64,000 nt of DNA from the NCBI GenBank assembly GCA_036012905.1, contig DASCQF010000126.1:13165-77164 (forward strand), given 5' to 3'. Origin of the DNA: Vicinamibacterales bacterium (GTDB lineage Bacteria > Acidobacteriota > Vicinamibacteria > Vicinamibacterales > UBA8438). The position numbers and the translations under genes were made by a program. This document shows, piece by piece, positions 1 through 64,000 of this stretch. The first letter of the stretch is position 1. Each line of letters begins with the position of its first letter. The notes beneath the pieces are model-generated. The model saw nothing but the letters and a program-made list of their open reading frames with translations. It was not told the origin of the DNA and did not search any database.

Positions 1-1
1 G

Positions 2-703
2 GCGATCGAGTCTGCCGCCCTCGCGCTCGAGGCCGGACTCGGCACCGACCAGGTCGTGATCTCCTGCAAGGTGTCGTCTCCGCGCGACCTGATCGCAATC
101 TACCGCGAGCTCGCCCGACAGACCACCCAACCGCTGCATCTCGGCTTGACCGAGGCGGGCATGGGACTCAAGGGCCAGATCTGGTCCGCCGCGTCGATGG
201 GCATCCTGCTCGACGAGGGCATCGGCGACACCATCCGAGTCTCCCTGACCCCCCAGCCGGGCGGGGACCGGCGCGAGGAGGTATACGCGGCGTGCGAGCT
301 GCTACAGTCGCTGGGGCTGCGTTCGTTCGCGCCAAGCATCACCGCCTGCCCCGGATGCGGCCGCACCACCAGCACGACCTTTCAGGAGCTGGCCGAACGA
401 ATTCAGCATCACGTCCGCGACATGATGCCGGTGTGGAAGACCCGCTACCACGGGGTCGAGGAGATGCGGGTCGCCGTCATGGGGTGCGTGGTCAACGGCC
501 CCGGCGAGTCCAAAGCGGCCAACATTGGCATCAGTCTCCCCGGCACCGGAGAGGAGCCCACGTGTCCGGTCTACGTCGACGGACGTCATGCGACCACGTT
601 GCGGGGTGCGTCTGACGAGCTGGCCGACGCATTCCGGCAGCTCGTCGACGACTACGTCGAGCAGCACTACCAGAAGAAGAGCATCGGGGCACATGTCACA
701 TGA
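2..703 (+). CDS. ispG: 4-hydroxy-3-methylbut-2-enyl diphosphate synthase IspG/GcpE, C-terminal part (5' end outside window)
   Basis: Frame is open from the window edge. Translation ...[20 protein letters not shown]...[25 protein letters not shown] carries the IspG Fe-S cysteine motifs. Confidence 0.9.
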
Positions 704-1559
704 CGCGCCAGCGGCCGACGCGATCCGCCTCATCGCGATCGACATCGACGGCACGCTGATCGACGGCGCCGGCCACCTGCCGGAAGCAAATCGCGAGGCG
801 ATCCTGGCCGCGGTGACCCGTGGTGTGGAAGTGGTGCTGGCCACCGGACGTAGCTTTCATCACGCGCGCCCGGTGGCCGAACGGCTCGGCGCCACGCTCA
901 CCCTGATCGTCAGCAACGGCGCCCTGGTGAAAACCGCGGACGGCAGCACGCTGGCCACCCGGCTCATACCGCGCGACCTCGCACGAGACGTAATTGTCGC
1001 CACCAGGCCGGTGCGCGCCGGTGCCGCGCTCATCTTCGACCGCCCCGACGCCCGGCAGTATGTGTACGAGCGCATCGACTGGTCCCACCCGCAGCGGCGG
1101 GGGTACTACGAACGCCACCACACTTTCATGACGGAGACCACGGCGCTCGACGCGGTACTGGGGGAAGAGCCGGCGCAGCTAGCGTTCAACGGCGGCGTGA
1201 CCGAGATGCGGGCCCTGGCCGCCTATGTGCGCGATCTCTCGTGCGCCGAGCACCTGACGCTCACCCTGACCGAATACGAGGACCGCGACTTCTCGCTCTT
1301 CGACATCACCGCGAGCGGCTGCTCGAAAGGCGTGACGCTGGCGGACTGGGCCGCGCGCCGCCAGGTAGAACCGCACGAGGTGATGGCGGTCGGCGACAAC
1401 CTGAACGACCGGGACATGCTGGAATTCGCGGGGCACCCGGTCGTGATGGGCAACGCCGTCCCGGAGCTCAAACAGTTCGGATGGCCGTTGACGGCCCGTC
1501 ACGACGAGGCCGGCCTGGCGCAAGCGATCGCAACGAAAGTGCTTGGCGACGACACGTAG
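693..1559 (+). CDS. Cof-type HAD-IIB family hydrolase
   Basis: ATG at 693 overlaps the ispG stop. [15 protein letters not shown] (DxDGT motif), ATGRS, and [25 protein letters not shown] are typical of Cof/HAD phosphatases. The longer ORF from 525 is Ser/Thr/Arg junk. Confidence 0.85.
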
Positions 1560-1588
1560 CCGATCCAGAGCGGAAGGAATGAAGCCGC

Positions 1589-2941
1589 TCAAACCGACGG
1601 CTCCCACGCGCGGGCGCGCGTCCACCACGCCGCGACGAGCACGATACCGACCAAGATCAGCCCGGTGCAGAGACCAACCCAGAGTCCCGAGACGCCCCAG
1701 CCCATCCAGAAGCAGAGCACATAGCCGACCGGCAGCCCGACGAACCAATGCCCTGCCAGGTTCCAGAGCATCGGGGTGCGCGTGTCACCGAAACCGCGCA
1801 GGACCCCGGTCGCCACCCCCTGGAGTCCATCAAAGAGTTGAAACACGGCGGCCACGAGCAACAGTGACACGCCGACCCGGGTCACTGCCGGATCGGCGGT
1901 GAACAACTCCAGAATCGCACGGGGTGCCAGAACGAACACCACCGCCGCGCAGCTCATGAAGCCGCCGCCAAGCAGGAGCGCCGCCCACCCGGCATGCCGG
2001 GCACCGGGCGCGTCGAGCCGCCCGACCGCGTGCCCGACCCGAACCGCGCCAGCCGACCCTACTCCGAGCGGCACCATGAACGTGACGCTGGCGACATTGA
2101 GCACGATCTGATGCCCCGCCAGGGTGGCCGGTTCGAGCCGTCCGGCCAGCGCGGTCACCACGGCAAACACACCGACCTCCAGGCTCACCTGGATGGCAGC
2201 CGGCAAACCCAAGACCGCCAGACGCCGCAAACGATCGAGCTCGAGCCGCCGCGGAACATGCCACAGACCGGTGCGATGCCGCCGATCGTGGCGCAGAATC
2301 GCCAGCGCCAGAAACAGGGCCAGATAGACGCGTGACAGGCAGGTAGCCCAGGCGGCGCCGTCGACTCCGAGACGTGGCGCGCCCAGATTGCCAAAAACCA
2401 GCAGCCAGTTGGCCAGCACGTTGATCAGGTTTGCGCTGACGAGCGCCATCATCACCGGAGTGGCCATGCCGACCGCCTGCAAGTACCGGCGGAACGCCGT
2501 GTAGAACAGCAGGGGCAGGATGCTCCAGAGAATCTTAGAGAAATAGGGCCCGGCCAGACGCTGGACACCCGGGTCGAGACCCCAGCGGTCGAGTGTTGCG
2601 ATTACCGCGGCCGTGACGAGCGTCAGCGGTACCGACAGCATCAGACCGAGCCAGACGCCGTGGAACAGCCAGCGGTGACACTCGTCGAGACGACCGGCGC
2701 CGTGGGCTTGGGCGATGAGCGGGTCGAGCCCCAGCAGGGCGCCGATTCCGAACACCACCACCGCGAAGAACAAGACGCTGCCGACCCCGACCGCGCCGAT
2801 CGCCTCGGGGCCGAGACGCCCCACCATCGCGACATCGACGACCCCCATCGCGATCCAGCCGAGCTCGGCGACCACGACGGGTACCGCGAGACGGACCATC
2901 GGCCCCAGCTCCCGACGAAGATTGGTCAGCGTGGCGGTCAT
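1589..2941 (-). CDS. MATE family efflux transporter
   Basis: 450 aa and polytopic. N-terminus LAVPVVVAELGWIAMGVVDVAMVGRLGPEAIGAVGVGS is typical of NorM/DinF-like MATE proteins. Confidence 0.85.
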   Translation of the reverse strand: MTATLTNLRRELGPMVRLAVPVVVAELGWIAMGVVDVAMVGRLGPEAIGAVGVGSVLFFAVVVFGIGALLGLDPLIAQAHGAGRLDECHRWLFHGVWLGLMLSVPLTLVTAAVIATLDRWGLDPGVQRLAGPYFSKILWSILPLLFYTAFRRYLQAVGMATPVMMALVSANLINVLANWLLVFGNLGAPRLGVDGAAWATCLSRVYLALFLALAILRHDRRHRTGLWHVPRRLELDRLRRLAVLGLPAAIQVSLEVGVFAVVTALAGRLEPATLAGHQIVLNVASVTFMVPLGVGSAGAVRVGHAVGRLDAPGARHAGWAALLLGGGFMSCAAVVFVLAPRAILELFTADPAVTRVGVSLLLVAAVFQLFDGLQGVATGVLRGFGDTRTPMLWNLAGHWFVGLPVGYVLCFWMGWGVSGLWVGLCTGLILVGIVLVAAWWTRARAWEPSV

Positions 2942-2984
2942 CTGTCGGTCGGTCGGCGACCGAATCCACGTCTACGCCCTCCGA

Positions 2985-3019
2985 GGCTACAGGCTTCAGA
3001 CATCGGACTTCAGGCGCTC
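2985..3019 (+). repeat. Heptamer-periodic intergenic array, GGCTACR variant (5 units: GGCTACA GGCTTCA GACATCG GACTTCA GGCGCTC)
   Basis: Read directly from the sequence. It lies in the spacer between the MATE start and the rseP stop. Same unit and same GGCGCTC terminus as the arrays at 44473-44500 and 44594-44642. Confidence 0.7.
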
Positions 3020-3069
3020 GCGGACGCGAGGGAAGAAGGCTGGAGACGAACGAGGGGAACGGGTCCGCG

Positions 3070-4389
3070 CTAGCGCCAGATCATGAGACGCTCGACCCAC
3101 TCGACTCGGGTGAGGTCGTTGTAGATCACCGTCACCATCAGGGACATCAGCACCACAAAGCCGGCGAGCAGCATGCGCTCTTTCAGCCGCACGCTGAAGT
3201 CCCGGCGCGAGACCCCCTCCATCGCCATGATGAAGATGTGACCGCCGTCGAGGATCGGGATCGGCAACAGGTTCAAGATGCCCAGGTTGAGGCTTATCAT
3301 CGACATGAGCCCGAATAACGTGACCCAGCCCACCTGCGCCGCATCGCCAGACAGCTGTGCGATGCCGACCGGCCCCACGAGCTGCGACGGTGACGTGTCA
3401 CGCGTCAAGAGCCCCCAGAGCGTCTGGAAGATCAGCCCGGACCACTCATAGTTCTGCTCGAGGCTCATCGTGAACGCTTCCACCGGCCCTGGCTCGATGG
3501 TGTGCAACTCGAACGGGTTGAGCGCCACCCCAATCACACCGACGTCATCCACCAGCTGAGGCGTGACCACGATGTTCTGCGGAACTCCGTCGCGGCGAAT
3601 CCGCAGCGTGACCGGCGTATCGGGGCTGGCGTTGATCAGCTCGACGAGCGTTTCCTGACTGACGTCGCGCCCCTCGACTGCCTCGATGACGTCGCCGATC
3701 AGGATGCCCGCGTCTCGGGCAGACGACGAGGTCGGGGACCAGGCGACCACTTGGGGAGACACATCCGGACCGACACCGAGGTCTCCCAGGTTGTACGAAG
3801 TCTGTGCCGCGGGTGTCACCTGGACGGTGCGGACGCCGCTCGCGTCCCGCAGCACGACATCGATCTCCTGGTCGGCGCGCGGCACGACGGCGTAGACGAG
3901 CTCATCCCAGGTGTCGACTTGCCGCCCGGCGACGCTGAGGATGCGATCCCCCAGACGGATGCCGGCCGCCTCTGCCGGCGAATCCTCGGCAACCGACCCA
4001 ACGACGGGCGGTTGATCCTCGTAGGCAGGTATTTGCGCCCCCTGATACAGCACGACCGTCATGACCACCACCGCGAGGATGATGTTCATGGCCGGTCCCG
4101 CGATCAGGATCTGAAACCGCTGCCACTTCGACTTGGAGAGGAACTCGTCGTCTTTGCCTTCGCGCTCGTCCTCCGGGCTCTCGCCGGCCATCTTGACGTA
4201 GCCACCTAGCGGTATCGCGCTGATGCAGTACACCGTGTCCCCGCGCTTGGTCTGCAGCAGCTTGGGTCCGAAGCCCAGCGAGAAGGTCAGACAGCGCACG
4301 CCGTGGCGCCGCGCCAGCAGGAAGTGCCCCAGCTCGTGCACGAACACAAGCACGCCGAGAACGAAGAGAAATGCCAGCAGCCCGTTCAT
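3070..4389 (-). CDS. rseP: RIP metalloprotease RseP (site-2 protease, M50 with PDZ domains)
   Basis: MNGLLAFLFVLGVLVFVHELGHFLLAR carries the HExxH motif. Internal PDZ-like segments are present, with a C-terminal LNLLPIPILDGGH. The ATG at 4389 overlaps the dxr stop (ATGA). The longer 546-aa ORF has an Arg/Gly-rich junk N-terminus overlapping dxr. Confidence 0.9.
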   Translation of the reverse strand: MNGLLAFLFVLGVLVFVHELGHFLLARRHGVRCLTFSLGFGPKLLQTKRGDTVYCISAIPLGGYVKMAGESPEDEREGKDDEFLSKSKWQRFQILIAGPAMNIILAVVVMTVVLYQGAQIPAYEDQPPVVGSVAEDSPAEAAGIRLGDRILSVAGRQVDTWDELVYAVVPRADQEIDVVLRDASGVRTVQVTPAAQTSYNLGDLGVGPDVSPQVVAWSPTSSSARDAGILIGDVIEAVEGRDVSQETLVELINASPDTPVTLRIRRDGVPQNIVVTPQLVDDVGVIGVALNPFELHTIEPGPVEAFTMSLEQNYEWSGLIFQTLWGLLTRDTSPSQLVGPVGIAQLSGDAAQVGWVTLFGLMSMISLNLGILNLLPIPILDGGHIFIMAMEGVSRRDFSVRLKERMLLAGFVVLMSLMVTVIYNDLTRVEWVERLMIWR

Positions 4390-5588
4390 CCCTGCGATTG
4401 TAACTCGTCCACGAGGGTCCTGGAAAACGCCCTGGCGCTGGCATCGACTCGACGCACGTCGTCCAGTGTCGTGAGGCTGCCGCCTCTGGACACGTCGCGG
4501 GCATCGGCATCGGCATGGTCTAGCGCCGCCGCAATTACGATCGGGATCGCCGAAAATGGCACCGCCTCGTCCAGAAATGCCTCGACCGCAACTTCGTTGG
4601 CGGCGTTGAGCGCCACCGGCAGCGCCGCCCCGCCGTCCAGCGCACGGTAGGCCAGTGCCAGACAGGGAAAACGCTCCATGTCCGGTCGACCGAAGTCGAG
4701 CCGGCCGCACGCGGCCAAGTCGAGCGCGGGCAGCTCGGTGTCCCAGCGATCCGGATACGAGAAGGCGTACTGAATCGGCAAACGCATGTCGGTGACACCG
4801 AGCTGCGCGATTTGCGACCCGTCGCGCAGCTCGACCAGCGAATGGACCACCGACTGCGGATGCACGACCACGTCAATCCGCTCAGCCGCCACTCCGAACA
4901 GCCACCGCGCCTCGATGACCTCGAGCCCCTTGTTCATCAGCGTCGCCGAATCGACGGTGATCTTCCGGCCCATGCGCCAGGTCGGATGTTCGAGCGCATC
5001 GGCCGGCGTGACACCGGCCAATCGTTCCCGGCTCCATTCGCGAAACGGTCCGCCCGACGCGGTCAGGATCAACCGCTTGATCTCGTCGTCCGACCGCCCG
5101 TGGAGACACTGATGGATCGCGTTGTGCTCGCTGTCGACCGGGATCACCGACACCCCGCGACGCCGGGCCGCCTCCATGACGAGCCCGCCGGCCATGACGA
5201 GCACCTCCTTGTTGGCAAGCGCAATCGTTTTGCCGGCGTCGATCGCGGCGAACACCGCGTCGAGCGCCGTGGTACCGGTGGTCGCGCACAGCACCAGGTC
5301 GACGTCGGGATCCGTGGCGACCGCAACCAGTCCCTCCGGGCCGGCGAGCGAGCGCTCGACCGAGCCACGGGTCATCTCGGACAACCTCGACAACACCGAC
5401 GCCAGGCCGTCTTCCGCCGCCATCGCAATGACACGCGGGCGATGGTGCTCGACCTGCTCGGCGAACCGGCTGACGTTGGCTCCGGCAGCCAGACCGACCA
5501 CCTCGACCCGGTCAGGATGGACCATCGCGACCGAGAGCGCACTGCACCCGATGGATCCGGTCGACCCGAGGATGGCGATGCGAAGCAT
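4386..5588 (-). CDS. dxr: 1-deoxy-D-xylulose 5-phosphate reductoisomerase
   Basis: MLRIAILGSTGSIGCSAL NADPH-binding N-terminus, IPVDSEHNAIHQCL, and NKGLEVIEA motifs. Confidence 0.95.
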   Translation of the reverse strand: MLRIAILGSTGSIGCSALSVAMVHPDRVEVVGLAAGANVSRFAEQVEHHRPRVIAMAAEDGLASVLSRLSEMTRGSVERSLAGPEGLVAVATDPDVDLVLCATTGTTALDAVFAAIDAGKTIALANKEVLVMAGGLVMEAARRRGVSVIPVDSEHNAIHQCLHGRSDDEIKRLILTASGGPFREWSRERLAGVTPADALEHPTWRMGRKITVDSATLMNKGLEVIEARWLFGVAAERIDVVVHPQSVVHSLVELRDGSQIAQLGVTDMRLPIQYAFSYPDRWDTELPALDLAACGRLDFGRPDMERFPCLALAYRALDGGAALPVALNAANEVAVEAFLDEAVPFSAIPIVIAAALDHADADARDVSRGGSLTTLDDVRRVDASARAFSRTLVDELQSQG

Positions 5589-5635
5589 ATCTAGTCGGGG
5601 CTACGCCCCGAACCCCACCCGAGCGCTGTCAGGAC

Positions 5636-6412
5636 TCATGCGAGTTGGAGAAACAGATAGAAGCCTGGTGCGGCGAACAACAGGCTGTCAATGCGGTCGA
5701 GCACACCGCCGTGTCCCGGGATCAGCCCGGACGCATCCTTGACTCCGGCCCCGCGCTTGAGCTGCGACTCGAAGAGATCTCCGGCGATACCGAGCCCGAC
5801 GATGGCGACGCCGAAGACGGCGCGCTCCGGGATGGTCGACTGTTCCAAGCCCGGGATACCGATGGCGAGCATCAGGGCGGTCCCGGCTACGAGACCGAAC
5901 AGTGCCCCCTCAACCGTCTTCTTCGGGCTGATCGCCGGCGCCAGTGGGGTCCGCCCGAGCCATCGGCCGCCGTAGTACTGAGCAGTGTCGCTGACCATGA
6001 TGGTCGCAAGCAGCAGGAGCACCGCCTCGCGACCGGCACTCAGCCTGACCGCGACAAGGGCACCGATCGGCAAGCCCAGATACAGTATCGGAAACAACGA
6101 GGAGCCAACGTCGAGCAGCATCGGAAGGCCACGTCGATCGGTAGCCAGGCTGACGATCCCGATGGTCAGCACCGAGGCCATCAGCACCACGACGGTGACA
6201 TCGAACGCGACGGCGGCCGCCGTCGCGGCCACACCGATCATGGTCACGCCCCCGAACAGCCTGGCGCCGTAGGCGGCGGCAAGCGCCGCGTATTCGCGGA
6301 ACGCCAGCAAGAGAACGACTTCCGCCAGGACCAGTGTCGCCAAGGGCGGCAGAAACCAGATGGTCCCGATGACCAACGGCAGGAGCGCCAGGGCGCTGAG
6401 CACACGGGCCAT
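5636..6412 (-). CDS. cdsA: phosphatidate cytidylyltransferase
   Basis: Membrane protein with SDTAQYYGGRWLGRTPLAPAISPKKTVEG and GDLFESQLKRGAGVKDASGLIPGHGGVLDRIDS (CdsA signature). Confidence 0.9.
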   Translation of the reverse strand: MARVLSALALLPLVIGTIWFLPPLATLVLAEVVLLLAFREYAALAAAYGARLFGGVTMIGVAATAAAVAFDVTVVVLMASVLTIGIVSLATDRRGLPMLLDVGSSLFPILYLGLPIGALVAVRLSAGREAVLLLLATIMVSDTAQYYGGRWLGRTPLAPAISPKKTVEGALFGLVAGTALMLAIGIPGLEQSTIPERAVFGVAIVGLGIAGDLFESQLKRGAGVKDASGLIPGHGGVLDRIDSLLFAAPGFYLFLQLA

Positions 6413-6442
6413 GTCTGGGCGGTTCGAGGCGCAGCCTGGCAG

Positions 6443-7291
6443 TCAGCGCCCAACGACGACCGGCTGCGTGATGCCGCCGTAGCGCCGATCGCGTTTCTGG
6501 TAGTCGAGGATCGCCTCGAGGAGGTGCCGGGCGCGGAAATCGGGCCACAGAGTCTCGGTCACCCAGATTTCCGCGTAGGCGATCTGCCACAACAGAAAGT
6601 TGCTGACGCGCATCTCGCCGCTGGTCCGGATGAGCAGGTCGGGGTCCGGCTGCCCTGCTGTGTAGAGCAGATCGCCGAACCGCTGCTCGTCGAGCTCGGA
6701 GGGCCGGAGTCCGGCCTCGATCGCGCTCCGCGCCGCCTCGACGATCTCCGCCCGCCCGCCGTAGTTGAGCGCAATGTTGAATCGCATGCCGCGGTTGCCG
6801 CTGGTCCGCGCCTGCCCAACGTCGAGCTCGTGCCTGACGTCTGCCGGCAGCTCATCTTGACGCCCGATGACCTGAAACTTGATGTCGTTGGCGAGCAGGT
6901 TCTCGAGCTCGAGCCGCAGATACCGCTTGAGCAACCCCATCAGGACGGAGACCTCGGTGGGCGGGCGCTTCCAATTCTCGACAGAGAACGCGTACAGCGT
7001 CAGCACGTCGATGCCGATGCGAGCGGATGTCTCCACGACGTCCCGTACGGCGTCGATGCCGGCGCGGTGTCCCTCGACGCGCGGCAAATGCCGCTGAGCC
7101 GCCCACCTGCCGTTGCCGTCCATGATGACCGCCACGTGAACCGGCAAACGCTCGAAGTTCAGCTGCCGTGCGAGTGCTTCTTCCCGCGAGCCGGCGGGCG
7201 CCCAGGTCAGCAGATCTTCGAAGCTCATTGGCGTGGCGTTTGGCTCGGCGAGAGCATGACTCAATCTCGCGACGGCGAGGGTCCAACGCAA
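6443..7291 (-). CDS. uppS: di-trans,poly-cis-undecaprenyl diphosphate synthase
   Basis: HVAVIMDGNGRWA, TLYAFSVENWKRP, and RTSGEMRVSNFLLWQIAYAE motifs. The start could instead be the internal Met at 7228. Confidence 0.9.
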   Translation of the reverse strand: MRWTLAVARLSHALAEPNATPMSFEDLLTWAPAGSREEALARQLNFERLPVHVAVIMDGNGRWAAQRHLPRVEGHRAGIDAVRDVVETSARIGIDVLTLYAFSVENWKRPPTEVSVLMGLLKRYLRLELENLLANDIKFQVIGRQDELPADVRHELDVGQARTSGNRGMRFNIALNYGGRAEIVEAARSAIEAGLRPSELDEQRFGDLLYTAGQPDPDLLIRTSGEMRVSNFLLWQIAYAEIWVTETLWPDFRARHLLEAILDYQKRDRRYGGITQPVVVGR

Positions 7292-7355
7292 ATCCTTGTT
7301 AACCGCTGATGGTACAAGCTGTTAGCGTCTCATTCAAGGATCGATGCACCCTCCG

Positions 7356-7398
7356 CCCTTCATCTGACTGCTGAATCCTGACTTCTGACTTCTCGAGC
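7356..7398 (+). repeat. Heptamer-periodic intergenic array (CTGACTG CTGAATC CTGACTT CTGACTT CTCGAGC)
   Basis: Read directly from the sequence, in the spacer between the uppS start and the truA stop. Confidence 0.75.
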
Positions 7399-7405
7399 AA
7401 CCGGC

Positions 7406-8176
7406 TCAGTAGTCCACCCGCATGAGAAACAGGCCGTGCGGTGGGGCCGTCTGGCCAGCCAGACTACGGTCTCTGGAGCGAAGTGCATGCTCGACCGCCA
7501 CGTGGTCCCTTCGTCCCCGACCTACCTCGACGAGCGTCCCGACGATGATACGCACCATGTGACGGAGAAACCCGCTGCCGCGCACCTCGATGATGGTCGG
7601 GGACGCGCCGGGGCCTCCATCAACGGACCACGGGTCACGCGGCACGCGGCTGACCGCCAGATCGAAGAGCGTCCGCACGGTCGAACGCGTCGAGCTCCCG
7701 GTTGCCTGAAAGGCCGCGAAGTCGTGCTCGCCGACGAGCACCCGCCCCGCGTCAGCCATCCGTTCGGCGTCGAGCGGCTCGCCGACGTGCCATCCGTAAC
7801 GGCGGTCGAACGGGCTCGAGACCGCGCCGTGCAGCAGGCGATACCGGTAGGTCTTGACGGTCGCATCGAACCGAGCGTGAAACAGGTCTGGGCCGACCTC
7901 TGCCGCCACGACGCGGATGTCAGGAGAGAGCTTCGCGTTGACGGCGCGCACGAGCGCGTCAGGGACAATCTCGTGCCTGAGCTGCAGGCTGGCCACCTGC
8001 GCGAGTGCATGCACCCCGGCGTCTGTCCGTCCCGCACCCACGACGGCGACCGCCTCCCCTTCGATCTCGGCGAGCGCCGCCTCGAGACACCCCTGAATCG
8101 ACGACCCCTTCGACTGCCGCTGCCAGCCGACGTAGGCGGCGCCGTCGTACGCAATGGTGAGCTTTAGGGTGCGCAT
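7406..8176 (-). CDS. truA: tRNA pseudouridine(38-40) synthase TruA
   Basis: MRTLKLTIAYDGAAYVGWQRQ and GAGRTDAGVHALAQV (catalytic Asp motif). Confidence 0.9.
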   Translation of the reverse strand: MRTLKLTIAYDGAAYVGWQRQSKGSSIQGCLEAALAEIEGEAVAVVGAGRTDAGVHALAQVASLQLRHEIVPDALVRAVNAKLSPDIRVVAAEVGPDLFHARFDATVKTYRYRLLHGAVSSPFDRRYGWHVGEPLDAERMADAGRVLVGEHDFAAFQATGSSTRSTVRTLFDLAVSRVPRDPWSVDGGPGASPTIIEVRGSGFLRHMVRIIVGTLVEVGRGRRDHVAVEHALRSRDRSLAGQTAPPHGLFLMRVDY

Positions 8177-8206
8177 CAGGATGCGCTTGCAGCCTGCTGA
8201 ACAGCC

Positions 8207-8797
8207 TCAGCCTGCCGGTCTGGAACCGGGCTTGGACACCGGCTCGCCACGGCCGCACATCGGGCATCCAGCCGACTCGTAGGCGGGCAAGGGAATCTGT
8301 ACCAAGGCATCGAACGGGACATCGAAGCGGACCGGCTCCTCGCCACGATCGATGATCGCCGCCGCGCCCACGACCGTGCCACCCGCTGCCTTGGCCACGT
8401 CGATCGTCTCGCGTGTGGACCCACCGGTGGTGACGACGTCCTCCACGACCAACACCCGCTCGCCAGGGTCGAGCCGAAATCCGCGGCGCAGCGTCAGGCG
8501 ACCGTCCCGGCGCTCGGCGAACAGGGCCCGGACACCCAGGGCCCGCGCCACTTCGTATCCGATGATGACCCCACCCAGTGCCGGTGACAACACGACACTC
8601 GGTTCGAGATGGACCGCCTGCGTGGCCAGAGCCTGCCCGAGCGCCGCCGCGTGTTCGGGGTGCTGCAGCACCTGCGCGCACTGGAGATAGCCACCGCTGT
8701 GGAGACCGGACGTGAGCTGAAAGTGCCCCTCGAGAAGCCCTTCGCACCGCCGAAACAGATCGAGCACCGCCGTCGAGTCCATGCTGATTGCTCGCAA
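8207..8797 (-). CDS. pyrE: orotate phosphoribosyltransferase
   Basis: GHFQLTSGLHSGGYLQCAQ and the PRPP-binding loop VLVVEDVVTTGGST. The start may be the Met at 8782. Confidence 0.9.
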   Translation of the reverse strand: MRAISMDSTAVLDLFRRCEGLLEGHFQLTSGLHSGGYLQCAQVLQHPEHAAALGQALATQAVHLEPSVVLSPALGGVIIGYEVARALGVRALFAERRDGRLTLRRGFRLDPGERVLVVEDVVTTGGSTRETIDVAKAAGGTVVGAAAIIDRGEEPVRFDVPFDALVQIPLPAYESAGCPMCGRGEPVSKPGSRPAG

Positions 8798-9055
8798 AGG
8801 ATGAACCCTTGCCGGTTGCCGAGCGGCTCAGCCGGCACGGTACAGGGCACGAGAAACCACGTTGGCGTTCCAGCCGAACGGGGTCGGATACCATCGGGCT
8901 AGGTTGTCGTCGCGGCCGATCCTCGGCCCGCGATCTCACAGTATACAATCGAAGGGAAGACAAACTTGTCTCGCCGCCGTTCCGTCTAAGAATCCAGCAG
9001 ACCGTCGTGAACGCCCCGCCCGCGCCCGTTCCTCACCTGTGTCGGGAGATCTCAG

Positions 9056-10696
9056 ATGCATAGCACACGAACCGTCGTCGCGATCCTCTTCGTCCTGTGC
9101 GTGCCGTCCGCCTGGTCCACGCCCGGTGTCGCGCAGACCCGTCCCGACCTCGGCGTCGCGTCCAACCTACGAGATACGCCGGTAACGGCGGGTGGAATCG
9201 TCCTCCCGGCCGCGGCGTTGCAGCCGGGCGGGGCGGCCGTGCGCCACCTCACGGTGGACGAGGCGGTCACGCTGGGACTCGAGCAGAACCTCGACCTGCG
9301 CGTGGAACGCCTCAATCCGCAGATCCAGGACCTGGGCGTCGCTGAGGCACGGTCGGTCTACACCCCGATGCTCTCGACGACCCTGCAGGGCAACAATCGC
9401 AACAGCCCCTCGAACAGCTTCCTGTCAGGCGGCGACCTCAAAGTCACCGACCGGCTGCTGAGCGACAGCGTGGATGTGGTGCAGGATGTGCCGTGGGCCG
9501 GGGGCCGGTACTCGGCGAGCTGGGACAACTCGCACTCGAGCACGACCAACATCTTCTCGTCGTTCGACCCGATTCTCCGGTCGAACCTGAACCTCAGCTA
9601 CACGCAGCCGTTGCTACGGAATCTGCGTATCGACGGCCCGCGCCAGCAGATTGCGATTACCCGGGCCAATCGGGAGATCTCCGACATCCAGCTCCGGCGC
9701 ACGATCGTCCAGACGGAGCGCAACGTCCGGAACGCGTACTGGGAGCTCGTCTTTGCGCAGTCGTTCCTCGAAGTGCAGCAGCAGTCGCTCGCTCTCGCCG
9801 AGGAATCGCTGCGCAACAACCGCACGCGGGTCGAGGTCGGCACAATGGCGCCGATCGACATCGTCGAGGCGGAGTCGGAGGTCGCGCGAAACGATGAGGC
9901 GGTCATCCTCGCCGAGGCCGGCGTGGCGCGCGCCGAGGACCAGTTGCGCACCCTCATCCTCGACCCGGACGCCCCCGACTTCTGGTCGACGCGGATCCAA
10001 CCCAGCGACAGCCCGGTGCTGCAGGCGCAGGCCGTCGACGTGGACGCCGCGGTGCGCCACGCGCTCGACACCCGAACCGACCTCGATACGCAGGACAAGA
10101 CCATCGAGACCACCGACACCAACATCCGCTACTACCGGAACCAGCGGCTCCCGGATGTCAACCTCCAGGTCAACTATGCGCTGAGCGGACTTGGTGGCAC
10201 GCGGCTGGTCCGCGGGGACGGATTTCCCGGACCGATCATTGGCCAGGAACAGACCTCGTTCGGCAGTGTCCTGGGCGACATCTTCTCGAACGACTTCCCG
10301 AACTGGACGGTCGGCGTGACCGTGGCCTACCCAATCGGCACCAGCCTCGCCGACGCCAACCTGGAGCGGGCCCGGCTGCTGCGCAACCAGGCGGAGCTGT
10401 CCCGTCGAAGTCTCGAGGTGCGGATTGCCTCCGAGGTCCGGGATGCGGGGCGCAACGTCACCACGAACCTGCAGCGGGTGGAGGCGACCCGAGCGGCGCG
10501 ACAGCTGGCCGAACGCCGCCTGTCGGCGGAGCAGCGCAAGTTCGAAGTCGGCCTGTCGACCACCTTCCTCGTCTTCCAGGCCCAGCGGGACCTGGCCTCG
10601 GCGCGGAGCAACGAGGAGCGGGCAATCCTCGACTACATCCGGTCGCTGGTCGACTTCAACGCGGTGCAGGAAATACCGCTGTTCGGGGCACCGTAG
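9056..10696 (+). CDS. TolC family outer membrane efflux protein
   Basis: Signal peptide MHSTRTVVAILFVLCVPSAWS, then two repeated coiled-coil/beta halves with typical TolC/OEP composition (LTLDEAV-like LTVDEAVTLGLEQNLDLR). Confidence 0.8.
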   Translation: MHSTRTVVAILFVLCVPSAWSTPGVAQTRPDLGVASNLRDTPVTAGGIVLPAAALQPGGAAVRHLTVDEAVTLGLEQNLDLRVERLNPQIQDLGVAEARSVYTPMLSTTLQGNNRNSPSNSFLSGGDLKVTDRLLSDSVDVVQDVPWAGGRYSASWDNSHSSTTNIFSSFDPILRSNLNLSYTQPLLRNLRIDGPRQQIAITRANREISDIQLRRTIVQTERNVRNAYWELVFAQSFLEVQQQSLALAEESLRNNRTRVEVGTMAPIDIVEAESEVARNDEAVILAEAGVARAEDQLRTLILDPDAPDFWSTRIQPSDSPVLQAQAVDVDAAVRHALDTRTDLDTQDKTIETTDTNIRYYRNQRLPDVNLQVNYALSGLGGTRLVRGDGFPGPIIGQEQTSFGSVLGDIFSNDFPNWTVGVTVAYPIGTSLADANLERARLLRNQAELSRRSLEVRIASEVRDAGRNVTTNLQRVEATRAARQLAERRLSAEQRKFEVGLSTTFLVFQAQRDLASARSNEERAILDYIRSLVDFNAVQEIPLFGAP

Positions 10697-10710
10697 AACG
10701 AGTGCGCCCC

Positions 10711-10747
10711 AGGAGTCAGAAGGCAGAAGGCAGGAGGAAGAGGGTGG
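10711..10747 (-). repeat. Heptamer-periodic intergenic array (CTGMCTY units, read on the minus strand)
   Basis: The plus strand reads AGGAGTCAGAAGGCAGAAGGCAGGAGGAAGAGGGTGG. It lies between the tolC-family stop and the GT2 start. Confidence 0.75.
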
Positions 10748-10759
10748 TACACTCTCGCC

Positions 10760-11509
10760 GTGCCGGAGCTGTCGGTCGTCGTGATCACGCTGAACGAAGC
10801 GGCGAACATCGACGACGCGCTCGCGTCGGTCGCGTGGGCTGACGAAATCGTGGTCGTCGACTGTGGCAGCACCGACGACACCGTCGAGCGGGCGAGGCGC
10901 CACACCGACCGCGTGAGCCATCGGGACTGGACGGGCTACGGCGCCCAAAAGGACCACGCGACGGAACTGGCCACGCACGATTGGGTGCTCTCGCTCGACG
11001 CCGACGAACGGATCTCTTCGGAGCTCGCCGCCGAGATCCGCAGCGTGCTCGCACAGGACCCACCCAGTCGCGGGTACCGTATTCCGCGCAGCACCTGGTA
11101 TCTGAACCAATGGATCCGGACGACCGACTGGTACCCAGACCCTCAACTGCGTCTGTACGACCGCCGGGTCGCCGGCTGGAGCTCGAGCCCCGTGCACGAG
11201 TCGGTACGGGTGGACGGCCCTGTCGGTCGGCTCCGCCACGACATCCGTCATTACGCGTTTCGCGACCTCTCGAGCCACGTGGAGACAATCGACCGCTACA
11301 CGACGCTGGCGGCGAAACAGATGCTTGACGCCGGACGGCGGGCCGGACCGCTCGACGTCCTGGTGCACCCGCCAGTAGCGTTCGTCCGGAACTACCTGCT
11401 CCGGCGCGGCTGCGTGCAGGGCATCCCGGGTTTCGTCGTCTCGGTGATGAACGCCTACTACGTGTTCCTCAAATACGCGAAACTATGGGAGCTGCGACAG
11501 CGTGATTGA
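10760..11509 (+). CDS. glycosyltransferase family 2 protein
   Basis: LSVVVITLNEAANIDDALASVAWADEIVVVDCGSTDDT is a typical GT2 N-terminal nucleotide-sugar binding fold, followed by a DADE motif. Confidence 0.8.
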   Translation: MPELSVVVITLNEAANIDDALASVAWADEIVVVDCGSTDDTVERARRHTDRVSHRDWTGYGAQKDHATELATHDWVLSLDADERISSELAAEIRSVLAQDPPSRGYRIPRSTWYLNQWIRTTDWYPDPQLRLYDRRVAGWSSSPVHESVRVDGPVGRLRHDIRHYAFRDLSSHVETIDRYTTLAAKQMLDAGRRAGPLDVLVHPPVAFVRNYLLRRGCVQGIPGFVVSVMNAYYVFLKYAKLWELRQRD

Positions 11510-11545
11510 CCCGCGCGGGTCAATCATCGTTCTGAAGCGGAAGCC

Positions 11546-11603
11546 GGCGAAGCCATCCAGCTTCCTTCTGCCTTCTGACTTCTGACTTCTGCCTTCTACG
11601 CTC
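11546..11603 (+). repeat. Hairpin-head plus heptamer array element (GGCGAAGCC..GCTTC then CTGCCTT CTGACTT CTGACTT CTGCCTT CTACGCT)
   Basis: Read directly from the sequence, between the GT2 stop and the GT4 start. Confidence 0.8.
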
Positions 11604-11616
11604 CAAAGCTCCCGCC

Positions 11617-12747
11617 ATGTTCTCCCTGCACGTCGACACCGCGCGGACCTGGCGCGGCGGCCAGAACCAGGTCCTGCTGACCGTCCTCGGGCTCCGCGCC
11701 CAGGGTCACCGAACGGCGCTGGTGGCGCATCCCGGCGGCGAGCTGCGCCGACGCGCGGCCGAGGGCCTGGACCTGATCCCGATCGCGTCGTCAGGCGAAA
11801 TGGACTTGCGGGCGGCCTGGCAGCTGTCGCGGGTGCTGCGGTCGCTCGGCCCGACGGTGGTGCAGGCGCACGATGCGCACGCCGTTGCGATGGTGGCGCT
11901 CGCCCGTTCGCTCGGCCGGCTCGACCCGTTGCCACGCTTCGTGGTATCGCGGCGCGTCGATTTTCACATTCGCCGCAATGCGTTCTCCCGGTGGAAATAC
12001 GGGCAGGTCGACATGTTCCTGTGCGCGTCGGATGCGATTCGGACGATGCTCGTCGCCGACGGCGTGCCGGCGGAACGGACAACGACGGTGCATGACGGCA
12101 TCGACCTCGACCATGTCGCGGCGGCGCCGCGACTCGACGTCCAGGCCGAGCTTTGGCTGCCGAGCGGCGCTCCGATCGTCGGCAACGTGGCGGCCCTGGT
12201 GCCGCACAAAGGCCACCGGTATCTGATCAAAGCGGCGGCCGAAGTGGTGCGTCAGGTCCCCGATGCCCGCTTCGTGATCGTCGGCGAGGGCGAGCTCGAG
12301 TCGGCGCTGCGCAAGCAGATCAAAGACCTGCACCTCGCGCGCCATGTCCTGCTCGCCGGGTTTCGCCCGGACGCGCTCTCGCTCCAGAAGGGGTTCGACC
12401 TCTTCGCGATGAGCTCTGTGACAGAGGGGATGGGCTCGGTCCTGCTCGACGCGATGGCGATCGGGCAGGCGATCGTCGCCACCCGGGCAGGCGGTATCCC
12501 CGAGGTGGTCATCCACGACCAAACAGGCGTGCTGGTGCCCACCCGCGATGCCCAGGCGCTCGCCGCTTCGATCGTGACTCTCCTCGGCGACCCGGCCCGG
12601 CGGGCCGAGCTCGGCGCGGCCGCTCGCGAGCGGGTGCAAGCGTCGTTCAGCGTCGAACGAATGGTCCAGGCGACGCTCGACGCCTACGCCCGGTTGGTCG
12701 ACACACCCCTCGCAACGGGCACCGATCGTCCCGCTGTGGTCGGTTGA
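11617..12747 (+). CDS. glycosyltransferase family 4 (GT-B, RfaG-like)
   Basis: C-terminal half FAMSSVTEGMGSVLLDAMAIGQAIVATRAGGIPEVV is the EX7E-type GT4 motif region. Confidence 0.8.
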   Translation: MFSLHVDTARTWRGGQNQVLLTVLGLRAQGHRTALVAHPGGELRRRAAEGLDLIPIASSGEMDLRAAWQLSRVLRSLGPTVVQAHDAHAVAMVALARSLGRLDPLPRFVVSRRVDFHIRRNAFSRWKYGQVDMFLCASDAIRTMLVADGVPAERTTTVHDGIDLDHVAAAPRLDVQAELWLPSGAPIVGNVAALVPHKGHRYLIKAAAEVVRQVPDARFVIVGEGELESALRKQIKDLHLARHVLLAGFRPDALSLQKGFDLFAMSSVTEGMGSVLLDAMAIGQAIVATRAGGIPEVVIHDQTGVLVPTRDAQALAASIVTLLGDPARRAELGAAARERVQASFSVERMVQATLDAYARLVDTPLATGTDRPAVVG

Positions 12748-13564
12748 ACCCACACGCGTCCATCATCCCCAGATGACACATCGCGAAGTCGTAGCGCACC
12801 GGGTCCTCTGGGTCCAGACGCCGTAACGACTCGGTAATTTCGCTCGCCATTCCCCAACCCGGACTCCGATACCCCGTCAGACCGAGACAACGCCCCACCC
12901 GAATTACGTGCGTGTCGAGCGGAACGACCAGCTTGGACGGGCTCAACCCCGACCAGACACCGAGGTCGACCGCGTCCCGTCGCACCATCCATCGGAGAAA
13001 CAGGTTGAGACGTTTGCACGCGCTGCCTGCGTCGGGCCGGGGAAAGAAGTAGGTCACCCCGCGCCGGCCGTCGTGGCTGCCATACACCTCCTCGAGGTCG
13101 ATCGCACGTGCCCGGGCCGCGAACCCTGTCAGGGCCGGCCCTACGTCCGGGTCGGACGCCACGTGGCCGTCGAGAAAGAACCGCTCGATCGACCCCGACT
13201 CGGCGATCATCCGACGCAAGATCCAGAGAAGCGCGATCAGATCCACGCCCCGAATCCAACGGTGCCCGAGCGGGCGCAGGCGACCGCCGTCTCGCGCGGG
13301 GTCGAAGTCTCTGACGAAAGCGGCCGGTCGGTCTCCCAGCACAGCGAGCAGCGAGCCGACCGCGGTCAGTACGCTCGCGACCCGACCAAACGCCAGTCCC
13401 GCCGCGCAGAACGCCACCACTTCCCGGTCGGCAGGGGTGGTGTAGCGACGAACGACCTGCACCGGGTCGACCGCCGATTCGGTGTGGTTGAACGTGTCGT
13501 ACAACCGGTCCAGTGGCGCCTTGAGACGGAGCAGCGTGGATGACGACGGCCGACGTCTAGCCAT
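12647..13564 (-). CDS. TIGR02757/DUF2400 family protein
   Basis: LFLRWMVRRDAVDLGVWSGLSPSKLVVPLDTHVIRVGRCLGL and a C-terminal Cys cluster match my recollection of this family. Recognition is from memory only. Confidence 0.6.
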   Translation of the reverse strand: MARRRPSSSTLLRLKAPLDRLYDTFNHTESAVDPVQVVRRYTTPADREVVAFCAAGLAFGRVASVLTAVGSLLAVLGDRPAAFVRDFDPARDGGRLRPLGHRWIRGVDLIALLWILRRMIAESGSIERFFLDGHVASDPDVGPALTGFAARARAIDLEEVYGSHDGRRGVTYFFPRPDAGSACKRLNLFLRWMVRRDAVDLGVWSGLSPSKLVVPLDTHVIRVGRCLGLTGYRSPGWGMASEITESLRRLDPEDPVRYDFAMCHLGMMDACGFNRPQRDDRCPLRGVCRPTGRRRRASPGPFVRR

Positions 13565-13585
13565 GTGCCGAGTGCCGTGACCGGC

Positions 13586-14917
13586 TCATGCGGGCTGCTC
13601 GAATGCGCTCGCCCCGGCCACTGCTTCATTCACGTAGACGGTGCGTCCACCAATCATCGTGGCGGCCACACCGCCGCGCAGACGCCATCCGTCGAACGGG
13701 GTGTTCCGCGCAAGAGACCGAAACGCCGCCGCCTCGACCGTCACCGCGAGCTCTGGCGCCAGGACCGTGACGTCGGCCAGCGCACCGGCGGCCAGGTCGC
13801 CTCCCGGCACGCCGAGGATTCGCGCCGGGTTCACCGCCAGCAGCTCGACCAATCGGCTCAGCGAGACCTGCCCGGCGTGCACCAGCCGATCGAGACAAAT
13901 CGACACAGCCGTTTCGAGGCCGACGATGCCGAACGGCGCGCGGTCGAACTCCACAAGCTTCTCGTCGTAGTGATGCGGCGCGTGGTCGGTCGCGATGCAA
14001 TCGATGGTGCCGTCTCGCAACCCGTCCAGCAACGCCTCGACATCGGCCGTCTCTCGCAGCGGTGGGTTCATCTTGAAATTCGTATCGTAGCCGGCGAGCC
14101 GCTCGTCTGTCAGCGTGAAGTGGTGCGGTGTCACCTCGCAGCTCACCCGGATACCCCGTTCCTTCCCGGACCGGACCGCGCGCAACGCGCCCCGCGCGCT
14201 CATGTGCGCGATGTGTACCGGCGACCCGGTGAGGCCGCTCAACGTCACATCGCGCGCCACGACGATCTCCTCGGCCGCCGCCGGCACTCCGCGCAACCCC
14301 AGGACCGCAGCCTGATGTCCTTCATGGGCGACACCGTCCCCCATGAGCGAGGCATCCTCGCAGTGGTCGATGACCGGCATGTCGAACATCGCCGCGTACT
14401 CGAGCGCACGCCGCATGACCGACGCGCTGGCCACAGGACGCCCGTCATCGGACACCGCGACGCAGCCGGCAGCACGCAGCTCGCCGATCTCGGCGAGCTG
14501 CTCACCCGCTTGGCCCTTGGTCACCGCCCCGACCGGATAGACTCGCGCAAGCCCGGCTTCGGCCGCCTTGCCGAGAATCAGCCTGGTGATACCGGCGTCG
14601 TCGTTGACCGGGTCGGTGTTCGGCATACAGGCGACGGCCGTGAACCCGCCGGCCACCGCAGCGGCCACGCCCGTCGCCACCGTCTCCTTGTGCTCGTGCC
14701 CCGGCTCACGCAGATGGACGTGCATATCGATGAACCCGGGGCACACAACGCAGCCCGGTGGCACGTCGATGACGACGATGCCTGGCTCGATCGCAAGGTC
14801 CGGTCCGACCCGGGTCACACGACCCTGGTCGATCAGCACGTCCGCCGACCCATCGACACCGTTGACCGGGTCGACGACGCGCCCGCCCTTGAGCATCGTC
14901 CTGACGCTTTTCGTCAC
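13586..14917 (-). CDS. pyrC: dihydroorotase (multifunctional-complex type)
   Basis: PGFIDMHVHLREPGHEHKET metal-binding HxH motif, and a DHAPH motif later (IATDHAPHH). Confidence 0.9.
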   Translation of the reverse strand: MTKSVRTMLKGGRVVDPVNGVDGSADVLIDQGRVTRVGPDLAIEPGIVVIDVPPGCVVCPGFIDMHVHLREPGHEHKETVATGVAAAVAGGFTAVACMPNTDPVNDDAGITRLILGKAAEAGLARVYPVGAVTKGQAGEQLAEIGELRAAGCVAVSDDGRPVASASVMRRALEYAAMFDMPVIDHCEDASLMGDGVAHEGHQAAVLGLRGVPAAAEEIVVARDVTLSGLTGSPVHIAHMSARGALRAVRSGKERGIRVSCEVTPHHFTLTDERLAGYDTNFKMNPPLRETADVEALLDGLRDGTIDCIATDHAPHHYDEKLVEFDRAPFGIVGLETAVSICLDRLVHAGQVSLSRLVELLAVNPARILGVPGGDLAAGALADVTVLAPELAVTVEAAAFRSLARNTPFDGWRLRGGVAATMIGGRTVYVNEAVAGASAFEQPA

Positions 14918-14943
14918 CTGAGCTCCAGCTCGATCCGCAACTG

Positions 14944-15966
14944 CTAGTCCTCCTGGGCGCCGGCCAGCAGATACAGCACCGCCATGCGTACGGCGACACC
15001 GTTTGCCACCTGCTCGAGGATGACCGAATAGGGTCCGTCGGCGACCTCCGACGCAATTTCGACTCCCCGGTTCATCGGACCGGGATGCATGATGATGACG
15101 TCCGGCTTCGCGCCCCGCAGACGCTCGGCCGTCATCCCGAAGATCTGAAAGTACTCGCGCAGCGACGGGAAGAAGTAGCCACGCATCCGCTCCAGCTGAA
15201 TCCGGAGCAACATGATCACGTCGGCGTCCTCGACCGCCTCATCGACCGAGGTGGTCGCGCGCACACCCAGTCGAGCCATGTCGGACAGCATCAAGGTCGC
15301 CGGCCCGCAGGCGCAGACCTCCGCCCCAAGCGCGCGTAGCAGCAGCACGTTCGACCGCAGCACGCGGCTGTGGAGCAGGTCACCGATGATAGAGACCTTC
15401 AGCCCGCCGAACCGGCCCTTGCGTTCTCGAATGGTCAGCGCGTCCAGCAGCGCCTGGGTCGGATGCTCGTGCATGCCGTCGCCCGCGTTGATGACCCGGG
15501 CGCGACAGAGACGTGCCGCCAGATGACCGGCCCCCGCCGAGGCATGGCGCACCACCACCATGTCTGGAGCCATCGCCTCGAGATTGAGTACCGTGTCTGC
15601 CAGGCTCTCACCCTTCGCCACACTCGAACCGGCGGCAGACACGTTCAGGGTGTCGGCGCTCAACCGCTTCTCGGCGATCTCGAAGGAAGTGCGGGTCCGG
15701 GTGCTGGCCTCGAAGAACAGATTCACCACGGTCTTGCCCCGCAGCGTCGGCACCTTCTTGATCGTTCTGGTGCCGACCTCCTTCATCGCTTCGGCCGTAT
15801 CGAGGATGAGCAGTATCTCGTCGGGTGACAGATCGTCGATGCTCAGCAGGTCTTTCGCACGCAGCCCGGCCGGAGTCTCGAGCGCCGGGGAGGCACCCCG
15901 CAATCCCCCACCCGCGGAAAGGGGAACATCGGCGTCGTGACGCGCGCCGTCAGTGGTCGGAAGCAT
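14944..15966 (-). CDS. pyrB: aspartate carbamoyltransferase catalytic subunit
   Basis: [19 protein letters not shown] (STRTR motif), HPTQALLD, and HPGPMNRG. The ~35-aa N-terminal extension suggests the start may be later. Confidence 0.9.
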
Positions 15967-16492
15967 CTTCTATCACCACCTCATCCGTCCCCTCGACCTC
16001 GTCCAGCCGTACCTGGACACTCTGGCGAAGCGAGGTCGGCAGGTTCTTGCCGACGTAATCAGCCTTGATCGGCAACTCGCGGTGTCCCCGGTCCACGAGG
16101 ACGACAAGCTCGATCGAGCGGGGTCGACCGAAGTCGATGAGCGCATCGAGCGCCGCGCGAATTGTGCGACCGGTATACAACACGTCGTCGACCAGCAAGA
16201 TCCGACGGTCGTCGATCGAAAAATCGATCTCGGTCTTGCGGAGCAGCGGTTGCGGCCCCACCGCCTGACGCATGAGATCGTCCCGATACAGCGTGATATC
16301 CAGCACGCCGGTCGGCACGGACACGCCCGTAATGTCGAGCAGAACGTCCGAGAGACGCCGTGCGATCGGCACGCCGCGCGTCCGGATACCGACCAAGGCC
16401 AGATCGTCCGGCGTGCTATTGCGCTCGACGATCTCGTGTGCAATCCGCGTAATGGTCCGCGCGACCTGATCCGCGGCCATTACGACAGGCAC
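15950..16492 (-). CDS. pyrR: bifunctional pyrimidine operon regulator / uracil phosphoribosyltransferase PyrR
   Basis: [27 protein letters not shown], and [21 protein letters not shown] are collinear with B. subtilis PyrR. The start is either GTG at 16492 or ATG at 16480. Confidence 0.9.
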
Positions 16493-16609
16493 GGCAACTC
16501 CACAGAGATCGCCGTCGGCCAGCGAGTCATCACGGTCGGAACTCCGCGACGAGACAGACTGCAGCAGGGTGAAATGGGTGAAAGGTGTCTGGATTGGCGC
16601 ACGGTCAGA

Positions 16610-16677
16610 CCTCTTTGCGGCCTCTCTGGGCCGACATTAAAGAGACGGGTTGATCATAGTGCACGGTCCATCTCTTT
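16610..16677 (-). promoter_or_regulatory. PyrR-binding RNA leader (attenuator-like) upstream of pyrR
   Basis: The minus-strand RNA reads ...AAAGAGAUGG..CCCGUCUCUUUAAUGUCGGCCCAGAGAGGCCGCAAAGAGGUC. The core CCCAGAGAGGCCGCAAAGAGG is close to the PyrR binding-loop consensus (UCCAGAGAGGCU.GCAAGG). UCUCUUU can pair with either flanking AAAGAGR segment. Confidence 0.7.
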
Positions 16678-16728
16678 GCCAAGCCGTCTGCCCGGCCCCA
16701 CGATGGCCTTCAGGTATACTCGCCGGGT

Positions 16729-17550
16729 ATGCCGGTCGACGTGGACGCCGTCGTCGTGTCCAATTCCCAACTGACGAACGACTACAACGTGCTGTCGCTG
16801 ACCGCCCCCGCGCTCGCGTCTCAGGCGCAACCTGGACAGTTCGTGATGGTCAAGGCGGGCACTGGCGACAATCCGCTCCTCCGCCGACCATTCTCGGTGT
16901 TCGAGGTGCAGCGGGACGACGCACGGCACGTCACCGGGTTTTCGCTGCTGAACAAACGGATCGGCGTGACCACGCGGATACTGTTCGCGCTGAAACCGGG
17001 TGACCGGGTCCGGTGTCTTGGTCCGCTGGGTCGGCCGTTCTCCGTAGCGGAGCCACCCGAACGAGCCTGGATGGTTGCCGGAGGCGTCGGGCTGGCGCCG
17101 TTTGCAACGCTCGCCGCGGCCCTCAGGCAACGGGACGTTGAGACCACCCTGTTCTACGGCGGCCAGCGCGCGAGCGACTTGTTTCATCTCGACGAGTTTC
17201 GCCAGCTGGGCGTCAGCCTGGAGCTGTCCACCGACGATGGCAGTCGTGGGCACCATGGCAATGTCACCGTCCCACTCGCGCACGCCCTCGAGGCAACGAA
17301 CCGGGCCGAGCCGGTCCGCGTCTATGCCTGTGGCCCGACTCCGATGATGCGTGCCGTGACGGAGCTGACGGCGTCTCACGGACGCGCGACCGAAGTATCG
17401 CTGGAGCAGGTGATGGGCTGCGGTCTCGGCGGTTGCTACAGCTGTGTAGTACCGATACGACGCGACCGCGGTCCCGCTCACTTCGTGCGTTCGTGTGTCG
17501 ACGGGCCGGTTTTCGATGGGCGCACCGTGGTCTGGGAGCAATTGGGATGA
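16729..17550 (+). CDS. pyrK: dihydroorotate dehydrogenase electron transfer subunit PyrK
   Basis: FAD/NAD ferredoxin-reductase-like fold (RRPFSV, GGVGLAP) and a C-terminal 2Fe-2S motif MGCGLGGCYSCVV. Confidence 0.9.
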   Translation: MPVDVDAVVVSNSQLTNDYNVLSLTAPALASQAQPGQFVMVKAGTGDNPLLRRPFSVFEVQRDDARHVTGFSLLNKRIGVTTRILFALKPGDRVRCLGPLGRPFSVAEPPERAWMVAGGVGLAPFATLAAALRQRDVETTLFYGGQRASDLFHLDEFRQLGVSLELSTDDGSRGHHGNVTVPLAHALEATNRAEPVRVYACGPTPMMRAVTELTASHGRATEVSLEQVMGCGLGGCYSCVVPIRRDRGPAHFVRSCVDGPVFDGRTVVWEQLG

Positions 17551-18476
17551 GCGTCGACCTGTCGGTCGACATCGGCGGTTTGCGGCTGACCAATCCGGTC
17601 ATCGCTGCAAGCGGGTGTTTTGGCTACGGCGTGGAATACGCCGACCTGGTGGATCTGTCTACACTCGGCGGCATCGCCGTCAAGGGCCTGTTTCTCGACG
17701 AGCGGGAAGGTCACCCTCCGCCCCGGATCGTGGAAACGCCGAGTGGGATGCTCAACGCGGTCGGGTTGCAGGGCATCGGCGTGCGGCGATTCGTGGCCGA
17801 GAAGCTACCGGTGCTCCGTGCGCACGGCGCTGTCGTTATCGTCAACATCTGTGGCTCGACGGTCGACGAATACGTAGAGGTCGCGCGGATCCTCGACGAC
17901 GCAGACGGCGTCGACGCGCTGGAGCTGAACATTTCCTGCCCGAACATCAAGAAGGGCGGAATGATGTTTGGCTGCTCACTGCAGGGCACGCACGACGTCG
18001 TCGCCGCGGTGCGCCGGGTAACCCGGCGTCCCGTCGTCCCGAAGCTCACACCAAACGTGACCGACGTCGCTTCGTTCGCCACCGCGGCACAGGACGCCGG
18101 GGCGGACGCCGTCTCGCTCGTCAACACGTTCCTGGCCATGGCGATCGATGTCGAGACACGCCGCCCCAAGCTGTCGAACGTCATGGGTGGACTGAGCGGC
18201 CCGGCCATTCGACCGATCGCGGTCCGCATGGTCCATGAGTGCCGGCAGGCGGTGGATGTGCCCATCATCGGCATGGGCGGCATCATGACTGCCGAGGATG
18301 CACTGGAGTTCATCATCGCCGGCGCCACCGCCGTGCAGGTAGGAACGGCGAATTTCGTGGATCCGCTTGTCTGGGACAAGCTACTGACTGGCATCACCGA
18401 CTATATGCAGCGCCACGGTCTCACCAAGGTATCCGACCTCGTCGGCAGCTTCATCACACCAGGGGACGCGGTGTGA
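17547..18476 (+). CDS. pyrD: dihydroorotate dehydrogenase 1B catalytic subunit
   Basis: [34 protein letters not shown], and [12 protein letters not shown] motifs. The ATG at 17547 overlaps the pyrK stop (ATGA). Confidence 0.9.
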
Positions 18477-19171
18477 ATCAGCTCCTCGTGGCACTCGATG
18501 TCGACACCAGTGAGCGGGCGATCGAGCTGGCCGACCTGCTGCGCGGCACCGCGGGTGGTTTCAAGATCGGAAGCCGGCTCTTTACGAGCGAAGGGCCGTC
18601 GATCGTCTCGGCGCTCGCAGACCGCGGCGACCGGGTGTTCCTGGACCTCAAGTATCACGACATTCCGACAGTCGTGGCAGAGGCGGTGCGGGCGGCGGCC
18701 CGTCTCGGGACCTGGATGCTCACTGTCCATTCCGCCGGTGGACCAACCATGCTGGAGGCCGCGGCCGACGCGGCGCGTCAGGCCAGCCGGCCGCCGCTCG
18801 TGGTCGGAGTAACGGTGTTGACCAGTCTCGGCGACGCGGAGCTCGCGCGCATCGGCGTGAGCCGCGCGCTGGCCGACCAGGTGGAAGCACTGGCCGACCT
18901 GGCAACCGGCGCCGGTCTCGATGGTATCGTGGCCTCACCTCGCGAGGTCGGGCGGCTGCGCGCCCGCCTGGGCTCGGGGCCGATACTCGTGACGCCCGGC
19001 ATCCGTAACGGCGCTGGTACCGGCCAGAGCGGCAGCGACGACCAGGTGCGGACGCTCAGCGCGGCTGAAGCCCTCTCGGCCGGCTCCAGCTATCTCGTGG
19101 TCGGACGCCCCATCATCGCGTCCCCGGACCCTCTGACGGCGGCCCGGGCGATCGCCGAGCAGCTCAAATGA
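18473..19171 (+). CDS. pyrF: orotidine 5'-phosphate decarboxylase
   Basis: [22 protein letters not shown], and YLVVGRPI motifs. The GTG at 18473 overlaps the pyrD stop (GTGA). The longer ORF from 18239 is out-of-context Arg/His junk overlapping pyrD. Confidence 0.88.
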
Positions 19172-19176
19172 AGGCT

Positions 19177-19234
19177 GGCGTAGGCCTCCGGCTTCCTTCT
19201 GCCTCCTGCCTCCTGACTTCTGCCTTCTAACTCC
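19177..19234 (+). repeat. Hairpin-head plus heptamer array element (GGCGTAGGCCTCCGGCTTCC then CTGCCTC CTGCCTC CTGACTT CTGCCTT CTAACTC)
   Basis: Read directly from the sequence, between the pyrF stop and the glutaredoxin-like gene start. Confidence 0.8.
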
Positions 19235-19245
19235 TTGAGCGCCAC

Positions 19246-19491
19246 ATGCATCTAACCCTCTACACCCGTCCCGGGTGCCATCTCTGCGACGACCTGAAGA
19301 CAACGTTGCTCCGGATCCGGCCCCAGCAGGCGTTCGAGCTGTCCGAGGTCGACATCTCGCGCGAGCCGGCGCTCAAGCGGCGGTATGGCCGCGCCATCCC
19401 GGTGCTGCTCATCGACGGCGTCGAGGCCGCACGGCACCGGATCGCAGAAACCGATCTCAGGCGAAGATTGGAGCAGAAACAATCAGGCTGA
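19246..19491 (+). CDS. glutaredoxin-like small protein (DUF836-type)
   Basis: 81 aa. MHLTLYTRPGCHLCDD has the CxxC motif in a thioredoxin-fold context. Confidence 0.75.
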   Translation: MHLTLYTRPGCHLCDDLKTTLLRIRPQQAFELSEVDISREPALKRRYGRAIPVLLIDGVEAARHRIAETDLRRRLEQKQSG

Positions 19492-19494
19492 GCA

Positions 19495-19523
19495 GCGTGT
19501 GCGGGGGGCACCCCCGCACACGC
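19495..19523. terminator. GC-rich 13-bp perfect hairpin between convergent genes (putative bidirectional terminator, no U-tract)
   Basis: GCGTGTGCGGGGG-GCA-CCCCCGCACACGC lies immediately after the glutaredoxin-like stop. A second 7-bp hairpin (CCGGTCG-GG-CGACCGG) at 19536-19551 abuts the pal stop. Confidence 0.5.
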
Positions 19524-19552
19524 GCTCCAACGATGCCGGTCGGGCGACCGGT

Positions 19553-20125
19553 CTACTTGGCCGTGACGACGAAGTGCCCGCGCCGGTTGCGCGACCAGCA
19601 CCCTTCGTGCGAATCGGTACAGAAGGGCGACTCCTCGCCCCGGCTCACCGTCGCGATACGGTTCGTGGGAATCCCGAGACTCACCAGGTAGTCCCTGACC
19701 GCAGCCGCGCGACGCTCGCCGAGCGCGAGATTGTACTCGTTGGTGCCACGCTCGTCGCAGTGGCCCTGCACCGTCACCCGGGTGGCACCCCACTGGCGCA
19801 TCCAGTCGGCGTTGCGCTGCAGCGCAGCCCGCCCGTCGGGCAGCAGCTCAGATTGATCGAGCTCAAAGAATACCGGGTCGAGCGGCGATGTGCTGTTCAG
19901 CTCCTCCAGCGACATCCGCGCGAATAACTCCTCGGGCGTCAACGGCGCTGGTGGCGGCGGCTCCGGTGGCGGTGGCGGCGGTGGTGGTGGCGGTGGCGGT
20001 GGTGGCGGTTCCGCCGGCGGCGGCGGCGGCGGCTCAGGCGGTGGGTTGTCAGCGCACCCCACCGCACCGAAACCGAGCACCAAGCTCAGGCATACGGCGA
20101 GCAGATAGCGATAAGCGGACTTCAT
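19553..20125 (-). CDS. pal: peptidoglycan-associated lipoprotein (OmpA/Pal family) with a poly-proline linker
   Basis: Lipoprotein signal MKSAYRYLLAVCLSLVLGFGAVGC. A ~40-residue Pro-rich linker follows. The OmpA-like domain reads TVQGHCDERGTNEYNLALGERRAAAVRDYLVSLG. Confidence 0.88.
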   Translation of the reverse strand: MKSAYRYLLAVCLSLVLGFGAVGCADNPPPEPPPPPPAEPPPPPPPPPPPPPPPEPPPPAPLTPEELFARMSLEELNSTSPLDPVFFELDQSELLPDGRAALQRNADWMRQWGATRVTVQGHCDERGTNEYNLALGERRAAAVRDYLVSLGIPTNRIATVSRGEESPFCTDSHEGCWSRNRRGHFVVTAK

Positions 20126-20209
20126 GTGCGGCGTCTCCTGTCTCCGCGCTCCAGATCGGGCCTTATTCACCCTCTGGTTCAAGTGCCGTATCCGAACGGA
20201 GCGCCCGTG

Positions 20210-20255
20210 TGGCCAGAAGTGCAAACCTTGCATGGCCAGAAGTGCACAGCTTACA
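20210..20255. repeat. Tandem 23-bp direct repeat (TGGCCAGAAGTGCAMASCTTRCA x2, 19/23 identical)
   Basis: Read directly from the sequence, 85-130 nt upstream of the pal start codon in a 233-nt non-coding spacer. Confidence 0.7.
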
Positions 20256-20358
20256 GAGGAACAGCGAAATCTGTCAATTCGCAGTATTTCCAGACACTTC
20301 CGCACTTCCAATCCGGTGTTCGAAGAGGCTGTCGTCAGCATGCTCGAGCAGGTCCCCG

Positions 20359-20577
20359 TCAATCCCTCTCGTCATTCTCGTCGTCGTCAGCCGCATCTTC
20401 GCCCGCCGGCTCCTCGAAGTCGCTCGCCGATTCGTCATCGGCCAGCACGAGCGCGAGCGGCGACAGCTCGGACACCACCAGGGTGGCGCCACACTCGAAA
20501 CAGCTCAGCTGGTCACCACGGTCGACATCGAACTCGTCAACGTCGACTTCGGCCTCACACTCGCTGCAGATCGCCAT
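20359..20577 (-). CDS. LysW-like zinc-ribbon protein with an acidic C-terminal tail
   Basis: 72 aa: MAICSECEAEVDVDEFDVDRGDQLSCFECGATLVVSELSPLALVLADDE... It has two CxxC pairs and the L-V-V-S-x-x-P-L pattern seen in the LysW/ArgW amino-group carrier proteins. The tail ends ENDERD rather than EDWGE. Confidence 0.6.
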   Translation of the reverse strand: MAICSECEAEVDVDEFDVDRGDQLSCFECGATLVVSELSPLALVLADDESASDFEEPAGEDAADDDENDERD

Positions 20578-20825
20578 ATCCTCTTCGCGCCTCCAAACTG
20601 GACCCCGTCGCATCCACACTGATGCGAGTGCAATGACCGGCAGCCCAGACCGCAGGATGGCGGAGGTCGACCGGCGGAATTGTAGCGAGAACCGACGCTG
20701 GGCCGCAACGCGCGCCATCGCCGGCATCTCACTATCACCGCGACCCCGAAACACCGGTAGCATACGAGGAGCGTGGGGTGCGGGCCCGACATTCCAGCGT
20801 GACAACATCGAAGGACATCTGCCAG

Positions 20826-21554
20826 ATGACCACCTCCGCCGCCAGTTCCAGAACGGTGCTGATCGCCTCCGCCGAGACCGATCTCCGGAGCCGCTTTGCC
20901 GAGGCGCTCCAGCAAGCCGGTCACCGGACGCTCGAAGCGGCGCGGACATCGGACCTGCTCGGCTTGGTCGACAACGACCAGCCCGGCGTGGACCTGTTGC
21001 TGCTCGACCTCGGTCTGGCCGGTAGCGAGGGCGTGGCACTCGTACGGCGTGTGCGTGACGACGCCGGCAGTCTGCCGATCATCGTCTTCAGCGGGTCGGT
21101 CAGCAGCGCTGACGAGGTTCCAGAGCTGGCGGCGCTCGGGGTCACTGGGTATGTGAACGAGCATAGCGAGGCCCAACAGATCCTGCCGTCGCTCGCGCCG
21201 CATCTGTTTCCGGACAGCTTCAACCGGCGCAGCAGCCCGCGGGTCGTGCTGGCGATCCCGGTGTCCTACCGGGTCGACAACACGATCGCTGGCGCTCTCA
21301 CCCTGAACATCAGCAAAGGCGGTTTGGCCATCCGCACCATGAGCCCGCTTGCAGTCTCCACCAAGGCCAACGCGCGCTTCCGCCTCCCAGGCTCGAACCG
21401 CGAAATCAGCGCCGATGCACGGGCAGTCTGGAGCGACCGACGCGTCGGCATGGGCCTCCAGTTCGAACAGATGGATGCCGGCGACCAGACCGCTGTGGAC
21501 GAATTCGTCGACCTGCATGACGAGAGCGACCCCGATGCGTCACGGCTGATATGA
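20826..21554 (+). CDS. response-regulator receiver domain / PilZ domain protein
   Basis: The N-terminal receiver is CheY-like (VDLLLLDLGLAG phospho-Asp context). The C-terminal PilZ has RRSSPR (RxxxR) and NISKGG (D/NxSxxG) c-di-GMP motifs. Confidence 0.8.
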   Translation: MTTSAASSRTVLIASAETDLRSRFAEALQQAGHRTLEAARTSDLLGLVDNDQPGVDLLLLDLGLAGSEGVALVRRVRDDAGSLPIIVFSGSVSSADEVPELAALGVTGYVNEHSEAQQILPSLAPHLFPDSFNRRSSPRVVLAIPVSYRVDNTIAGALTLNISKGGLAIRTMSPLAVSTKANARFRLPGSNREISADARAVWSDRRVGMGLQFEQMDAGDQTAVDEFVDLHDESDPDASRLI

Positions 21555-21725
21555 GTTGACACCGTTTCGGCACTACCGCTAGGTTTTGTAGACTCTTCAG
21601 ACGTCTTTCGAGCGGACGCAGCGTCTAATCATCATCTGCGGCCGGTCGACGGCGTGTCGGAGAAGCAGGACACTGGCGGGTAACAGCACGACGCCTGCGC
21701 GTCAGCTTTTGGGAGGAACCGCATC

Positions 21726-22754
21726 GTGGTCGAAGTGCAACACGTGACCAAGCGATATGGGTCACTGACAGCGGTCGATGACATCAGCTTCCGGGTCGAG
21801 CGGGGGGAGATACTGGGTTTCCTGGGACCAAACGGCGCGGGCAAGACGACGACGATGCGGATCCTGACCGGATATCTGCCGGCGACCGAGGGCCTGGCGC
21901 GCGTCGCCGGTTTCGACGTCTTCGAGCAGTCGGTCGAGGCGAAGCGCCGGACGGGCTACTTGCCGGAGACACCGCCACTCTATCCCGAGATGACCGTCAT
22001 CGAGTATTTGCGGTTCGTCGCGCGGATCAACGGCGTGCCGGCGAGTGACCGACAGACCCAGATCGGCTTGGCCATGGAGCGCACCAACGTCGCAGACATG
22101 GCCGACCGCTACTGCGGCACGCTGTCGAAGGGCTACCGGCAACGTGTCGGTCTGGCGCAAGCGATCCTGCATAACCCGGAAGTCCTGATCCTCGACGAAC
22201 CGACAGCGGGACTGGACCCGAGACAGATCATCGAGACACGCAAGCTGATCGCCGAGCTGGCGGGCGACCACACCATCATCCTCAGTACGCATATCCTGCC
22301 AGAGGTCTCGCAGACCTGTCAGCGGGTCATCATCATCAACCGGGGCCGGGTGGTCGCGGTCGACACCCCCGGCAACTTGACCGCACGACTGCAGGGGTCA
22401 CAGACGCTGTATCTTCAGGTGGACACACAGGGCGCCGACCCGATCTCGTCGCTCGAAGGCGTCGCCGGTGTCGTGAGCGTCACAGTGGCCGCTCAGCAGG
22501 ACGGGGTGGCGGGATATCACGTGGAGAGCGGCAGCGGCGACGACGTCCGCCGCGAGGTGTCCCGGACGATCGTGGCGAACGGCTGGGGTCTGCTGGAGCT
22601 GCGGCCGCAGCAGATGAGTCTCGAAGATGTCTTCCTGCACCTGACGACCGAGGACGAAGCGGCCGGCGGGAGCGAGGCGGCAGAGGATGCGACGCTCTAC
22701 GGCCCCGATGAGGACGCCGGGGAGACGGCAACGGAGGAGCGCACCGATGGGTAA
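21726..22754 (+). CDS. ABC transporter ATP-binding protein (GldA-like)
   Basis: GTG start preceded by GGGAGGA. Walker A GPNGAGKTT, signature LSKGYRQR, and Walker B LILDEPTAGLD. Confidence 0.9.
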   Translation: MVEVQHVTKRYGSLTAVDDISFRVERGEILGFLGPNGAGKTTTMRILTGYLPATEGLARVAGFDVFEQSVEAKRRTGYLPETPPLYPEMTVIEYLRFVARINGVPASDRQTQIGLAMERTNVADMADRYCGTLSKGYRQRVGLAQAILHNPEVLILDEPTAGLDPRQIIETRKLIAELAGDHTIILSTHILPEVSQTCQRVIIINRGRVVAVDTPGNLTARLQGSQTLYLQVDTQGADPISSLEGVAGVVSVTVAAQQDGVAGYHVESGSGDDVRREVSRTIVANGWGLLELRPQQMSLEDVFLHLTTEDEAAGGSEAAEDATLYGPDEDAGETATEERTDG

Positions 22755-23514
22755 CATCATGGCGCTGGCGCAAAAAGAGCTGCGGGCCTACTTCGTGTCG
22801 CCCATCGCCTACGTCGTGCTTGGGCTGTTCGCGGTGCTCTTTGGCGTGTTCTATGTGGCGAGCCTCAATCTGATGGTGCAGCTGAGCATGGGGCAGTTCG
22901 GCGCGGGCGGACCGCAGGTCGTCAACATCAACGAGTTCATGATCCGTCCCCTGTTCGGAAACACCTCGGTGGTGCTTCTGTTCATGCTGCCGATGCTGAC
23001 CATGCGGTCCTACGCCGAAGAGAAGCGGTCCGGCACCATGGAGCTGCTGCTGACGTCGCCGCTGACCGACCTCCAGATCGTCATGGGCAAGTTTCTTGGC
23101 GCCATGGCGCTCTACGCACTGATGCTGTCGCTCACCCTGATTCACATCGGGGTCCTGTTCTGGTACGGCGAACCGGAGTGGGCCCCGCTGCTGAGCGGCT
23201 ACCTGGGGCTGCTTCTGATGGGCGGCTCGTTCATCTCGATCGGCCTGGCCATTTCGAGCATGACCAAGAACCAGATCGTCGCCGGTGTCGCCACCTTCGC
23301 CGTGCTCTTGCTGTTCTGGGTCATCAACTGGATTGGCGACGCCTCCGGCACCACGACGCAGGCGGTGCTGGCGTATCTGTCAATCCTCGAGCACTTCGAC
23401 GACTTCTCCAAGGGTGTCATCGACACGACACATCTGACCTACTACGGCAGCTTCATCACGCTCGGGCTGTTCCTGACCGCGAAGTCGATGGACAGTGAAC
23501 GCTGGAACGGATGA
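22747..23514 (+). CDS. ABC-2 type transporter permease (GldF-like)
   Basis: Start overlaps the ATPase stop. MGNIMALAQKELRAYFVSPIAYVVLG is typical of the ABC-2/GldF family. Six predicted hydrophobic spans. Confidence 0.85.
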   Translation: MGNIMALAQKELRAYFVSPIAYVVLGLFAVLFGVFYVASLNLMVQLSMGQFGAGGPQVVNINEFMIRPLFGNTSVVLLFMLPMLTMRSYAEEKRSGTMELLLTSPLTDLQIVMGKFLGAMALYALMLSLTLIHIGVLFWYGEPEWAPLLSGYLGLLLMGGSFISIGLAISSMTKNQIVAGVATFAVLLLFWVINWIGDASGTTTQAVLAYLSILEHFDDFSKGVIDTTHLTYYGSFITLGLFLTAKSMDSERWNG

Positions 23515-23556
23515 ACCGCTCAACGACGTTCTAACAGCACTAGCGACTGACACCCG

Positions 23557-25158
23557 ATGTTAAGCAGACTCCTCGGCTCGATCGGCTGGCTTGGCTCCAT
23601 ACTGGTATTCACGGCGGTCGGGGTCTGGTTCGTCCGCCCAGACATGGAAACGCTACGTCGTGTGCTCGCGTTCGCCGGTCTGGCGTGCATCCTGCTCTAC
23701 GGTGCCGGTCAATGGCGTCAGGTCGCACGGTCGTTCGAACGACGGCAGACGCGGTATGGCACGTTGGCGGGCACCGGCATGGTGCTCGTGCTCGGCATCA
23801 TCGTGGCGCTCAACTACATCCTCTCTTGGCAAAACACGCGCTGGGACCTGACGTCGGCGCAACAGTATTCCCTGTCGGACCAGACGAGGCAGATCCTCAC
23901 CGCCTTGACGGCGCCGGTCCGGGTCATCGTGTTTGCTCGCGAGCCGGAATTCCCAGGGTATCGGGACCAGATCGGCGAGTATGCCTATCTGTCGAACCAG
24001 GTCACGGTCGACTACGTCGACGTGGACAAGCAGCCGCTGATGGCCCGCCAGTACGAGGTGCAGTCGTATGGCACGGTCGTGTTCGAACATGAAGGGCGTG
24101 TGGAACGGGTCCTGTCGACCGCCGAGCAGGATCTGACCAATGGCCTGATCAAAGTCGTCGAGGGCGTGGAACAGACGGTGTACTTTCTCCAGGGCCACGG
24201 CGAGAAAGAGCACACGGGCTCGGACCGAGACGGCTACTCCACCGTCTCCGGCGCCCTGGGTCTCGACAACTTCGAAGTCGAATCCCTGGTGCTCGCACAA
24301 CAGAGCGCCGTGCCCGACGACGCCACCGTCGTGGTCGTTGCCGGACCGCAGACCGACCTGCTTCCGGGCGAGATCGACGCGCTCGGCGCCTATCTGGATC
24401 AGGGTGGCAAACTGCTCGTGTTGATCGACCCGGCACCCGACGGCGACACACCGGCGCCCGAGGGATTGCTTGGGGTCTTGCGCGCGTGGGGCATCGAGCC
24501 GGGCCCCGGCGTGGTGGTCGACGCGAGCGGGATGGGGCAACTGCTGGGCGCCGACGCCTCGGTCCCGGTTGTGGCCAACTACCCGTTTCATCCGATCACC
24601 GATCGGTTCAACCTGCTGACCGCCTACCCACTGGCCCGGTCGGTACACGCCGCTCCCGGGAGCCTCGACGGCCGTGTCGCCCAGTCGTTCCTCGAAACAA
24701 GCGCCCAGAGCTGGTCGGAAGCAGACATCGAGGCGCTGGCAACCGGTCAAGTCGAGCTGAACGAGGAGGCTGGCGACCAACCCGGACCGGTAGCAATCGG
24801 CATGGCGGTGTCGGCGCCGGCGCCGTCCGCCGAGCCGGCGGTGTCCGAGACCGGTGCGCCGGACGACGACGATGAGGCCGCGGCCGCACCGCCCGAGACC
24901 CGTCTGGTCGTGATCGGCGATTCCGACTTCGCTACCAACGGCGTTGTCGGCATCCAGGGCAACCGCGACATGTTCCTGAACACCATCAACTGGCTCGCGC
25001 AGCAGGAGGACCTCATCTCGATTCGCGCGCGAGAACCGGAGGATCGCCGTCTCACGCTGACTGCCGACCAGCAACGGCGGGTGTTCGTGCTGTCGTTGTT
25101 CCTCGTGCCGGGGATCGTACTTGGCACCGGCGTCTACACGTGGTGGCGGAGACGCTAA
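23557..25158 (+). CDS. GldG family ABC-transporter auxiliary protein
   Basis: N- and C-terminal TM anchors flank a large extracytoplasmic domain. Position after the GldA/GldF-like genes and motifs such as VYFLQGHGE fit the GldG family. Confidence 0.75.
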   Translation: MLSRLLGSIGWLGSILVFTAVGVWFVRPDMETLRRVLAFAGLACILLYGAGQWRQVARSFERRQTRYGTLAGTGMVLVLGIIVALNYILSWQNTRWDLTSAQQYSLSDQTRQILTALTAPVRVIVFAREPEFPGYRDQIGEYAYLSNQVTVDYVDVDKQPLMARQYEVQSYGTVVFEHEGRVERVLSTAEQDLTNGLIKVVEGVEQTVYFLQGHGEKEHTGSDRDGYSTVSGALGLDNFEVESLVLAQQSAVPDDATVVVVAGPQTDLLPGEIDALGAYLDQGGKLLVLIDPAPDGDTPAPEGLLGVLRAWGIEPGPGVVVDASGMGQLLGADASVPVVANYPFHPITDRFNLLTAYPLARSVHAAPGSLDGRVAQSFLETSAQSWSEADIEALATGQVELNEEAGDQPGPVAIGMAVSAPAPSAEPAVSETGAPDDDDEAAAAPPETRLVVIGDSDFATNGVVGIQGNRDMFLNTINWLAQQEDLISIRAREPEDRRLTLTADQQRRVFVLSLFLVPGIVLGTGVYTWWRRR

Positions 25159-26498
25159 TGCGCGGTCTGCGATCGACGCTGATGCTCCTGGCGGTGGCGC
25201 TCGGGCTGGCTGCCTACATCTACCTCGGCGAGTCGGACCGTTCGGCGGTCGGGACACCAGAGCCACGAGACACGGTGTTCGACTTCGACTCGAACGACAT
25301 CAACCGGCTCTCGGTCACCGCGGAGAACGGCGAGCGCACCGTGCTCGAAAAGACCGACGACCGGTGGCAGCTGGCCGAGCCGTTGGTGACCGCCGTCGAC
25401 GTCACCGAGGTCGTCTCGCTCGCCTCTAGTTTCGCAACGCTCGAGATGCAGCGCGTGGTCGCCGAACCCGACGACGCTCCCGATCTGGCAGCGTTCGGGC
25501 TCGATGATCCGCGCATCGAGGTGGCTGCCACGACGACCACCGGCGCCGACACACGACTGCTGATCGGGGAACAGACGCCGACCGGAGGCGATCTGTATGC
25601 CACGCTCGCCGGTTCGAACCGGGTGTTCCTGATCTCGGGCTTTCTGGACGGCACCTTCAACCGGACCACGTTCGAGCTTCGCGACAAGACCATTCTCGAC
25701 TTCACACGTGACCAGGTCGACTCGCTCGAATTCGCCGGTCCCGATCTAGCCATCCGACTCGGGAAAGGGGACAACCGCTGGTCGCTGGTCAGCCCGTTCG
25801 CAGCCAACGCCGACTTCGGCGTCACCGACGGTGTCGTCGGGCGACTCAGCACCGGACAGATGTCTGCCATCGAGGCGGAGCAGACCGACGAGCTGGATCC
25901 GTATGGGCTCGACACCCCACGGCTGACGGTAACCGTGGGGCTTGGCAGCTCGGCGGCAACGTTGCTGGTCGGCGACACGGCGCCGGCCGGCACCGTATAT
26001 GCTCGGGACACCGCACGCGATCTGGTGTTCACGGTCGACGCGGCGCTCGTGACCGAGCTCGAGCAAGGAGTCGATGAGTACCGCCGGATCAACCTCTTCG
26101 CATTCCGACCGTTCAATGCGACGGCGCTCGAGCTCGACCACAATGGCGAACGCTGGGCGTTCGAACAGGTTGCGGCGACGTCCGACGCTGAATCAGACCA
26201 GTGGCGACGCACCGCGCCGGAGGCTGGTGCCGTTGACACCAGCGCGATGGACGACCTGCTGGCCAAGCTGTCGAACCTGCGCGCAGAGTCTTTCGTCGCG
26301 TCTCGGGACGGCACGGGGCTCGACGCGCCGGCCTCGACCATTCTCGTCACCTTTGACGAAAATGGCGAGCAAGAACGGGTGGTCGTGGGTCGCGTCGGCG
26401 ACGACGTGTTCGCCGTGAACGGCAACGAGCCGGGGGCGGCGCGCCTCAACACCAGAGCCTGGGACGATGCGCTGGAGGCACTGGACGCGCTTGAATGA
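25158..26498 (+). CDS. DUF4340 domain-containing protein
   Basis: TAATG overlap with the gldG-like stop. N-terminal anchor MRGLRSTLMLLAVALGLAAYIYLG, then repeated beta-rich modules. This is the usual fourth gene of the gldA/F/G cassette. Confidence 0.65.
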   Translation: MRGLRSTLMLLAVALGLAAYIYLGESDRSAVGTPEPRDTVFDFDSNDINRLSVTAENGERTVLEKTDDRWQLAEPLVTAVDVTEVVSLASSFATLEMQRVVAEPDDAPDLAAFGLDDPRIEVAATTTTGADTRLLIGEQTPTGGDLYATLAGSNRVFLISGFLDGTFNRTTFELRDKTILDFTRDQVDSLEFAGPDLAIRLGKGDNRWSLVSPFAANADFGVTDGVVGRLSTGQMSAIEAEQTDELDPYGLDTPRLTVTVGLGSSAATLLVGDTAPAGTVYARDTARDLVFTVDAALVTELEQGVDEYRRINLFAFRPFNATALELDHNGERWAFEQVAATSDAESDQWRRTAPEAGAVDTSAMDDLLAKLSNLRAESFVASRDGTGLDAPASTILVTFDENGEQERVVVGRVGDDVFAVNGNEPGAARLNTRAWDDALEALDALE

Positions 26499-28119
26499 CC
26501 CCCGCGCTGGGTTGCGTTGGCGCCGGGCGGGCTTGGTAGCAAGGGCCTTCAGGCCCGCAGGGCCCGCGGCGCAATCGTCAACACCAGTGCGCCGCGGGAT
26601 TAGTGGCCCGCGCGGCTGGCAGGCCCTTATTCCGGTCTTGCTCTGTCTGGCTTTTGGCGCCTGCGCCACCGCCCGCCCACCCCGTGCTGGCGCCACCCCG
26701 TCCGATCGCCCCCCCCACGCTCTGGCTAACAGGCTGACCGCGCTCCTGGAGACCACGGCGGCAGAACCGGCGCTCTGGACGGTGTTCGTGCGGTCACTCG
26801 ACACCGGCGACGTGCTGTTCGACCATCGAGGCGATCGGCTCGTGATGCCGGCCTCCACGATGAAGATCGTGACGCTTGCCGTGTCGGCTGAACGACTTGG
26901 GTGGAATTATCGATTCGAGACCAGGCTGCTGTCAGCCGCGCCGGTGGTCGACGGGGTGCTGCGCGGCGACCTGATTGTGCGTGGCAGCGGCGACCCGACG
27001 ATCAACTCCGACGCCAGACGGGCCGTGCCGGCGTTCGACGCCTGGGCGTCAACGCTCCTCGAGGCCGGCATCACTGCCATAGACGGGCGTGTGATCGGGG
27101 ATGACGATCTGGTCGAGGACGCGGCGCCGGGGTACGGCTGGTCCTGGGATGACCTGCCCTACGGCTACGCGACGCCGGGCGGGGCGTTGCAGCACCGCGA
27201 CAACGTCGCACTCTTGACGGTGCATCCGGGCAGCGTCGCCAGCGAGCCGGTGGTGATTGATATTGATGTCGAGCTGCTGGCAATCGGTGCGCATGTGGTG
27301 AACCGGGTCGAAACGGTGTCCCCGAACGGCGAGACCGAGCTCACCTTGAAACGGATGCCGGACGGCGACCTCGAGGTGCTCGGCACCGTCCCGGCGAACG
27401 CGGCTCCGGTGTATCGCACCGCGTCGGTACAGAACCCCACCGTCTTCTTCGTGCGCGACCTGAAACAGGCGCTCACGGCCCGTGGCATCAACGTCTCGGG
27501 TGACGCGGTCGACCTCGACGAAGTCGATGCCACCGTCATCGACGACGATCTCAGGCTGCTCGCGACCCACTGGTCGCCACCACTCTCGGTTATCGCACAC
27601 ACCCTCATGGGGGTCAGCCAGAACCTGTATGCGGAAACGCTGCTCCGCACGCTGGACCAGCAGCGTCGGCCACGAACGGCCGCGGCCGGACGGGGCATCA
27701 TACGGGAGGTGCTGGCATCTTGGGGTGTCGACTCATCCCGAGTCATCGTCGCCGACGGCTCCGGGCTGTCAAGATACAACTACGTCACGGCGCGCACGCT
27801 TGTCGACGTCCTCGAACGGATGCACGACGACCCTCGGCACGCGACGCCATTCCGGGCGACCCTTCCGGTGGCCGCTCGCAGCGGCACACTCGAAACGAGA
27901 TTGACGGGAACGGCGGCCGCCGGCAACGTGCACGCCAAAACCGGGTCGATGTCGAACGTGAGTGCCCTCTCTGGCTACGTGACGAGCGCGGATGGTGAAG
28001 CCTTGGCCTTCGCCGTATTGGCCAACAACTTCGCTGGCGCCGCCGGACCAATCCTCGGCATCATCGACCGTCTCGTCGACGAGTTCGCGTCGTCGACGCG
28101 GTCCGACAGCGGACGTTGA
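26467..28119 (+). CDS. dacB: D-alanyl-D-alanine carboxypeptidase/endopeptidase (PBP4, peptidase S13)
   Basis: SxxK motif PASTMKIVT, SGLSRYN (SxN) and KTGSMSNV (KTG). The true start is probably the GTG at 26587, ahead of the hydrophobic signal WQALIPVLLCLAFGAC. Confidence 0.88.
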   Translation: MRWRHWTRLNDPRAGLRWRRAGLVARAFRPAGPAAQSSTPVRRGISGPRGWQALIPVLLCLAFGACATARPPRAGATPSDRPPHALANRLTALLETTAAEPALWTVFVRSLDTGDVLFDHRGDRLVMPASTMKIVTLAVSAERLGWNYRFETRLLSAAPVVDGVLRGDLIVRGSGDPTINSDARRAVPAFDAWASTLLEAGITAIDGRVIGDDDLVEDAAPGYGWSWDDLPYGYATPGGALQHRDNVALLTVHPGSVASEPVVIDIDVELLAIGAHVVNRVETVSPNGETELTLKRMPDGDLEVLGTVPANAAPVYRTASVQNPTVFFVRDLKQALTARGINVSGDAVDLDEVDATVIDDDLRLLATHWSPPLSVIAHTLMGVSQNLYAETLLRTLDQQRRPRTAAAGRGIIREVLASWGVDSSRVIVADGSGLSRYNYVTARTLVDVLERMHDDPRHATPFRATLPVAARSGTLETRLTGTAAAGNVHAKTGSMSNVSALSGYVTSADGEALAFAVLANNFAGAAGPILGIIDRLVDEFASSTRSDSGR

Positions 28120-28121
28120 CG

Positions 28122-28832
28122 CTAGCGTGCGGGGTCTGCCGGCAGCGCGGGATCGACGACACCAGTCTCAGCAAACCCGCGGGCACGCAGCTGACAACTG
28201 TCGCAGCGCCCGCAAGGGCGTCCGTCCGAGGTGGGTGCGTAGCAGCTATGGGTCAACCCGTAGTCGAGGCCCAACTCGAGCCCGCGTGTGATGATCTCAG
28301 CCTTCGACCAGTGGATCAGCGGCGCGTGGACGCGGAACCGGGCACCCTCGACGCCTGCCTTCGTGGCCAGGGCAGCCAGCTGCTCGAACGCGGTGATGTA
28401 TTCAGGGCGACAATCGGGATACCCGGAATAGTCGAGCGCGTTGACACCGATGAACAGGTCGGTGGCACCGAGGACCTCGGCCCAACCGAGTGCCATCGCC
28501 AGCAGCACGGTGTTGCGCGCCGGGACGTAAGTCGGCGGAATCTCGGCACGGTCCGGAGACCGGTCCGTCGGCACCTCGCCGTCACCGGTCAATGCCGATC
28601 CGCCGAGCGCCGCCAGGTCGACCTCGCACTCGAGATGACGCGCCACGCCCAGCGCGCGGGCCACCCGACGCGCCGCGTCGAGCTCACACGCATGACGCTG
28701 CCCATAGTGGACCGTCAGGGCAAACAAGGTGAACCCCTGGGCACGTGCGACTGCCGCGGCCGTGTACGAGTCGAGCCCCCCGCTCAGCAACACGACCGCC
28801 CTCCGGGCCGAAGCCTCAGTCCTCTCGGACAT
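28122..28832 (-). CDS. queC: 7-cyano-7-deazaguanine synthase
   Basis: [17 protein letters not shown]-loop, and a C-terminal Zn cysteines cluster CGRCDSC. The start at 28832 (MSERTE...) avoids the junk N-terminus of the 333-aa ORF. Confidence 0.9.
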
Positions 28833-28849
28833 CGTGCTCCCAACGATCT

Positions 28850-28906
28850 GGCGAAGCCCACCTGCCACCTTCTGACTTCTGCCTTCTGACTCCTGACTTC
28901 TCGAGC
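28850..28906 (+). repeat. Head plus heptamer array element (GGCGAAGCC.. then CTGACTT CTGCCTT CTGACTC CTGACTT CTCGAGC)
   Basis: Read directly from the sequence, in the queE-queC intercistronic spacer. Confidence 0.8.
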
Positions 28907-28914
28907 ATCCTCCG

Positions 28915-29556
28915 CTATACGCCGCGAGTCTCCGCGCCCCACAGATACTTGTGTAGCTGGATCTGCACACGCACCGGCAGATGGTCGCCAAGCACCCACT
29001 CGCCCAGCCGCGCTGGCGGCAGCGCGTCGTGAACCGGCGAGAACAGCACCGCCCCGCACCGCGTCGCGAGCGTGTGCCGCCGCACCACGTCTCGTGCGAA
29101 CTCGTAGTCGACGCGATCGGCAATGATGAACTTGACCTGGTCGCGGTTTGTCAGCCTCTCGAGGTTGCCCCAGACGTTCCGGCCAGACTCTGCGCTCCCG
29201 GGACACTTGATGTCCATGACCTTGATGACCGACGTGGGCACGCGGCCCACGTCCAGCTGCCCGCCGGTCTCCAGCAGCACGGTGGCGCCGTCGGCCACCA
29301 GCCGGTCCATCAAGGGATAGACGTCCTCCTGCAACAGCGGTTCGCCCCCGGTGATCTCGACCAGGTCGCACCGGTACTGCCCAACCTCGGCGATGACGTC
29401 CGCCACCTCGAGCGCGCGTCCATCGCGAAAGGCATACGGGGTGTCACACCAGACACAGCGCAGGTCGCAACCAGTCAGCCGTACGAAGACGCACGGCCGC
29501 CCGCTCTGGTCGGATTCGCCCTGAATCGAGTAGAAGATTTCGTTGACGGTCAGCAT
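28915..29556 (-). CDS. queE: 7-carboxy-7-deazaguanine synthase (radical SAM)
   Basis: [39 protein letters not shown] (QueE Cx14CxxC-type cluster motif). Confidence 0.9.
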
Positions 29557-29620
29557 CCCAGATGGCCTACATGGGGAAGCACCCACGCCCATTCTACCCG
29601 TGGCCTACACGACGCACCGG

Positions 29621-30337
29621 TCACTTCCCTACCTTGACCACGCCGATTTGCGGACACAAGGTGGATATGGCGCACCGGCCACAAACCGGGTAGACCGGCT
29701 TACAGACGTTTTGTCCCCAGGTCACCAGATACAGGTTGAGGAGCGGCCACCAGCGGCGCGCCGCTACCTGGTAGAGCGCCTCCTCCGTCTCCGCCGGCGT
29801 CTGTGTCTCAACCCACCCCAGACGGTTCGAGATCCGATGCACGTGGGTGTCGACACAGATGTTCTCCTGGCTCCGGAGCGCCACGATTAGCACCAGATTG
29901 GCGGTCTTGCGGCCAACCCCCGGCAGTTCGAGCAGCTCCGCCATCGTCGTCGGCACCTGTCCGCTGTGCCGAGCGAGCAGCAGCCGGCAGGTCTTCTTGA
30001 GGTGCCGCGTCTTGTTCCGGTAGAAGCTGACCGGATATATCAGCTTCTCGATGGTGGCCACCCGCAGCCCAGCCATCTCGCGCGGTGTCTCGGCTCGGGC
30101 AAAGAGCCGGGTCGAGGCCGCTAGCGTGACCGGGTCCCGCGTCTGGGCCGACAGCATCGTGGAGATCAGCACCTTGAACGGGTCGGATTGCTCTTCCTCG
30201 GCGATCTTCTCGACCGCCGGCTCGGCCATCTCGCCCATCGCGGCCCGCAGCCGGGGCATCACCCGGGCGACGTGACGACGAGTGGATGCCGCCGGGGACC
30301 CAACGGCACTGGCTGCTCTGTTCTTCGCTTTGCTCAT
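29621..30337 (-). CDS. nth: endonuclease III
   Basis: HhH-GPD: LISTMLSAQTRD and LPGVGRKTANLVL, then VDTHVHRISNRLG. C-terminal 4Fe-4S loop CKPVYPVCGRCAISTLC. Confidence 0.9.
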   Translation of the reverse strand: MSKAKNRAASAVGSPAASTRRHVARVMPRLRAAMGEMAEPAVEKIAEEEQSDPFKVLISTMLSAQTRDPVTLAASTRLFARAETPREMAGLRVATIEKLIYPVSFYRNKTRHLKKTCRLLLARHSGQVPTTMAELLELPGVGRKTANLVLIVALRSQENICVDTHVHRISNRLGWVETQTPAETEEALYQVAARRWWPLLNLYLVTWGQNVCKPVYPVCGRCAISTLCPQIGVVKVGK

Positions 30338-30370
30338 TACTGGATTCTTGCGAGCTGCGAACCAGATGTT

Positions 30371-30430
30371 GGCGAAGCCCTCCAGCTTCTCCTGACTCCT
30401 GCCTCCTGACTTCTGACTCCTATCGAGCGC
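30371..30430 (+). repeat. Hairpin-head plus heptamer array element (GGCGAAGCCCTCCAGCTTCTC then CTGACTC CTGCCTC CTGACTT CTGACTC CTATCGAGCGC)
   Basis: Read directly from the sequence, between the 2-hydroxyacid dehydrogenase stop and the nth start. Confidence 0.8.
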
Positions 30431-30433
30431 TCT

Positions 30434-31405
30434 TCAGAGGGCCACCGGCGTCACCGCCGGCCGCCCACTCACGACCTCCACCACGTTGCGCACGGCGAGC
30501 TCGGCCATCGCCGTACGGGTTTCACGGGTGGCGCTCCCCAGGTGCGGCGTCAGACAGACGTTCTCCCGGCCAACCAGCTGAGGGTGCACACCCGGCTCCC
30601 CCTCGTACACATCGAGACCGGCGCCGGCAATCAGACGCGCATCAAGGGCCCAGGCAAGGGCGCCGTCGTCCACCACTCCCCCACGCGACGTGTTGATCAA
30701 GAACGCCGATCGCTTCATGCGCGCCAACGTCCGCCGGTTGATCAGGTGTCGGGTGTCCTGGGTCAACGGCACGTGCAACGACACGACGTCAGATGTCAGC
30801 AGAAGTTCGTCGAGCGATACCACCGCATGGTCGGTCGCGGCATTCTCGGCGCCAGCACCGGTCCGCGCAGCGAAGACCGCACGCATCCCGAACGCCGGCG
30901 CAACGGCGGCCACGGCGCGACCGATCCGTCCGGCGCCGACGACCCCGAGCTGCTTGCCCCGTAGCTCGGCGCCCAGGAGGAAATCGAAGGCCCAACCCTT
31001 CCAGGCGCCGTTCCGGACCACCCGCTCGCCCTCACCGATGCGGCGCGTCACCGCCAGAATCAACGCCCACGTGAATTCCGCCGTTGCGCCCGTCAGGATG
31101 TCGGGCGTGTTCGTCACCACGATCCCCCGCGACGCGGCGGCCGCGACATCGATGTTGTCGAATCCGACCGCGACGGTCGCGACCACCTTCAGCTGGTCTC
31201 CGGCGGCGATCGCCGACTCTTCGATCCGATCGTTGAACATGCAGATGAGGCCCTGCTTCCCACCCACACGCGCGCATAGCGCGTCGTGCGACAGCGCGTC
31301 AGAGTGGTCGTGCAGGTCGATGTCGCAGACGACTTCGAGCTGGGCGAGCACGGCAGACGGCATCCGCCGTGTGACGAGCACGGACGGCTTAGTGGCCCCG
31401 GTCAT
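30434..31405 (-). CDS. D-isomer-specific 2-hydroxyacid dehydrogenase (glyoxylate/hydroxypyruvate reductase-like)
   Basis: NAD-binding GVVGAGRIGRAVA, catalytic-region NTSRGGVVD, and HLGSAT. The start is ambiguous. ATG 31405 lies inside the inverted-repeat element, and an in-frame GTG at 31381 is the alternative. Confidence 0.85.
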   Translation of the reverse strand: MTGATKPSVLVTRRMPSAVLAQLEVVCDIDLHDHSDALSHDALCARVGGKQGLICMFNDRIEESAIAAGDQLKVVATVAVGFDNIDVAAAASRGIVVTNTPDILTGATAEFTWALILAVTRRIGEGERVVRNGAWKGWAFDFLLGAELRGKQLGVVGAGRIGRAVAAVAPAFGMRAVFAARTGAGAENAATDHAVVSLDELLLTSDVVSLHVPLTQDTRHLINRRTLARMKRSAFLINTSRGGVVDDGALAWALDARLIAGAGLDVYEGEPGVHPQLVGRENVCLTPHLGSATRETRTAMAELAVRNVVEVVSGRPAVTPVAL

Positions 31406-31583
31406 AAATACGGTCGCATTCGGCCGCCGATGCATCCCACCAGGCGCGGCGCTGGGCTTCGGCTCAGCGGGGTCGACTGCTGCCGGTCTGCTCCCTCCTC
31501 GCGCCTACCGCGAGCTGTGTGCGGCATCCGTCGAGTCGGCCCTCGATGCGTGACCGTATTTTTGACCGGGACCACTCGGACGG
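31388..31583. mobile_element. ~195-bp element with 25-bp terminal inverted repeats, copy A (MITE-like or structured RNA)
   Basis: Left arm AGTGGCCCCGGTCATAAATACGGTC (31391-31415) matches the reverse complement of the right arm (31552-31576) at 23/25 positions. About 80-85% identical by eye to 62305-62500. It is flanked by the direct repeat CGGACGG (31381-31387 and 31577-31583). Confidence 0.7.
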
Positions 31584-31595
31584 AGCCGTGGGGGG

Positions 31596-31868
31596 TCAGT
31601 CGACCAACCCGTTGGGGTCGACGATGCCGACGAGCGCGGCATCCACCGGGGCCGCGCGACGACCGAGGGCGGCGCCGGCGGCCCGCCCCTCGAGGACGAG
31701 CAGCACCAGTTCGCCGACGCCGGCGCCAACGGCGTCGACCGCCAGCTGGGTCGCACCCATCGGTCGGCCGTCACGGTCCACCGGCTGCGTCAACAGCAGC
31801 TTCGCCCCCTCGAGAGTACGGTCCTTCTTTGTCGCCACGACGGAGCCGATGACCCTGGCGATCCGCAT
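31596..31868 (-). CDS. BMC vertex protein, EutN/CcmL family (BMC-P), paralog 3 in the operon
   Basis: MRIARVIGSVVATKKDRTLEGAKLLLTQPV...AVDAVGAGVGELVLLV...PVDAALVGIVD is collinear with EutN/CcmL. Confidence 0.9.
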   Translation of the reverse strand: MRIARVIGSVVATKKDRTLEGAKLLLTQPVDRDGRPMGATQLAVDAVGAGVGELVLLVLEGRAAGAALGRRAAPVDAALVGIVDPNGLVD

Positions 31869-31875
31869 CTCCCGG

Positions 31876-32196
31876 CTACCCCCCGGTGGAACGACGACGT
31901 GAGGCGCGGCGTGACGGCGTGGTCGCGACAGCCTCGGTGCTCCAGTGGTCGCAGATGCCGGTGACGCTCGCGTCGGTCGGAACCACTCGAGGGTGAAACG
32001 GGAAGGCTGCCTCTCGGCCGCGAACGAAGAACACGTCTTCGCCAGCGCCGGCTCCGACTGAATCGACCGCCACCAGCGGCGCTCCCACCTTCTCGCGCGC
32101 CGCGGACAGCGGCTGCAGCACGAGTAGCGTGCATCCGGCCAGACCGGGGTCCTTCGCGGTCGAAACGACGTTGCCGATCACCCGTGCGAGCTGCAT
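31876..32196 (-). CDS. BMC vertex protein, EutN/CcmL family (BMC-P), paralog 2, with a basic C-terminal tail
   Basis: MQLARVIGNVVSTAKDPGLAGCTLLVLQPL...AVDSVGAGAGEDVFFV. It carries an extra 23-aa tail HWSTEAVATTPSRRASRRRSTGG. Confidence 0.85.
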   Translation of the reverse strand: MQLARVIGNVVSTAKDPGLAGCTLLVLQPLSAAREKVGAPLVAVDSVGAGAGEDVFFVRGREAAFPFHPRVVPTDASVTGICDHWSTEAVATTPSRRASRRRSTGG

Positions 32197-32225
32197 CGAT
32201 GCGTGCTACCTGGAGGACTCAGCGG

Positions 32226-32501
32226 TCAGGCCGCGTCATCGGTATCGACCGCGTCGACGATACCGACAATCGCCGCGTCGATCGGACGGTCGGTGAGCCC
32301 AGCGGCCATTCGCGCCGAGCTGCCGCTGACCACCAGCACCGTTTCGGCGGCACCTGCGTCAACCGTGTCGACCGCCACCAGCGAGGCCCCATGCGCTTCA
32401 CCATCGGGTGACACCGGCTGCACGAGCAACAGCTTGCTCCCGACCAGCCGGTCGTCCTTGCGGGTCGCGACGACGGTGCCTACCACCTTTGCGAGGATCA
32501 T
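32226..32501 (-). CDS. BMC vertex protein, EutN/CcmL family (BMC-P), paralog 1
   Basis: MILAKVVGTVVATRKDDRLVGSKLLLVQPV...AVDTVDAGAAETVLVVSGSSAR...PIDAAIVGIVD. An upstream Met at 32525 is an alternative start. Confidence 0.9.
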   Translation of the reverse strand: MILAKVVGTVVATRKDDRLVGSKLLLVQPVSPDGEAHGASLVAVDTVDAGAAETVLVVSGSSARMAAGLTDRPIDAAIVGIVDAVDTDDAA

Positions 32502-32572
32502 GACGTCTAGATAGGAACGTGTCACACGAAGACGGCGCCCTCGCGTGGTGCGACGGCGGCCTGTCGGGCACG

Positions 32573-32860
32573 CTACTTACCCGTGCTCTTGCCGATCGGC
32601 AGGGCGTCTTCGACGTTGGCGTGGGGTCGCGGGATTACGTGCACCGCCACGAGTTCGCCGACACGACGCGCGGCAGCGGCGCCGGCGTCGGTGGCCGCCT
32701 TCACGGCCGCCACGTCTCCCCGCACGATCGTGGTCACGAGGCCCGCGCCGATCTTTTCCCAGCCGACCAGAGTCACCTTGGCGGCCTTGACCATGGCGTC
32801 CGATGCTTCGATCATCGCGACGAGTCCCTTGGTCTCCACCATTCCCAGCGCCTCGCCCAT
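32573..32860 (-). CDS. BMC shell hexamer protein (BMC-H, PduA/EutM/CcmK family)
   Basis: [80 protein letters not shown] is near-collinear with PduA. A GGAGG sits 6 nt upstream of the ATG. Confidence 0.95.
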
Positions 32861-32873
32861 TCCATGCCTCCAA

Positions 32874-33794
32874 CTACTGCAACTGCTTCACGGCATCTGC
32901 GATCAGTGCCGTCAGCTCGCGGTATGTTAATCGAATTTCCTCATCCGAACCTAGCAACCCGGAACCAAGGTCCAATGGCTGACGACCGGAACCGCCATGG
33001 GATTCATCACTGGCGTCCCGCGTTCCGGCCCGACTGGAATCGACCGCCTGCGTGTCGACCACCTGCTCGCCAGGCTGCGCCGGCGCCTCGAGCGTTTGGC
33101 AACTGAGGTCGGGGCCGTTTTCCGGGTCCGTCGGGCAGATCGGCGCCGGTGCCGCGATGCCGTAGCGATCCCGAAGGTCCTGCAGCCGGTTCACCTCTTC
33201 TCGCGATAGAAGCCGCTCTCGGCCCAACTGTCTGGCCACGAGGCTGATCCGTGCGAAGTGCTCCACCGTTTCCATCTTGTAGTAGGCCGCAAACAGCTCA
33301 TCCGCAACCGTCAGGGCGCCATGATTGGCGAGCAACAACCCGTCGTGCGCGCGGATGTACTGCCGCACGGCATCGGCCAGCTCGCTGGTGGAGGGGGTGC
33401 CGTAATCGGCGATCGGAATGCTGCCCAGCGTGGTGACCACCTCCGCCAGCACCGCGCGATCGAGCGGAATCCCAGCGACGGCAAACCCGGTCGCGGTCGG
33501 CGGGTGCGCGTGCACGACGGCCTTGATCTCCGGCCGGTTCTCGTAGACCGCCAGGTGCATGAGGATCTCGGACGACGGCTCGCGCTCACCGGTGAGCTTG
33601 CCCCCGGCGAGGTCGGTCGTGACCATCATGTCCGGCGTCATGAAGCCCTTCGACACGCCGGTCGGCGTCGTCAGTAGCCGGTCGCCTTCGAGGCGGACAC
33701 TGATGTTCCCGTCGTTCGACGCGACAAAGCCGCGCTCGTGCAGCCGACGCCCGACTTCGACGATGTCGGCCCTGAGCCGCTCTTCAGTCTGCAT
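32874..33794 (-). CDS. class II aldolase (fuculose/rhamnulose-phosphate aldolase family) with a ~90-aa C-terminal extension ending in an amphipathic helix
   Basis: Catalytic motifs are [19 protein letters not shown] and LLANHGALT (Zn His triad plus Glu, as in FucA). Residues ~217-306 are extra. They form a Pro/Gly/Ser/Asp linker, then [22 protein letters not shown]. Confidence 0.9.
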
Positions 33795-33807
33795 CTACTG
33801 ACCCGAA

Positions 33808-34077
33808 TCAGACGCTCGGTGCTCGCTTCCCCTGCTGAAACGCCGCGCGACAGTCTTCCGAGCAGAAATGGTGCACCTCGCCCCGACGACGCGTGGTCAG
33901 GGCACGCGACTGGTCGATGTAGGTGCCGCACACCGGGTCACGGACCAACCTGACCCTCTCTGCGGGAGGCACCTGCGGCCGGCTGGCTGCTCCTTGAACG
34001 AGACCGCCGAGAAACTTCCAGACGAGCCGCACCAGCAGCATCACGACCAGGAACCGGATGAGCCAGCCAAATACCAT
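33808..34077 (-). CDS. membrane-anchored YHS/TRASH-domain protein
   Basis: N-terminal TM MVFGWLIRFLVVMLLVRLVWKFLGGLV, then DPVCGTYIDQSRALTTRRRGEVHHFCSEDCRAAF (YHS/TRASH cysteine pattern). Its stop is 13 nt from the aldolase start. Confidence 0.7.
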   Translation of the reverse strand: MVFGWLIRFLVVMLLVRLVWKFLGGLVQGAASRPQVPPAERVRLVRDPVCGTYIDQSRALTTRRRGEVHHFCSEDCRAAFQQGKRAPSV

Positions 34078-34109
34078 GAGATAGCGGCAGGCAATGCGCG
34101 ATCGTGCCG

Positions 34110-34697
34110 CTAGTGCGCGGCGCGAAGGCGTTCCATGGCGTCGGCAGCGGCCAATGCCTCAGGGGTGCCAGGAGCAACGCGTAGAACCTCTTCCCAGGCC
34201 TCGAACGCGCCATCGAGGTCCTGATTACCAAAGGCGCGCACGATGCCGAGGCTCAAGATCGTCTTGGCATGCGCCGGGTCGACCTCGAGGGACCGGGCGA
34301 GCTGGGCCAACGCGCGTTCGGTGTCGTCGAGGTAGAAGTAGGCCACGGCGAGATCGGTGCTGACGTCGACCGCCTTCGGGTCGAGCGTGAGTGCCTCCTC
34401 GAACCACGGGATCGCATCCTCGAACTGTTGCGAGTTGAAATAGAGGTTGCCGAGATCGACGCGCACCTGGACGTCGTCCGGCGCACCCTCGGCGGTCTCA
34501 CGCAACTGGGCCGCCCGCGTCTCATCGAGCGGCGGCGGCTCGGGCGCCGGCGGGACCGGGGCGGGGGGGAGCGGGGACGACGACGACGCGATCGCCTCAA
34601 CCGGCTCCGCCGGCCGCTGGCTCCACACAATCCAGCCCATCAGACCGGCGGCGAGCACTAGCGAGGCGAGGAGTGGGATGGTCTCAGTACGATTCAT
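34110..34697 (-). CDS. membrane-anchored tetratricopeptide repeat protein
   Basis: N-terminal TM, a Pro-rich linker, then TPR-like repeats (LGNLYFNSQQFEDAIPWFEEALTLDP, LAVAYFYLDDTERALAQLARSLEVDP). Confidence 0.7.
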   Translation of the reverse strand: MNRTETIPLLASLVLAAGLMGWIVWSQRPAEPVEAIASSSSPLPPAPVPPAPEPPPLDETRAAQLRETAEGAPDDVQVRVDLGNLYFNSQQFEDAIPWFEEALTLDPKAVDVSTDLAVAYFYLDDTERALAQLARSLEVDPAHAKTILSLGIVRAFGNQDLDGAFEAWEEVLRVAPGTPEALAAADAMERLRAAH

Positions 34698-34772
34698 CAG
34701 ACGTGTCGAGTCCCTTCGTGCCGATCATAGCAACGCTGCCGGAACAGCGTCCAGCGGGGCACACCGGCGGCA

Positions 34773-35480
34773 TCAACCAAGTAGGGCGATCATCTCCCGA
34801 ACCGCGCGTTCGAGACCAACCAGCACCGCGCGGGAGACGATGCTGTGACCGATGTTCAGCTCGACGATCTCCGGAATGGCGGCGACCGGCTTGACGTTGG
34901 TGTAGGTCAACCCGTGACCGCCCAGCACCTCGAGCCCCTCCTCGTGGGCCTTGCGAGCCGCCTGCTGAACCCGCGCGAGCTCCACCGTTCGGCCTTCGGG
35001 GTTGGCGTCGGCGTAAGGACCCGTGTTTATTTCGACCGCGGTAGCGCCCGTCGTACGTGCCAAGGCGATCTGGTCGGGCGCCGCGTCGATGAACAGGCTG
35101 GCAGCGATGTCCGCCGTCTGGAGCCGACTCACGACATCGGCGATCACCGTCTGGTGCCGCCCGATATCGAGCCCACCGGTCGTGGTCACCTCGTTGGGAT
35201 GCTCCGGAACCAATGTGACCTGGTCCGGTGTCAGCTCGGTGGCAATCGCGACCATCGCGTCGGTCGCCGCCATCTCCACGTTGAGTCGGGTCGACACCAT
35301 CTCACAGAGGAGCCGCAGGTCGCGGTCCTGGATGTGCCGCCGATCACCGCGTAGATGTATGGTGATGCCGTCGGCGCCGGCCAACTCTGCCAGTGCCGCC
35401 GCCGTCACCGGCTCCGGTTCGCGCGCGCGGCGCGCTTGTCGGATAGTCGCCACGTGGTCGATGTTGACACCCAGCCGCAT
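34773..35480 (-). CDS. pdxJ: pyridoxine 5'-phosphate synthase
   Basis: [27 protein letters not shown], and EINTG / HGL motifs. An upstream Met at 35504 is an alternative start. Confidence 0.9.
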
Positions 35481-35514
35481 GATCCCTCCATCACGGTCAG
35501 ACATTAGAAGTGGT

Positions 35515-35571
35515 GGCGAAGCCCACAGGCTTTCTCCTGTCTCCTGCCTCCTGTCTCCCGACTTCTAGAGC
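35515..35571 (+). repeat. Hairpin-head plus heptamer array element (GGCGAAGCCCACAGGCTTTCTC then CTGTCTC CTGCCTC CTGTCTC CCGACTT CTAGAGC)
   Basis: Read directly from the sequence, between the glmM stop and the pdxJ start. Confidence 0.8.
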
Positions 35572-35578
35572 ATTCGTC

Positions 35579-36928
35579 CTACCCGAGCTCTGCCCGCACG
35601 CGTTGCTCAATCGTCTCGGCGAGACCCTCGATCGCTGCCTGATCAGGTCCTTCTACCATGATCCGCACAAGCGGCTCTGTTCCCGAGTAGCGGACGAGTA
35701 CTCGACCCTCCCCCTCGAGATCGCGCTCGGCCCTCTCGATGAGCTGTGACACCTCCGGGAGCTCCGCCAGCGCAGTCCGCCGTCGCACCCGCACGTTCAC
35801 CAGCACCTGGGGCAACGGCACCAGGTCAGCAGCCAGGTCGGCCAGATCCCGTCCGGTCTCGATGACCGCCCGCGCAACTATCAAGGCGGTGGCCAGCCCG
35901 TCTCCGGTCGCCAGGTGGTCGGCGAAGATGATGTGCCCAGACTGCTCGCCACCGAGCGCGAGGCCGCGCCGGGTCATCTCTGCCCACACCAGCCGGTCCC
36001 CCACCGAACACCGGTGGACGGTAATGCCATCGGCGCGCAGGGCGTGCTCGAGCCCGATATTGCTCATCACAGTCGCCACCACCGCGCGTTGAGGCAGCCG
36101 CCCCTCCGCTGCCAGCCAGCGGGCCCCGATCAGCAACACCGCATCGCCATTGACCACCGCGCCGCGATGGTCAACAAATACCACCCGGTCGCCATCACCG
36201 TCGAAGGCGGCTCCCAGCCGGCATCCCCGCTCGACCACCGCCCGCGCCAACCGCTCGGGGTGTGTGGAGCCGCAGTCGAGATTGATGTTCCGACCATCCG
36301 GCGCATCGTGCAGCACGATCGGATCCATCCCCAGCCGACGCAACACGGCCGGCGCGATCTGGCTGGTGGCACCGTGTGCGCAGTCGACGGCGATGCCCAG
36401 GTCCGCTGGTGCCTGCACGCCGTCAAACAGCCGACTGGTGTGCACGATGTAGGGCTCGCCGCACGCGACGGTCTTGGGCGACGGAACCGGCGAATCCGGC
36501 ACCACCCAGGTCTGGTCGGCGACCAGCGCCGCGATCCGCGTCTCGAGGCCATCGTCCGCCTTCTCGCCGCTTCCGGTAATGACCTTGACCCCGTTATCCT
36601 GAAATGGATTGTGCGAGGCAGAGACGACGATGCCGGCATCGAACCCGCCGTCACGGGTGAGAAAGGCGATTGCCGGTGTCGACAGGAGGCCGCCATTTGT
36701 GATGCTCGCCGCCTCGGTCGCCAATCCGCGCGCCAACTGGCCGGTGATCCACTCACCCGACTCGCGCGTGTCGCGACCGATGAGCACGCGCAGGGAGCCA
36801 TCCGGACGTCTGCAGGTCCTGGCGATCGACGCACCAAGCCGTGCAAGGGTGCGCTTGTCGAGTGGAAACTCGCCGGGCGTGCCCCGAACGCCATCAGTCC
36901 CGAACAATCTGGCGGAGGAGAGGTTCAC
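35579..36928 (-). CDS. glmM: phosphoglucosamine mutase
   Basis: Active-site GIVVSASHNPFQDNGVK, FDGDGDR metal loop, and GGEQSGH sugar-binding loop. Confidence 0.95.
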   Translation of the reverse strand: MNLSSARLFGTDGVRGTPGEFPLDKRTLARLGASIARTCRRPDGSLRVLIGRDTRESGEWITGQLARGLATEAASITNGGLLSTPAIAFLTRDGGFDAGIVVSASHNPFQDNGVKVITGSGEKADDGLETRIAALVADQTWVVPDSPVPSPKTVACGEPYIVHTSRLFDGVQAPADLGIAVDCAHGATSQIAPAVLRRLGMDPIVLHDAPDGRNINLDCGSTHPERLARAVVERGCRLGAAFDGDGDRVVFVDHRGAVVNGDAVLLIGARWLAAEGRLPQRAVVATVMSNIGLEHALRADGITVHRCSVGDRLVWAEMTRRGLALGGEQSGHIIFADHLATGDGLATALIVARAVIETGRDLADLAADLVPLPQVLVNVRVRRRTALAELPEVSQLIERAERDLEGEGRVLVRYSGTEPLVRIMVEGPDQAAIEGLAETIEQRVRAELG

Positions 36929-37842
36929 CGAAGCCCGACCTGCACCGTTTGCGGCTCGACCTGGGTGACTTCAAACGCGCGGTGGGCCTCGACTGTCACC
37001 GACTGATTGTAGGTGCCGACCCCCAAACCGGCAAGATCGACAAAGGCGCCGACCGCGTTGTTGTCGAGCCCGCGCATCTGGTCTGGGGGGCCATGCACGG
37101 TGACGGTGACAGACGCTGGTGTGACCGTGACAGACACACCGGACGCCACGTTGCGCACACGCACCGGCACCTCAACCAGCGTGCGCTCCACGGGCGCTCG
37201 AACGATCTCCACCGTGACCCGCGCGGCGCGTGGCGTCTCGAGCCGCAGATTCGGGTCCTCCACACCGACCGTGACCACTTGCTCGACCGGCACCGCCAGG
37301 TTCGTCACGTCGATTGGCTCGGTAATCGCTTCGGTCAGCTGCCGTAACCGGCTCAGCGGGCCGACGACCGCCACGGTCGCAGGATCGGCGACGATCCGGG
37401 CGACGACGAACCCGGGGGCCGGCTCCCCTTTCACCGCCGGAAAGACCGGCACCATGCGGGGCGCCCCTTCCACCTCGAGCGTCAACGTCACTGTCGACGG
37501 GATCACCTGGGTGACCTCGACACCGAGCGGCGCACGGATGCGGCCAGCCGCCATATCGAACAGCCGCGTTCCTGGACGCTCAGCGCCCAGGTCGATGATC
37601 GCCGCCACTTCACCCGCCTCGAGACGCCGCAGCACCGCCGACGAGCCGCGCAACCGGACTTCCACCGTCTCCGGCAAATCCCCCAGGATCTCCACCGAGT
37701 CCGACAGATTCTCGAATTCCAGCGGAATCTGCAGACCCCGCTCCGAGATCGGCTCCCCGGCGACCGTCAGCCAGAGCAGCACGGCCAACGCGATCGCGAA
37801 CACCTTCAGCCCGAGGTCCCGAAAAAATGGAAGCGCCATCAT
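36925..37842 (-). CDS. cdaR: YbbR-domain protein (CdaR-like regulator of diadenylate cyclase)
   Basis: N-terminal anchor, then repeated YbbR-like beta modules (V.V.V.G.P..G). It overlaps both the cdaA stop and the glmM start, which is the conserved cdaA-cdaR-glmM order. Confidence 0.75.
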   Translation of the reverse strand: MMALPFFRDLGLKVFAIALAVLLWLTVAGEPISERGLQIPLEFENLSDSVEILGDLPETVEVRLRGSSAVLRRLEAGEVAAIIDLGAERPGTRLFDMAAGRIRAPLGVEVTQVIPSTVTLTLEVEGAPRMVPVFPAVKGEPAPGFVVARIVADPATVAVVGPLSRLRQLTEAITEPIDVTNLAVPVEQVVTVGVEDPNLRLETPRAARVTVEIVRAPVERTLVEVPVRVRNVASGVSVTVTPASVTVTVHGPPDQMRGLDNNAVGAFVDLAGLGVGTYNQSVTVEAHRAFEVTQVEPQTVQVGLR

Positions 37843-38657
37843 GCGTCGAGCGGTCTCGCCTCCTCACGAGGCTTCAGTCGTGCACGGTGCAACATCAGCG
37901 CCTCGAGCCGATAGCGTAGCCGTTCCAGCTCGAGATCCTGCTCTATCTGTCCGTCGAGCACCAATGAGAGACGGCCGGTCTCTTCCGAGACCACGAGCGC
38001 AACCGCATCGGTTTCCTCGCTCAACCCGATGGCCGCGCGGTGACGTGTGCCCAGATCTCTGCTGACTCGGGGATTGACCGTCAGCGGGAGAAAACAGGCG
38101 GCGGCGGCGACCCGATCCTGCTGGATGACGACCGCGCCATCGTGCATCGGCGCACCCGGGCGGAAGACACTGACCAGCAGGTCGTAGCTGACGGCCGCAT
38201 CCAGCGGAATGCCACTCTCGACATAGTTGCGCAGCCCGATCTCTCGTTCGATCGCAATGATGGCACCCACGCGCTGCTCGGCCAACATCCGCAAGGCTAC
38301 GACGATTTCCTCGATCGTCTCGTCGGTCGTCTCCGGACGATTGAGATAACGAAAAAACGGCGCCCGCCCGAAATGCACGAGGGCGCGCCGGATATCCGAC
38401 TGGAACAGCACGATCGCTGCGAAGACGATGTAGCCGAACATGTCGCGGATCAACCAGTCGAGCGTCTGCAGCGGAGTGAACTGCGACGCGTAGTACAGCA
38501 CGACGATCACACCGCCACCAATGAGAATCTGTACCGCGTGCGTGCGACGGACCAGCTTCAAAAGCTCGTAGATCAGCAGTGAGACAATCGCGATATCGAG
38601 CAGGTCCCACCATCCGACCCGGTTCAGCCGCACCACGCTGGTCAGACTCTCAATCAT
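37839..38657 (-). CDS. cdaA: diadenylate cyclase CdaA (DisA_N domain)
   Basis: Three N-terminal TM helices, then GAPMHDGAVVI, and GTRHRAAIGLSEETDAVALVVSEETG (DGA and RHR motifs). The ATG at 38657 overlaps the folP stop. Confidence 0.9.
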   Translation of the reverse strand: MIESLTSVVRLNRVGWWDLLDIAIVSLLIYELLKLVRRTHAVQILIGGGVIVVLYYASQFTPLQTLDWLIRDMFGYIVFAAIVLFQSDIRRALVHFGRAPFFRYLNRPETTDETIEEIVVALRMLAEQRVGAIIAIEREIGLRNYVESGIPLDAAVSYDLLVSVFRPGAPMHDGAVVIQQDRVAAAACFLPLTVNPRVSRDLGTRHRAAIGLSEETDAVALVVSEETGRLSLVLDGQIEQDLELERLRYRLEALMLHRARLKPREEARPLDA

Positions 38658-39550
38658 TGCGCGTGTCCTGCCTCCTGCGAGCCACTCGGCGCGGTCCCAT
38701 TCGCCCGGATTCGATCCGCCACCTTCACCACCTGCGCCATCTCGCGCACCCGATGCACGCGTACGATGTGCGCGCCACCCAGGACCGCTGCCGTGACGGC
38801 GGCCGCAGTTCTCCACTCGCGGTCGTCCGCGCCGCCACCGCCATCCTCGACCAAGAACGACTTTCGCGAGGGACCGACCAGCATCGGGCGGTCCAGCGGC
38901 GCCAGGCGGTCAAGGGCCGCCAGTGCCGCGTAGGTGTGTTCAGCACGCTTGGCGAACCCGAGACCGGGATCGATGATGATCCGGGAACGGTCGACGCCGG
39001 CGTCTATCGCCGCGTCGATCCGACCACCGAGCTCAGCGGCCACCTCTACGCCGACATCGTCATACTCGGCCTCACGGTACATATTGCGCGCTCGTCCCCG
39101 ATTGTGCATCAGGACCAGCGCAGCGCCACGCGCTGCCACCACCGGTGCCAGCGCGGGCTCGTAGAGCAGCCCCGATACGTCGTTGACGATCACCGCGCCA
39201 TGATCGAGCGCAACACGCGCGACCTCGGCTTTGTAGGTGTCGATCGACACCGGCACCCGCACTCGCCCCATTAGCTGGTCGAGCACCGGCACCACGCGCG
39301 CGAGCTCTTCCTCGACCGACACCGCGGAGGCTCCGGGCCGGGTCGACTCGCCCCCGATGTCCAGCAGATCGGCGCCGTCGGCCTCCATGTGCTGCGCGTG
39401 CTCCAGGGCGCGACTCGGGTCCAGGCACAGCCCGGCATCGGAGAACGAGTCCGGGGTCACGTTGACGATCCCCATCACCAGCGTCCGGCCGCCGAGGTGG
39501 AGCGGGGCCATCGCCGGCAGCGGCACCGTGTAGTGACGTCGAGAAGACAT
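38654..39550 (-). CDS. folP: dihydropteroate synthase
   Basis: MGIVNVTPDSFSDAG, DIGGESTRPG, and a PGLGFAK-like DPGLGFAKR. Confidence 0.92.
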   Translation of the reverse strand: MSSRRHYTVPLPAMAPLHLGGRTLVMGIVNVTPDSFSDAGLCLDPSRALEHAQHMEADGADLLDIGGESTRPGASAVSVEEELARVVPVLDQLMGRVRVPVSIDTYKAEVARVALDHGAVIVNDVSGLLYEPALAPVVAARGAALVLMHNRGRARNMYREAEYDDVGVEVAAELGGRIDAAIDAGVDRSRIIIDPGLGFAKRAEHTYAALAALDRLAPLDRPMLVGPSRKSFLVEDGGGGADDREWRTAAAVTAAVLGGAHIVRVHRVREMAQVVKVADRIRANGTAPSGSQEAGHAQ

Positions 39551-39559
39551 GACGGGTCC

Positions 39560-39626
39560 CTAGAGACCACCCCAATGGAGGCAGGAGTCAGGAGGCAGGA
39601 GACGGGAGAAGCCGGGGGGCTTCGCC
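39560..39626 (-). repeat. Hairpin-head plus heptamer array element (minus strand: GGCGAAGCCCCCCGGCTTCTC then CCGTCTC CTGCCTC CTGACTC CTGCCTC)
   Basis: Read directly from the sequence, between the ftsH stop and the folP start. Confidence 0.8.
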
Positions 39627-39654
39627 GTCCTCTGGTCCGGCCTGGATGGGACCA

Positions 39655-41559
39655 CTATGCCTGAGGCAATGGCTTGCCGAGCGACGGCACGACCGGCGGT
39701 CGCTCCGTCTCCGGGCTGATGGGCTGGTCCGACGCGACCGGCACCGCCTGGACCGGCACAGCCTCCTCCAGCGGCAGACCCGAGACGATCCGCGTAACCT
39801 GCTTGCCAGTGAGCACCTCGCGGGTCAGCAACTCCTCGGCGACCTGCAGGAGCTCGCTCTTCTTCTCCTTGAGAATGGTGCGGGCGCGGTCGTAGTTGTC
39901 GGTGACGATCCGCTTGATCTCCTGGTCGATCCTGTTCGCGGTTTCCTCGCTGTGGTCCTTGTGCTGCGTGAAGTCACGCCCCAAGAAGACCTGCTCCTCC
40001 TTCTTGCCGAAGGTCACCGGCCCGACGGCCTCGCTCATGCCCCACTCGCAAACCATTTTGTGGGCGAGGTCGGTGACTCGGTCGAGATCGTTGCCCGCAC
40101 CGGTCGTCACCGTCGTGTTGGTGATCTCTTCGGCGATCCGGCCACCAAGCAGCACCGCGACCTGGTCATGCAGATACTCGGCCGAGTAGCTGTGCTTGTC
40201 GTCGACCGGCAGCTGCTGCGTGACACCGAGCGCCTGGCCTCGCGGGATGATCGTAACCTTGTGGACCGGGTCGGAATGCTCCAGCACGACGCCCAACAGG
40301 GCGTGACCCGCCTCGTGGAGCGCCGTCACCTGCTTCTCCTCGTCGCTGATGACAAGTGACCGGCGCTCCGAGCCCATCATCACCTTGTCCTTGGCGAACT
40401 CGAAGTCCTGCATCATGACGGTCTTCTGGTTGAAGCGCGCCGCGTTGAGCGCCGCCTCGTTGACGAGGTTCGCCAGATCCGCGCCGCAGAAGCCGACCGA
40501 GCCCCGCGCCACCACGTGGAGGTCCACGTCGTCGGCCAGCGGGATTTTGCGGGTGTGGACCCCGAGAATACCCTCCCGGCCCTTGACGTCCGGTCGGTTC
40601 ACGACGATCCGCCGGTCGAAGCGTCCCGGCCGCAGCAAGGCCGGGTCCAGGACGTCGGGACGGTTGGTCGCCGACACGAGAATGACCCCTTCGTTCGACT
40701 CGAACCCGTCCATCTCGACCAGGAGCTGATTCAGGGTCTGCTCCCGCTCGTCGTGGCCGCCGCCCAGACCGGCGCCTCGATGCCGGCCCACGGCGTCTAT
40801 TTCATCGATGAACACGATACAGGGCGCATTCTTCTTCCCCTGTTCGAACAGGTCGCGGACCCGCGAGGCGCCGACACCGACGAACATCTCGACGAAGTCC
40901 GACCCGCTGATGGAGAAGAACGGCACGTTCGCTTCACCGGCGACAGCCCGTGCGAGCAACGTCTTGCCGGTTCCCGGAGGCCCCATCAGCAGGACGCCTT
41001 TCGGAATACGGCCACCCAGCTTCTGGAACTTCTGCGGCTCTCGGAGAAACTCGATGACCTCCTCCAACTCCTCCTTCGGCTCGTCGACACCGGCGACGTC
41101 CTTGAAGGTCGCCTTCTTCTGTGTGCTCGACGACAACTTCGCCCGGCTCTTGCCGAACGACAGCGCCTTGTTGCCGCCGCTCTGGACCTGCCGCATGAAA
41201 AAGATCCAGAACCCGATAATCAACAGAATCGGCGCCCAGGCATACAAGAGGCTTGCCCAGGGACTCGGGGCTGCCTCCTTCGCGTCAACCATGACGTCGC
41301 GCTCGAGGAGCGTGTTGACCAACCCTTCGTACTGAGGAGGAGCATATGTGGTGAACTGCTGGCCGCTCGAGTCGGTGCCGGTGATCTCGTTCCCGGTGAG
41401 CTCGACCCGGTCGACCTGACCTGTATTCACCCACTGCATGAACTCGCTAAAGCTCACCGGGGAATCTCCGTTCCGGAGCTGTGACGAGAGGTTCCAGATC
41501 AGGGCCACCACGACCACCAGAACCATCCAGAAGAGCAGACTGCGCGTCGTCGAGTTCAC
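39655..41559 (-). CDS. ftsH: ATP-dependent zinc metalloprotease FtsH
   Basis: Walker [15 protein letters not shown] region, and Zn motif HEAGHAL. Confidence 0.97.
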
Positions 41560-42977
41560 GAGTTATCTCCCAAAGTTCTCACTCTCAAGATTAGCACGCT
41601 TGCCGCAGCACCCGTGACCCGAAATTCGTCACTGACCGCCTGACCCACGACCCAGACGATGCGGTTCCTGTCATCGAGCACCAGCGGGATCCGAGACCGA
41701 TCGACGCGGCTCACCTTGCGGTCGACAAACAGATCCTGGAGCTTTTTCCGGTGCCCGCGGAGTCCGAGCGGCCGAAATCGGTCCCCAGGCCGCCAGTTCC
41801 GCACCGCGAGCGGACCTGCCGCCGCCACCGCGACCGTCCGCTCGAACGCCGGGTTTCCGCCTGTTTTCGGCCACGCGAATGGCACACTGAGGCCCATTTC
41901 GGCCGGCTCCGCGCTTATCGTCACACCGGCCTCTGGAACCGACACCTCTCCGGGCACATCGAGCCGATAGGCAAACGACTCGGCCCTGTCGACCGTCCCC
42001 CGACCGGCCCGGGCAGTCAGGCGGATGATACTCTCGAGCCGGTCGGCCCGGCACCCCGGAAAATCGACCCGTCCTGTCACCGCCGTGGCCAGTCGGCGGA
42101 GCCGCTCGATGTGGTCAAAGCCGACAGAGCGACCCGAGACCAGACCCAGCACATTGCGCGCGACCCGCCTCCCCAGCGCCGGATGCAGCGCCGCCAAGCC
42201 GGCCGCGTCGACCTCCACACCCGTCTTGGTACTTTTGACGAGACCGGAGCTCATTTCGTTTGCGGCATGGGCGAGCCATTCGGCCTCGGCCCGTGCGATC
42301 TCGGCTTCCCGCGCCAGCACCTCGACGACACGGGGCGAATACCCCTGAAGATGTGGGATCAGATCGTGCCGGATCCGGTTTCGCGGCACCCGGCGGTCGA
42401 GATTGGATGCGTCTTCGCGGAATGACACTTCCCTCGCCGCCAAATATGCACGCAACTCCGCGCGCGTCACCCTCAACAGCGGGCGCACGACCTTGCCCGC
42501 ACGGGGTCGGATGGCCGACAACCCCTCGGTACCGGCTCCACGCAGCAGCCGCAGCAGAAAGGTCTCGGCCTGGTCGTCGATCGTGTGGCCAAGCGCCACT
42601 CGGCACGCATCAAGGCGGTCGGCTGCGCGGTCGAAGAACGCGTACCGCGCGCGGTGACCGGCATGCTCGACGGAGATCCGCTCGGAACGCGACAACTCGG
42701 CCACATCGGCCGACTCGACAACGCACGGCACGTCGAACCGGCTTGCCAGGTCCCGGCACAAACGCTCGTCTTCATCGGATTCCCGCGACCGCAACCGGTG
42801 ATTGAGATGCGCCACACCGGCCAGCGTCAGGGCGTTCCGTTCGGCCAGCTCGGCGAGCAAATAGAGCAGCGCGACCGAATCTCCGCCGCCCGACACCGCG
42901 GCCAGCACCCGTCCGCCAGGCGGGATCAGCGCCTGTCGACGAACGAACACGAGCACACGCTCAGCAAGTGGGTCCAT
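41556..42977 (-). CDS. tilS: tRNA(Ile)-lysidine synthetase
   Basis: PP-loop [15 protein letters not shown]. Its length and its position upstream of ftsH are typical of tilS. Confidence 0.88.
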
Positions 42978-42991
42978 GGGTCTACGTTCTT

Positions 42992-43081
42992 GGGATTTGG
43001 GGTTCGGGATTCGAGGTGGTTGGCGCCCCGCTCCGTCTCGGGCGCCATCAATTCCAGCCCGGATCCCGATTCCCGTATCCC
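42992..43081. repeat. Composite element: GGGATTY heptamer array, 7-bp GC hairpin, inverted GGGATTY array
   Basis: 42992-43019 reads GGGATTT GGGGTTC GGGATTC GAGGTGG. The hairpin GGCGCCC-N11-GGGCGCC is at 43022-43046. The reverse complement of 43058-43081 reads GGGATAC GGGAATC GGGATCC GGG. The element lies between the tRNA and the tilS start. Confidence 0.75.
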
Positions 43082-43173
43082 AGTGTCAGGCAGGCTGTGC
43101 GCGCTTCAGCAGCCTGCGTCGGATGGCGGCCCGGCCTGCGCGCGGGCCGGTTCGACCCCGGTGGCGAGCGAGA

Positions 43174-43250
43174 TGGTGCCGGTGCAGGGACTTGAACCCC
43201 GGACAACGCGGATATGAGCCGCGTGCTCTAACCAACTGAGCTACACCGGC
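43174..43250 (-). tRNA. tRNA with CAU anticodon (elongator Met, or Ile2 lysidine substrate), CCA encoded
   Basis: Hand-folded cloverleaf. Acceptor GCCGGTG/CACCGGC, D stem GCTC/GAGC, anticodon stem CGCGG/CCGCG with loop CUCAUAU, T arm CGGGG-TTCAAGT-CCCTG, discriminator A, then CCA. G1-C72 excludes the initiator. Confidence 0.9.
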
Positions 43251-43387
43251 GAAGCTAGATGTATTGTATCAACTCCGAGCTTCGGGCCTCTGGGCCTTCG
43301 GAGGACCGCGGACGGGCTCCGCCGTCCAGGCAGGCTGGCTGTGACCGAGGAGCAACGCAGCCCAGGCGGGCGCCTCGCCAGGAAAAC

Positions 43388-44434
43388 CTAGAGAATAAGC
43401 ATCGCGTCGCCATAGCTGTAAAAGCGGTAGTCTCGGTGGACCGCTTCGGCGTAGGCCGCCAGCAGAGGCTCCCGTCCGGCGAAGGCGCAGGCGAGCATCA
43501 GCAACGACGACCGTGGCAGATGAAAGTTGGTGAACAGGGCCCCAATGACCCTGAATGTCACGCCGGGAAACAGATACAGGTCGGTGACCCCGACGCCGGC
43601 AGACAGACGACCGCCCCCCTTCCGAACCGCCGTTTCGAGCGTGCGGCACGTAGTGGTGCCAACCGCCACGATCCGTCGTCCCGAATCGAGCGCTCGGTTG
43701 ACCGCGGCGGCGGTGGCCGCCGGCACATCGTATGCCTCCGGCTCGACACGGTGCTCCTCGACCCGCTCCACGCGGATCGGCTGAAACGTGCCATACCCAA
43801 CGTGCAGAGTCACCCGTTCGACCTCGATCCCCCGCTTCCGGAGACGCCTCAGCAGGGCGTGGGTCAGATGGAGTCCGGCTGTCGGCGCCGCCACGGAGCC
43901 GCGGACCGTCGCATACACGGTCTGGTACCGCTCGCCGTCGATCGTGTCGTCCGGTCGCTTGATGTAGGGTGGCAGTGGCACGTGTCCGAGCCTGTCGATT
44001 GCCGATTCGACCGAGGTCCCGTCCTCTACCCAGAGCCGGACAGTGCGCCGCCCGTGAAACCGGCGCTCGAGCACCTCGCCGCGCAGCCGGAGGCCGTCGG
44101 TTTCGAACACGACAGCGGCGCCAACCCGCAGCTTCTGCCCAGGATGCATCAGGGCGTCCCACCGCTCGTCGTCGATTCGAGCAAGCAGCAGACACTCGAC
44201 CGCCCCGCCACTCGGCACACGATGGCCGAGCAGCCGCGCCGGAAACACCCGTGTGTCATTCACGACGACTAGATCGCTCGGCGACAGCAATTCGGGCAGA
44301 TCGGTGACCGTCCGGTGCGACAGCACGCCACTGCCGCGGTCGAGGACCAGCAACCGCGCCGCCTCCCGGTCGGACGTCGGCGATTGCGCAATCCGATCCG
44401 CCGGCAGCTCGAAATCGAAGTCGGAGACGAGCAT
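43388..44434 (-). CDS. queA: S-adenosylmethionine:tRNA ribosyltransferase-isomerase
   Basis: MLVSDFDFELPADRIAQSP N-terminus, VPLPPYI, and AAPTAGLH motifs. The upstream part of the 396-aa ORF covers repeat DNA and is rejected. Confidence 0.92.
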   Translation of the reverse strand: MLVSDFDFELPADRIAQSPTSDREAARLLVLDRGSGVLSHRTVTDLPELLSPSDLVVVNDTRVFPARLLGHRVPSGGAVECLLLARIDDERWDALMHPGQKLRVGAAVVFETDGLRLRGEVLERRFHGRRTVRLWVEDGTSVESAIDRLGHVPLPPYIKRPDDTIDGERYQTVYATVRGSVAAPTAGLHLTHALLRRLRKRGIEVERVTLHVGYGTFQPIRVERVEEHRVEPEAYDVPAATAAAVNRALDSGRRIVAVGTTTCRTLETAVRKGGGRLSAGVGVTDLYLFPGVTFRVIGALFTNFHLPRSSLLMLACAFAGREPLLAAYAEAVHRDYRFYSYGDAMLIL

Positions 44435-44472
44435 GGGAACGAAACGCGGATCCAGGCTCTCCGCATCACTCA

Positions 44473-44500
44473 GGCTACGGGCTACAGGCTTCAGGCGCTC
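44473..44500 (+). repeat. GGCTACR heptamer array (GGCTACG GGCTACA GGCTTCA GGCGCTC)
   Basis: Read directly from the sequence, in the queA 5' leader. It is the inverted partner of 44594-44642. Confidence 0.75.
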
Positions 44501-44593
44501 TTGGGGTGCGCTCGACACGGCACAACTGCGCCGGATGTAGCCGACCCCACACCGGTCGCCCGGCCAGGCGGCGCGCACGCAGCCGACTGGCCA

Positions 44594-44642
44594 GAGCGCC
44601 TGTAGCCCGTAGCCTGCAGCCTATTGCCCGTAGCCTGCAACC
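44594..44642 (-). repeat. GGCTACR heptamer array, 7 units, inverted orientation
   Basis: The plus strand reads GAGCGCC TGTAGCC CGTAGCC TGCAGCC TATTGCC CGTAGCC TGCAACC. It lies between the fabH stop and the queA leader. Confidence 0.75.
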
Positions 44643-44655
44643 AGGTGTACGTCGC

Positions 44656-45693
44656 TCAATATGCCCACCGTAGCAGCACGGCACCGACGGTGAACCCGGC
44701 GCCGACCGAGGCGAGCAGCACGAGGTCGCCCTTCTTCAGCCGACCGGCTGCAAGCGCGTCGGCCAGGGCCAGCGGAATGGTGGCGCCGGTCGTGTTTCCG
44801 AAGCGGTCGATATTGATGACCACCTTCTCCTCCGGAAGGCCGAGCTGGTCGGCAGCGGCCATGATGATCCGCCGGTTCGCCTGATGCGACACGAAGAGAT
44901 CCACATCGCTCGCCTGCAACCGATTTCGGTCGAGAATTCGACGGCTGATCTCGCCGGTCTTCCGCACCGCAAACTTGAATACCGCCGCACCGTCCTGATG
45001 CACGTAGTGCAGCCGCTGGTCGACCGTCTCGTGTGAGGCCGGCAACCGGCTGCCCCCAGCCGGCATACGCAGCGCCTGACCGCCGCTACCGTCCACCTCG
45101 TGGGCGAAATCGATGACACGCAGCGCCGGGTCCACCGCGGGCGACACGACAACCGCTCCCGCACCGTCACCGAAGATCACACAGGTCGTGCGATCTTCGT
45201 AGTTGATGATCCGAGACATGACGTCGGCCCCGATGGCCAGCGCATGGTCGTGCGCCCCGGCGGCCACCATCTGGACAGCGGTGGTCAGCGAGTAGGTGAA
45301 CCCGGAGCAGGCGGCGCCCAGATCGAATCCCCAGGCCCCCTTGGCACCGATCTTGTCCTGGACCAAACAGGCGGTGCTCGGGAAGAACGTGTCTGGCGTG
45401 GTCGTCCCGACCACGAGAAACTCGATGTCAGTCGGTGTCAGGTGCGCCTGTTCTATCGCGCCCTGCGCCGCCTCGGCCGCCAGATCCGAGGTCGCCACGT
45501 CGTCGTCGGCGATATGGCGCTCTCGAACACCGGTGCGCTGCAGGATCCACTCGTTCGACGTGTCGACCATTCGCTCGAGGTCGGCGTTGGTCAGCACCCG
45601 CGGTGGCACACAGGTGGCCAGCGAGGAGATCTGCACGCGCCGAAGCACCCGCGACCGACCGTCATCGGTTGGGCTCATGACCGCGTCGCTCAT
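44656..45693 (-). CDS. fabH: beta-ketoacyl-ACP synthase III
   Basis: Active-site Cys context LGAACSGFTYSL. His/Asn regions are FVSHQAN and GNTTGATIPLAL. Confidence 0.92.
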   Translation of the reverse strand: MSDAVMSPTDDGRSRVLRRVQISSLATCVPPRVLTNADLERMVDTSNEWILQRTGVRERHIADDDVATSDLAAEAAQGAIEQAHLTPTDIEFLVVGTTTPDTFFPSTACLVQDKIGAKGAWGFDLGAACSGFTYSLTTAVQMVAAGAHDHALAIGADVMSRIINYEDRTTCVIFGDGAGAVVVSPAVDPALRVIDFAHEVDGSGGQALRMPAGGSRLPASHETVDQRLHYVHQDGAAVFKFAVRKTGEISRRILDRNRLQASDVDLFVSHQANRRIIMAAADQLGLPEEKVVINIDRFGNTTGATIPLALADALAAGRLKKGDLVLLASVGAGFTVGAVLLRWAY

Positions 45694-45734
45694 TTCTGCC
45701 GCATCATCCTTTCTTCAGACACGCGACCACGGTA

Positions 45735-46766
45735 CTACCAGAGCCGGCTCTCGCGGTCTGGCACCGGCATACCGAAGTAATCGTAGGCGCGGGCGGTCGC
45801 CACCCGCCCACGGGGAGTCCTATCGAGGAATCCAATCTGGATCAGAAACGGCTCGTAGATATCCTCGATCGCCTCCTTCTCCTCGCTGATGGCGGCGGCA
45901 ATGCTGTTCAAGCCGACCGGTCCACCCCCGAACTTGTCGATGATGGCCCGGAGCAGCCGCCGGTCCGCTTCGTCGAATCCGTTGGTATCCACCTCGAGCA
46001 ACTCCAGCGCCCGCAACGCCACCGGCCGGGTGATGGCGCCATCAGCCCGCACCTGGGCGAAGTCTCGCACGCGGCGCAGCAGCCGGTTGGCCACCCGCGG
46101 GGTGCCGCGCGAGCGACGGGCGAGCTCGGCGGTGGCATCGTCGTCGATCGGCACGCCGAAGATCCCGGCCGAGCGCCGGACAATCTCCTGGAGGTCCACG
46201 TCGCGGTAGAAATCCAGCCGATGGACGATACCAAATCTGGCGCGTAGCGGCGACGTGAGCAGCCCGGCGCGGGTCGTCGCCCCGATTAAGGTGAACCGCT
46301 GCACCGGCACCTTCACCGAGCGCGCGCTCGGTCCCTGGCCGATGATGATGTCGAGCTCGTAGTCCTCCATCGCCGGATAGAGGATCTCCTCGATCACCGG
46401 GCTCATCCTGTGAATCTCGTCGATGAAGAGCACCTCGTGCTCTTTGAGATTCGTCAGGATGGCGGCCAGGTCACCGGGCTTCTCCAGCACGGGCCCTGCC
46501 GTCGTCCTGATCGGCACGCCGAGCTCGTTGGCAATGACATAAGCCAGGGTGGTCTTGCCGAGCCCAGGCGGGCCGTAGAGCAGGACATGGTCGAGCGCTT
46601 CGCCACGCTGCCGTGTGGCCGCGATGGAGACCTCGAGGTTCTCGCGCAGTCGCTCCTGGCCGACATAGGTGTCGAGGCTCCGAGGGCGCAACCCCTCCTC
46701 GAACTGGTCGTCGTCACCCAGCCTGACCGAGCTGACCACACGACTTGGCGAGTCCTCGTCGGTCAT
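45735..46766 (-). CDS. ruvB: Holliday junction branch migration helicase RuvB
   Basis: [12 protein letters not shown], Walker [12 protein letters not shown], and LFIDEIHR. Confidence 0.97.
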
Positions 46767-47359
46767 CGCGCGAGCTCTTTTAGCGCCCGTCTGAGGGTTT
46801 GCTCAAATGCGCCGTCTCCCGCCGCGAGTGCCGCATCCACGGCCCGTTCGGCCAGCGGCCGGTGGTAGCCGAGATTGAGGAGCGCCGACAGCAGGTCGCC
46901 TCGCATGTCGGTCTCGCCCACGTCGATGTCCGGGCCGTCGCGCTCGAGGTCGAGCGTCGCCGGCAGTCGGTCCTTCAGCTCCAGCCCGATCCGCTCGGCG
47001 GTCTTCTTGCCAACGCCCGGAATGCCAGTCAGCCGCACGACGTCCCCCTGACGCACGGCCCGGACGAGGTCGGCGGACTCGATCCCGGACAGGACCGCGA
47101 GCGCGAGCCGCGGACCGATACCGGTGATGCCGATCAGCTGCTCGAACAGCTTGAGCTCGAGCAGGGTCGCGAAACCGAACAGCGCGAGCGTGTCCTCCCG
47201 CACATGGGTATGCACGCGAAACACGACGTCGCCCCCCGGCTCACCCAGCCCGTAGAAGGTGGACAACGGGACCTGCACGTCGTAGCCGACTCCCTGGACG
47301 TCGACGATGACCCGGTTCGGCTGTTTCTCGACCAATCGGCCGCAAAGGCGCGCAATCAT
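46763..47359 (-). CDS. ruvA: Holliday junction DNA-binding protein RuvA
   Basis: [24 protein letters not shown], and HhH motifs GIGPRLA and [12 protein letters not shown]. Confidence 0.95.
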
Positions 47360-47362
47360 CCC

Positions 47363-47908
47363 TCACCCTTGCGGACGAAAATGGCGCCAGCTCCGCGGAC
47401 CGACGGTGTGGCCGGTCTCACCGGCGCGTGTCTGCGGAGACGACGCCGTGTGGGCATGGCAGACCGCGATGGCCAGCGCATCCGACACATCGTACGGGGA
47501 CGGCGCCTCCTCGAGTCCAAGCAGTAGCGCAATCATCTGCTGGACCTGACTCTTGTCCGCCCGTCCATACCCCACGACCGCCGATTTGACCTCGGTTGGC
47601 GCATACTCCGCCACCGGCAGGCCGGCCTTGGAGGCGGCCAGGATCGCCACTCCCCGGACGTGCCCCAACTTCAGCGCGCTGCGCGCATTTCGGGCGTAGA
47701 AGACATCCTCGATCGCAACCCACTCCGGACGATGCGCGGCCAACAGCGAGGCCAGCTCGTCGTATATCCGAGTCAGCTTATCTGGAAACGGGGTGCGGGC
47801 AGACACCGCGATGGCGCCGCACACTACGAGGCGGCATCGGCTGCCATCGGTATCGATACAGCCATACCCGGTGCACGCGGAGCCGGGGTCGATCCCGAAA
47901 ATCCTCAC
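47363..47908 (-). CDS. ruvC: crossover junction endodeoxyribonuclease RuvC
   Basis: MRIFGIDPGSACTGYG, and the catalytic acidic residues context EDVFYARN. Confidence 0.95.
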   Translation of the reverse strand: MRIFGIDPGSACTGYGCIDTDGSRCRLVVCGAIAVSARTPFPDKLTRIYDELASLLAAHRPEWVAIEDVFYARNARSALKLGHVRGVAILAASKAGLPVAEYAPTEVKSAVVGYGRADKSQVQQMIALLLGLEEAPSPYDVSDALAIAVCHAHTASSPQTRAGETGHTVGPRSWRHFRPQG

Positions 47909-48654
47909 GCCAGCGAGGCCTCGATCTCCTTCTCGCTGACGTCGAAGTTCGACCAGACGTGTTGGACGTCGTCCAGATCCTCGAGCGCGCCCATCAACTT
48001 CAGCATCTGCTGGGCCGGCTTCCCTTCCAGCGTGACGTAGTTCTGCGGCAGCATGGCGACCTCAGCGGTCGTCGTCTCGACCCCGAGCGCCCGGACCGCC
48101 TCGGCCACCGCATCGAATGTGTCGGGCGAGCTGATGATCTCCCACTTCCCGTCCTCGTCGCGGAAGTCGTCGGCGCCGGCGTCGATGGCGGCCGTCATCA
48201 GCGCCTCTTCGTCGGCGGCGGTCTTCTCGACCAGGATGTAGCCCCGCTTGTCGAACATCCAGGCCACGCTGTTCGACGAACCGAGGTTCCCGCCATGCTT
48301 GGTCAGCAAGTGGCGTATCTCGCCGACGGCGCGGTTCTTGTTGTCGGTCAGCACGTCGAGCAGCAGGGCGACACCGCCCGGCCCGTAGCCCTCGTAGGAG
48401 GTCTTCTCGTAGTTCACCCCGGGCTCCTCGCCGGTCCCCCGGCGAATCGCGCGTTTGATGTTATCGGCCGGCATGTTGGCCGCCTTGGCGTCGGCGACCA
48501 CCGTCCGCAACCGGGGGTTCATGTCCGGATCGCCTCCGCCGTGACGGGCGGCAACGGTCAGTTCCTTGATGATGCGGGTGAACACCTTGCCGCGCTTGGC
48601 GTCGGCCGCACCCTTCTTGTGCTTGATCGAGTGCCACTTGGAATGGCCGGACAT
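47905..48654 (-). CDS. yebC: YebC/PmpR family DNA-binding transcriptional regulator
   Basis: MSGHSKWHSIKHKKGAADAKRGKVFTRIIKE is an essentially invariant family N-terminus. Confidence 0.95.
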   Translation of the reverse strand: MSGHSKWHSIKHKKGAADAKRGKVFTRIIKELTVAARHGGGDPDMNPRLRTVVADAKAANMPADNIKRAIRRGTGEEPGVNYEKTSYEGYGPGGVALLLDVLTDNKNRAVGEIRHLLTKHGGNLGSSNSVAWMFDKRGYILVEKTAADEEALMTAAIDAGADDFRDEDGKWEIISSPDTFDAVAEAVRALGVETTTAEVAMLPQNYVTLEGKPAQQMLKLMGALEDLDDVQHVWSNFDVSEKEIEASLA

Positions 48655-48782
48655 CGGTAGGACTCCGTGAGTGTGCTACGCGAAAACGTGGCAAATTCTA
48701 CCACGATTCACCAGCCTCCCATCCCCGTGGCGCCGGTGTGTGGGAGCCGACTCGTGGCTCGCCGGTGGGGCGGTGGCGATGT

Positions 48783-49556
48783 CTACCGCGGCTTTCTGGC
48801 CAGCACGATCCAGGTGTCGGCCTCGGGGTGCCACGCTCCACCTCGGTAGTCGCCGGACACCGCCTCGATCGTGAACCCGGCGCGGCGCAGTCTTCCGGTC
48901 ATCTGGCGCACCGACAGCGTGCGAAAGACCAGCGAGAACCGGTGTGTGGTCCGCGCGCGGCCGCGCCGCTCGACAAACTCCTGGTCGAAGATCGTCAACC
49001 GTTTGGCCCGGTCCTGCCTGACCGACTCGATGAGGCTGATCCGTGTCGCGCCGCCGCGACGGCGTCCACGCAGGCTGACGCGACGGTCGTATTCGCGCCA
49101 GCTCTGGAGGTCCGGCACGAGGTCGATCGCGAACGTCCCGCCACGTCGGAGCACACCCAGGACCGACGTCATCGTGGCTCGCATGTCGCGGTCGCGCAAC
49201 AGCGACTGCAGCACCCCATAGGGCGCCATCACCAACTGGAACCGGCTCGCCGCCAGGAACGGCAACGACCGGACATCTCCCCGGACGAGACGCAGGCTCC
49301 CGTCCACCCTGCCTCGCCGGACCCGGCGGCGAGCCTGCCGAAGCATCGCGTCTGACCGATCGAGACCGACGACATCGTCTACCGACCTGGCAACCGGTAC
49401 CGAGACGCGCCCGGTCCCGCATCCCAGCTCGAGCACCGGTCCGCCGCAGCGCTCGGCCAGACCCTGCCAGAAACGGATGTCGCGACATCCGACCGTCCGC
49501 GCGTTCTCCCAGTCATAGAACGGCGCGTAGTCGTCCCACCCCTGCCAACCTTCCAT
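48783..49556 (-). CDS. class I SAM-dependent methyltransferase
   Basis: Motif I VLELGCGTGRVSVPVA. The start at 49556 (MEGWQGWDDYAPFYDWE) is chosen over the longer ORF. Confidence 0.8.
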   Translation of the reverse strand: MEGWQGWDDYAPFYDWENARTVGCRDIRFWQGLAERCGGPVLELGCGTGRVSVPVARSVDDVVGLDRSDAMLRQARRRVRRGRVDGSLRLVRGDVRSLPFLAASRFQLVMAPYGVLQSLLRDRDMRATMTSVLGVLRRGGTFAIDLVPDLQSWREYDRRVSLRGRRRGGATRISLIESVRQDRAKRLTIFDQEFVERRGRARTTHRFSLVFRTLSVRQMTGRLRRAGFTIEAVSGDYRGGAWHPEADTWIVLARKPR

Positions 49557-49621
49557 GTCGTGCGACTTCTCCCGATAGCGGCTCCTCGGGGAAGGCGAGG
49601 TATTATACGGGCTTCGCTGAC

Positions 49622-50113
49622 ATGTCCTTTCTTCCAGCCTGGGCGCCCAACCTGCACCCGCTCCTGGTGCACTTTCCAGTCTCACTCCTGATCGGCGCCG
49701 CGGCGGTGGACATGATGAGTCTGCTGATGCCGACCAGACCGGCCGTTCGAGACGCCGCCACGCTCTTCTACTGCGCCGGGGCGCTCATGGCGATGACCGC
49801 GTATTTCAGCGGGCTGAGCGCCGCCCAGCACATGGCGGTGTCCCCCGAAGCGAGCACGGCGCTGACCGCCCACTTCACCTGGGCGGATCGGACCACGTGG
49901 TTTTTCGTCTTTTTCGCCTCGTTGCGCATCGCGCTGTCCTACATCTGGCGCCCGACTGCCCACTGGGCGGCGATCGCGGCGTTCGTGGTGGCGCTGGCCG
50001 GCCTCGGGATGCTGGCTGTGACCGCCGACCGGGGAGGACGGCTCGTGTTCCGCCACGGCCTCGGTGTCGCCAGCGTGCCGTCGTCCAGCGGACAACCCTG
50101 GACCCTACCTTAG
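49622..50113 (+). CDS. DUF2231 domain-containing membrane protein
   Basis: LHPLLVHFPVSLLIGAAAVD N-terminal motif and four hydrophobic spans. Confidence 0.65.
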   Translation: MSFLPAWAPNLHPLLVHFPVSLLIGAAAVDMMSLLMPTRPAVRDAATLFYCAGALMAMTAYFSGLSAAQHMAVSPEASTALTAHFTWADRTTWFFVFFASLRIALSYIWRPTAHWAAIAAFVVALAGLGMLAVTADRGGRLVFRHGLGVASVPSSSGQPWTLP

Positions 50114-50211
50114 CAGTCGAGGAAACCGGGCAATCGCCGGGCCGCTTTCGTGGGGCAGGGCTTCAGCCCCGCCTCGCAGGCCTGCAAGGCCTTCGACACG
50201 GGCTACATCTG

Positions 50212-50694
50212 TCAGACGGGGTCGGGCTCCAGCTGATGCGCCATCGGGATGAAGACGATTCCGTTGACCGACCGCTCGGGACCGGTCTGCCGAAACCCGA
50301 GTCGCTCGTAGATCGGCACTCCGAACCTGGACGAGTTGACCGTCACCCGGTCGAGACCCGGTTTGGCGGGACGAGCCACCGACAACGCGCGCGTGAGCAG
50401 CTCCCGTGCGATGCCCTGCCGCTGAAACCGGCCGTCCACGAACAGCAGCGACACGTGGTCGTTGTCACGCAGCTCGATAACCCCAGCAGGGCGGTCAGCG
50501 GACATCGCCACCAGCACGAAATGATTCGACCGCGACCGGTCGACCAGCGCCGCCGGCTGGACATACTTCGTGAACTCGGCGCGGCCTGCGTCTGAATACT
50601 CCTCGGCGATGAACTCGGTGTAAGCGTCGACGATCAGTCGCGACACCGCGTCGGCATCACCCGCCTCCATCGCGCGATAGACGATCGACTCCAT
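50212..50694 (-). CDS. GNAT family N-acetyltransferase
   Basis: The acetyl-CoA binding segment LFVDGRFQRQGIARELLTRAL (Q/RxxGxA motif). Confidence 0.8.
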   Translation of the reverse strand: MESIVYRAMEAGDADAVSRLIVDAYTEFIAEEYSDAGRAEFTKYVQPAALVDRSRSNHFVLVAMSADRPAGVIELRDNDHVSLLFVDGRFQRQGIARELLTRALSVARPAKPGLDRVTVNSSRFGVPIYERLGFRQTGPERSVNGIVFIPMAHQLEPDPV

Positions 50695-50824
50695 CTAGCG
50701 AAACTCCGCCTCGAGACAATTGACGTGGTCAGACATTGCACATGGCTCCGTTTCGCCAGGCAGCTTCCATCACAGCTCCGCTACGCGGGGGCGCCGCCCC
50801 TCGAGTCGGCCGCTTCACGTGCCC

Positions 50825-51259
50825 TCATCGGCCAGATAGCGTCTTCAGATAGTTGACCAGATGCCAGATGTCCTCGTCGTTCATCCGGTTCGAGTAGGGC
50901 TGCATATCGGCGGTCACCCCGTCTCTGATGACCAGAAAGATCTCGCCGTCGCTCGGCCCGTGCAGCCACACGTCGTCGGTGAAGTCCGGCATGTTGCCGC
51001 CCGCATGCGCCATGTCGCCGTCCCCGATGCCGCGATTGCCGTGACACTCTCGGCACATGAACACGTAGCGCTGGCGACCGGTCGCCACCGAGTCCGAACT
51101 CGAGGGAACCGGGTTCTCGAGCGCCTGACCCTCGGCGTGCCGGTGCGGCTCGGGGGGATGCGTCTGGATGGCGGTGGCGACGGGGACGAGAAGACCGGCG
51201 AGAAAACCTAGCGCGACCAGCCACATCACGTTGTACCTGTTCATCACCGTCATGATCAT
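50825..51259 (-). CDS. membrane-anchored class I c-type cytochrome
   Basis: N-terminal hydrophobic anchor, heme motif CRECHG, and a distal Met region ADMQPYSNRM. Confidence 0.75.
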   Translation of the reverse strand: MIMTVMNRYNVMWLVALGFLAGLLVPVATAIQTHPPEPHRHAEGQALENPVPSSSDSVATGRQRYVFMCRECHGNRGIGDGDMAHAGGNMPDFTDDVWLHGPSDGEIFLVIRDGVTADMQPYSNRMNDEDIWHLVNYLKTLSGR

Positions 51260-51290
51260 GGGCCGGCTCCGCTCGCTCTGCTCAGTCCGT

Positions 51291-51839
51291 TCACTCTTCC
51301 GGTGCGTCGAAATTCTCCCACATGTACTCGGGCTGATAAGCGTGGAGATACAGGAAAACCTCGTGCACGAGGTTCACGACCCGGTTGACGCCATACTCGT
51401 GGTGATTCCGTGTCGCCACCAGTTCGAGCGACATGGCGCCCCGGGACAGGACGCACCGCACCCGGGCGCGACGGCGGTCGACCCGCCGGTGCGCCGGCAG
51501 CTTCGGTGAGGCGCGACCGGCGACGAACGCCTGCAGGTCGCGATGCAGTGGCGAGCGCGCCCGCACATTCGGCAGCAGATTCCGGAACACGAAGGCCCCG
51601 GTCCCGGGCGTGTAGCCCAGGGCCAGCGGCTTGGTCCCGAGCCATGAGAATCGGAACCGGTGTCGACTGGCGGTCGACGCCTGCTCGCTGAATCCACGAA
51701 ATACGCCGCGGTCGGCGTAGCCCTGGAGCCGTTCCCGAACCACGGCCAACGACTGGGTCGCCGTCAGCCGAGGTCGGGACGCCGGCCTTGACTTGCTGCT
51801 TTGTCCTGCCTTCTGCCTTCTGACTTCTGACTTTTTCAA
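51291..51839 (-). CDS. hypothetical protein (start uncertain)
   Basis: Long ORF with ordinary composition in its C-terminal ~150 aa. The first ~20 codons (MKKSEVRRQKAGQ...) are a translation of a heptamer array. The real start is therefore probably a downstream GTG/TTG near 51,74x-51,76x. No family recognised. Confidence 0.5.
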   Translation of the reverse strand: MKKSEVRRQKAGQSSKSRPASRPRLTATQSLAVVRERLQGYADRGVFRGFSEQASTASRHRFRFSWLGTKPLALGYTPGTGAFVFRNLLPNVRARSPLHRDLQAFVAGRASPKLPAHRRVDRRRARVRCVLSRGAMSLELVATRNHHEYGVNRVVNLVHEVFLYLHAYQPEYMWENFDAPEE

Positions 51840-51845
51840 GCGCTC
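51782..51845 (+). repeat. Heptamer array element (CTGCCTT CTGCCTT CTGACTT CTGACTT ..AAGCGCTC)
   Basis: Read directly from the sequence, just downstream of the ThDP-enzyme stop. Confidence 0.8.
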
Positions 51846-51846
51846 G

Positions 51847-53778
51847 TTAGTGGTAGTACGACATCACACCCGGCTCGATCTTGCCAAGGAATCCAGGCGC
51901 GTACTGATCCCGCAGCCAGAATTCCTTCTTCGCCTGCACGTTGATGACCGACGGTCGGCTCTCGTCGAGCGCCACCTGATAGGCCCGTTCGAGTGCCGGT
52001 CGGAACTCGCCAGGCTTGGTCACATACTCGCCATGCGCACCGAGAGCCTCGCCCATCTTGTCGTAGCGCAGGTTTTCCTGGAACAGGTGGACCGGCAACC
52101 CGACCGCGTTGTTGACCTGTCCGTTCCAGGTGCCCCAGGCGTTGTTGTTGTAGACGATGACCACGGCGGGTAGCCGGTACTTGGACAGCGTCTCCATCTC
52201 CATGCCCGTGTAGCCGAAACCGGCGTCGCCGGTGATGCCAATCACCGGATGGCCCTTGTACTCCGCCTGCGCCCCCGCCCCCTGTTTGACCGCCGCGGTC
52301 ACTCCGACGGTGTAGCCGACGTCGGGTCCAATCGCGCCGTATTGATAGGCACCGTTCATGATCTGCCCTGGCCGATACGCGCGCAGATACCGGCGCGTGT
52401 AGCGCGCGATGCCATAGCCACCCTGGGCGATCGTGGTCCGGTCCTGCGGCAGATTGCCAGAGTGCAGGAAGTCAGCCAGCTCCTTGCCGATGACCGCTGG
52501 GTGCACCGCGTCGGTGTAGCCCAGCCCGGTCTGGTAGTACTGCTCGTTTTCGGCTTCGAACTCGTTGCGCGCGGCCGCCACTTCGGCGACCCAGGCCTGG
52601 TGCCGCATCCGCGGGACGGCGTCGGCCAGCGCTTCGAGCGCGGCTTTCTCGTCGCTGACGATACCGAGATCGATCGGCAGGTTCCGCCCAATGTCCTCGG
52701 CCGCTGGATCGATCCGGATGTATTTCGCATCGGGACCAAACGCGAACTCGCCCAGCGTCGGCATGCAGTACTGCCCGACGAGCAGCACCAGGTCGGCGCT
52801 GGCCAGCGCGCCGGGCGCCGTATTGGCAGACAGCTCGTGGTCGGCCGGAAACTGCCCTTTGGTCGCACCCGACTCGACCACCGGAATCTGAGCCCGCTCG
52901 GCCAGGCGACGCAACGCATCCCACGCGCGGCTATGGAAGACCCCATTGCTCGATACGATGATCGGGCGCTCGGCGGCGCGCAGCAGCGCGACCGCCTGGT
53001 CGATCGCACGCGGGTCCGGATGCGGTTTGGTCTCGGTTCGATACTTCGTCTTGTCGTAGAAGTACTCGACGTCGCTGGCGTCCTGGAACCGGGCGCCGGC
53101 GATTTCGGCCGGGAAGTCCAGATGCACCGGCTTGGGCACGCCGCTCCGAAGCTGTCTGAACGCGTAGCCGGCATACTCGTGGATGCGCTCCGGCGTGATC
53201 AGCCGTTTCCCGTATTTGCGCATGCCCTCGGTGGTCGGCTGCTGATAGGCGTCCTGGATGCCGCGCTCGGTGTCTTCGGCGAAGATCGTCTTGTTGCTGG
53301 CCAGCACCAACACCGGCGACCGTGCCGAGTTCGCGGTCGCGATCCCGCAGATCATGTCGGTGAACCCAGGTCCCTCGGTGCCCGACGTGGCGGCGATCTC
53401 CCCGGTCACCCGGGTGAATGCATCGGCGGCATGGCAGAGCGCCCCCTCGTGGCGTCCGCCGTAGGTCGGGATGCCGGTGTCGGCAATCGCGTGGACCACG
53501 TTGTAGTTCCCGGGACAGCAGAACAGCGCTGCCACCCCTTCCTCCTTGCAGGCCCGCGCGAACACCTGCGCGCCCGTCATCGGAAAGTCAACATCCGGCA
53601 GCGGCGCATTCTTCGAGGCTTCGAATTCAGACGGCACGGTGATCGGATTCGCGTCGTCGTCCTCCGCCGCCGTCAGCCCGGCCGTGCCGGCGCCCAGCGT
53701 CGCCGCGGTCGCGCCCGCGCCAAGTACCGCCTGTTTCATGAACCGCCGCCGCGAACTGCCATGTTTGGAAGGTTTCAT
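51847..53778 (-). CDS. thiamine diphosphate-dependent enzyme (acetolactate synthase/glyoxylate carboligase superfamily) with a twin-arginine signal peptide
   Basis: [41 protein letters not shown] has SRRxFxK, a hydrophobic stretch, and AxA. The ThDP N-domain reads [15 protein letters not shown]. The ThDP-binding motif is [33 protein letters not shown]. Confidence 0.85.
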
Positions 53779-53856
53779 TGTCTGGCTCCCTCTTGTTCCC
53801 CATGCAGAGAATCGCATGTTGGCGCCTGCAAACGCAAGCGCCGTCGCGAGACTCCC

Positions 53857-54681
53857 CTACTGGGCCACGGCCGCCGGCACATCGCGGGCGCACCGCACAC
53901 CGATATTGCTCGTCTGACCGGTCTGTGAAAACGGCAGACGGACCGATGTCCGTAATGCTCCCGGGAAGTTCAGCCACGACCCGCCGCGGACGATCCGAGC
54001 GTAGCCGGTCGCCGCGCCGGGTGGATTGATCGGCGGCGACGACGCGTAATAGTCATTGTCGAGCCAACCGTCAACCCATTCCCAGACGTTGCCCGCCATG
54101 TCATAGAGACCGAAATCGTTGGGCGGGAAGGACCGGACCGGCGCCGTGTTCAGCCACTCATCCGCGCCACCGGTCGCGCCGGCGCAGCACTGGTCGGCGC
54201 CATAGTTCACGACGTCCCTGGACAGCTCGTCGCCCCATCCACCGTAGACCAGGCCCGGCCGATCTCCCCGGGCGGCATATTCCCACTCCGCCTCGGTGGG
54301 CAGACGGCCCCCGGCCCAGGCGCAGAATGAGGCCGCATCGTCCCAACTGACCAACACGACCGGATGCCGTGCACTCTGGCGATAGTCCGGTTCCGGTGGC
54401 GGCCGATGCCGCGTATCGAAAACGAACCGGGCATACTGCCTCGCCGTGACTTCGGCAGCCATCAGCTCGAACGGCACGACGAACGTGATCTCGTGACGCG
54501 GCCGCTCGTTGTCGAGGCAGGCGCTGTCAGCCTCGACGCAACCCATGAGGAACGTGCCGGACGGCACCCGGACCCAGCCGAGTTCCGGGGCGACCTGCGC
54601 CGCTGAAGCCAACAGCGGAGCGCCGCCGGCCGGCCGGACGACACCCAACATCAGCACGGCCACGACCGCCACAGCTCGCAT
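53857..54681 (-). CDS. formylglycine-generating enzyme family protein (FGE-sulfatase/SUMF1 domain), secreted
   Basis: Signal peptide, then ERPRHEI, WDDAASFCAWAGGRLPTEAEWEYAARG, MAGNVWEW, and RGGSW motifs. Confidence 0.85.
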   Translation of the reverse strand: MRAVAVVAVLMLGVVRPAGGAPLLASAAQVAPELGWVRVPSGTFLMGCVEADSACLDNERPRHEITFVVPFELMAAEVTARQYARFVFDTRHRPPPEPDYRQSARHPVVLVSWDDAASFCAWAGGRLPTEAEWEYAARGDRPGLVYGGWGDELSRDVVNYGADQCCAGATGGADEWLNTAPVRSFPPNDFGLYDMAGNVWEWVDGWLDNDYYASSPPINPPGAATGYARIVRGGSWLNFPGALRTSVRLPFSQTGQTSNIGVRCARDVPAAVAQ

Positions 54682-54690
54682 CAGTCGACG

Positions 54691-54730
54691 CTCTCCGTTT
54701 CTCTGCCTTCTGACTTCTGACTTCTAGAGC
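54691..54730 (+). repeat. Heptamer array element (CTGCCTT CTGACTT CTGACTT CTAGAGC)
   Basis: Read directly from the sequence, between the GGT stop and the FGE-family start. Confidence 0.8.
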
Positions 54731-54738
54731 TAAGGACC

Positions 54739-56604
54739 TTACCACCCGATCGCATACATCATCCGGCGCGGGTCGGCGCCCGCCATCATGGTGTCGGTCT
54801 CCGGGTTCCTCAGGATCCCCTGCATGTTCCCCATGGAATACTCACGGGCCAGCTCCGCGTCGTGTCCCATCTGGCGTAACCGGTCAATGACACGCGGCGC
54901 CACGCGGCGCTCGACGCGCAGTGTGACGTCGGCGCCCGGCAGGTAGAAGCTCGGGTCGGCGGCAAGCGAGATCCGCGGCGCCTCGATCGCCTCCTGGATG
55001 CCCATGCCGAAGTCAATCACGTTCAGCAGCACCTGGAACTGGGTCTGCCCGATCGTCTCCCCTCCCGGGGTCCCGAGCGCCAGGAAGAACTCTCCATCCT
55101 TCATGACCAGTGTCGGCGAGTTGTTCAGAATCGGGATCTGACCGCCACGCACGTAGTTCACATCGTCCGGGTAGGGCGAGGTCGAGCCGATCCGTGTGCC
55201 GTTGTTGAAGAACAATCCGGTGCTCCCCACCACCACCCCGGTGCCCCACAGGCTGCCGAGGGTCGGGGTGGCAACGACCACGTTCCCCTGGCGATCGACG
55301 ATCGAGAAGCTGGTCGTGCTGCCTGGGTATGTGGCTTCGCGCAGCATCGGTCCGGTTTCCGCTGCCGACGAGCCGAGCGATGCCGACGTCAGTTGGGCTC
55401 CAGGAGGCGCGCCATGGTCGGGGTAGGGCTTCGCCTGATCGGGCGCGATCAGCGCGCGCCGCGTGTCGGCGAACGGTTTGGAGGTCATGCCGTCTGTCGG
55501 CATGTCGGCGTGCTCCGGGTCAGTCACGAAGTGATAGATGTCCGATTTGGCGACCTTGATCGACTCGGCGACGAGATGCAGCGTCTCGGCCGAGTTGTGC
55601 CCGAGTGAGGCCACGTCGAAACCCTCGATCAGATTGAGCTGCATCACGACCTCCAGCCCACCGCGTGATGTCGTGGGGCTGGAGTAGACGTCATAGCCGC
55701 GGTAGGTCGTGTGAACCGGCTCCGCCCAGATCGGCTCGTAGGCGGCGAAATCGTCGCGCGTGAACAGACCGTCGTTCCGCTGATAGAACCTGGCCATGTC
55801 GCGGGCGATGTCTCCGCGGTAAAAGCGGTTGAATGCGGCCCGGAGACCGGACTCGCGAGACCCCCCGTCGAGTCTCGCGGTCTGCTCGGCCTCCACCAGC
55901 TTGTGGAACGTCCTGGCCAGATCGGGGTACGTGAAGAGCTGCCCTTCGACCGGTGGCTCGCCGTCCGGCATGAAGACCGCCATCGTCGACGGGTACTGCT
56001 CGAACAGCTCGCGCGACCGGGTGAGGGAGCGGCTGACGTAGCCCGCCATCGGATGGCCGCGCTCGGCGTACTCGATCGCCGGCTCGAGCACCTGCCCGAG
56101 CGTCATCGTGCCGAACCGCTCCAGCATGGCGACCCACCCACCAAGCAACCCCGGCACCACTCCGGCCTTCATGCCGCGATTCAGCTCTTCAGGCGTGATC
56201 TCGCCGGCGTCGAGCGCCTTGGGCGCCGCCCCGGTCGCGTTCAGCGAATAGACGCGGTCGGTCGCGGCGTCATAGATCGTCATGAAGCCGTTGCCACCGG
56301 CGCCCGACATCATCGGCTCGACCTGGTTCAAGGTGGCCAGCACCGCCACGGCCGCGTCGGCCGCCGTGCCGCCCTGCATCAGGATTCGCATGCCGGCCAT
56401 CGACGCCAGCGGATGACCGGCTGTCACGAGCCCGTGCACGCCTGGCACGGCGGGGCGATGCGCCACGAGCCCGTCTGTGATCGGCTCGGCGCTCAGCTCG
56501 GGCGCGACGTCGGCGGCCTCTTCGACCGCCGCCTCGCCACCAGAACAGCCAGCCGTCAGGACCACAACGAACAGGAAGGCCAGAGATTTCTGAAACTGCG
56601 TCAT
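54739..56604 (-). CDS. ggt: gamma-glutamyltransferase family lipoprotein
   Basis: Lipobox VVLTAGC. Autoprocessing/nucleophile Thr context GSTTSFSIVDRQGNVV. GGxxIxQ-like TPGGETIGQTQ. Confidence 0.9.
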   Translation of the reverse strand: MTQFQKSLAFLFVVVLTAGCSGGEAAVEEAADVAPELSAEPITDGLVAHRPAVPGVHGLVTAGHPLASMAGMRILMQGGTAADAAVAVLATLNQVEPMMSGAGGNGFMTIYDAATDRVYSLNATGAAPKALDAGEITPEELNRGMKAGVVPGLLGGWVAMLERFGTMTLGQVLEPAIEYAERGHPMAGYVSRSLTRSRELFEQYPSTMAVFMPDGEPPVEGQLFTYPDLARTFHKLVEAEQTARLDGGSRESGLRAAFNRFYRGDIARDMARFYQRNDGLFTRDDFAAYEPIWAEPVHTTYRGYDVYSSPTTSRGGLEVVMQLNLIEGFDVASLGHNSAETLHLVAESIKVAKSDIYHFVTDPEHADMPTDGMTSKPFADTRRALIAPDQAKPYPDHGAPPGAQLTSASLGSSAAETGPMLREATYPGSTTSFSIVDRQGNVVVATPTLGSLWGTGVVVGSTGLFFNNGTRIGSTSPYPDDVNYVRGGQIPILNNSPTLVMKDGEFFLALGTPGGETIGQTQFQVLLNVIDFGMGIQEAIEAPRISLAADPSFYLPGADVTLRVERRVAPRVIDRLRQMGHDAELAREYSMGNMQGILRNPETDTMMAGADPRRMMYAIGW

Positions 56605-56624
56605 CGGGGTCCTCGTCGTGGCGG

Positions 56625-56670
56625 GGCGAACGAAATCAGAAGTCAGAAATCAGAATTTGATGTAGCGCTC
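56625..56670. repeat. Heptamer array element, AT-richer variant (GGCGAAC GAAATCA GAAGTCA GAAATCA GAATTTG ..GTAGCGCTC)
   Basis: Read directly from the sequence, between the 542-aa ORF stop and the GGT start. The array is inverted relative to the head and tail, compared with the other copies. Confidence 0.7.
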
Positions 56671-56728
56671 ATAAGCTTACATCCGCGCGACGCCATCGAA
56701 CGACCGCGACGACCAGCTTCGGCGTCGG

Positions 56729-58357
56729 TCACGAACCGGAGGGTCGTAGCCGCTCGCCCTCCAGCTCGCTGGTCAGCGCCATGAAGTGCTCGGCCGCGAC
56801 GGCGCCGGTGCCGGTGTGTCGGGTGATCTGGATATCGGCCAGGTCGTACACGCTCTCGACCACAACTATCCCCACACCTTTCGGTGCCAGGAACCGGGCC
56901 GCGTCCGGAAAGATCGCGTCAATCGTCTGAAAGCAGGTCCCGTGCGGCGGCACGACACCCTCGGCCCGTACTCGATCACCCTGCTCGTTCAGCAGGGTCG
57001 CGGTGAACGGCGCCTCGTCAGCATAACGTCGTTCGTTGCCGCAGTTGGTGATGCAAAGCTGGGTCTCGAGGGGTGGACGGCACCAGACACGGCTAAAGGC
57101 GCCGTAGGGCACGCGGCCCCGGACAGCCGCCCGCTGTGGCGAATTCCATTCGTCGCTCCAGCCCATGACCCGTGCTGTCCCACGAACGGTTCGATACTCG
57201 AGCAGGGCCTGGAGCACACGTGGATAGACCGGCCGGTCTTCACGCGTGAAGGCCAGGGTGACGTGGCCAACGAACGGGCGTGTCGGGTCCGGCAACAGCT
57301 CCGCAATATCCCCGCGGGCGAGGCCGTGACGTGTCGCGGCCAGCCAGCGCGGCCGCTCGGCCACCAGCGTGCCGACTTCATCGTAGAGATACGCATCGAC
57401 CGAGAAGTCCTCATCAAAATCGGGCGGCCCGTGGCTGTTGAAGATGTTGACGGTGGTCGTCAGATCGTCGCGATGCACTGCGAACATCGGATTGATGCGG
57501 CCGCGGTCCAGAAACCGCTCCGCGAACGCGCCTATCGGTGCCAGATCGCTGTAGACGTCGCCCCCATGGTAGCCGGACAGCCCGGACATAAATGCCCCGC
57601 TGGTCATCACGTAAGGACGGATAAACAGACCGGTGGAATCGAAGTGCCCTGAAACGGTCAGATGCCGGCCGCCACTGAAGCCCACTGCATCGGGAAACAG
57701 CTCGCTTACCCGGAGTCGAGTCGCGGTGAACGGTCGCATCGGCCGGAGGTGGCGCGCCGTCCGTGTGGCGCCGAGATGGTTGCGTAGCTCCAGCGAGACC
57801 GCCCCAGCCGGCTGTTCATCCGGACCGTTGAGCACGACCAGGTAGCTTTTCTGCTCCGACGTCTCCTCGACCACGATCTCTGTGAAGTGATTCCGATAGG
57901 GCGCCTGCACGACCGCCTGGTCGCTGTGCAACCCACAGATCGACCCATCCGACTCATCGTCCGCGTACCAGTCGATGAGGCCATACAGGCGCTTATATGC
58001 GTCGCCATCGGGGCCATCAAGGCGAGCGGCGGCACCGACGCCGCCATCTGGGGCCGAGACGAATACAGCTAGCACTCCCTCGGCCACGGGCTCGGCTGCC
58101 GCCACTGCGTCCGGTGGGTGCTTGGAGTCGATCAGGAACACCTGATCTTCAACTGGCTCCACCTGCCACGAGGCAACCCGACGCCCGTCGTCGAACAGCA
58201 TGAACCGGAGGGTGACGCCTTCGAGACGGGCGTATTCTTTCCAATAGATTGAGACCAGCGTGTGAAGGTTGCCGGTTTCCCGCCACCAGTACAGATCGGC
58301 ACCCAGCGTGTCGGCCGGGAGCTCGAGCGGGTTGGGCACAAGGCTCCTATCAGGCAA
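56729..58357 (-). CDS. hypothetical protein, 542 aa
   Basis: Long ORF with balanced, non-shadow amino-acid composition and no signal peptide. No family recognised by eye. Confidence 0.6.
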   Translation of the reverse strand: MPDRSLVPNPLELPADTLGADLYWWRETGNLHTLVSIYWKEYARLEGVTLRFMLFDDGRRVASWQVEPVEDQVFLIDSKHPPDAVAAAEPVAEGVLAVFVSAPDGGVGAAARLDGPDGDAYKRLYGLIDWYADDESDGSICGLHSDQAVVQAPYRNHFTEIVVEETSEQKSYLVVLNGPDEQPAGAVSLELRNHLGATRTARHLRPMRPFTATRLRVSELFPDAVGFSGGRHLTVSGHFDSTGLFIRPYVMTSGAFMSGLSGYHGGDVYSDLAPIGAFAERFLDRGRINPMFAVHRDDLTTTVNIFNSHGPPDFDEDFSVDAYLYDEVGTLVAERPRWLAATRHGLARGDIAELLPDPTRPFVGHVTLAFTREDRPVYPRVLQALLEYRTVRGTARVMGWSDEWNSPQRAAVRGRVPYGAFSRVWCRPPLETQLCITNCGNERRYADEAPFTATLLNEQGDRVRAEGVVPPHGTCFQTIDAIFPDAARFLAPKGVGIVVVESVYDLADIQITRHTGTGAVAAEHFMALTSELEGERLRPSGS

Positions 58358-58369
58358 TGTCAGGACACC

Positions 58370-58410
58370 GGCGAAGCCGACCGGCTTCTCCTGCCTCCTG
58401 CCTCCTAAGA
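58370..58410 (+). repeat. Hairpin-head plus heptamer array element (GGCGAAGCCGACCGGCTTCTC then CTGCCTC CTGCCTC CTAAGAA)
   Basis: Read directly from the sequence, between the RidA stop and the 542-aa ORF start. Confidence 0.8.
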
Positions 58411-58412
58411 AC

Positions 58413-58877
58413 TCACGATCCCACCGCGATGCCCATCACTTCGAAGCGCGCACCGCGCAGGAGGGGCCCGGCACCGAGAAACGCCCTGGCGGGCGGGTCG
58501 CTCGTGAAGTAGTCGGTGTAGACGGCGTTGAAGTCGGCATAGAAAGCCACGTCGGAGCAGAACACCTGGACGCTGACCAGATCGTCCATCGTCATACCGG
58601 CCTCCTCGAGCACCGACCGGATCCCGTCCAGCACATTCCGCGCTTCTTGCCGCGGCTCGGCGGGGGGCTGCCCCGTCGCCGGGTCCATGCCGAGTCGACC
58701 GGACAGATACAGCGTGTCACCCGCCAGGATGGCGTCGCTGAACGGCGCCTGTGTGGTGCGCCCCGGCAGATTGATCGCGCGTCGCTCCGGCTGCGCCGAC
58801 ACCGACCCGAGCGCGCCGATCACCACACCACCTAGCACGAGCCCTGCAACGAAGATGCGCATCGATTTCATACTCAT
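58413..58877 (-). CDS. RidA/YjgF family protein with an N-terminal signal peptide
   Basis: MSMKSMRIFVAGLVLGGVVIGALGSVSA, then FSDAILAGDTLYLSGRLG, and a C-terminal PARAFLGAGPLLRGARFEVMGIAV. Confidence 0.85.
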   Translation of the reverse strand: MSMKSMRIFVAGLVLGGVVIGALGSVSAQPERRAINLPGRTTQAPFSDAILAGDTLYLSGRLGMDPATGQPPAEPRQEARNVLDGIRSVLEEAGMTMDDLVSVQVFCSDVAFYADFNAVYTDYFTSDPPARAFLGAGPLLRGARFEVMGIAVGS

Positions 58878-58888
58878 GCTGTTTGCTC

Positions 58889-59869
58889 CTACCCCTCCAT
58901 CATCAGCACCGTCGAACCGGTCGTCTTCCGCGCTTCCAGGTCACGATGCGCCTGCGCCGCGTCTTCGAGCGGGAACACCTGGCTCACCTCCACCTTGACG
59001 GCTCCACTTTGCATGACGTCGAACAGATCGGTCGTGGTTGTGTCGAGCTCCTCGCGGGTCTTGATGTAAGTCGCCAGCGTCGGCCGGGTCAGAAACAGGG
59101 AGCCCTTTGCCGCCAGGACCCCCGGGCTGAACGGCTCGACCGCTCCCGACGAGTTGCCATAGCTGACCATCAGCCCCCGTGGCTGCAGACAGTCGAGCGA
59201 CGCCATGAAGGTGTCCTTCCCGACCGAGTCGAACACCACCGGCACGCCGGCGCCGTCAGTGAGCGCCTTGACTCGCTCGGGGACGTTCTCGCGGGTGTAG
59301 ACGATGGCGTGGTCGCACCCGTGGGCTCTCGCCAGCTCCGCCTTTTCGTCGCTGCCGACCGTTCCGATGACCGTCGCCCCGAGATGCTTCGCCCACTGAC
59401 AGGCGATGAGCCCGACGCCCCCGGCGGCGGCATGGAGCAGTATGGTGTCCCCGGGCTTCACCGGGTAGATTCGTCGGATGAGGTACTGCACCGTGCACCC
59501 CTTGAGCATCATCGCGGCCGCCTGCTGGTCGGTGATGGCATCGGGCACTCTGACGAGCCGTGCCGCATCCACCACGCGCTGCTCGGTATAACCACCCAGA
59601 CTCATGCTGTAGGCCACCCGGTCGCCCACGCCGAGCTCTGTGACACCGTCCCCCACTGCCTCCACCACACCGGCACCTTCGTTGCCGATGACGGCCGGCA
59701 TCGCCGGCACCGGGTAGAGACCGGTGCGGTGATAGACGTCGATGAAGTTCAGACCGGCCGCCGTCTGTCGAATCAGTGCCTGGCCTGGTCCCGGCGTCCC
59801 CGGGTCCACGTCGTCCAGGCGCAACACTTCGGGCCCGCCATGCTCATGAATGCGAATCGCTTTGGCCAT
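58889..59869 (-). CDS. qor: NADPH:quinone oxidoreductase (zeta-crystallin/MDR family)
   Basis: MAKAIRIHEHGGPEVLRLDDV, and the nucleotide-binding AAAGGVGLIACQWAK. Confidence 0.88.
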   Translation of the reverse strand: MAKAIRIHEHGGPEVLRLDDVDPGTPGPGQALIRQTAAGLNFIDVYHRTGLYPVPAMPAVIGNEGAGVVEAVGDGVTELGVGDRVAYSMSLGGYTEQRVVDAARLVRVPDAITDQQAAAMMLKGCTVQYLIRRIYPVKPGDTILLHAAAGGVGLIACQWAKHLGATVIGTVGSDEKAELARAHGCDHAIVYTRENVPERVKALTDGAGVPVVFDSVGKDTFMASLDCLQPRGLMVSYGNSSGAVEPFSPGVLAAKGSLFLTRPTLATYIKTREELDTTTTDLFDVMQSGAVKVEVSQVFPLEDAAQAHRDLEARKTTGSTVLMMEG

Positions 59870-59965
59870 TGATAGCTCCGATTACTCCGCGTGTGCTCCG
59901 AACTTCTGGTCGTAGCCCACACCGCAGTGGGCCCGGGAATCATACTGCGGCTTCAAGACCACTCC

Positions 59966-60004
59966 AAGGAGACAGGGGGCGGGAGAAAGTCGGAGGGCTT
60001 CGCC
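59966..60004 (-). repeat. Degenerate head plus heptamer element (minus strand: GGCGAAGCCCTCCGACTTTCTC CCGCCCC CTGTCTC C)
   Basis: Read directly from the sequence, in the divergent qor / glcF spacer. Confidence 0.6.
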
Positions 60005-60062
60005 AGCATTCGCTCTGCAACAGGGTGACAAGGCGGGTCGATTTTCGGCAGACTGTCACGGC

Positions 60063-61373
60063 ATGACGCGTTCCGCCTTCGACTCGCACCACCCACCGGA
60101 CCCGGCGCTGGTCGCCGACTGCGTGCACTGCGGGTTCTGTTTGCCAACCTGCCCGACCTATATGTTGTGGGGAAAGGAGACCGACTCGCCGCGGGGCCGA
60201 ATAGTGCTCATCAAGGGCGGGCTCGCAGGCGAGACGGGCATCACCGACCCTCTGGTCCGTCACTTCGACACCTGTCTGGGCTGCATGGCCTGCGTGACGG
60301 CCTGCCCGTCAGGCGTGCAATACGACAAATTGATCGCGGCCACGCGGCCACAGATCGAGCGACAGGCGCACCGGCCGCTGGGCGACCGGCTGTTCCGGTG
60401 GCTGATTTTCGCGCTCTTCCCCTATCCGACTCGTCTGCGTCTGGTCGCCGGGAACCTCTGGGCCTATCAGCGGCTCGGTCTGCAGCAACTGGCACGCGCG
60501 ACTGGGTTACTGCAGCTACTACCGGCTCCACTGCGCGCCATGGAGGCCGTGCTGCCGCCGGTGTCACTCGGCGGGGCCTGGTCGACCGCGCCCGTCCGCG
60601 TGCCAGCCATCGGTGAACGGCGCCGCAAGGTCGGGATGCTGCTCGGCTGCGTGCAGCGGGTCTTCTTCGACAAAGTAAATGCCGCGACGATCCGGGTGCT
60701 GGCTGCCGAGGGCTGCGAGGTTGTCATTCCCCGCACCCAGGGCTGTTGCGGAGCATTGATGATGCACGCCGGTCTCGAGGCGGACGCTGCAGACATGGCG
60801 CGTCGCTTCATCGACGCGTTCGAAACGGAGGCGGCCGACGTCGAGACCATCGTCATCAACGCCGCCGGGTGCGGTTCGACGCTGAAGGAGTACGGCCACC
60901 TGCTGCGGGACGACCCGGCGTATGCCGGTCGAGCGCAGGCGCTGGCCGACAAGTGCAAGGACATCTCGGAGCTGCTCGCCGAGCTCGAACCGCGAGCACC
61001 GCGGCACCCGGTGCCGCTCCGCATCGCCTACCACGACGCCTGCCACCTGCAGCACGCCCAAGGTGTGACCGCGGAGCCCAGACGGGTGCTTGGCACAATC
61101 CCAGAGTTGGAGCTGCGCGAGATTCCTGAGGCGGGCATCTGTTGCGGCTCAGCCGGAATCTACAACCTGGTCGAGCCGGACACCGCCGACGACCTCGGAG
61201 ACCGGAAGGCTCGGCACATCCTGACGACCGGCGCCGAGGCCGTCGTCTCGAACAACCCCGGGTGCCTGTTGCAGATCGCGAGTCGACTGGAGCAGGCGGG
61301 CAAGCCAACGCGCACCTACCACATGGTGGAGCTGGTGGATGCGTCGATCCAGGGAGTGGCATTGACGCGATGA
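60063..61373 (+). CDS. glcF: glycolate oxidase iron-sulfur subunit
   Basis: CVHCGFCLPTCPTY...SPRGRI and CLGCMACVTACPSGV ferredoxin motifs, followed by two CCG domains (GCCG..., CCGSAG). Collinear with E. coli GlcF. Confidence 0.9.
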   Translation: MTRSAFDSHHPPDPALVADCVHCGFCLPTCPTYMLWGKETDSPRGRIVLIKGGLAGETGITDPLVRHFDTCLGCMACVTACPSGVQYDKLIAATRPQIERQAHRPLGDRLFRWLIFALFPYPTRLRLVAGNLWAYQRLGLQQLARATGLLQLLPAPLRAMEAVLPPVSLGGAWSTAPVRVPAIGERRRKVGMLLGCVQRVFFDKVNAATIRVLAAEGCEVVIPRTQGCCGALMMHAGLEADAADMARRFIDAFETEAADVETIVINAAGCGSTLKEYGHLLRDDPAYAGRAQALADKCKDISELLAELEPRAPRHPVPLRIAYHDACHLQHAQGVTAEPRRVLGTIPELELREIPEAGICCGSAGIYNLVEPDTADDLGDRKARHILTTGAEAVVSNNPGCLLQIASRLEQAGKPTRTYHMVELVDASIQGVALTR

Positions 61374-61565
61374 AGGTTTGGCTGGGGTCTGTGAGCGCCG
61401 CTCATTTGGGGCCTCTACTTGCGACACTGGGACCAGCAGACTTACAGCCCCTGTCGAACAGCGTGGGTTCAGGGTCCGTGTCCCGCCACCCCGCGTCGGA
61501 GCTCGCCGTGAGCCGATTTGTCCCTCTGGGGCGTGTCGGCACGAACTAGCCCCTCAGTTCGGAGA

Positions 61566-62270
61566 ATGAAGGCACGAACAGCGTCGACAAGGCTTCTCGA
61601 CAGGCTCAAGAAACTGTGGATCCGTGTGCTAACTGGAGACTGTTTGAGGAAAACCAGGTTGCATACCTATTCGGGCAATTTGATCGATCTTCGCGGCATG
61701 CGGTACCTGCCGTCGTCGATGTGGTCAGTTTTTCTTTTGAAAGCTTTTGGATATCGTCTTCGCGTTCCCTGGCTTGGGTACCGCGCAGTGACGCATCTCG
61801 GCCATCTCGTGCGCCCGAATTGGAAGGTGCTCGAGTTCGGCTCTGGCATGTCTTCACTGTTCTTTGCGCGAGCGTGTTCTAACCTCGTTTCGGTGGAGTC
61901 TGACCAGAGCTGGCACGATCGCATGCAAGAAATGTTTTCAGAGGAGGGGATGAACAACATCGACTACAGGCTTTGCGATCCTGACTCCTACAATTCACAT
62001 CCTGACCTCCCGATCAACCACTTCGACTTGATCGTGATTGACGGAATGGCAAGAGACGTGTCGGCGCAAGTTGCGATTCAATTAGTGCGTCCGGGGGGGT
62101 ATATTTTTTACGACAATAGCGATGTTCCGTGGGAAGAGTACAGGAAGGCTCGCAACCTCTTGACCGCAGCAGCCGAGTCAAACGGAGTGACAATCTTCAA
62201 TGACTTCACTCCATTTCAAATCCAGGTAAACGAAAGCATGCTGGTCAAAATCAGTAAGCGGCAGCACTGA
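61566..62270 (+). CDS. putative class I SAM-dependent methyltransferase-like protein on a low-GC islet
   Basis: VLEFGSGMSSLFFA (motif I-like) and DLIVIDG. Local G+C is visibly far below the flanks, with runs such as TTTTTCTTTTGAAAGCTTTTGGATATCG. The start is set at MKARTAS. Confidence 0.55.
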   Translation: MKARTASTRLLDRLKKLWIRVLTGDCLRKTRLHTYSGNLIDLRGMRYLPSSMWSVFLLKAFGYRLRVPWLGYRAVTHLGHLVRPNWKVLEFGSGMSSLFFARACSNLVSVESDQSWHDRMQEMFSEEGMNNIDYRLCDPDSYNSHPDLPINHFDLIVIDGMARDVSAQVAIQLVRPGGYIFYDNSDVPWEEYRKARNLLTAAAESNGVTIFNDFTPFQIQVNESMLVKISKRQH

Positions 62271-62304
62271 GACCTTGGCGATGGCCATAGAGGTCAAGCC
62301 ACAC

Positions 62305-62500
62305 CTTAGTGGCCCCGGTCATGAATACGGTCGCATTCGGCCGCCGATGCATCCCACCCAGGCCGGCGTTGGGCTCTTGCTCAGCGGGGTCGAATACTGC
62401 CGGTATGCTCCCTCCTCGCGCCTACAGCGAGCCGAGCGCGGTATCCGCCGACTGGGCCCTCGTTGCGTGACCGTACTTATGACCGGGACCACTGAGAACG
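62305..62500. mobile_element. ~195-bp element with 25-bp terminal inverted repeats, copy B
   Basis: Left arm AGTGGCCCCGGTCATGAATACGGTC (62308-62332) matches the reverse complement of the right arm (62469-62493) at 22/25 positions. About 80-85% identical by eye to 31388-31583. It begins 8-15 nt downstream of the glcE stop. Confidence 0.7.
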
Positions 62501-62507
62501 GTCGTTC

Positions 62508-63791
62508 TCAATATCCGCCTGGTCCACGACCACAATTCAGCGTACCGGTCGGGTCAAAGCGACGCTTGACCTCCTGCATGGTCCGCAGACCGTCGCCAAC
62601 CGGACCCCACACGTCGACCAGCGCCTTCAGCTCGGGGTCGGTCCGCTGGATCACGGCACTACCCCGGCCGACCGGGAGCCGGTTGCGCAGCGCGGTGACC
62701 AACGCCGCCTGTTCAGGCACCGGGCCACTGAACCCAAGATACAGCACACCGAGACCGGCGCGGCCGGTCACCCGGTAGTCGAGCCGGCGCGTGCTCGTAG
62801 CGTCGTCTAGCCAGGCGAGGGTCGACGTCAGCTCGGCCGGCAGAACCACCAGCTTCACAATCGTGCCTTCCTGGTCGAACAGACGGGCATCGTGCGCGCG
62901 CCAGGCGGCGGTCTCTTCGTCACCCGTCAGGATCGTCGGTGTGCCACCTAGGCCCTTGGCCAGCGTGGCCGCCTGCTCCGCCTGCTCGAGCACAACCGCC
63001 TCGACCGACTCGAACCGGACGAGCATCGTCGTCGGCGGCAGCGCTAACTCCAGCGCGGTTGGCGTGGCGGCGTGGGCCAGGAGATCGTCGACGAACGGGC
63101 CGCACAGCGCGGCGTCTGAAAACTCGACCGCCACGGACCGCGAGGCCTCAGCCAGCGGCGCCAGCTTGAAGGTGGCGGTCAGGATGACGCCGAGACACCC
63201 GAACGAGCCGGTCATCAGCCGCGCCAGGTCATAGCCGGCTACGTTCTTCACGACGATACCGCCGGTCTTTGCCAACAGACCGTCGGCCCGCGCCAGGGTC
63301 ATGCCGATTATCAGGTCACGCGGCGCGCCGTGACGTTGGCGACGCGGCCCGCTGTCGTTGGTGGCGACAATCCCGCCAATGGTGGCTCGGTCGCCCCATG
63401 GCGGATCCAGCGGCAACCATTGACGGTGCCGGCTCAACACGGCATTCGTCTCGGCGAGCGTCGCGCCAGCCTGCACCGTGGCGGTCAGATCGCCGTGTCG
63501 ATGCACGTCCACGGCGTTCATTGCCGCGGTCGACACCACGAGGTCCACGGACTCGGGTGGTGGCCCCCAGCTCAACTTCGTACCGCCGCCCTGCACCAGT
63601 ACGGTCCGCCCGGTTTCGGTCGCCCAGGCGAGCATCGTCGACACCTCAGGAGCGTTCTGCGGTGTCGCGACGATGCCCGGTACGACACCGTCTATTGCGT
63701 CAGCCATCGACCCCGGTCGGGCAACCGCCGCACCGACTCGCGCGTCCACCTCGGCCACGAGGTCGTCGGGTGTGGATGACTGGCTCGGCAT
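62508..63791 (-). CDS. glcE: glycolate oxidase FAD-binding subunit (GlcE-like FAD-binding oxidoreductase)
   Basis: The FAD_binding_4-type N-terminal half has VLVQGGGTKLSWG. Its position directly after a GlcD C-terminus fits glcE. Confidence 0.8.
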   Translation of the reverse strand: MPSQSSTPDDLVAEVDARVGAAVARPGSMADAIDGVVPGIVATPQNAPEVSTMLAWATETGRTVLVQGGGTKLSWGPPPESVDLVVSTAAMNAVDVHRHGDLTATVQAGATLAETNAVLSRHRQWLPLDPPWGDRATIGGIVATNDSGPRRQRHGAPRDLIIGMTLARADGLLAKTGGIVVKNVAGYDLARLMTGSFGCLGVILTATFKLAPLAEASRSVAVEFSDAALCGPFVDDLLAHAATPTALELALPPTTMLVRFESVEAVVLEQAEQAATLAKGLGGTPTILTGDEETAAWRAHDARLFDQEGTIVKLVVLPAELTSTLAWLDDATSTRRLDYRVTGRAGLGVLYLGFSGPVPEQAALVTALRNRLPVGRGSAVIQRTDPELKALVDVWGPVGDGLRTMQEVKRRFDPTGTLNCGRGPGGY

Positions 63792-63818
63792 CGGTTATCC
63801 AGGAGTGCCCGGCACGTG

Positions 63819-64000
63819 TCAGAAGCGTTCGGCGAGACCGGCAATCTCCGCCGGGTGGGCGCGATACGGCCCGGGAACCTCTCCACACAGACGTGGGGTC
63901 GGAAACACCTTCCCGGGGTTGCAGAGCTGGTCGGGGTCGAACGCGACTCGAACGAGCTGCATCGTCTCCAGATCCTCGGCACTGAACATCTTCGGCATGT
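63819..64000 (-). CDS. glcD: glycolate oxidase subunit GlcD, C-terminal 59 codons (5' part outside window)
   Basis: Hand translation of the minus strand gives PKMFSAEDLETMQLVRVAFDPDQLCNPGKVFPTPRLCGEVPGPYRAHPAEIAGLAERF-stop. This is the conserved GlcD/D-lactate dehydrogenase C-terminus (NPGK.FP). Confidence 0.8.
   Translation of the reverse strand, partial: MPKMFSAEDLETMQLVRVAFDPDQLCNPGKVFPTPRLCGEVPGPYRAHPAEIAGLAERF

Follow-up and report, generated by a model that had tools for sequence, protein, structure and literature searches.

What is the short sequence that lies between queE and queC near position 28,850, and why do sequences resembling it recur in so many nearby spacers of the same contig? 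The question arose from an earlier note on the 64,000-nucleotide stretch of Vicinamibacterales DNA analyzed here (hereafter the window), in which this site was listed as one of 13 dispersed, intergenic copies. Each element is approximately 60 bases in length and non-coding, with a small hairpin that precedes two to four repeats of 7 bases. The family is a new addition to the intergenic heptanucleotide repeats of bacteria, a poorly understood class, and the best explanation of it, held with confidence only slightly above even, is an extragenic, REP/BIME-like repeat with a heptanucleotide simple-sequence repeat (SSR) as its body. The family provides a well-defined case of heptamer repeats in the Acidobacteria, which are among the most abundant phyla in soil. 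At a density of approximately 13 elements per 64 kb, extrapolation gives several hundred to a thousand copies for a whole genome.

A composite element with a degenerate head

The reality of the family is supported by several lines of evidence. Twelve arrays of at least two units of the form C[TC]G[ACT]C[TC][CT] are found in the window, compared with a mean of 0.86 and a maximum of 4 in 100 dinucleotide-preserving shuffles of the same sequence. Exactly four units are present in seven of the twelve, and TRF analysis of the window finds a period of 7 to be by far the most frequent among arrays of three or more copies. The content described in the earlier note is present at all 13 of its coordinates (Table 1), and an nhmmer profile built from metagenome copies only, with none from the window, recovers 12 of these 13 sites at E-values ranging from 1e-17 to 7e-5 while matching nothing else in the window. 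The hairpin head that the note placed in front of the arrays is likewise real, but it is degenerate: the head 9-mer, GGCGAAGCC, occurs eight times in the window, seven of them immediately 5' to an array with matching orientation, whereas the exact pattern GGCGAAGCC-N3-8-GGCTTC is found only twice (0 expected). Outside the window, at least 114 metagenome stretches, mostly of 64-69% GC, carry head plus array, a sample in which conservation of the head is overstated because its members were chosen by exact GGCGAAGCC.

Read on the pyrimidine-rich strand, the element consists of (a)CAGAAGCC, the hairpin GGCGAAGCC-CTCC-GGCTTC, the array (CTGNCTY)2-4, and a tail, CT-NGAGC..., of approximately 15 nt. 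The stem of the hairpin, GGCGAAGCC-N4-GGCTTC, measures 6-8 bp, its loop is conserved as CTCC (GGAG on the purine strand), and the repeat unit is a near-copy of the hairpin arm (GAAGNC versus GAAGCC). Among more than 300 units, five of the seven positions are nearly invariant. Units of the GAG type make up approximately 69%, with the result that AGGAG(G) recurs at 7-nt intervals. In a set of approximately 100 copies, unit number has a sharp upper limit of about four, the offset from head to array is 21-22 nt in 75 of 100, and the head 9-mer, loop, and arm keep the same order and spacing relative to the array at more than 100 loci. The tail is weakly conserved in approximately 100 outside copies (CT in 90-94%, then NGAGC in about 45-50%); CTAGAGC occurs twice in the 64 kb, each time at the end of an array. 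Decayed copies and insertions inside heads are also seen. Window spacers contain a single element each, and inverted pairs are only occasional elsewhere, as at metagenome locus L432. Separately, a GGGAWYC-type inverted pair lies at 42990-43090 of the window.

Several extensions of this anatomy were considered and rejected. A 7-nt register kept strictly from head to tail is incompatible with an array offset of either 21 or 22 nt, such that the register is only approximate; the similarity of the tail to an inverted copy of the head is too weak; and a small ORF initiated from an ATG in the tail is unsustainable, this ATG being present in roughly a third of copies and the frame being lost upon a change in unit number. 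The notion of a special heptamer universal across phyla was also dropped. Specifically, (CTGMCTY)3 is found in at least 120 viral-contig stretches, on contigs of 31-70% GC, compared with 84 and 30 stretches for permuted control heptamers, and five-unit arrays number 18 for the real unit and 7 for a control, an enrichment of only about 2- to 5-fold. The earlier view of a lineage-specific intercistronic family, comparable to STRR and REP/BIME repeats, stands for the composite element and not for the bare heptamer, since (CTGACTY)n occurs in many unrelated contigs and in Geobacter. Regarding RNA structure, a covariance search of the window against Rfam returned only a tRNA-Met, both at the gathering threshold and at E<=1, folding of six elements gave non-significant z-scores of +0.6 to -1.6, and variant heads mostly break the stem and seldom show compensatory changes (a small sample, judged by eye).

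Table 1. The 13 copies in the window, with their anatomy, match to the outside-built nhmmer profile, and genomic context.
Copy	Coordinates	Strand	Anatomy	nhmmer E	Flanking genes and spacing	Sense strand	Relatives
1	7349..7402	+	no head; 4 units, 2 imperfect; tail CTCGAGC	4.9e-7	truA stop (7406) / uppS start, genes on - strand; tail end 7 nt from stop	purine	
2	10707..10747	-	degenerate head; 3 units	1.2e-6	outer-membrane efflux protein stop (10696) / GT2 glycosyltransferase start (10760), both +; array begins ~16 nt past stop	purine	
3	11536..11603	+	full length: GGCGAAGCC-ATCC-AGCTTC, 4 units, CTACGCTC	1.4e-17	GT2 stop (11509) / GT4/GT1-family glycosyltransferase start (11617); tail-to-start 13 nt	C/U-rich	
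4	19167..19242	+	head variant GGCGTAGGCC-TCC-GGCTTC; 4 units; tail ...TTGAGCGC	5e-14	pyrF stop (19171) / glutaredoxin-like gene start (19246)	C/U-rich	
5 (flagged site)	28847..28914	+	head 3' arm degraded; 4 units; tail CTCGAGCATCCTCCG	4.2e-15	tail reaches queE stop (28915-28917, - strand); queC start 28832	purine	L202, array (AAGGCAG)4; also L204
6	30361..30433	+	full length; 4 units; tail ...CGAGCGCTCT	1.8e-17	tail abuts 2-hydroxyacid dehydrogenase stop (30434-30436, - strand); nth downstream	purine	L202
7	35508..35578	+	full length; 4 units; tail CTAGAGCATTCGTC	8.8e-17	tail abuts glmM stop (35579-35581, - strand); pdxJ (235-aa form) start 35480		near-identical strain L206: 2 units fewer
8	39560..39635	-	exact head GGCGAAGCC-CCCC-GGCTTC; 4 units	2e-15	ftsH stop (39655) / folP start (39550), both - strand	C/U-rich	L202 with 31-nt insertion in head; L204 with 2-unit remnant
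9	51782..51846	+	no head; 4 units; tail ...CAAGCGCTC	8.2e-7	tail 1 nt from TPP-enzyme stop (51847, - strand); next gene start 51743	purine	
10	54691..54738	+	no head; 3 units; tail CTAGAGC	6.8e-5	gamma-glutamyltranspeptidase stop (54739) / FGE-sulfatase start (54681), both - strand	purine	
11	56625..56670	.	atypical, membership doubtful; units AAATCAG/AAGTCAG/AAATCAG on + strand, A/T-richer; flanks GGCGAA and GCGCTC; unit polarity inverted relative to flanks	not recovered	upstream of gamma-glutamyltranspeptidase start (56604)		
12	58362..58412	+	exact head GGCGAAGCC-GACC-GGCTTC; 2 units	1.1e-9	RidA-like stop (58413) / 536-aa gene start (58339), both - strand	purine	
13	59966..60013	-	head + 2 degenerate units	5.4e-9	divergent spacer: zinc-dependent alcohol dehydrogenase (- strand, start 59869) / CCG/4Fe-4S gene (+ strand, start 60063)		

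Polarity and position relative to genes

Gene models place all 13 window copies between genes, in a window most of which is coding DNA, and 12 of the 13 between co-directional genes, the remaining one (59966-60013) being flanked by divergent genes; both observations agree with the earlier note, as does its 9:4 split between purine-rich and C/U-rich transcripts. Its emphasis on closeness to a stop or start codon needs to be recast, as the key positional rule is that the tail adjoins a stop codon, and not that either kind of codon is close by. This rule is derived from about 100 copies at metagenome loci, with gene boundaries drawn by a crude GC3-based caller whose stops are reliable and whose starts are not. 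Of 49 co-directional spacers, 38 have the purine-rich strand as sense and 11 have the other orientation (p=1.4e-4). On their tail side, 57 of 77 copies face a stop codon, at a median gap of 15 nt and within 20 nt in 44 of those 57, while the median distance from head to stop is 80 nt; the tail gap is the shorter of the two in 57 of 77 copies (p=3e-5), and in convergent spacers the short gap is again found on the tail side. The head side, by comparison, is spaced loosely. The purine-rich array, (RAGNCAG)n, usually starts approximately 15 nt downstream of the stop codon that ends the gene reading into it, and thereby forms the 3' UTR or intercistronic RNA of that gene, ending in the hairpin.

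The genes flanking the elements are unrelated housekeeping genes (truA, pyrF, queC, nth, pdxJ, folP, and others). Together with the location of the arrays after stop codons, this sets the family apart from phase-variable contingency loci, whose SSRs lie in the promoters or 5' coding regions of virulence or surface genes. Replication and transcription orientation are not cleanly separable, as local GC skew, used as a proxy for the replication strand, is confounded by gene strand, and the 6:7 split among divergent and convergent cases argues weakly against a replication-based bias. The statistics on orientation and position are compatible with the roles suggested in the earlier note, namely mRNA stability, Rho loading on the C-rich orientation, or decoy SD/anti-SD sites, without proving any of them.

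Vertical inheritance and replication slippage

Comparison with related genomes reveals how the elements have behaved since their arrival. The composite element is orthologous in relatives at 90% and 85% PdxJ identity: all four elements compared are present in L202 (90%), and two or three of the four are recognizable in L204. Loss of the queE-queC and glmM-pdxJ elements from L202 was considered and rejected, both elements being present there and hidden by gene calls. Two syntenic relatives at 78-79% PdxJ identity, L440 and L441, have array-free spacers of 4-117 nt where the window has these four elements. The four sites are thus all filled in the 90% relative and empty only in the 78-79% relatives, a distribution that fits either gain or loss. 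The head is not a pre-existing site common to those spacers in the array-free genomes, and the relatives contain no conserved regulatory sites of unrelated sequence at the corresponding positions. An array-free clade with the same gene order constitutes a natural control.

The earlier note had proposed that unit number be compared between strains as a test of slippage, and a two-unit difference was indeed found. Across 20.7 kb, strains L205 and L206 are separated by 18 SNPs and a single indel, which measures exactly 14 nt (two units) and falls within the glmM-pdxJ array. Between orthologous arrays, approximately four units are kept, and differences are confined almost exclusively to the R and N positions of the unit. 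A six-unit array in L202, (AAAGCCC)6, corresponds to a decayed trace in the window. More distant Vicinamibacterales contain period-7 arrays with unrelated units in similar spacers; these units (AATGCTG, AGGAATT, GCAGGCT, TAGGGAC) are not SD-like and likewise start at stop codons. Units other than that of the window occur in L123-L128 and L144; arrays are absent from L440, L441, and L127, and the outgroup phyla have almost none. Taken together, orthology, slippage, and the array-free syntenic relatives suggest that dispersal took place in a single sub-clade, with slippage as the present mode of change. In their excess over chance, bias toward non-coding DNA, variation in unit number between strains, and patchy, lineage-dependent occurrence, the arrays behave as intergenic heptanucleotide SSRs of the LSSR/STRR type.

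Comparison with known repeat families

The closest parallels are the GGGAATC and GGGGA(C/T)T heptamers of Xanthomonas and Nostoc (Rehm et al., 2015; PMC4692102). Those repeats, like the present ones, are intergenic, have a 7-nt period and a preference for about four units, lie 0-50 nt from a stop codon with the G/purine-rich strand as the coding strand, and are found mostly between co-directional and rarely between divergent ORFs; in both cases, neighborhoods are common to related species while array length and sequence vary, and the neighbors are unrelated housekeeping genes (PMC4692102). The family described here differs in its AAG-type units, which lack G-tracts, in its conserved hairpin head, and in its host phylum. 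Without G-tracts, G-quadruplex formation cannot explain the preference for four units here, and the occurrence of the same habits in a unit unable to form such structures argues against a G-quadruplex explanation of those habits in Xanthomonas and Nostoc.

Multicopy heptanucleotide elements have also been described in Geobacter metallireducens (Aklujkar et al., 2009; PMC2700814). The 'class 3' elements of this organism contain five tandem MTYCTGA units, which is the CTGACTY heptamer in another register, and a second family comprises 49 elements with four GGACCGG repeats (PMC2700814). Both are multicopy and mostly intergenic, for example between proB and proA, as is the present family, and both were matched by BLAST, such that their flanks are conserved (PMC2700814). 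Unlike the elements of the window, however, class 3 elements form inverted pairs, have been read as IHF/HU-type DNA binding sites, number only 16, and have no reported polarity relative to stop codons (PMC2700814). Similarly, TAACTGA direct repeats of marine Beggiatoaceae, some Cyanobacteria, and Bacteroidetes (MacGregor, 2015; PMC4679880) are intergenic heptamers in sets of two to six, with hundreds per genome, a patchy phylogeny, unrelated downstream genes, and a suspected post-transcriptional role, all of which is reminiscent of the present family. TAACTGA sets, in contrast, are forward-oriented and sit immediately before start codons, where they replace the ribosome binding site, whereas the array here abuts the stop codon of the upstream gene; they also lack a hairpin head, are A/T-rich, and contain stop codons on the sense strand (PMC4679880). 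A further heptamer, (ATCTTTC)n in the 5' UTR of hmw in Haemophilus influenzae (PMC12721329), shares with the window arrays its transcription and its change of unit number by slippage, the latter requiring transcription and RNA structure in the case of hmw. The hmw repeat is, however, a single phase-variable locus before adhesin genes, and its units, more than 10 in number, form an RNase III hairpin by pairing with a G-rich arm (PMC12721329), while the present family has many loci, about four units, housekeeping neighbors, and mostly no complementary arm.

The elements also resemble the REP/BIME sequences of enterobacteria and pseudomonads, which are similarly present in hundreds of copies per genome (judged here from density), extragenic, located mostly after stop codons in operons, transcribed, built around a small hairpin core, and devoid of terminal inverted repeats (TIR) or target-site duplications (TSD). 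A REP is 20-40 nt long, imperfectly palindromic, and marked at its 5' end by a conserved GTAG-type signature, and has a cognate RAYT (Y1/HUH) transposase flanked by inverted repeats. The GTAG-type signature is absent from the head of the present element, as are clusters of palindromes in alternating orientation, and where REP/BIME sequences are mosaics of such palindromes, the body here is a tandem heptamer array.

Origin of the family and rival explanations

The preferred reading, considered slightly more probable than not, is that the element was dispersed within one sub-clade and has since been subject to vertical inheritance, slippage, and transcript-level selection on its polarity. Multiplication would have occurred by a copy-and-paste process in one Vicinamibacterales sub-clade, and the landing sites were presumably short spacers of the kind that are array-free in other relatives. 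Since then the elements have been inherited vertically, with whole units gained, lost, and replaced in place by replication slippage. The polarity probably results mainly from selection on the transcript. The purine strand, being poor in C, free of start and stop codons, and incapable of self-pairing, does no harm downstream of a stop codon; its complement is rich in C, poor in G, and anti-Shine-Dalgarno-like and, as the sense strand, would be expected to favor Rho loading and pairing with ribosome binding sites. A positive function would be secondary, and might conceivably be that of a spacer plus hairpin protecting the 3' end of the upstream message, or of a barrier to antisense transcription. 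Counting against the copy-and-paste step are the lack of terminal inverted repeats or target-site duplications, of a transposase next to the copies examined, and of any filled-versus-empty polymorphism between close relatives. Such a selection filter does not fully explain the very tight spacing from stop codons, and sequence-specific recognition accounts for the nearly invariant unit positions, the conserved CTCC/GGAG loop, and the sharp stop at four units no less well than a neutral or selfish origin does.

Recognition of this kind is the substance of one alternative, in which the (CAGGAG-N)n array and GGAG loop would be bound by the 30S subunit via its anti-Shine-Dalgarno sequence, in the manner of a standby or STAB-SD-like site, or by a protein with a footprint of approximately 7 nt, such as a cold-shock domain protein or CsrA. 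In the first case ribosomes would be retained after termination, and either binder would give rise to a post-transcriptional network, as has been proposed for the TAACTGA repeats. The predominance of GAG-type units, the near-invariant positions, the GGAG loop, and the limit of four units all point in this direction, as do the sense bias and a fixed spacing past stop codons that corresponds roughly to the mRNA exit of a terminating ribosome; in addition, the arrays as read contain no start codon, which would permit ribosome binding without initiation, and a similar argument has been made for TAACTGA (MacGregor, 2015; PMC4679880). This alternative is nevertheless unlikely, given that approximately a quarter of copies are in the opposite orientation or face start codons, that head-to-start distances range from 9 to about 400 nt, that the flanking genes are unrelated housekeeping genes, that unit number differs between near-identical strains, that syntenic relatives have no array, and that other relatives have, in the same spacers and also from stop codons, unrelated heptamers that are not SD-like. 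A transcript-level role of a different sort is proposed if the elements are polar Rho-loading cassettes, in which the unstructured, C-rich, G-poor strand following the hairpin would serve as a rut site on RNA that enters the tail-side gene in antisense, or on convergent read-through RNA, ending it at the gene border, and the minority orientation would attenuate transcription between cistrons. The pyrimidine strand does offer three to four C and a single G per 7 nt, and its CTGACTY units, as read, give TGA in all three frames, such that translation would be uncoupled. Intrinsic terminators occur at the level of shuffled sequence (8 terminator-like sites versus 7.7 expected between 26 and 45.9 kb, none at any element), which makes Rho-dependent termination likely to be important, and the tail abuts the stop codon of the gene to be protected even in convergent spacers. 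A full rut site, however, spans approximately 60-80 nt, for which a tract of 28-45 nt is short, most copies lie within co-directional operons where antisense transcription poses no obvious problem, and the other heptamer families at these positions are not all C-rich on the antisense strand; the proposal is accordingly regarded as improbable.

The remaining alternatives concern origin rather than function. Mobilization as a MITE, or as a REP by a RAYT/IS200-type HUH transposase that reads the hairpin and inserts at a short target near stop codons, would account for the high copy number, the decayed copies, the insertions in heads, and the arrival in compact spacers. HUH-mobilized elements (IS200/IS605, REP/RAYT) depend on a hairpin and have neither TIR nor TSD, and none are evident here, the longest direct or inverted words common to the left and right flanks of 99 copies being no longer than in a shuffled-pair control. 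Against this account stand the missing GTAG-type signature and alternating palindromes, the absence of a transposase beside the copies examined, between the inverted pair in L323, or among the uncharacterized ORFs of the window, the absence of filled-versus-empty polymorphism among close relatives, and a distance to the stop codon that varies by several nucleotides instead of being fixed, and it too is given little credence. Most doubtful of all is the view that each array is a local microsatellite, born of independent slippage in its own spacer without any dispersal, with the shared unit and flanks being convergent or compositional. The in-place dynamics are clear, many-unit heptamer arrays exist in relatives, control heptamers are common in viral contigs, and heptamers have been reported as the most frequent class of long SSR (Mrazek 2007, as cited in PMC4679880). 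Independent slippage, however, cannot yield identical non-repeat flanks, and four neighboring spacers that are array-free in L440 and L441 all carry the composite element in the window. More than 100 loci have in common the 9-mer head, the loop, and the arm, with their order and distance from the array fixed, and this shared head already largely refutes the view.

A possible shared module, and consequences for annotation

A broader proposal extends beyond this family: instead of being tolerated junk, heptamer arrays positioned approximately 15 nt after stop codons, with the purine strand as sense and unit number capped at about four, may constitute a functional RNA module common to different phyla. 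This proposal is rather unlikely. If true, a start-codon-free, SD-like ladder together with a GGAG-loop hairpin would trap either the 30S subunit or a protein whose footprint is 7 nt as the ribosome terminates, and this capture would set the fate of the downstream RNA, be it re-initiation or protection from decay or Rho. Complementary copies in other transcripts could then pair with purine arrays in trans, and a four-unit rule that holds without G-quadruplexes would point to a common 28-nt reader.

A more immediate consequence concerns gene calling. By its unit sequence, the purine strand has neither start nor stop codon in any frame, and an array that is open in this way gives rise to false N-terminal extensions in gene calls. 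The spurious ORF extensions described in the earlier note are real, and are exemplified by the public queC call in L202, which starts at an ATG inside the element. Loss of the stop codon that precedes an array produces genuine C-terminal extensions, and both types of extension are present in public annotations.

Identification and genomic context

The heptamer-repeat element constitutes a real and abundant family within one Vicinamibacterales sub-clade and is, as far as searched, previously undescribed: no paper on such repeats in Vicinamibacteria was found in a literature search, and no Rfam family matched the element at the gathering threshold or at E<=1. The flagged copy (28850-28906) reads GGCGAAGCC-CACC-TGCCAC-CTT, then CTGACTT CTGCCTT CTGACTC CTGACTT, then CTCGAGC, and the 12 remaining listed sites are similar in sequence. 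When arrays were defined as at least two tandem units C[TC]G[ACT]C[TC][CT], 12 were observed in the window, compared with a mean of 0.86 and a maximum of 4 in 100 dinucleotide-preserving shuffles; exactly four units were present in 7 of the 12, and Tandem Repeats Finder identified 7 as the dominant period among arrays of at least three copies. An nhmmer profile built from metagenome copies alone recovered 12 of the 13 sites (E 1e-17 to 7e-5), missing only the atypical site 56625-56670, and matched nothing else in the 64 kb. These counts confirm the 13 sites listed in an earlier note on this DNA. The head proposed in that note, GGCGAAGCC-N-GGCTTC, held in part: the 9-mer GGCGAAGCC lies immediately 5' of an array, in the shared orientation, at seven of its eight occurrences in the window, but the exact pattern GGCGAAGCC-N3-8-GGCTTC occurs only twice (0 expected).

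The window (66% G+C) matches a contig of assembly GCA_024711645.1 at 100% identity, and the best relatives of its folP in reference genomes are Vicinamibacterales (60-64% identity). As first noted from the sequence, all 13 copies are intergenic, 12 of them between co-directional genes, and the transcript carries the purine-rich strand in nine and the pyrimidine-rich strand in four. The neighbors are ordinary housekeeping genes, including uppS, truA, pyrF, queE/queC, nth, pdxJ, glmM, folP, ftsH, and genes for an outer-membrane efflux protein, glycosyltransferases and gamma-glutamyltranspeptidase, among others; as surface or virulence genes are not among them, the element is unlikely to be a contingency locus.

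Anatomy of the element

The pattern GGCGAAGCC-N10-20-(CTGMCTY)2 matched at least 114 metagenome stretches, and the matches listed contain approximately 100 non-redundant copies, on contigs of mostly 64-69% G+C. The pyrimidine-strand consensus of these copies is (a)CAGAAGCC, GGCGAAGCC, CTCC, GGCTTC, the array, CT and NGAGC. The hairpin loop CTCC is conserved at 59-80% and the head arm GGCTTC at 54-62% per position, although head conservation is overstated because the sample was chosen by the exact 9-mer; on the same contigs, arrays lacking the exact head have decayed heads whose stem is mostly broken and not compensated (a small sample, judged by eye). In 75 of 100 copies listed, the array begins 21 or 22 nt past the start of the head; the tail is CT (90-94%) followed by a weak NGAGC. 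Five of the seven unit positions are almost invariant, and among the copies listed unit number has a sharp upper bound at four (see table).

Unit variants and strictly defined array lengths among the metagenome copies listed, and positions of a second dispersed repeat
Feature	Class or position	Value
Unit	CTGCCTC	105
Unit	CTGACTC	71
Unit	CTGACTT	57
Unit	CTGTCTC	48
Unit	CTGCCTT	37
Array	2 units	29
Array	3 units	29
Array	4 units	33
Array	5 units	3
Array	6 units	3
Array	>6 units	2
Second dispersed repeat	window 31416-31506	-
Second dispersed repeat	window 62378-62423	-

On unrelated low-GC contigs (L337, L354, L368, L376, L404 and others), GGCGAAGCC sits at the tip of an extended hairpin whose loop is GAA (e.g., CGGGC-GAA-GCCCG), followed by a T-rich stretch and (CTGACTT)n; there the array thus lies directly past a terminator-like hairpin.

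Polarity with respect to stop codons

Elements were scored against neighboring genes called on the metagenome contigs by third-position G+C, which places stops reliably and starts crudely. Among the copies listed, 38 co-directional spacers have the purine strand as sense and 11 have the pyrimidine strand (p=1.4e-4). Of 77 elements with two called neighbors, 57 have a stop codon on the tail side and 20 a start codon (p=3e-5); the 57 stop-facing arrays end a median of 15 nt from the stop, 44 of them within 20 nt, while the head side lies a median of 80 nt from a stop codon or 50 nt from a start codon. This gives the canonical order gene, stop codon, a gap of about 15 nt, (RAGNCAG)2-4 and hairpin. 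In convergent spacers, with stops on both sides, the tail gap is the shorter in 12 of 15. Local GC skew does not distinguish between transcription and replication as causes of the orientation; relative to skew, convergent and divergent cases split 6:7, a split that counts weakly against a replication-based orientation bias.

As read from the unit, ATG, GTG, TTG and stop codons are absent from the purine strand in every frame, and C occurs there about once per 7 nt; each 7 nt of the pyrimidine strand includes three to four C and a single G, and CTGACTY units give that strand TGA in all three frames. Among cross-taxon (CTGMCTY)3 matches listed, three to four units predominate and the pyrimidine-strand 3' side faces a stop in 42 and a start in 25 (median 13 nt).

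Inheritance and turnover among relatives

Syntenic loci were reached via PdxJ homologs. Over 20.7 kb, 18 SNPs and a single indel separate the window from a near-identical strain (L206). That indel spans exactly 14 nt, equal to two units, within the glmM-pdxJ array: whole-unit slippage between strains, for which the earlier note had suggested looking. At 90% PdxJ identity (L202/L203), all four regional elements (ftsH-folP, glmM-pdxJ, 2-hydroxyacid dehydrogenase-nth, queE-queC) are present and keep approximately four units, and differences are almost confined to the two variable unit positions, as in queE-queC, where (AAGGCAG)4 corresponds to AAGTCAG GAGTCAG AAGGCAG AAGTCAG in the window. An apparent loss of two elements in L202 was rejected, as the elements were hidden by gene calls at queC and glmM. 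The arrays distort public calls at L202 16843-16912 and 9884-9925: the queC call begins at an ATG of the element tail and thereby gains 23 residues, which bears out the claim that elements create spurious ORF N-termini, and glmM, whose stop codon has been lost (TAG to GAG), reads on for 14 codons across the array until a TAG within a unit. The queA-tRNA-Met spacer of L202 (2003-2160) carries an extra purine-strand array directly after the queA stop, plus (AAAGCCC)6 and (GTCTCCA)3, where the window has only a decayed trace (AAGGCCC AGAGGCC CGAAGCT); this is array birth or decay in place.

At 85% PdxJ identity (L204), the queE-queC element is kept with a 45-nt insertion, a remnant persists at ftsH-folP, and the glmM-pdxJ spacer holds a different heptamer, NCAGGCT. 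In L440 and L441 (78-79%), gene order is that of the window, the corresponding spacers measure 4 to 117 nt, and 20 kb contain neither a period-7 array nor the head 9-mer. More distant Vicinamibacterales have many period-7 arrays of unrelated units (AATGCTG, AGGAATT, CCATCAG, CTTCCTA, GAAGTAG, TGCCCCA, TAGGGAC), often starting at or inside the upstream stop codon and frequently in inverted pairs; in one of them (L125), (AGGAATN)6 in the orthologous ftsH-folP spacer overlaps the stop of the ftsH ortholog (75% identity). Outgroup phyla have almost none.

These sequence comparisons indicate that previously compact spacers of one sub-clade were colonized by multiplying copies of the composite element, which was thereafter inherited vertically, its arrays turning over by slippage. 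A copy-and-paste process is required because local slippage cannot yield identical non-repeat flanks. Flanks of 99 copies share direct or inverted words no more often than mismatched pairs, thus revealing no target-site duplication and no copy-specific terminal inverted repeat, and no transposase was found between an inverted element pair or among the unknown window ORFs. The suggestion of a lineage-specific family accordingly applies to the composite element, absent from L440/L441, but not to the bare heptamer, which is widespread in viral contigs: (CTGMCTY)3 occurs there in at least 120 stretches, versus 84 and 30 for permuted controls, and five-unit arrays number 18 versus 7.

Possible functions

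The element is dispersed, transcribed, polar and stop-codon-adjacent; any positive role is putative and would be secondary. The units are probably reiterations of the hairpin arm, GAAGNC matching GAAGCC at 5 of 6 positions (chance probability roughly 0.07), and polarity is probably the outcome of selection on the transcript. Past a stop codon, the C-poor purine strand, free of starts and stops and incapable of self-pairing, would be inert, while the pyrimidine strand resembles a rut site and the anti-Shine-Dalgarno sequence; at ftsH-folP, where the transcript carries the latter strand, the final unit is predicted to pair with GGGGUGG before the folP start codon. Candidate roles include a spacer holding a 3'-protective hairpin away from the terminating ribosome and a barrier against antisense transcripts. 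Folding of six elements gave z-scores of +0.6 to -1.6, and terminator-like sites in 26000-45900 number 8, against 7.7 in shuffles, with none at elements; this shuffle-level frequency of canonical intrinsic terminators suggests that termination in this organism occurs mainly by other means. That the arrays instead bind a specific reader seems improbable, and is entertained mainly because five unit positions are invariant, the GGAG loop is conserved, unit number stops at four and spacing from the stop codon is tight.

Relationship to known heptanucleotide repeats

The family belongs to a known but unexplained class of intergenic heptanucleotide repeats, heptamers being the commonest long SSR class (Mrazek, 2007, as cited in MacGregor, 2015, PMC4679880). 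The GGGAATC and GGGGAYT heptamers of Xanthomonas and Nostoc are intergenic, prefer four units, keep the same gene neighbors in related species and vary in length, with no function found (Rehm et al., 2015, PMC4692102). Geobacter metallireducens has 15 sites of five tandem MTYCTGA, the same heptamer as the window unit CTGACTY in another register, and 49 multicopy elements that each contain four repeats of GGACCGG (Aklujkar et al., 2009, PMC2700814). TAACTGA repeats (169 sets of two to six) immediately precede start codons, and the proteins suggested to read them are S1, Csp or CsrA (MacGregor, 2015, PMC4679880). In H. influenzae, unit-number change in the transcribed (ATCTTTC)n depends on transcription, RNA structure and RNase III (2025 study, PMC12721329). 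To this class the present family adds a conserved hairpin head, clear stop-codon polarity and a four-unit rule without G-quadruplex potential.

Other repeats in the window

The second dispersed repeat, of about 100 nt (AGGCGCGAGGAGGGAGCATACCGGCAGTATTCGACC ... GGGATGCATCGGCGGCCGAATGCGAC), is on the minus strand at both window positions and has six to seven copies in 20 kb of L204; its 31.4-kb window copy immediately precedes the 2-hydroxyacid dehydrogenase ATG, a position kept in L202/L203. It has no Rfam match, and covarying pairs are absent in nine copies. At 42990-43090, inverted heptamer arrays (GGGATAC GGGAATC GGGATCC ... CGAATCC CGAACCC CAAATCC), of the same unit type as the Xanthomonas GGGAATC repeats, surround a G+C-rich hairpin between tRNA-Met and tilS. 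In the spacer that runs from the fabH stop to the queA start, a third heptamer family (44471-44639) forms an inverted pair, (NCAGGCT)6 ... (GTAGCCT)4, whose arrays are separated by about 100 nt; the first array begins 17 nt past the stop, and the pair produces the spurious ORF extension 43388-44578. Finally, a (GGC)n tract of 27 triplets with 21-nt periodicity (19950-20033) is presumably a coding glycine-rich repeat.

Follow-up and report, generated by a model that had tools for sequence, protein, structure and literature searches.

The two inverted-repeat elements found in the window (the whole 64,000-nucleotide stretch of DNA analysed here) are most readily understood as copies of a non-autonomous MITE, one of which, copy A, displaced the start codon of a 2-hydroxyacid dehydrogenase gene and replaced it with an ATG from its own terminal inverted repeat (TIR), a reading that we hold with a probability of about 0.86. 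Definitions of MITEs, like the RNase III cleavage at Correia TIRs to which we return below, are taken from earlier work (PMC10969869, PMC11602168, PMC2649163). As is characteristic of a MITE, for which TIRs of at least 10–15 bp and a length of 50–800 bp are usual, the elements end in TIRs, are small and lack coding capacity, are bordered by target site duplications (TSDs), exist as many dispersed copies in unrelated sites and are polymorphic for presence or absence. A first-pass annotation of the window, made from its letters, had offered a MITE that supplies or masks start codons as one of two explanations, and the dispersal, TIRs, TSDs, empty sites and split 5' end of the dehydrogenase gene, all of them sequence comparisons, now argue for it.

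In the window alignment, copies A (31388–31576) and B (62305–62493) are 88–89% identical and gap-free; they are thus indeed two copies of one element, somewhat more alike than the 80–85% first estimated over about 195 bp, and each has a body of 184 nt (Table 1), spanning 31389–31578 and 62306–62495 when the flanking triplets are included. Re-reading the sequence gave the same counts for the imperfect 25-bp inverted repeats as had been reported, 23/25 matches in copy A and 22/25 in copy B, and the 16-mer GGTCATAAATACGGTC, allowing up to three mismatches, matches the window four times, always at one of the four element ends, with 0.16 matches expected from shuffles. Copy A lies within a minus-strand microcompartment (BMC) operon and is transcribed antisense to the family orientation. 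Copy B sits between a convergent methyltransferase-like ORF and a glcE-like gene, and so downstream of both, and ends 11 nt away from the stop codon of the glcE-like gene (62508–62510); its codons MTGATK, which had attracted attention, are the terminal repeat in outward reading. The domains of the neighbouring genes, 2-Hacid_dh, FAD_binding_4 (GlcE-like) and CCG/Fer4 (GlcF-like), agree with the earlier guesses of a 2-hydroxyacid dehydrogenase and glcE. Two other early observations need to be reinterpreted. The hairpin CTCGCG-N5-CGCGAG is present in both copies but is not conserved family-wide, and the 7-bp repeat CGGACGG around copy A, although real, is not a TSD: it is a CCGTCC...CCGTCC repeat, coding for Pro-Ser...Pro-Ser, that the interrupted gene already had at the 5' end of its coding region before the insertion. 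The TSDs proper are imperfect at both window copies, reading TTA/TCG at A and TTA/TGA at B.

Table 1. Coordinates of the elements, their flanks and the associated genes and sites in the window.
Feature	Position	Strand	Basis or remark
Unoccupied TA target site	16657..16658	.	syntenic metagenome contig L095 carries a 180-nt family member exactly there
2-hydroxyacid dehydrogenase gene (glyoxylate reductase / D-glycerate dehydrogenase-like)	30434..31405	-	start and first five codons (MTGAT) from the TIR
Copy A left flank (TSD), TTA, inside CTTAG	31389..31391	.	sequence; family-wide TNA rule
MITE copy A, body, 184 nt	31392..31575	+ (= family orientation)	nhmmer E=1.8e-60
Copy A left terminal inverted repeat, GTGGCCCCGGTCATAAATACGGTC	31392..31415	+	minus-strand outward ATG at 31405-31403
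Copy A right terminal inverted repeat	31552..31575	-	
Copy A right flank (TSD), decayed, TCG; TTG in orthologue L001	31576..31578	.	
Decayed native dehydrogenase start, ACG; ATG in L001	31587..31589	-	6 nt past the EutN stop codon
EutN/CcmL-type BMC vertex gene, upstream	31596..31868	-	
Decayed third copy, another subfamily, CTAG-bounded	~43252..43391	-	nhmmer E=5.5e-7 for 43331-43386
Copy B left flank, TTA	62306..62308	.	
MITE copy B, body, 184 nt	62309..62492	+	nhmmer E=2.9e-64
Copy B right flank, TGA; middle base unlike left flank	62493..62495	.	

The history of the dehydrogenase gene can be followed through its relatives. In the uninterrupted relative L136, 20 nt separate the EutN stop codon from the dehydrogenase ATG, and copy A entered at C|TAA|G, four codons into the gene; the sister genome L001, which also carries the element, still reads TGA-CCCTCC-ATG GCT CCG TCC AAG|TGG...TCA TAA upstream of it, with the old ATG kept. 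Homologues of the dehydrogenase start M-x-x-x-K/R-P-x-V-L-V-T-R-R, and excision in silico of the element with one TSD yields MAPSKPSVLVTRR, equal in length to the homologues, a restoration that requires exactly a 3-bp duplication. These relatives demonstrate that copy A broke the gene apart at its 5' end. No alternative start precedes the conserved N-terminal strand because the next Val codon in L001 is GTA, not GTG, and gene callers independently begin the protein at the TIR ATG (P0001, 100% identical), so that this outward ATG appears to be the only usable in-frame start ahead of that strand; a Shine-Dalgarno sequence is absent before it, as it is before the native start. The insertion severed the native ATG, which is ATG in the sister genome and ACG here, and the outward TIR ATG, in frame by chance, would have been adopted as the start, MTGAT-KPSVLV replacing MAPS-KPSVLV, with (M)TGATKPSVLVTR as the N-terminal peptide predicted from the donated start. 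A dN/dS of 0.16 between the window and L001 indicates that the gene is still under purifying selection.

The family to which the two copies belong is abundant in Vicinamibacterales-type soil and marine Acidobacteria. Searches with nhmmer recovered ~188 copies, up to six per locus and 160–190 nt in length, in 0.9 Mb of DNA from related genomes and metagenomes; a TIR pattern search found 15 loci in two Acidobacteria MAGs and a core pattern search at least 120 metagenome loci, the metagenome set being ascertained via the core, by which the HMM also mainly detects copies. The copies adjoin unrelated genes, whose products include BON and Rap1a proteins, a thioesterase, an ABC ATPase, a beta-lactamase-fold protein, an NtrC-type regulator and an ECF sigma factor. 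At gene 3' sides their orientation is evenly divided (30 sense : 30 antisense), at 5' sides there is a weak antisense bias (25:12), and where the 3' end of a gene faces an element, the two lie within 3 nt of each other in 40 of 72 cases. The first-pass annotation had held that many copies in random contexts with TSDs would remove a regulatory interpretation, and many copies, unrelated contexts and TSDs are what we found. The elements are non-coding: indels of 1–2 nt and optional hairpins between copies disrupt all frames, the ORFs that cross copies are GC-rich read-throughs with non-conservative changes, and both an ATG-CTC-CCT... micro-ORF and long plus-strand ORFs were rejected as genes since indels shift their frames. 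Within the element there were no consensus matches to promoter or terminator signals, and candidate sigma-54 and sigma-70 boxes were unconvincing on hand inspection.

Among ~100 further copies the TIRs are 20–33 nt long and near-perfect within each copy, yet they differ between subfamilies: GTGGCCCCGGTCATAAATACGG-type ends are among them, the terminal bases across the family are GTG..., GGG... or GCA..., pairing holds for 96% of arm cells, and in 14/14 arm pairs both sides have changed between subfamilies. CTAG stands at both ends of 21 copies and xTNAG at both ends of 27, with the N equal on the two sides in 16 of the latter where 25% would be expected (p=1.6e-4). A 6–8-bp repeat at locus L004 was considered as a TSD and set aside as part of a tract of an unrelated heptamer repeat family. 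Filled and empty orthologous sites, a comparison that the first-pass annotation had recommended, were found at three places. Contig L095 is filled where the window has a clean TA within flanks ~85% identical to its own; L116 is filled where the window, at ~48707–48789, is empty; and the copy-A site is empty in L136 and filled in the window and L001. The window also contains a relic of a third copy, between a tRNA gene (43177–43250) and a gene that ends with the TAG of the left CTAG as its stop codon; it is not an orthologue of the copy at L128, which occupies a different site.

These target sites suggest how the family moves. A transposase acting in trans would insert elements of the window subfamily into T-N-A sites, preferably C|TNA|G, duplicating TNA, while sister subfamilies with other terminal repeats would duplicate TA, often inside CTAG. 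In a genome of 66% G+C such sites would be concentrated at stop codons and gene boundaries, which would account both for the copies in short intergenic spacers, often abutting stop codons, and for the position of the two window copies beside glycolate/glyoxylate-type genes. Mobilisation in trans through matching TIRs is an accepted mechanism for MITEs (PMC3733652, PMC11602168); for this family we can only infer it, since neither a transposase gene nor an autonomous IS bearing matching TIRs turned up in the window, 139 loci, viral contigs or plasmids. In the search for a parental IS, a TIR-only site at L003 proved to be a solo repeat between Lon-N-domain and thioredoxin-reductase-like genes, TIR 20-mers outside recognised copies are isolated relics, and copies with no recognisable arms occupy element-sized spacers between ordinary genes.

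The paired arms have consequences for RNA as well. Read as minus-strand RNA, copy A is predicted to form a ~30-bp terminal helix in which the ATG at 31405–31403 is paired (MFE -101.8 kcal/mol, z-score -5.2), compared with the helix of ~16 bp, including the AUG at 31405, that the first-pass annotation had drawn from the arms. In the operon mRNA the paired repeats would bury the dehydrogenase ATG in this helix, and translation would then need it opened, either by ribosomes translating a 9-codon remnant ORF that reaches into the 5' arm (the sister genome has such an ORF) or by RNase III cleavage, by analogy with Correia elements. Production of the dehydrogenase would probably be reduced, and no longer coupled to that of EutN upstream, but not lost. 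A helix that buries the ATG and a fold stabler than shuffled sequence would also suit the second explanation in the first-pass annotation, a conserved cis-regulatory RNA linked to glycolate/glyoxylate metabolism, for instance a riboswitch-like leader or attenuator with a ligand- or protein-gated start codon. So would the position of both window copies beside glycolate/glyoxylate-type genes, and a partial family member in the same EutN-dehydrogenase spacer of another lineage. We nevertheless give this explanation almost no credence. A riboswitch would be expected to keep one position and one orientation ahead of genes of related function, whereas the ~188 copies stand beside unrelated genes in both orientations, 30:30 at gene 3' ends, and copy B is downstream of two convergent genes; uninterrupted orthologous operons, moreover, function with a 20-nt spacer. 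Rfam returned no relevant match for the whole window and 12 loci at the gathering score, nor for the element at E<=10, where only chance-level hits of E>1 appeared, in keeping with the earlier failure to recognise a riboswitch class. Covariation beyond the arms is confined to one hairpin of 4–5 bp, the other candidate stems being invariant across copies, and G-U intermediates in the arms are scarce (13 one-sided changes vs 44 non-pairs), which fits DNA repeats and not RNA stems. The association with glycolate and glyoxylate metabolism is a coincidence.

That arm sequence changes while pairing is kept, in a family with many copies in short intergenic spacers, might also recall REP/REPIN-type repeats, whose RAYT (Y1/HUH) transposase would recognise hairpin structure and leave arm sequence free to vary, and RAYT-like transposases have been reported in Acidobacteria (PMC3733652). 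REPs, however, are palindromes of 20–40 nt that carry a GTAG or CGTC head and leave their target unduplicated (PMC3733652), against the 160–190 nt and 24–30-bp arms of the elements here, and TA/TNA duplications, a clean TA empty site and a dehydrogenase N-terminus that only an exactly 3-bp duplication restores make such an origin very improbable. A different question is whether, within a family that is mobile, the ~110-nt core is a selected functional module shuffled among different terminal-repeat pairs (TA vs TNA); it might assist transposition as a structured RNA or as single-stranded DNA, or serve the host as an RNA that signals processing, stability or termination. Outside the ascertained columns, mean identity is 0.60–0.73 in the core and 0.38–0.50 in the arms, the reverse of the usual MITE pattern; in 14 copy pairs the cores share at least 85% identity and the arms no more than 50%, with TSDs of differing length (TA vs TNA); and arm and core identity are poorly correlated (r=0.26). 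By these measures, the histories of core and arms are partly uncoupled. The core takes up optional hairpins at fixed positions, its central 4–5-bp hairpin covaries across subfamilies, and the orthologous copies in the window (A) and L001 are identical over the left 54 nt (54/54) while differing at 27 sites in the other 140 nt. All of this would suit a selected core, as would the weak antisense bias upstream of genes and an excess of G-U mismatches in the helix on the minus strand (46 vs 24), but these differences between strands are slight and not independent of phylogeny, and we rejected G-U versus A-C mismatches as a sign of the RNA strand on those grounds. Core-based ascertainment and the HMM build in part of the apparent conservation, and gene conversion among dispersed copies, which is seen between copy A and its L001 orthologue in right halves of different subtypes, would homogenise cores without function; covariation is absent from most of the core, orientation at 3' ends is unbiased and no promoter- or terminator-like signals were found. 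A selected core is therefore unlikely in our estimation, but if true it would make the element a 'cargo-carrying' MITE instead of an IS deletion derivative.

Reading both repeats as copies of a MITE removes a false lead, as there is no glycolate-linked riboswitch at these loci, and reveals a MITE superfamily, very abundant and apparently undescribed, among the Vicinamibacterales-type Acidobacteria, which are a major and little-studied group of soils and seas; in the literature searched we found no Acidobacteria MITE of such kind described. Repeats of this sort break up assemblies and yield spurious ORFs and N-terminal extensions (among them P0009 and the window's 333-aa call) that can mislead annotation. 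Copy A would be a clean natural case of a transposon end taken over as a start codon, here in a microcompartment operon, with the ancestral, the intermediate (old ATG kept) and the derived (old ATG decayed) states all preserved among related genomes. That arms and core have partly evolved apart bears on a smaller question, how MITE families diversify.

It is instructive to place the family among known mobile repeats. IS630 elements typically duplicate a TA within CTAG, and the IS427/IS1031 groups of the IS5 family, like Tourist elements, typically show TA/TNA duplications of 2–3 bp; the RUP of S. pneumoniae is an IS630/Tc1-mariner-type MITE, and Tourist/PIF-Harbinger are the eukaryotic IS5-family counterparts. 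The acidobacterial family shows both types of TSD, and its likeness to IS630- and IS5-type MITEs is one of TSDs; it differs from MITEs derived from those IS in that no cognate IS or transposase was found in the sequences searched. With REP/REPIN elements, which can influence mRNA stability (PMC3733652), the family shares abundance, hairpin formation and intergenic positions often near gene ends, but its elements are far longer and have TIRs, a core and TSDs without the GTAG/CGTC head. Intragenic MITEs, such as Rickettsia palindromic elements and intragenic ERIC, have part of the element translated in a functional host protein (PMC10969869), and copy A resembles them in that five N-terminal dehydrogenase codons come from its terminal repeat. 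It does not, however, insert an in-frame peptide; it separates the old start and gives a new one, most of its length remaining untranslated spacer.

A further parallel is with the Correia elements (CREE/NEMIS) of Neisseria, which are 100–155 bp long with ~26-bp TIRs and form a helix bound or cut by RNase III, altering the expression of adjacent genes (PMC2649163, PMC10969869). Both are small non-coding elements with TIRs around a conserved core, a TA-type duplication and hundreds of copies near genes, and in both, co-transcription with neighbouring genes would turn the arms into a long dsRNA helix. Sequence and host phylum are unrelated, however; the window subfamily duplicates TNA, not TA; neither the IHF site nor the outward promoter of Correia was detected in the acidobacterial element, whose processing by RNase III we propose by analogy; and its arms vary between subfamilies around a common core. 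The acidobacterial element is thus an analogue of Correia, not a member of that family.

The 184-nt element present in two intact copies in the window is a MITE, whose family is apparently undescribed; literature searches found no description of it. Copies A and B, which the first-pass annotation had recognized as inverted-repeat elements about 80-85% identical by eye, are real: they align without gaps (31388-31576 with 62305-62493) at 88-89% identity, and both end in 25-nt imperfect terminal inverted repeats of the form AGTGGYCCCGGTCAnnAnTACGGTC, with matches at 23/25 and 22/25 positions in the two copies. Within the window, a 16-mer derived from this repeat matches only the four copy ends at up to three mismatches, where 0.16 matches are expected by chance. 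The copy boundaries were set by comparing the ends with those of the wider family. Throughout the family, position 6 of the terminal repeat is asymmetric, being C in the left arm and T in the reverse-complemented right arm (GGCCCC vs GGTCCC; in the window, 31396 vs 31571 and 62313 vs 62488), so that one strand has a C·A mismatch and its complement a G·U pair; the same asymmetry is seen in a subfamily with another arm sequence (CAGCCCG vs CAGTCCG).

Repeats and associated features of the window
Feature	Position	Strand	Description
Copy A, body	31392-31575		flanks TTA (31389-31391) and TCG (31576-31578)
Copy B, body	62309-62492		flanks TTA (62306-62308) and TGA (62493-62495)
Decayed third copy	~43252-43391	minus	found by family profile; CTAG-bounded; between a gene's TAG stop and a tRNA gene
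BMC locus	30434-33794	minus	class II aldolase, one BMC-H shell gene, three EutN/CcmL vertex-type genes, 2-hydroxyacid dehydrogenase
Heptamer tracts, part 1	7341-7400, 10700-10747, 11532-11604, 19163-19242, 28836-28908, 30358-30440
Heptamer tracts, part 2	35514-35573, 39564-39639, 51770-51842, 54692-54732, 58369-58406

The family is widely dispersed. With one genome scanned per species, exact matches to the terminal-repeat pattern lie at 15 loci in two Acidobacteria MAGs, the core pattern occurs at at least 120 metagenome-contig loci from samples that include deep ocean, soil, sediment and groundwater, and a profile built from 12 copies detects 188 copies in 0.9 Mb of related genomic and metagenomic sequence, with a maximum of six per locus. 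Extrapolating the density of the window (two intact copies and one relic per 64 kb) to the 6-7 Mb genomes of relatives gives on the order of 10^2 copies per carrier genome. A typical copy is 160-190 nt long, with arms of 20-33 nt that match near-perfectly within each copy; on one contig (L058, 3680-4034; duplicate L042, 3480-3801), two oppositely oriented members stand back to back with 23 nt between them and form a composite inverted pair. CTAG stands at both ends of 21 de-duplicated copies, consistent with duplication of TA within a CTAG target; many further copies have TA with other adjoining bases. In the 27 copies bounded on either side by xTNAG, the two middle bases agree in 16 (25% expected by chance, p=1.6e-4) and are complementary, as predicted if TNA merely extended the inverted repeat, in three. 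Insertion polymorphism follows from three orthologous comparisons: the window is uninterrupted at 16657/16658 (...TCAT/AGTGC...), where the syntenic contig L095 is filled by a 180-nt family member flanked by TA and CA; the copy that L116 carries is absent from the window at ~48707-48789; and copy A is absent from the relative L136. A short family-core fragment between the aldolase and BMC-H genes of L136 (1506-1552) indicates that this genome, although empty at the copy A site, also carries the family. Multiple copies, target-site duplications, empty and filled sites and unrelated contexts are the defining features of MITEs (PMC11602168; PMC3733652).

The first-pass annotation had set against this reading a cis-regulatory RNA linked to glycolate/glyoxylate metabolism, and had named many copies, random contexts and target-site duplications as the observations that would speak against regulation; these are what we find. 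The neighbourhoods that suggested such a link are as follows. Copy A lies within a minus-strand bacterial-microcompartment operon, in the order class II aldolase, BMC-H, three EutN/CcmL genes, element and D-2-hydroxyacid dehydrogenase, homologues of which carry the names glyoxylate reductase or D-glycerate dehydrogenase. Copy B separates a lower-GC methyltransferase-like ORF from a GlcE-like FAD-binding gene, and is downstream of both because the former is on the plus strand and the latter on the minus strand. Both intact copies also fold well on both strands (z-scores of -4.2 to -5.4 relative to shuffled sequence), a ~30-bp terminal helix being the main feature of the predicted fold. The Rfam search that had been proposed found no matching family, whether for the whole window, for the element with thresholds relaxed or for 12 related loci. 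The genes flanking ten other copies encode products such as an ECF sigma factor, an NtrC-type regulator, an ABC ATPase, a beta-lactamase-fold protein, a thioesterase, BON and Rap1a, and none is glycolate-related. Measured against the neighbouring gene, the orientation ratio is 30:30 at 3' ends, 12:25 sense:antisense at 5' ends (p=0.047, uncorrected) and 24:40 between co-directional gene pairs. Of element-facing gene 3' ends, 40/72 abut the element within 3 nt, as expected if TAG, TAA and TGA stops double as targets (TA/TNA framed by C...G) in a 66% G+C genome. The unrelated flanking genes, the even orientation at 3' ends and the Rfam result argue against a regulatory RNA, and the proximity to glycolate/glyoxylate genes is a coincidence.

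An alignment of 79 distinct copies also bears on function. In the arms, 96% of cells are paired and two-sided changes are seen at 14/14 scored pairs. One-sided G-U intermediates are scarce (13 against 44 non-pairs), the pattern that marks matched DNA repeats and not an RNA stem. Covariation occurs at three pairs of a central 4-5-bp hairpin (CATAC-loop-GTATG); other candidate stems are invariant. With the ascertainment columns set aside, the core has a mean pairwise identity of 0.60-0.73 and the arms one of 0.38-0.50, and arm and core identity are weakly correlated (r=0.26). In fourteen copy pairs, core identity is 85% or higher and arm identity 50% or lower, some of these pairs joining TA-type with TNA-type ends; in 56 pairs, arm identity is 85% or higher and core identity 60% or lower, in part owing to the presence or absence of optional hairpins. 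The left 54 nt of copy A and of its orthologue in L001, a Vicinamibacterales MAG contig 89-93% identical to the window across 7.7 kb, are identical and their right halves belong to different subtypes, which points to gene conversion between dispersed copies; this could homogenise cores without any function. As the apparent core conservation is also partly built in, the metagenome scan having used the core pattern and the profile detecting copies mainly through the core, a functional core seems to us an improbable, minority reading.

Searches of the window, the 139 loci, viral contigs and plasmids turned up neither a transposase nor a full-length IS bearing these ends. Duplications of 2-3 bp (TA/TNA) are a mark of the IS5 family (IS427 and IS1031 groups, relatives of Tourist/PIF-Harbinger), and TA duplication in CTAG is a mark of IS630/Tc1-mariner; the MITE family may be affiliated with IS5 (IS427/IS1031) or, for CTAG, with IS630/Tc1-mariner. 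It is a family useful to know when annotating Acidobacteria.

Copy A split the dehydrogenase gene after codon 4, the native start was lost, and the terminal repeat offers a new one, so that the suggestion of a MITE supplying start codons is borne out in more concrete form. Homologues (64-81% identity) start M-x-x-x-(K/R)-P-x-V-L-V-T-R-R, as in MPQPKPGVLVTRR and MDETRPQVLVTRR; the window protein starts MTGATKPSVLVTRR. The EutN stop is separated from the dehydrogenase ATG by 20 nt in the uninterrupted L136 and by 190 nt in the window, the interval being the element. Upstream of the element, the minus strand of the window reads TGA CCCCCC ACG GCT CCG TCC GAG/TGG..., and the filled L001 reads TGA CCCTCC ATG GCT CCG TCC AAG/TGG TCC CGG TCA TAA. 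L001 thus still has the old start codon, since ATG precedes the element where the window has ACG; it now opens a 9-codon ORF whose TAA lies inside the terminal repeat, and in the window this TAA has decayed to AAA. Downstream, both read ATG ACC GGG GCC ACT AAG/CCG TCC GT..., in which ATG...AC is terminal repeat and T-AA duplicated target. Removal in silico of the element and one 3-bp duplication yields ATG GCT CCG TC(T/C) AAG CCG TCC GTG... (MAPSKPSVLVTRR), in frame and of exact homologue length, which independently confirms a 3-bp duplication at a C/TAA/G site that arises from the codons TCT-AAG. The 7-bp direct repeat CGGACGG, earlier noted as flanking copy A, was rejected as a target-site duplication; it is a pre-existing CCGTCC...CCGTCC (Pro-Ser...Pro-Ser) coding repeat.

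The insertion is older than the split between the window and L001, since when the dehydrogenase has been under purifying selection (dS 0.20, dN 0.03, dN/dS 0.16). The next valine codon in L001 is GTA, not GTG, which leaves the terminal-repeat ATG (31405-31403) as the sole in-frame start preceding the conserved first strand; an in-frame upstream ATG at 31435, also within the element, may be an alternative. Independent public gene calls begin the protein at 31405 (P0001, 100% identical), and we infer that translation starts at the donated ATG. Empty, with the old ATG retained, and with the old ATG decayed, the locus offers a three-state example of takeover by a transposon end. The BMC locus is compact, syntenic in L001, L136, L138 and L139, and conserved across Vicinamibacterales-type genomes. 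The similarity of the window to L001 puts the source organism in the order Vicinamibacterales of the Acidobacteria. Another lineage (L138 and L139, 2958-3054) carries in the same EutN-dehydrogenase spacer and orientation a partial MITE of a different subfamily, with a CTAGCAGCCCGTGG-type arm; it is an independent insertion, and leads gene callers to add 22 spurious N-terminal residues (MHRRSNAAG...) to the dehydrogenase (P0009).

The methyltransferase-like ORF beside copy B (61518-62270; weak Methyltransf_24 match) has G+C visibly below its surroundings, lies between convergent GlcF-like and GlcE-like genes, and is possibly a separate horizontal insertion. Directly after copy B is a perfect small hairpin, GAGAAC-GGTC-GTTCTC (62495-62510), whose 3' arm includes the stop codon of the GlcE-like gene. 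A second dispersed repeat, unrelated to the MITE, consists of tracts of 3-4 heptamers [CT][CT]TG[AC]CT, such as CTTCTGACTTCTGCCTTCTGACT, preceded by a short GGCGAAGCC...GGCTTC hairpin. The tracts lie 15-26 nt from adjacent gene ends, mostly just 3' of stop codons, where the sense strand is purine-rich (AGTCAGR)n; one adjoins the MITE copy of contig L004 and mimics a target-site duplication, which was rejected.

In the operon transcript, the two arms of copy A could pair as a ~30-bp helix containing the dehydrogenase ATG. No Shine-Dalgarno sequence precedes the native or the new start of this gene, so the native gene was probably translated by coupling to EutN across the 20 nt. In the presence of the element, initiation would need the helix to be opened; in L001, the remnant 9-codon ORF reaches 16 nt into the 5' arm, and ribosomes on it would release the 3' arm, an ORF that is gone in the window. 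Dehydrogenase expression would be expected to be lowered and uncoupled, yet sufficient. A helix of ~30 bp is a typical RNase III substrate. In Neisseria, Correia elements undergo cleavage at the repeats, and neighbouring genes are affected (PMC10969869; PMC2649163); the helix of the Acidobacteria element may be processed likewise.

Follow-up and report, generated by a model that had tools for sequence, protein, structure and literature searches.

Microcompartments of the PVM type combine three BMC-P proteins with a lactaldehyde-releasing class II aldolase, and they have no BMC-T protein. Their hosts are Planctomycetes and Verrucomicrobia, and an aldehyde dehydrogenase (AldDh) of the N-terminal encapsulation peptide (EP) type, a PduL-type phosphotransacylase, an acetate kinase and an alcohol dehydrogenase are encoded beside the shell genes. 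The HO (Haliangium ochraceum) and MIC3 types, which occur in Myxococcota and Planctomycetes, possess a BMC-P triplet and carry both BMC-T and AldDh genes in the main locus.

The ACI type was catalogued in 2021 from 125 loci (Sutter, Melnicki, Schulz, Woyke & Kerfeld, Nat Commun 12:3809) and is restricted to Acidobacteria, mainly subdivisions 4 and 6. An ACI locus encodes a PF00596 aldolase that bears an EP at its C-terminus, together with a PF00389/02826 dehydrogenase, three BMC-P side by side, one or more BMC-H, and accessory proteins without assigned function (Sutter et al. 2021). The ACI AldDh, a PF00171 protein with an EP near its C-terminus, is placed "consistently" on a satellite locus by the main text of the catalogue and on a satellite in "most" genomes by its Supplementary Data 2, where the ACI locus is always the sole BMC locus of its genome (Sutter et al. 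2021). A main locus is defined there as one holding both BMC-H and BMC-P, and neither a phosphotransacylase (PTAC) nor an alcohol dehydrogenase (AlcDh) is described for ACI. PF00596 also features in types PVM and GRM5, the ACI aldolase is closest to those of HO and MIC3, and the ACI AldDh has a single close relative, the AldDh of MIC3 (Sutter et al. 2021).

The locus described here, from a 64-kb window (the whole stretch of DNA that was analysed) of an acidobacterial genome, very probably represents an ACI-type main locus, its host being a marine Vicinamibacterales bacterium. It is already known in kind and adds no new BMC type.

Architecture of the locus

The initial annotation recognised five consecutive minus-strand genes at positions 31596–33794, encoding a class II aldolase, one BMC-H and three BMC-P. 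The ORF listing and Pfam/NCBIfam scans confirm the five genes, separated by spacers of 13, 47, 29 and 7 nt, and the Pfam scan detects all three corresponding domains (PF00596, PF00936 and PF03319). Three further genes on the same strand had been missed: a TPR gene and a YHS/TRASH gene upstream, and a 2-hydroxyacid dehydrogenase gene downstream. The ORF listing and domain scans reveal a TPR-YHS-aldolase-H-P-P-P module, entirely on the minus strand, with the dehydrogenase gene 190 nt downstream of BMC-P3. The minus-strand module is a transcription-sized unit. A sigma-70-like promoter match (34724..34753, minus strand), agreeing at 9 of 12 consensus positions and bearing a TG extension, is located just upstream of the TPR gene and marks a possible operon start; four such sites, each a consensus match only, lie within 8 kb, where shuffled sequence would give 0.5.

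Neither tblastn nor Pfam annotation detected a gene for BMC-T, an acylating aldehyde dehydrogenase, PduL/Pta, acetate kinase or Fe-ADH in the 64 kb, in agreement with the initial annotation. E. coli EutE, EutG, EutD and EutL used as tblastn queries gave no match in the window at E<1e-5, and BMC-domain queries matched a single gene, the BMC-H. Precomputed Pfam annotation of about 82 kb of contiguous same-organism sequence, comprising the window and about 8–10 kb on each side from contigs of the same organism, contains no called gene with PF00171, PF06130, PF00465 or PF00871, and no PF00936 or PF03319 gene beyond those of the locus. At a distance of 25–30 kb from the locus lie two Zn-type alcohol dehydrogenase genes and a glycolate-oxidase-like cluster.

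In the BMC locus classification, this architecture is placed in the ACI type (Sutter et al. 2021). The likeness extends to the host, a member of Acidobacteria subdivision 6; to the PF00596 aldolase with its putative C-terminal encapsulation peptide; to one standard-motif BMC-H and three adjacent BMC-P in a main locus without BMC-T or AldDh; to the PF00389/02826 hydroxyacid dehydrogenase in the main locus; and to small accessory proteins of metal-binding appearance. One difference is the lack here of a helix-plus-cysteine protein of about 75 aa that most relatives encode. The BMC-P triplet is shared with the HO and MIC3 types, whereas the BMC-T and AldDh of their main loci have no counterpart near this locus, where no EutL/EutK-like gene, second PF00936 gene or EutE homologue was found. 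The proposal that the five genes represent an undescribed, aldolase-only BMC type is not borne out, as the architecture is that of the published ACI type, whose AldDh is encoded elsewhere. The competing suggestion, that this is a satellite of a core locus elsewhere in the genome, holds in one respect: an AldDh located elsewhere fits the literature. Its assignment of roles is reversed, since the locus, having both BMC-H and BMC-P, is itself main by the catalogue definition, and it is the AldDh that is placed on the satellite.

Conservation and host

The host is a marine Vicinamibacterales bacterium of Acidobacteriota subdivision 6, and the exact proteins also occur in NCBI MAGs annotated as Acidobacteria or Vicinamibacterales bacterium. 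MAGs with these proteins have the locus-tag prefixes CL477 (MBQ01440–MBQ01446), QF572 (HJN45618–HJN45624) and QGI10 (MDP7480738–MDP7480744), and closed Vicinamibacterales chromosomes, among them OY759970.1, OZ241896.1 and OY762226.1, also contain the locus. Relatives of the aldolase are present in 586 species genomes, and the exact aldolase in 122 blocks of a public assembly collection. In the best 80 of the 586 genome matches, nearly all from Vicinamibacterales, Vicinamibacteria or Acidobacteriota, the TPR-YHS-aldolase-H-P-P-P module is conserved and the aldolase-H-P-P-P order is identical. No AldDh, PTA, Fe-ADH or EutL homologue lies within 10 kb in any of these 80 loci. Across all eight genes, dN/dS ranges from 0.02 to 0.36, values that indicate purifying selection and on which a pseudogenised remnant was rejected.

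The same 80 loci bear on whether the genes belong, as a satellite or a fragment, to a PVM-type fucose/rhamnose metabolosome that keeps AldDh, PduL, acetate kinase and lactaldehyde reductase in a main locus elsewhere. The resemblance to PVM noted in the initial annotation is real as far as the three BMC-P, the class II aldolase and the missing BMC-T are concerned, but it remains a resemblance: none of the best 80 related loci (0/80) has the five genes embedded in a canonical PVM-type locus, and the core enzymes that PVM loci encode beside their shell genes are absent from the window and, within 10 kb, from the 80 loci. The host is an acidobacterium, neither planctomycete nor verrucomicrobium, and the aldolase differs in its aldehyde pocket and bears a C-terminal tag of its own. 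In the GC-rich PVM/HO-like metagenomic loci listed, the aldolases are only 36–51% identical to this one and the AldDh carries an N-terminal EP, as opposed to the EP near the C-terminus in ACI. The co-occurrence of BMC-H and BMC-P, defining a main locus, and the rule that ACI is always the sole BMC locus of its genome (Sutter et al. 2021) also count against a PVM satellite, which we regard as highly improbable.

Shell proteins

The BMC-H gene (32573..32860, minus strand) encodes a PduA/EutM-like hexamer protein of 95 aa (PF00936, E 4e-29) with the D-x-x-x-K and PRPH motifs, scoring 142 bits against the NCBIfam EutM cutoff of 133. It is 87–97% identical among the best 80 related loci. A protein search with this BMC-H, aimed at a paralogue adjoining an AldDh, returned at least 85% identity for every match with a reported identity among the 120 listed, and one match that was examined sits in the main locus of another marine lineage.

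The three BMC-P genes follow on the minus strand. Paralogue 1 (32226..32525; PF03319, E 1.5e-30) is 99 aa as called, with the domain beginning at residue 9, and shows a dN/dS of 0.06–0.15 and the same position in the best 80 related loci. Paralogue 2 (31876..32196; PF03319, E 2.3e-26), of 106 aa, ends in a basic, Ser-rich C-terminal tail, and paralogue 3 (31596..31868; PF03319, E 2.9e-29) comprises 90 aa; the order of both is conserved. The paralogues are 47–55% identical among themselves, pairwise identities that are consistent with separate clades.

The aldolase and its C-terminal tag

The class II (Zn-dependent, FucA-like) aldolase (32874..33794, minus strand), of 306 aa, is presumed to act as signature enzyme and as lumen cargo. 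Its PF00596 match (E 2e-49) extends over residues 10–184 only. Sequence identity to E. coli FucA (PDB 1FUA) is 30%, and the two proteins share the fold, the three His Zn ligands, the catalytic Glu and an aligned phosphate-binding Asn/Ser/Thr-Gly set; E76, H95, H97 and H158, the Zn and catalytic residues, align with FucA E73, H92, H94 and H155 and are invariant among homologues. The Zn and phosphate sites are thus kept and the aldehyde pocket is unlike that of FucA, in which Tyr113 occupies the position of an invariant Glu118 here. Owing to this replacement, the assignment of a substrate, and indeed of a reaction type, is only putative.

An enzyme with the aldolase fold might instead act as a decarboxylase, epimerase or dehydratase (OtnC-, AraD- or MtnB-like) that releases no aldehyde, in which case the organelle would need no aldehyde dehydrogenase. 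The Glu118 substitution is compatible with such chemistry, as is the top NCBIfam match, a sub-threshold 3-oxo-tetronate 4-phosphate decarboxylase (140 bits, cutoff 250) that ranks slightly above the FucA models; a hydroxyacid dehydrogenase and small metal-binding proteins are likewise unlike the standard metabolosome core. However, the aldolase falls far below every NCBIfam equivalog cutoff with little spread between matches (PRK06833, 122 versus 264 bits; TIGR01086, 84 versus 400 bits), its best solved-structure relatives are L-fuculose-phosphate aldolases, and its catalytic Glu and three Zn histidines are FucA-like. The catalogue, moreover, ties an EP-bearing AldDh to ACI, which implies an aldehyde intermediate. 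Non-aldolase chemistry is therefore considered quite unlikely, and an aldehyde-releasing aldolase is retained as the working assignment.

Beyond the catalytic domain, a C-terminal extension of about 90 residues, absent from FucA, comprises a linker and a terminal helix. The low-complexity linker (about residues 214–284; 32943..33155, minus strand) begins with invariant Cys220 and Cys232 and varies in length between species. It is followed by a 22-residue amphipathic helix (32877..32942, minus strand), a putative encapsulation peptide on the basis of its conserved sequence, its hydrophobic moment and the structural model. In an alignment of 18 homologues, RLTYREL, L297 and DAV are invariant and the linker is variable; the terminal helix has a hydrophobic moment of 0.47 and a mean hydrophobicity near 0. 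AlphaFold places a helix at residues 291–305, within a low-confidence part of the model (pLDDT <50 for residues 233–306), and leaves the linker almost without regular secondary structure. Together, alignment, hydrophobic moment and model uphold the earlier description of the aldolase as tagged, the tag being the invariant amphipathic helix that follows the variable linker at the C-terminus.

Searches of plasmid and phage collections gave no ACI-like aldolase. In a metagenomic aldolase/BMC-H/AldDh locus, L108, the aldolase is 51% identical and ends in a similar C-terminal helix; this locus is suspected to be HO/MIC3-like.

Flanking genes

The first gene of the module encodes a TPR protein of 195 aa with a hydrophobic N-terminus (34110..34697, minus strand; Pfam TPR families), which 71 of 76 related loci likewise encode upstream of the aldolase and which evolves with a dN/dS of 0.18–0.23. 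The next encodes a small YHS/TRASH protein of 89 aa (33808..34077, minus strand; PF04945 YHS, E 1e-7), kept in 72 of the 76 loci, in which a very hydrophobic helix at the N-terminus precedes a C-terminal domain holding three conserved Cys. Residues 2–19 have a mean Kyte-Doolittle hydropathy of 2.3, resembling a membrane helix, and the motif RDPvCGt...yFCS..CR is conserved in 76 homologues. Both genes stay with the module in a lineage whose flanking genes differ. As parts of the system, glmM, pdxJ, nth and queE were rejected, for they are not beside the module in another lineage.

Downstream of the module, a D-2-hydroxyacid dehydrogenase (30434..31405, minus strand; PF02826 and PF00389), glyoxylate/hydroxypyruvate-reductase-like and 323 aa as called, scores 320 bits with the NCBIfam glyoxylate reductase model, under its cutoff of 455. 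An equivalent gene lies at this site in 47 of the 67 related loci and in all five closest relatives (5/5), and the enzyme shows neither a terminal extension nor an amphipathic terminal helix.

In 57 of the 67 related loci, BMC-P3 is followed by a protein of about 75 aa whose N-terminus forms an amphipathic helix and whose C-terminus carries a Cys motif; this protein is absent from the window and from the five closest relatives, a marine sub-lineage. The published description of small ACI accessory proteins fits this family, with its amphipathic N-terminal helix, better than the YHS protein with its membrane-like helix. The sub-lineage has in this respect a reduced version of the system, from which further parts might be missing as well.

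Search for the aldehyde dehydrogenase

An ACI-type AldDh was not found in the ~82 kb around the locus, nor among the matches listed in four indirect searches, based on the aldolase tag, the ~75-aa family profile, a metagenome pattern and the BMC-H. The 32 C-terminal residues of the aldolase, searched against 1.84 billion protein representatives, identified no AldDh with a matching tag; the matches were seven short proteins (35–145 aa), each aligned at its own C-terminal end. The profile search rested on the idea that the ~75-aa protein might be fused to the ACI AldDh as its terminal "EP plus 50-aa domain". It gave 4584 matches, and all 120 of those listed are short proteins of the same family, most of about 75 aa.

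For GC-rich AldDh of the EutE/PduP/AdhE type, JGI metagenomes were searched with the pattern G[AP]GNxPxxxDE[TS]A, which yielded at least 80 loci, most composed of BMC-H, BMC-P and AldDh genes and some including further BMC-P and aldolase genes. Among the loci listed, these AldDh have no C-terminal tail, and their readable N-termini show EP-like helices. None of the at least 80 loci listed is ACI-like, and the remaining matches are AdhE-like or free-standing enzymes.

These results bear on a reading in which the marine sub-lineage has no encapsulated AldDh anywhere in its genome, and the organelle, with the aldolase as its sole cargo, holds the aldehyde while it leaks out slowly or favours an aldol condensation. 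The absence of AldDh, PTAC and AlcDh from ~82 kb points in this direction, as do the searches without an ACI-type AldDh among the matches listed, the prior loss of the helix-plus-cysteine protein found in 57/67 relatives, and the wording of Supplementary Data 2, by which the satellite exists in "most" and not all genomes (Sutter et al. 2021). Against it, the searches covered the matches listed and hence carry little weight as to true absence, and the AldDh is equally absent within 10 kb in the best 80 relatives. As the catalogue places the ACI AldDh "consistently" on a satellite (Sutter et al. 2021), its absence near the main locus is the rule and no peculiarity of this genome. A minimal aldolase-only organelle is accordingly unlikely here. 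The corresponding picture of a reduced ACI organelle, in which a four-protein shell holds one tagged aldolase as cargo, the small accessory protein is lost and perhaps no AldDh is encapsulated, is held to be just as doubtful.

Discussion

Within the preferred reading, that of an ACI main locus with its AldDh on a distant satellite, a mechanism can be outlined. From established BMC biology, BMC-H hexamers would tile the facets of a small BMC-T-free shell and BMC-P pentamers would cap its vertices. The C-terminal helix would recruit the aldolase into the lumen, where the enzyme may cleave a ketose-1-phosphate, yielding DHAP together with a small, reactive aldehyde such as lactaldehyde or glycolaldehyde, and the shell would confine the released aldehyde. 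The satellite-encoded AldDh, which according to the catalogue bears its encapsulation peptide near the C-terminus, would then oxidise the aldehyde, and the untagged hydroxyacid dehydrogenase is probably active on the hydroxy acid formed or in recycling NAD(P)H outside the shell.

No substrate, phosphotransacylase or alcohol dehydrogenase is reported for ACI in the catalogue or the searchable literature, in which we also found no experimental work on ACI or Vicinamibacteria microcompartments. Some of the most abundant Acidobacteria of soil and ocean possess ACI organelles, and the present comparison shows that lineages differ in their accessory genes. With one BMC-H, three BMC-P and one tagged enzyme, the locus is a clean, compact example of the type that could serve shell-assembly and cargo-loading experiments. 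If the aldolase-only reading were true, it would represent a natural minimal microcompartment that simply holds back an aldehyde or drives an aldol reaction.

Gene content and type of the microcompartment locus

Five consecutive genes on the minus strand encode a 306-aa class II aldolase (32874–33794), one shell hexamer protein (BMC-H, 32573–32860), and three EutN/CcmL-type shell pentamer proteins (BMC-P1, 32226–32525; BMC-P2, 31876–32196; BMC-P3, 31596–31868), separated by short spacers of 13, 47, 29, and 7 nt. This arrangement was confirmed by ORF listing and Pfam/NCBIfam scans, in which the aldolase matches PF00596 over residues 10–184 only, and the BMC-H matches PF00936 and exceeds the NCBIfam EutM cutoff. 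The three BMC-P paralogues share 47–55% pairwise identity. A basic, Ser/Thr-rich C-terminal tail of ~20 residues extends BMC-P2 past its EutN/CcmL domain (STEAVATTPSRRASRRRSTGG; 31876–31938, minus strand). The initial annotation placed these five genes correctly but overlooked three same-strand neighbors: a gene for a D-2-hydroxyacid dehydrogenase (30434–31405) 190 nt downstream of BMC-P3, a gene for an 89-aa YHS/TRASH protein (33808–34077) 13 nt upstream of the aldolase, and, upstream of the latter, a TPR protein gene (34110–34697) preceded by a promoter-like match.

The acidobacterial microcompartment (BMC) type ACI comprises 125 loci, restricted to Acidobacteria and mainly to subdivisions 4 and 6. 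The main locus of this type combines a PF00596 aldolase bearing a C-terminal encapsulation peptide (EP), a PF00389/02826 hydroxyacid dehydrogenase, an adjacent BMC-P triplet, one or more BMC-H, and a number of small, metal-binding-looking proteins of unknown function (Sutter et al. 2021). The window agrees with this description point by point. These genes constitute an ACI main locus, already described in kind, and the proposal of an undescribed BMC type falls because the gene content matches the published type (Sutter et al. 2021). The host is an acidobacterium, as the exact aldolase, shell proteins, and neighbors occur under the locus-tag prefixes CL477, QF572, and QGI10 in MAGs that NCBI lists as Acidobacteria or Vicinamibacterales bacterium. 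MAG CL477 contains two near-identical copies of the locus (MBQ01440-46 and MBQ01621-27), most likely two co-binned strains rather than a duplication.

E. coli EutE, EutG, EutD, and EutL queries gave zero tblastn matches in the 64-kb window, where BMC-domain queries matched one BMC-H and no second gene of this type. Flanking sequence of ~8–10 kb per side was read from contigs of the same organism; across the window and these flanks, precomputed Pfam annotation contains no PF00171, PF06130, PF00465, or PF00871 among called genes and no extra shell genes. The absence of a tandem-domain shell protein (BMC-T) and of an aldehyde-processing core from the 64 kb is thus upheld by both tblastn and Pfam annotation. 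At ~51800–64000, 20–30 kb from the BMC locus, lies a glycolate-oxidase-like cluster of two FAD_binding_4 proteins, the second of which continues past the edge of the window, plus an Fe-S/CCG subunit, together with a Zn-type alcohol dehydrogenase, a RidA-family protein, a gamma-glutamyltranspeptidase, an FGE-sulfatase-domain protein, and a 643-aa TPP enzyme. A tie between this cluster and glycolaldehyde or glycolate handling is conceivable.

The aldolase tag and active site

Alignment of 18 aldolase homologues reveals a variable-length linker after the catalytic domain, with differences of about 40 residues among most homologues, followed by a C-terminal helix in which most positions are invariant. 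This helix is amphipathic, with a hydrophobic moment of 0.47 and a mean hydrophobicity near zero, bearing out the earlier designation of the aldolase as tagged. The AlphaFold model, of modest overall quality, comprises an aldolase core and a low-confidence part from residue 233 to the C-terminus, in which the linker is almost devoid of regular structure and residues 291–305 form a helix. The variable linker and terminal helix have the standard anatomy of an EP. The linker starts with a conserved CQxLxAPSxPG motif (residues 220–232; 33099–33137, minus strand) and two cysteines invariant in all 18 sequences, C220 and C232, suggesting that the catalytic domain and the tag are separated by a metal or disulfide site.

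The nearest solved structures are L-fuculose-phosphate aldolases, and identity to E. coli FucA is 30%. Both the FucA catalytic Glu and the three Zn-binding His residues align and do not vary. At residue 118 (33441–33443, minus strand), an invariant Glu takes the place of FucA Tyr113, which lines the aldehyde site; this substitution points to another aldehyde product or to another reaction. The aldolase reaches none of the NCBIfam equivalog cutoffs, its best sub-threshold match being a same-fold decarboxylase. That the tagged enzyme performs non-aldolase chemistry is improbable, at roughly one chance in ten, the FucA catalytic residues being retained.

Accessory proteins

Of 67 related loci, 57 have a ~75-aa ORF after the third BMC-P (e.g., L017:12102–12323); it is typical of most soil and groundwater relatives, with more than 4500 metagenome homologues and no Pfam match. 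Its N-terminal amphipathic helix has the consensus ELRALVRxAIARHLG; an HxSH motif lies in the linker, and the C-terminal part carries C-x7-C-x2-C-x2-C. The window lacks this ORF, with just 190 nt (31406–31595) between BMC-P3 and the dehydrogenase gene, and so do its five closest relatives and the marine sub-lineage in which the window falls; the window is therefore a slightly reduced ACI variant. The N-terminal helix of the YHS/TRASH protein is strongly hydrophobic (mean Kyte-Doolittle 2.3, residues 2–19) and resembles a membrane anchor, not an amphipathic EP, and the TPR protein N-terminus likewise contains a hydrophobic segment. These features make both of them possible membrane proteins that accompany the shell genes.

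Conservation of the module

When one genome per species was scanned, 586 species had a relative of the aldolase, and the best 80 are nearly all Vicinamibacterales. Across these 80 related loci, the order TPR, YHS, aldolase, BMC-H, and three BMC-P is the rule. Among loci long enough to show each position, the YHS gene is present in 72/76, the TPR gene in 71/76, and the hydroxyacid dehydrogenase gene in 47/67. The initial annotation had alternatively proposed a satellite of a core locus elsewhere in the genome. None of the 80 loci has a homologue of EutE, EutG, EutD, or EutL closer than 10 kb, and the relatives therefore do not carry the same genes inside a canonical PVM locus; the locus is not a PVM satellite.

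As in the window (28915–37000), the module of most of the 80 Vicinamibacterales species genomes (loci L008–L087) sits between glmM-pdxJ and nth-queE, with glmM and pdxJ upstream and nth, queE, and queC downstream. Such a common housekeeping neighborhood indicates that the module has long been inherited vertically and was not recently transferred. In another marine lineage (L215), TPR, YHS, EP-bearing aldolase, BMC-H, three BMC-P, and small-protein genes lie among quite different genes; the TPR and YHS genes thus travel with the shell genes, unlike glmM, pdxJ, nth, and queE. Purifying selection acts on all eight genes (dN/dS 0.02–0.36 against three relatives). An alpha/beta-hydrolase (dienelactone-hydrolase-like) gene, lacking in the window, separates pdxJ from the TPR gene in roughly one quarter of relatives (L020:4217–5134 and ~20 others).

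Catalogued satellite aldehyde dehydrogenase and proposed mechanism

The ACI aldehyde dehydrogenase (AldDh) is catalogued as "consistently" encoded on a satellite locus (Sutter et al. 2021); Supplementary Data 2 has this "in most genomes" and gives the enzyme an EP near its C-terminus and, after it, a ~50-aa domain. No ACI-type AldDh was among the matches listed in searches with the aldolase tag against protein representatives, with a profile of the ~75-aa Cys protein, with a GC-rich AldDh DNA motif against metagenomes, or for BMC-H paralogues. The AldDh genes listed from the DNA motif lack a C-terminal tail, and many have an N-terminal EP-like helix; the ACI AldDh belongs to the C-terminal-EP type. 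These negatives are weak, as each covers only the matches listed. A truly aldolase-only organelle in this lineage, as first proposed, would fit them and is unlikely, given the AldDh satellites catalogued for the type. The metagenomic locus L108 (522–3331) runs aldolase, BMC-H, AldDh; the aldolase there shares 51% identity with that of the window and has a similar terminal helix (ELTALITRVATEVLKE), and its AldDh bears an N-terminal EP. L108 may be an HO/MIC3-like relative of ACI.

For the ACI microcompartment, general BMC knowledge leads us to infer a shell without BMC-T, in which BMC-H would form the facets and BMC-P the vertices. The C-terminal helix would bring the aldolase into the shell, where it would split a ketose-1-phosphate into DHAP and a reactive aldehyde held back by the shell. 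A separately encoded, tagged AldDh would then oxidize the aldehyde, as in the catalogue (Sutter et al. 2021). The hydroxyacid dehydrogenase encoded next to BMC-P3 carries no tag and so probably works outside the shell. Gene content, tag, conserved active site, conservation, and selection are the parts of this outline that rest on the present analysis. Taken jointly, the ACI identification and this outline are probably correct, and the window adds only a minor ACI variant.
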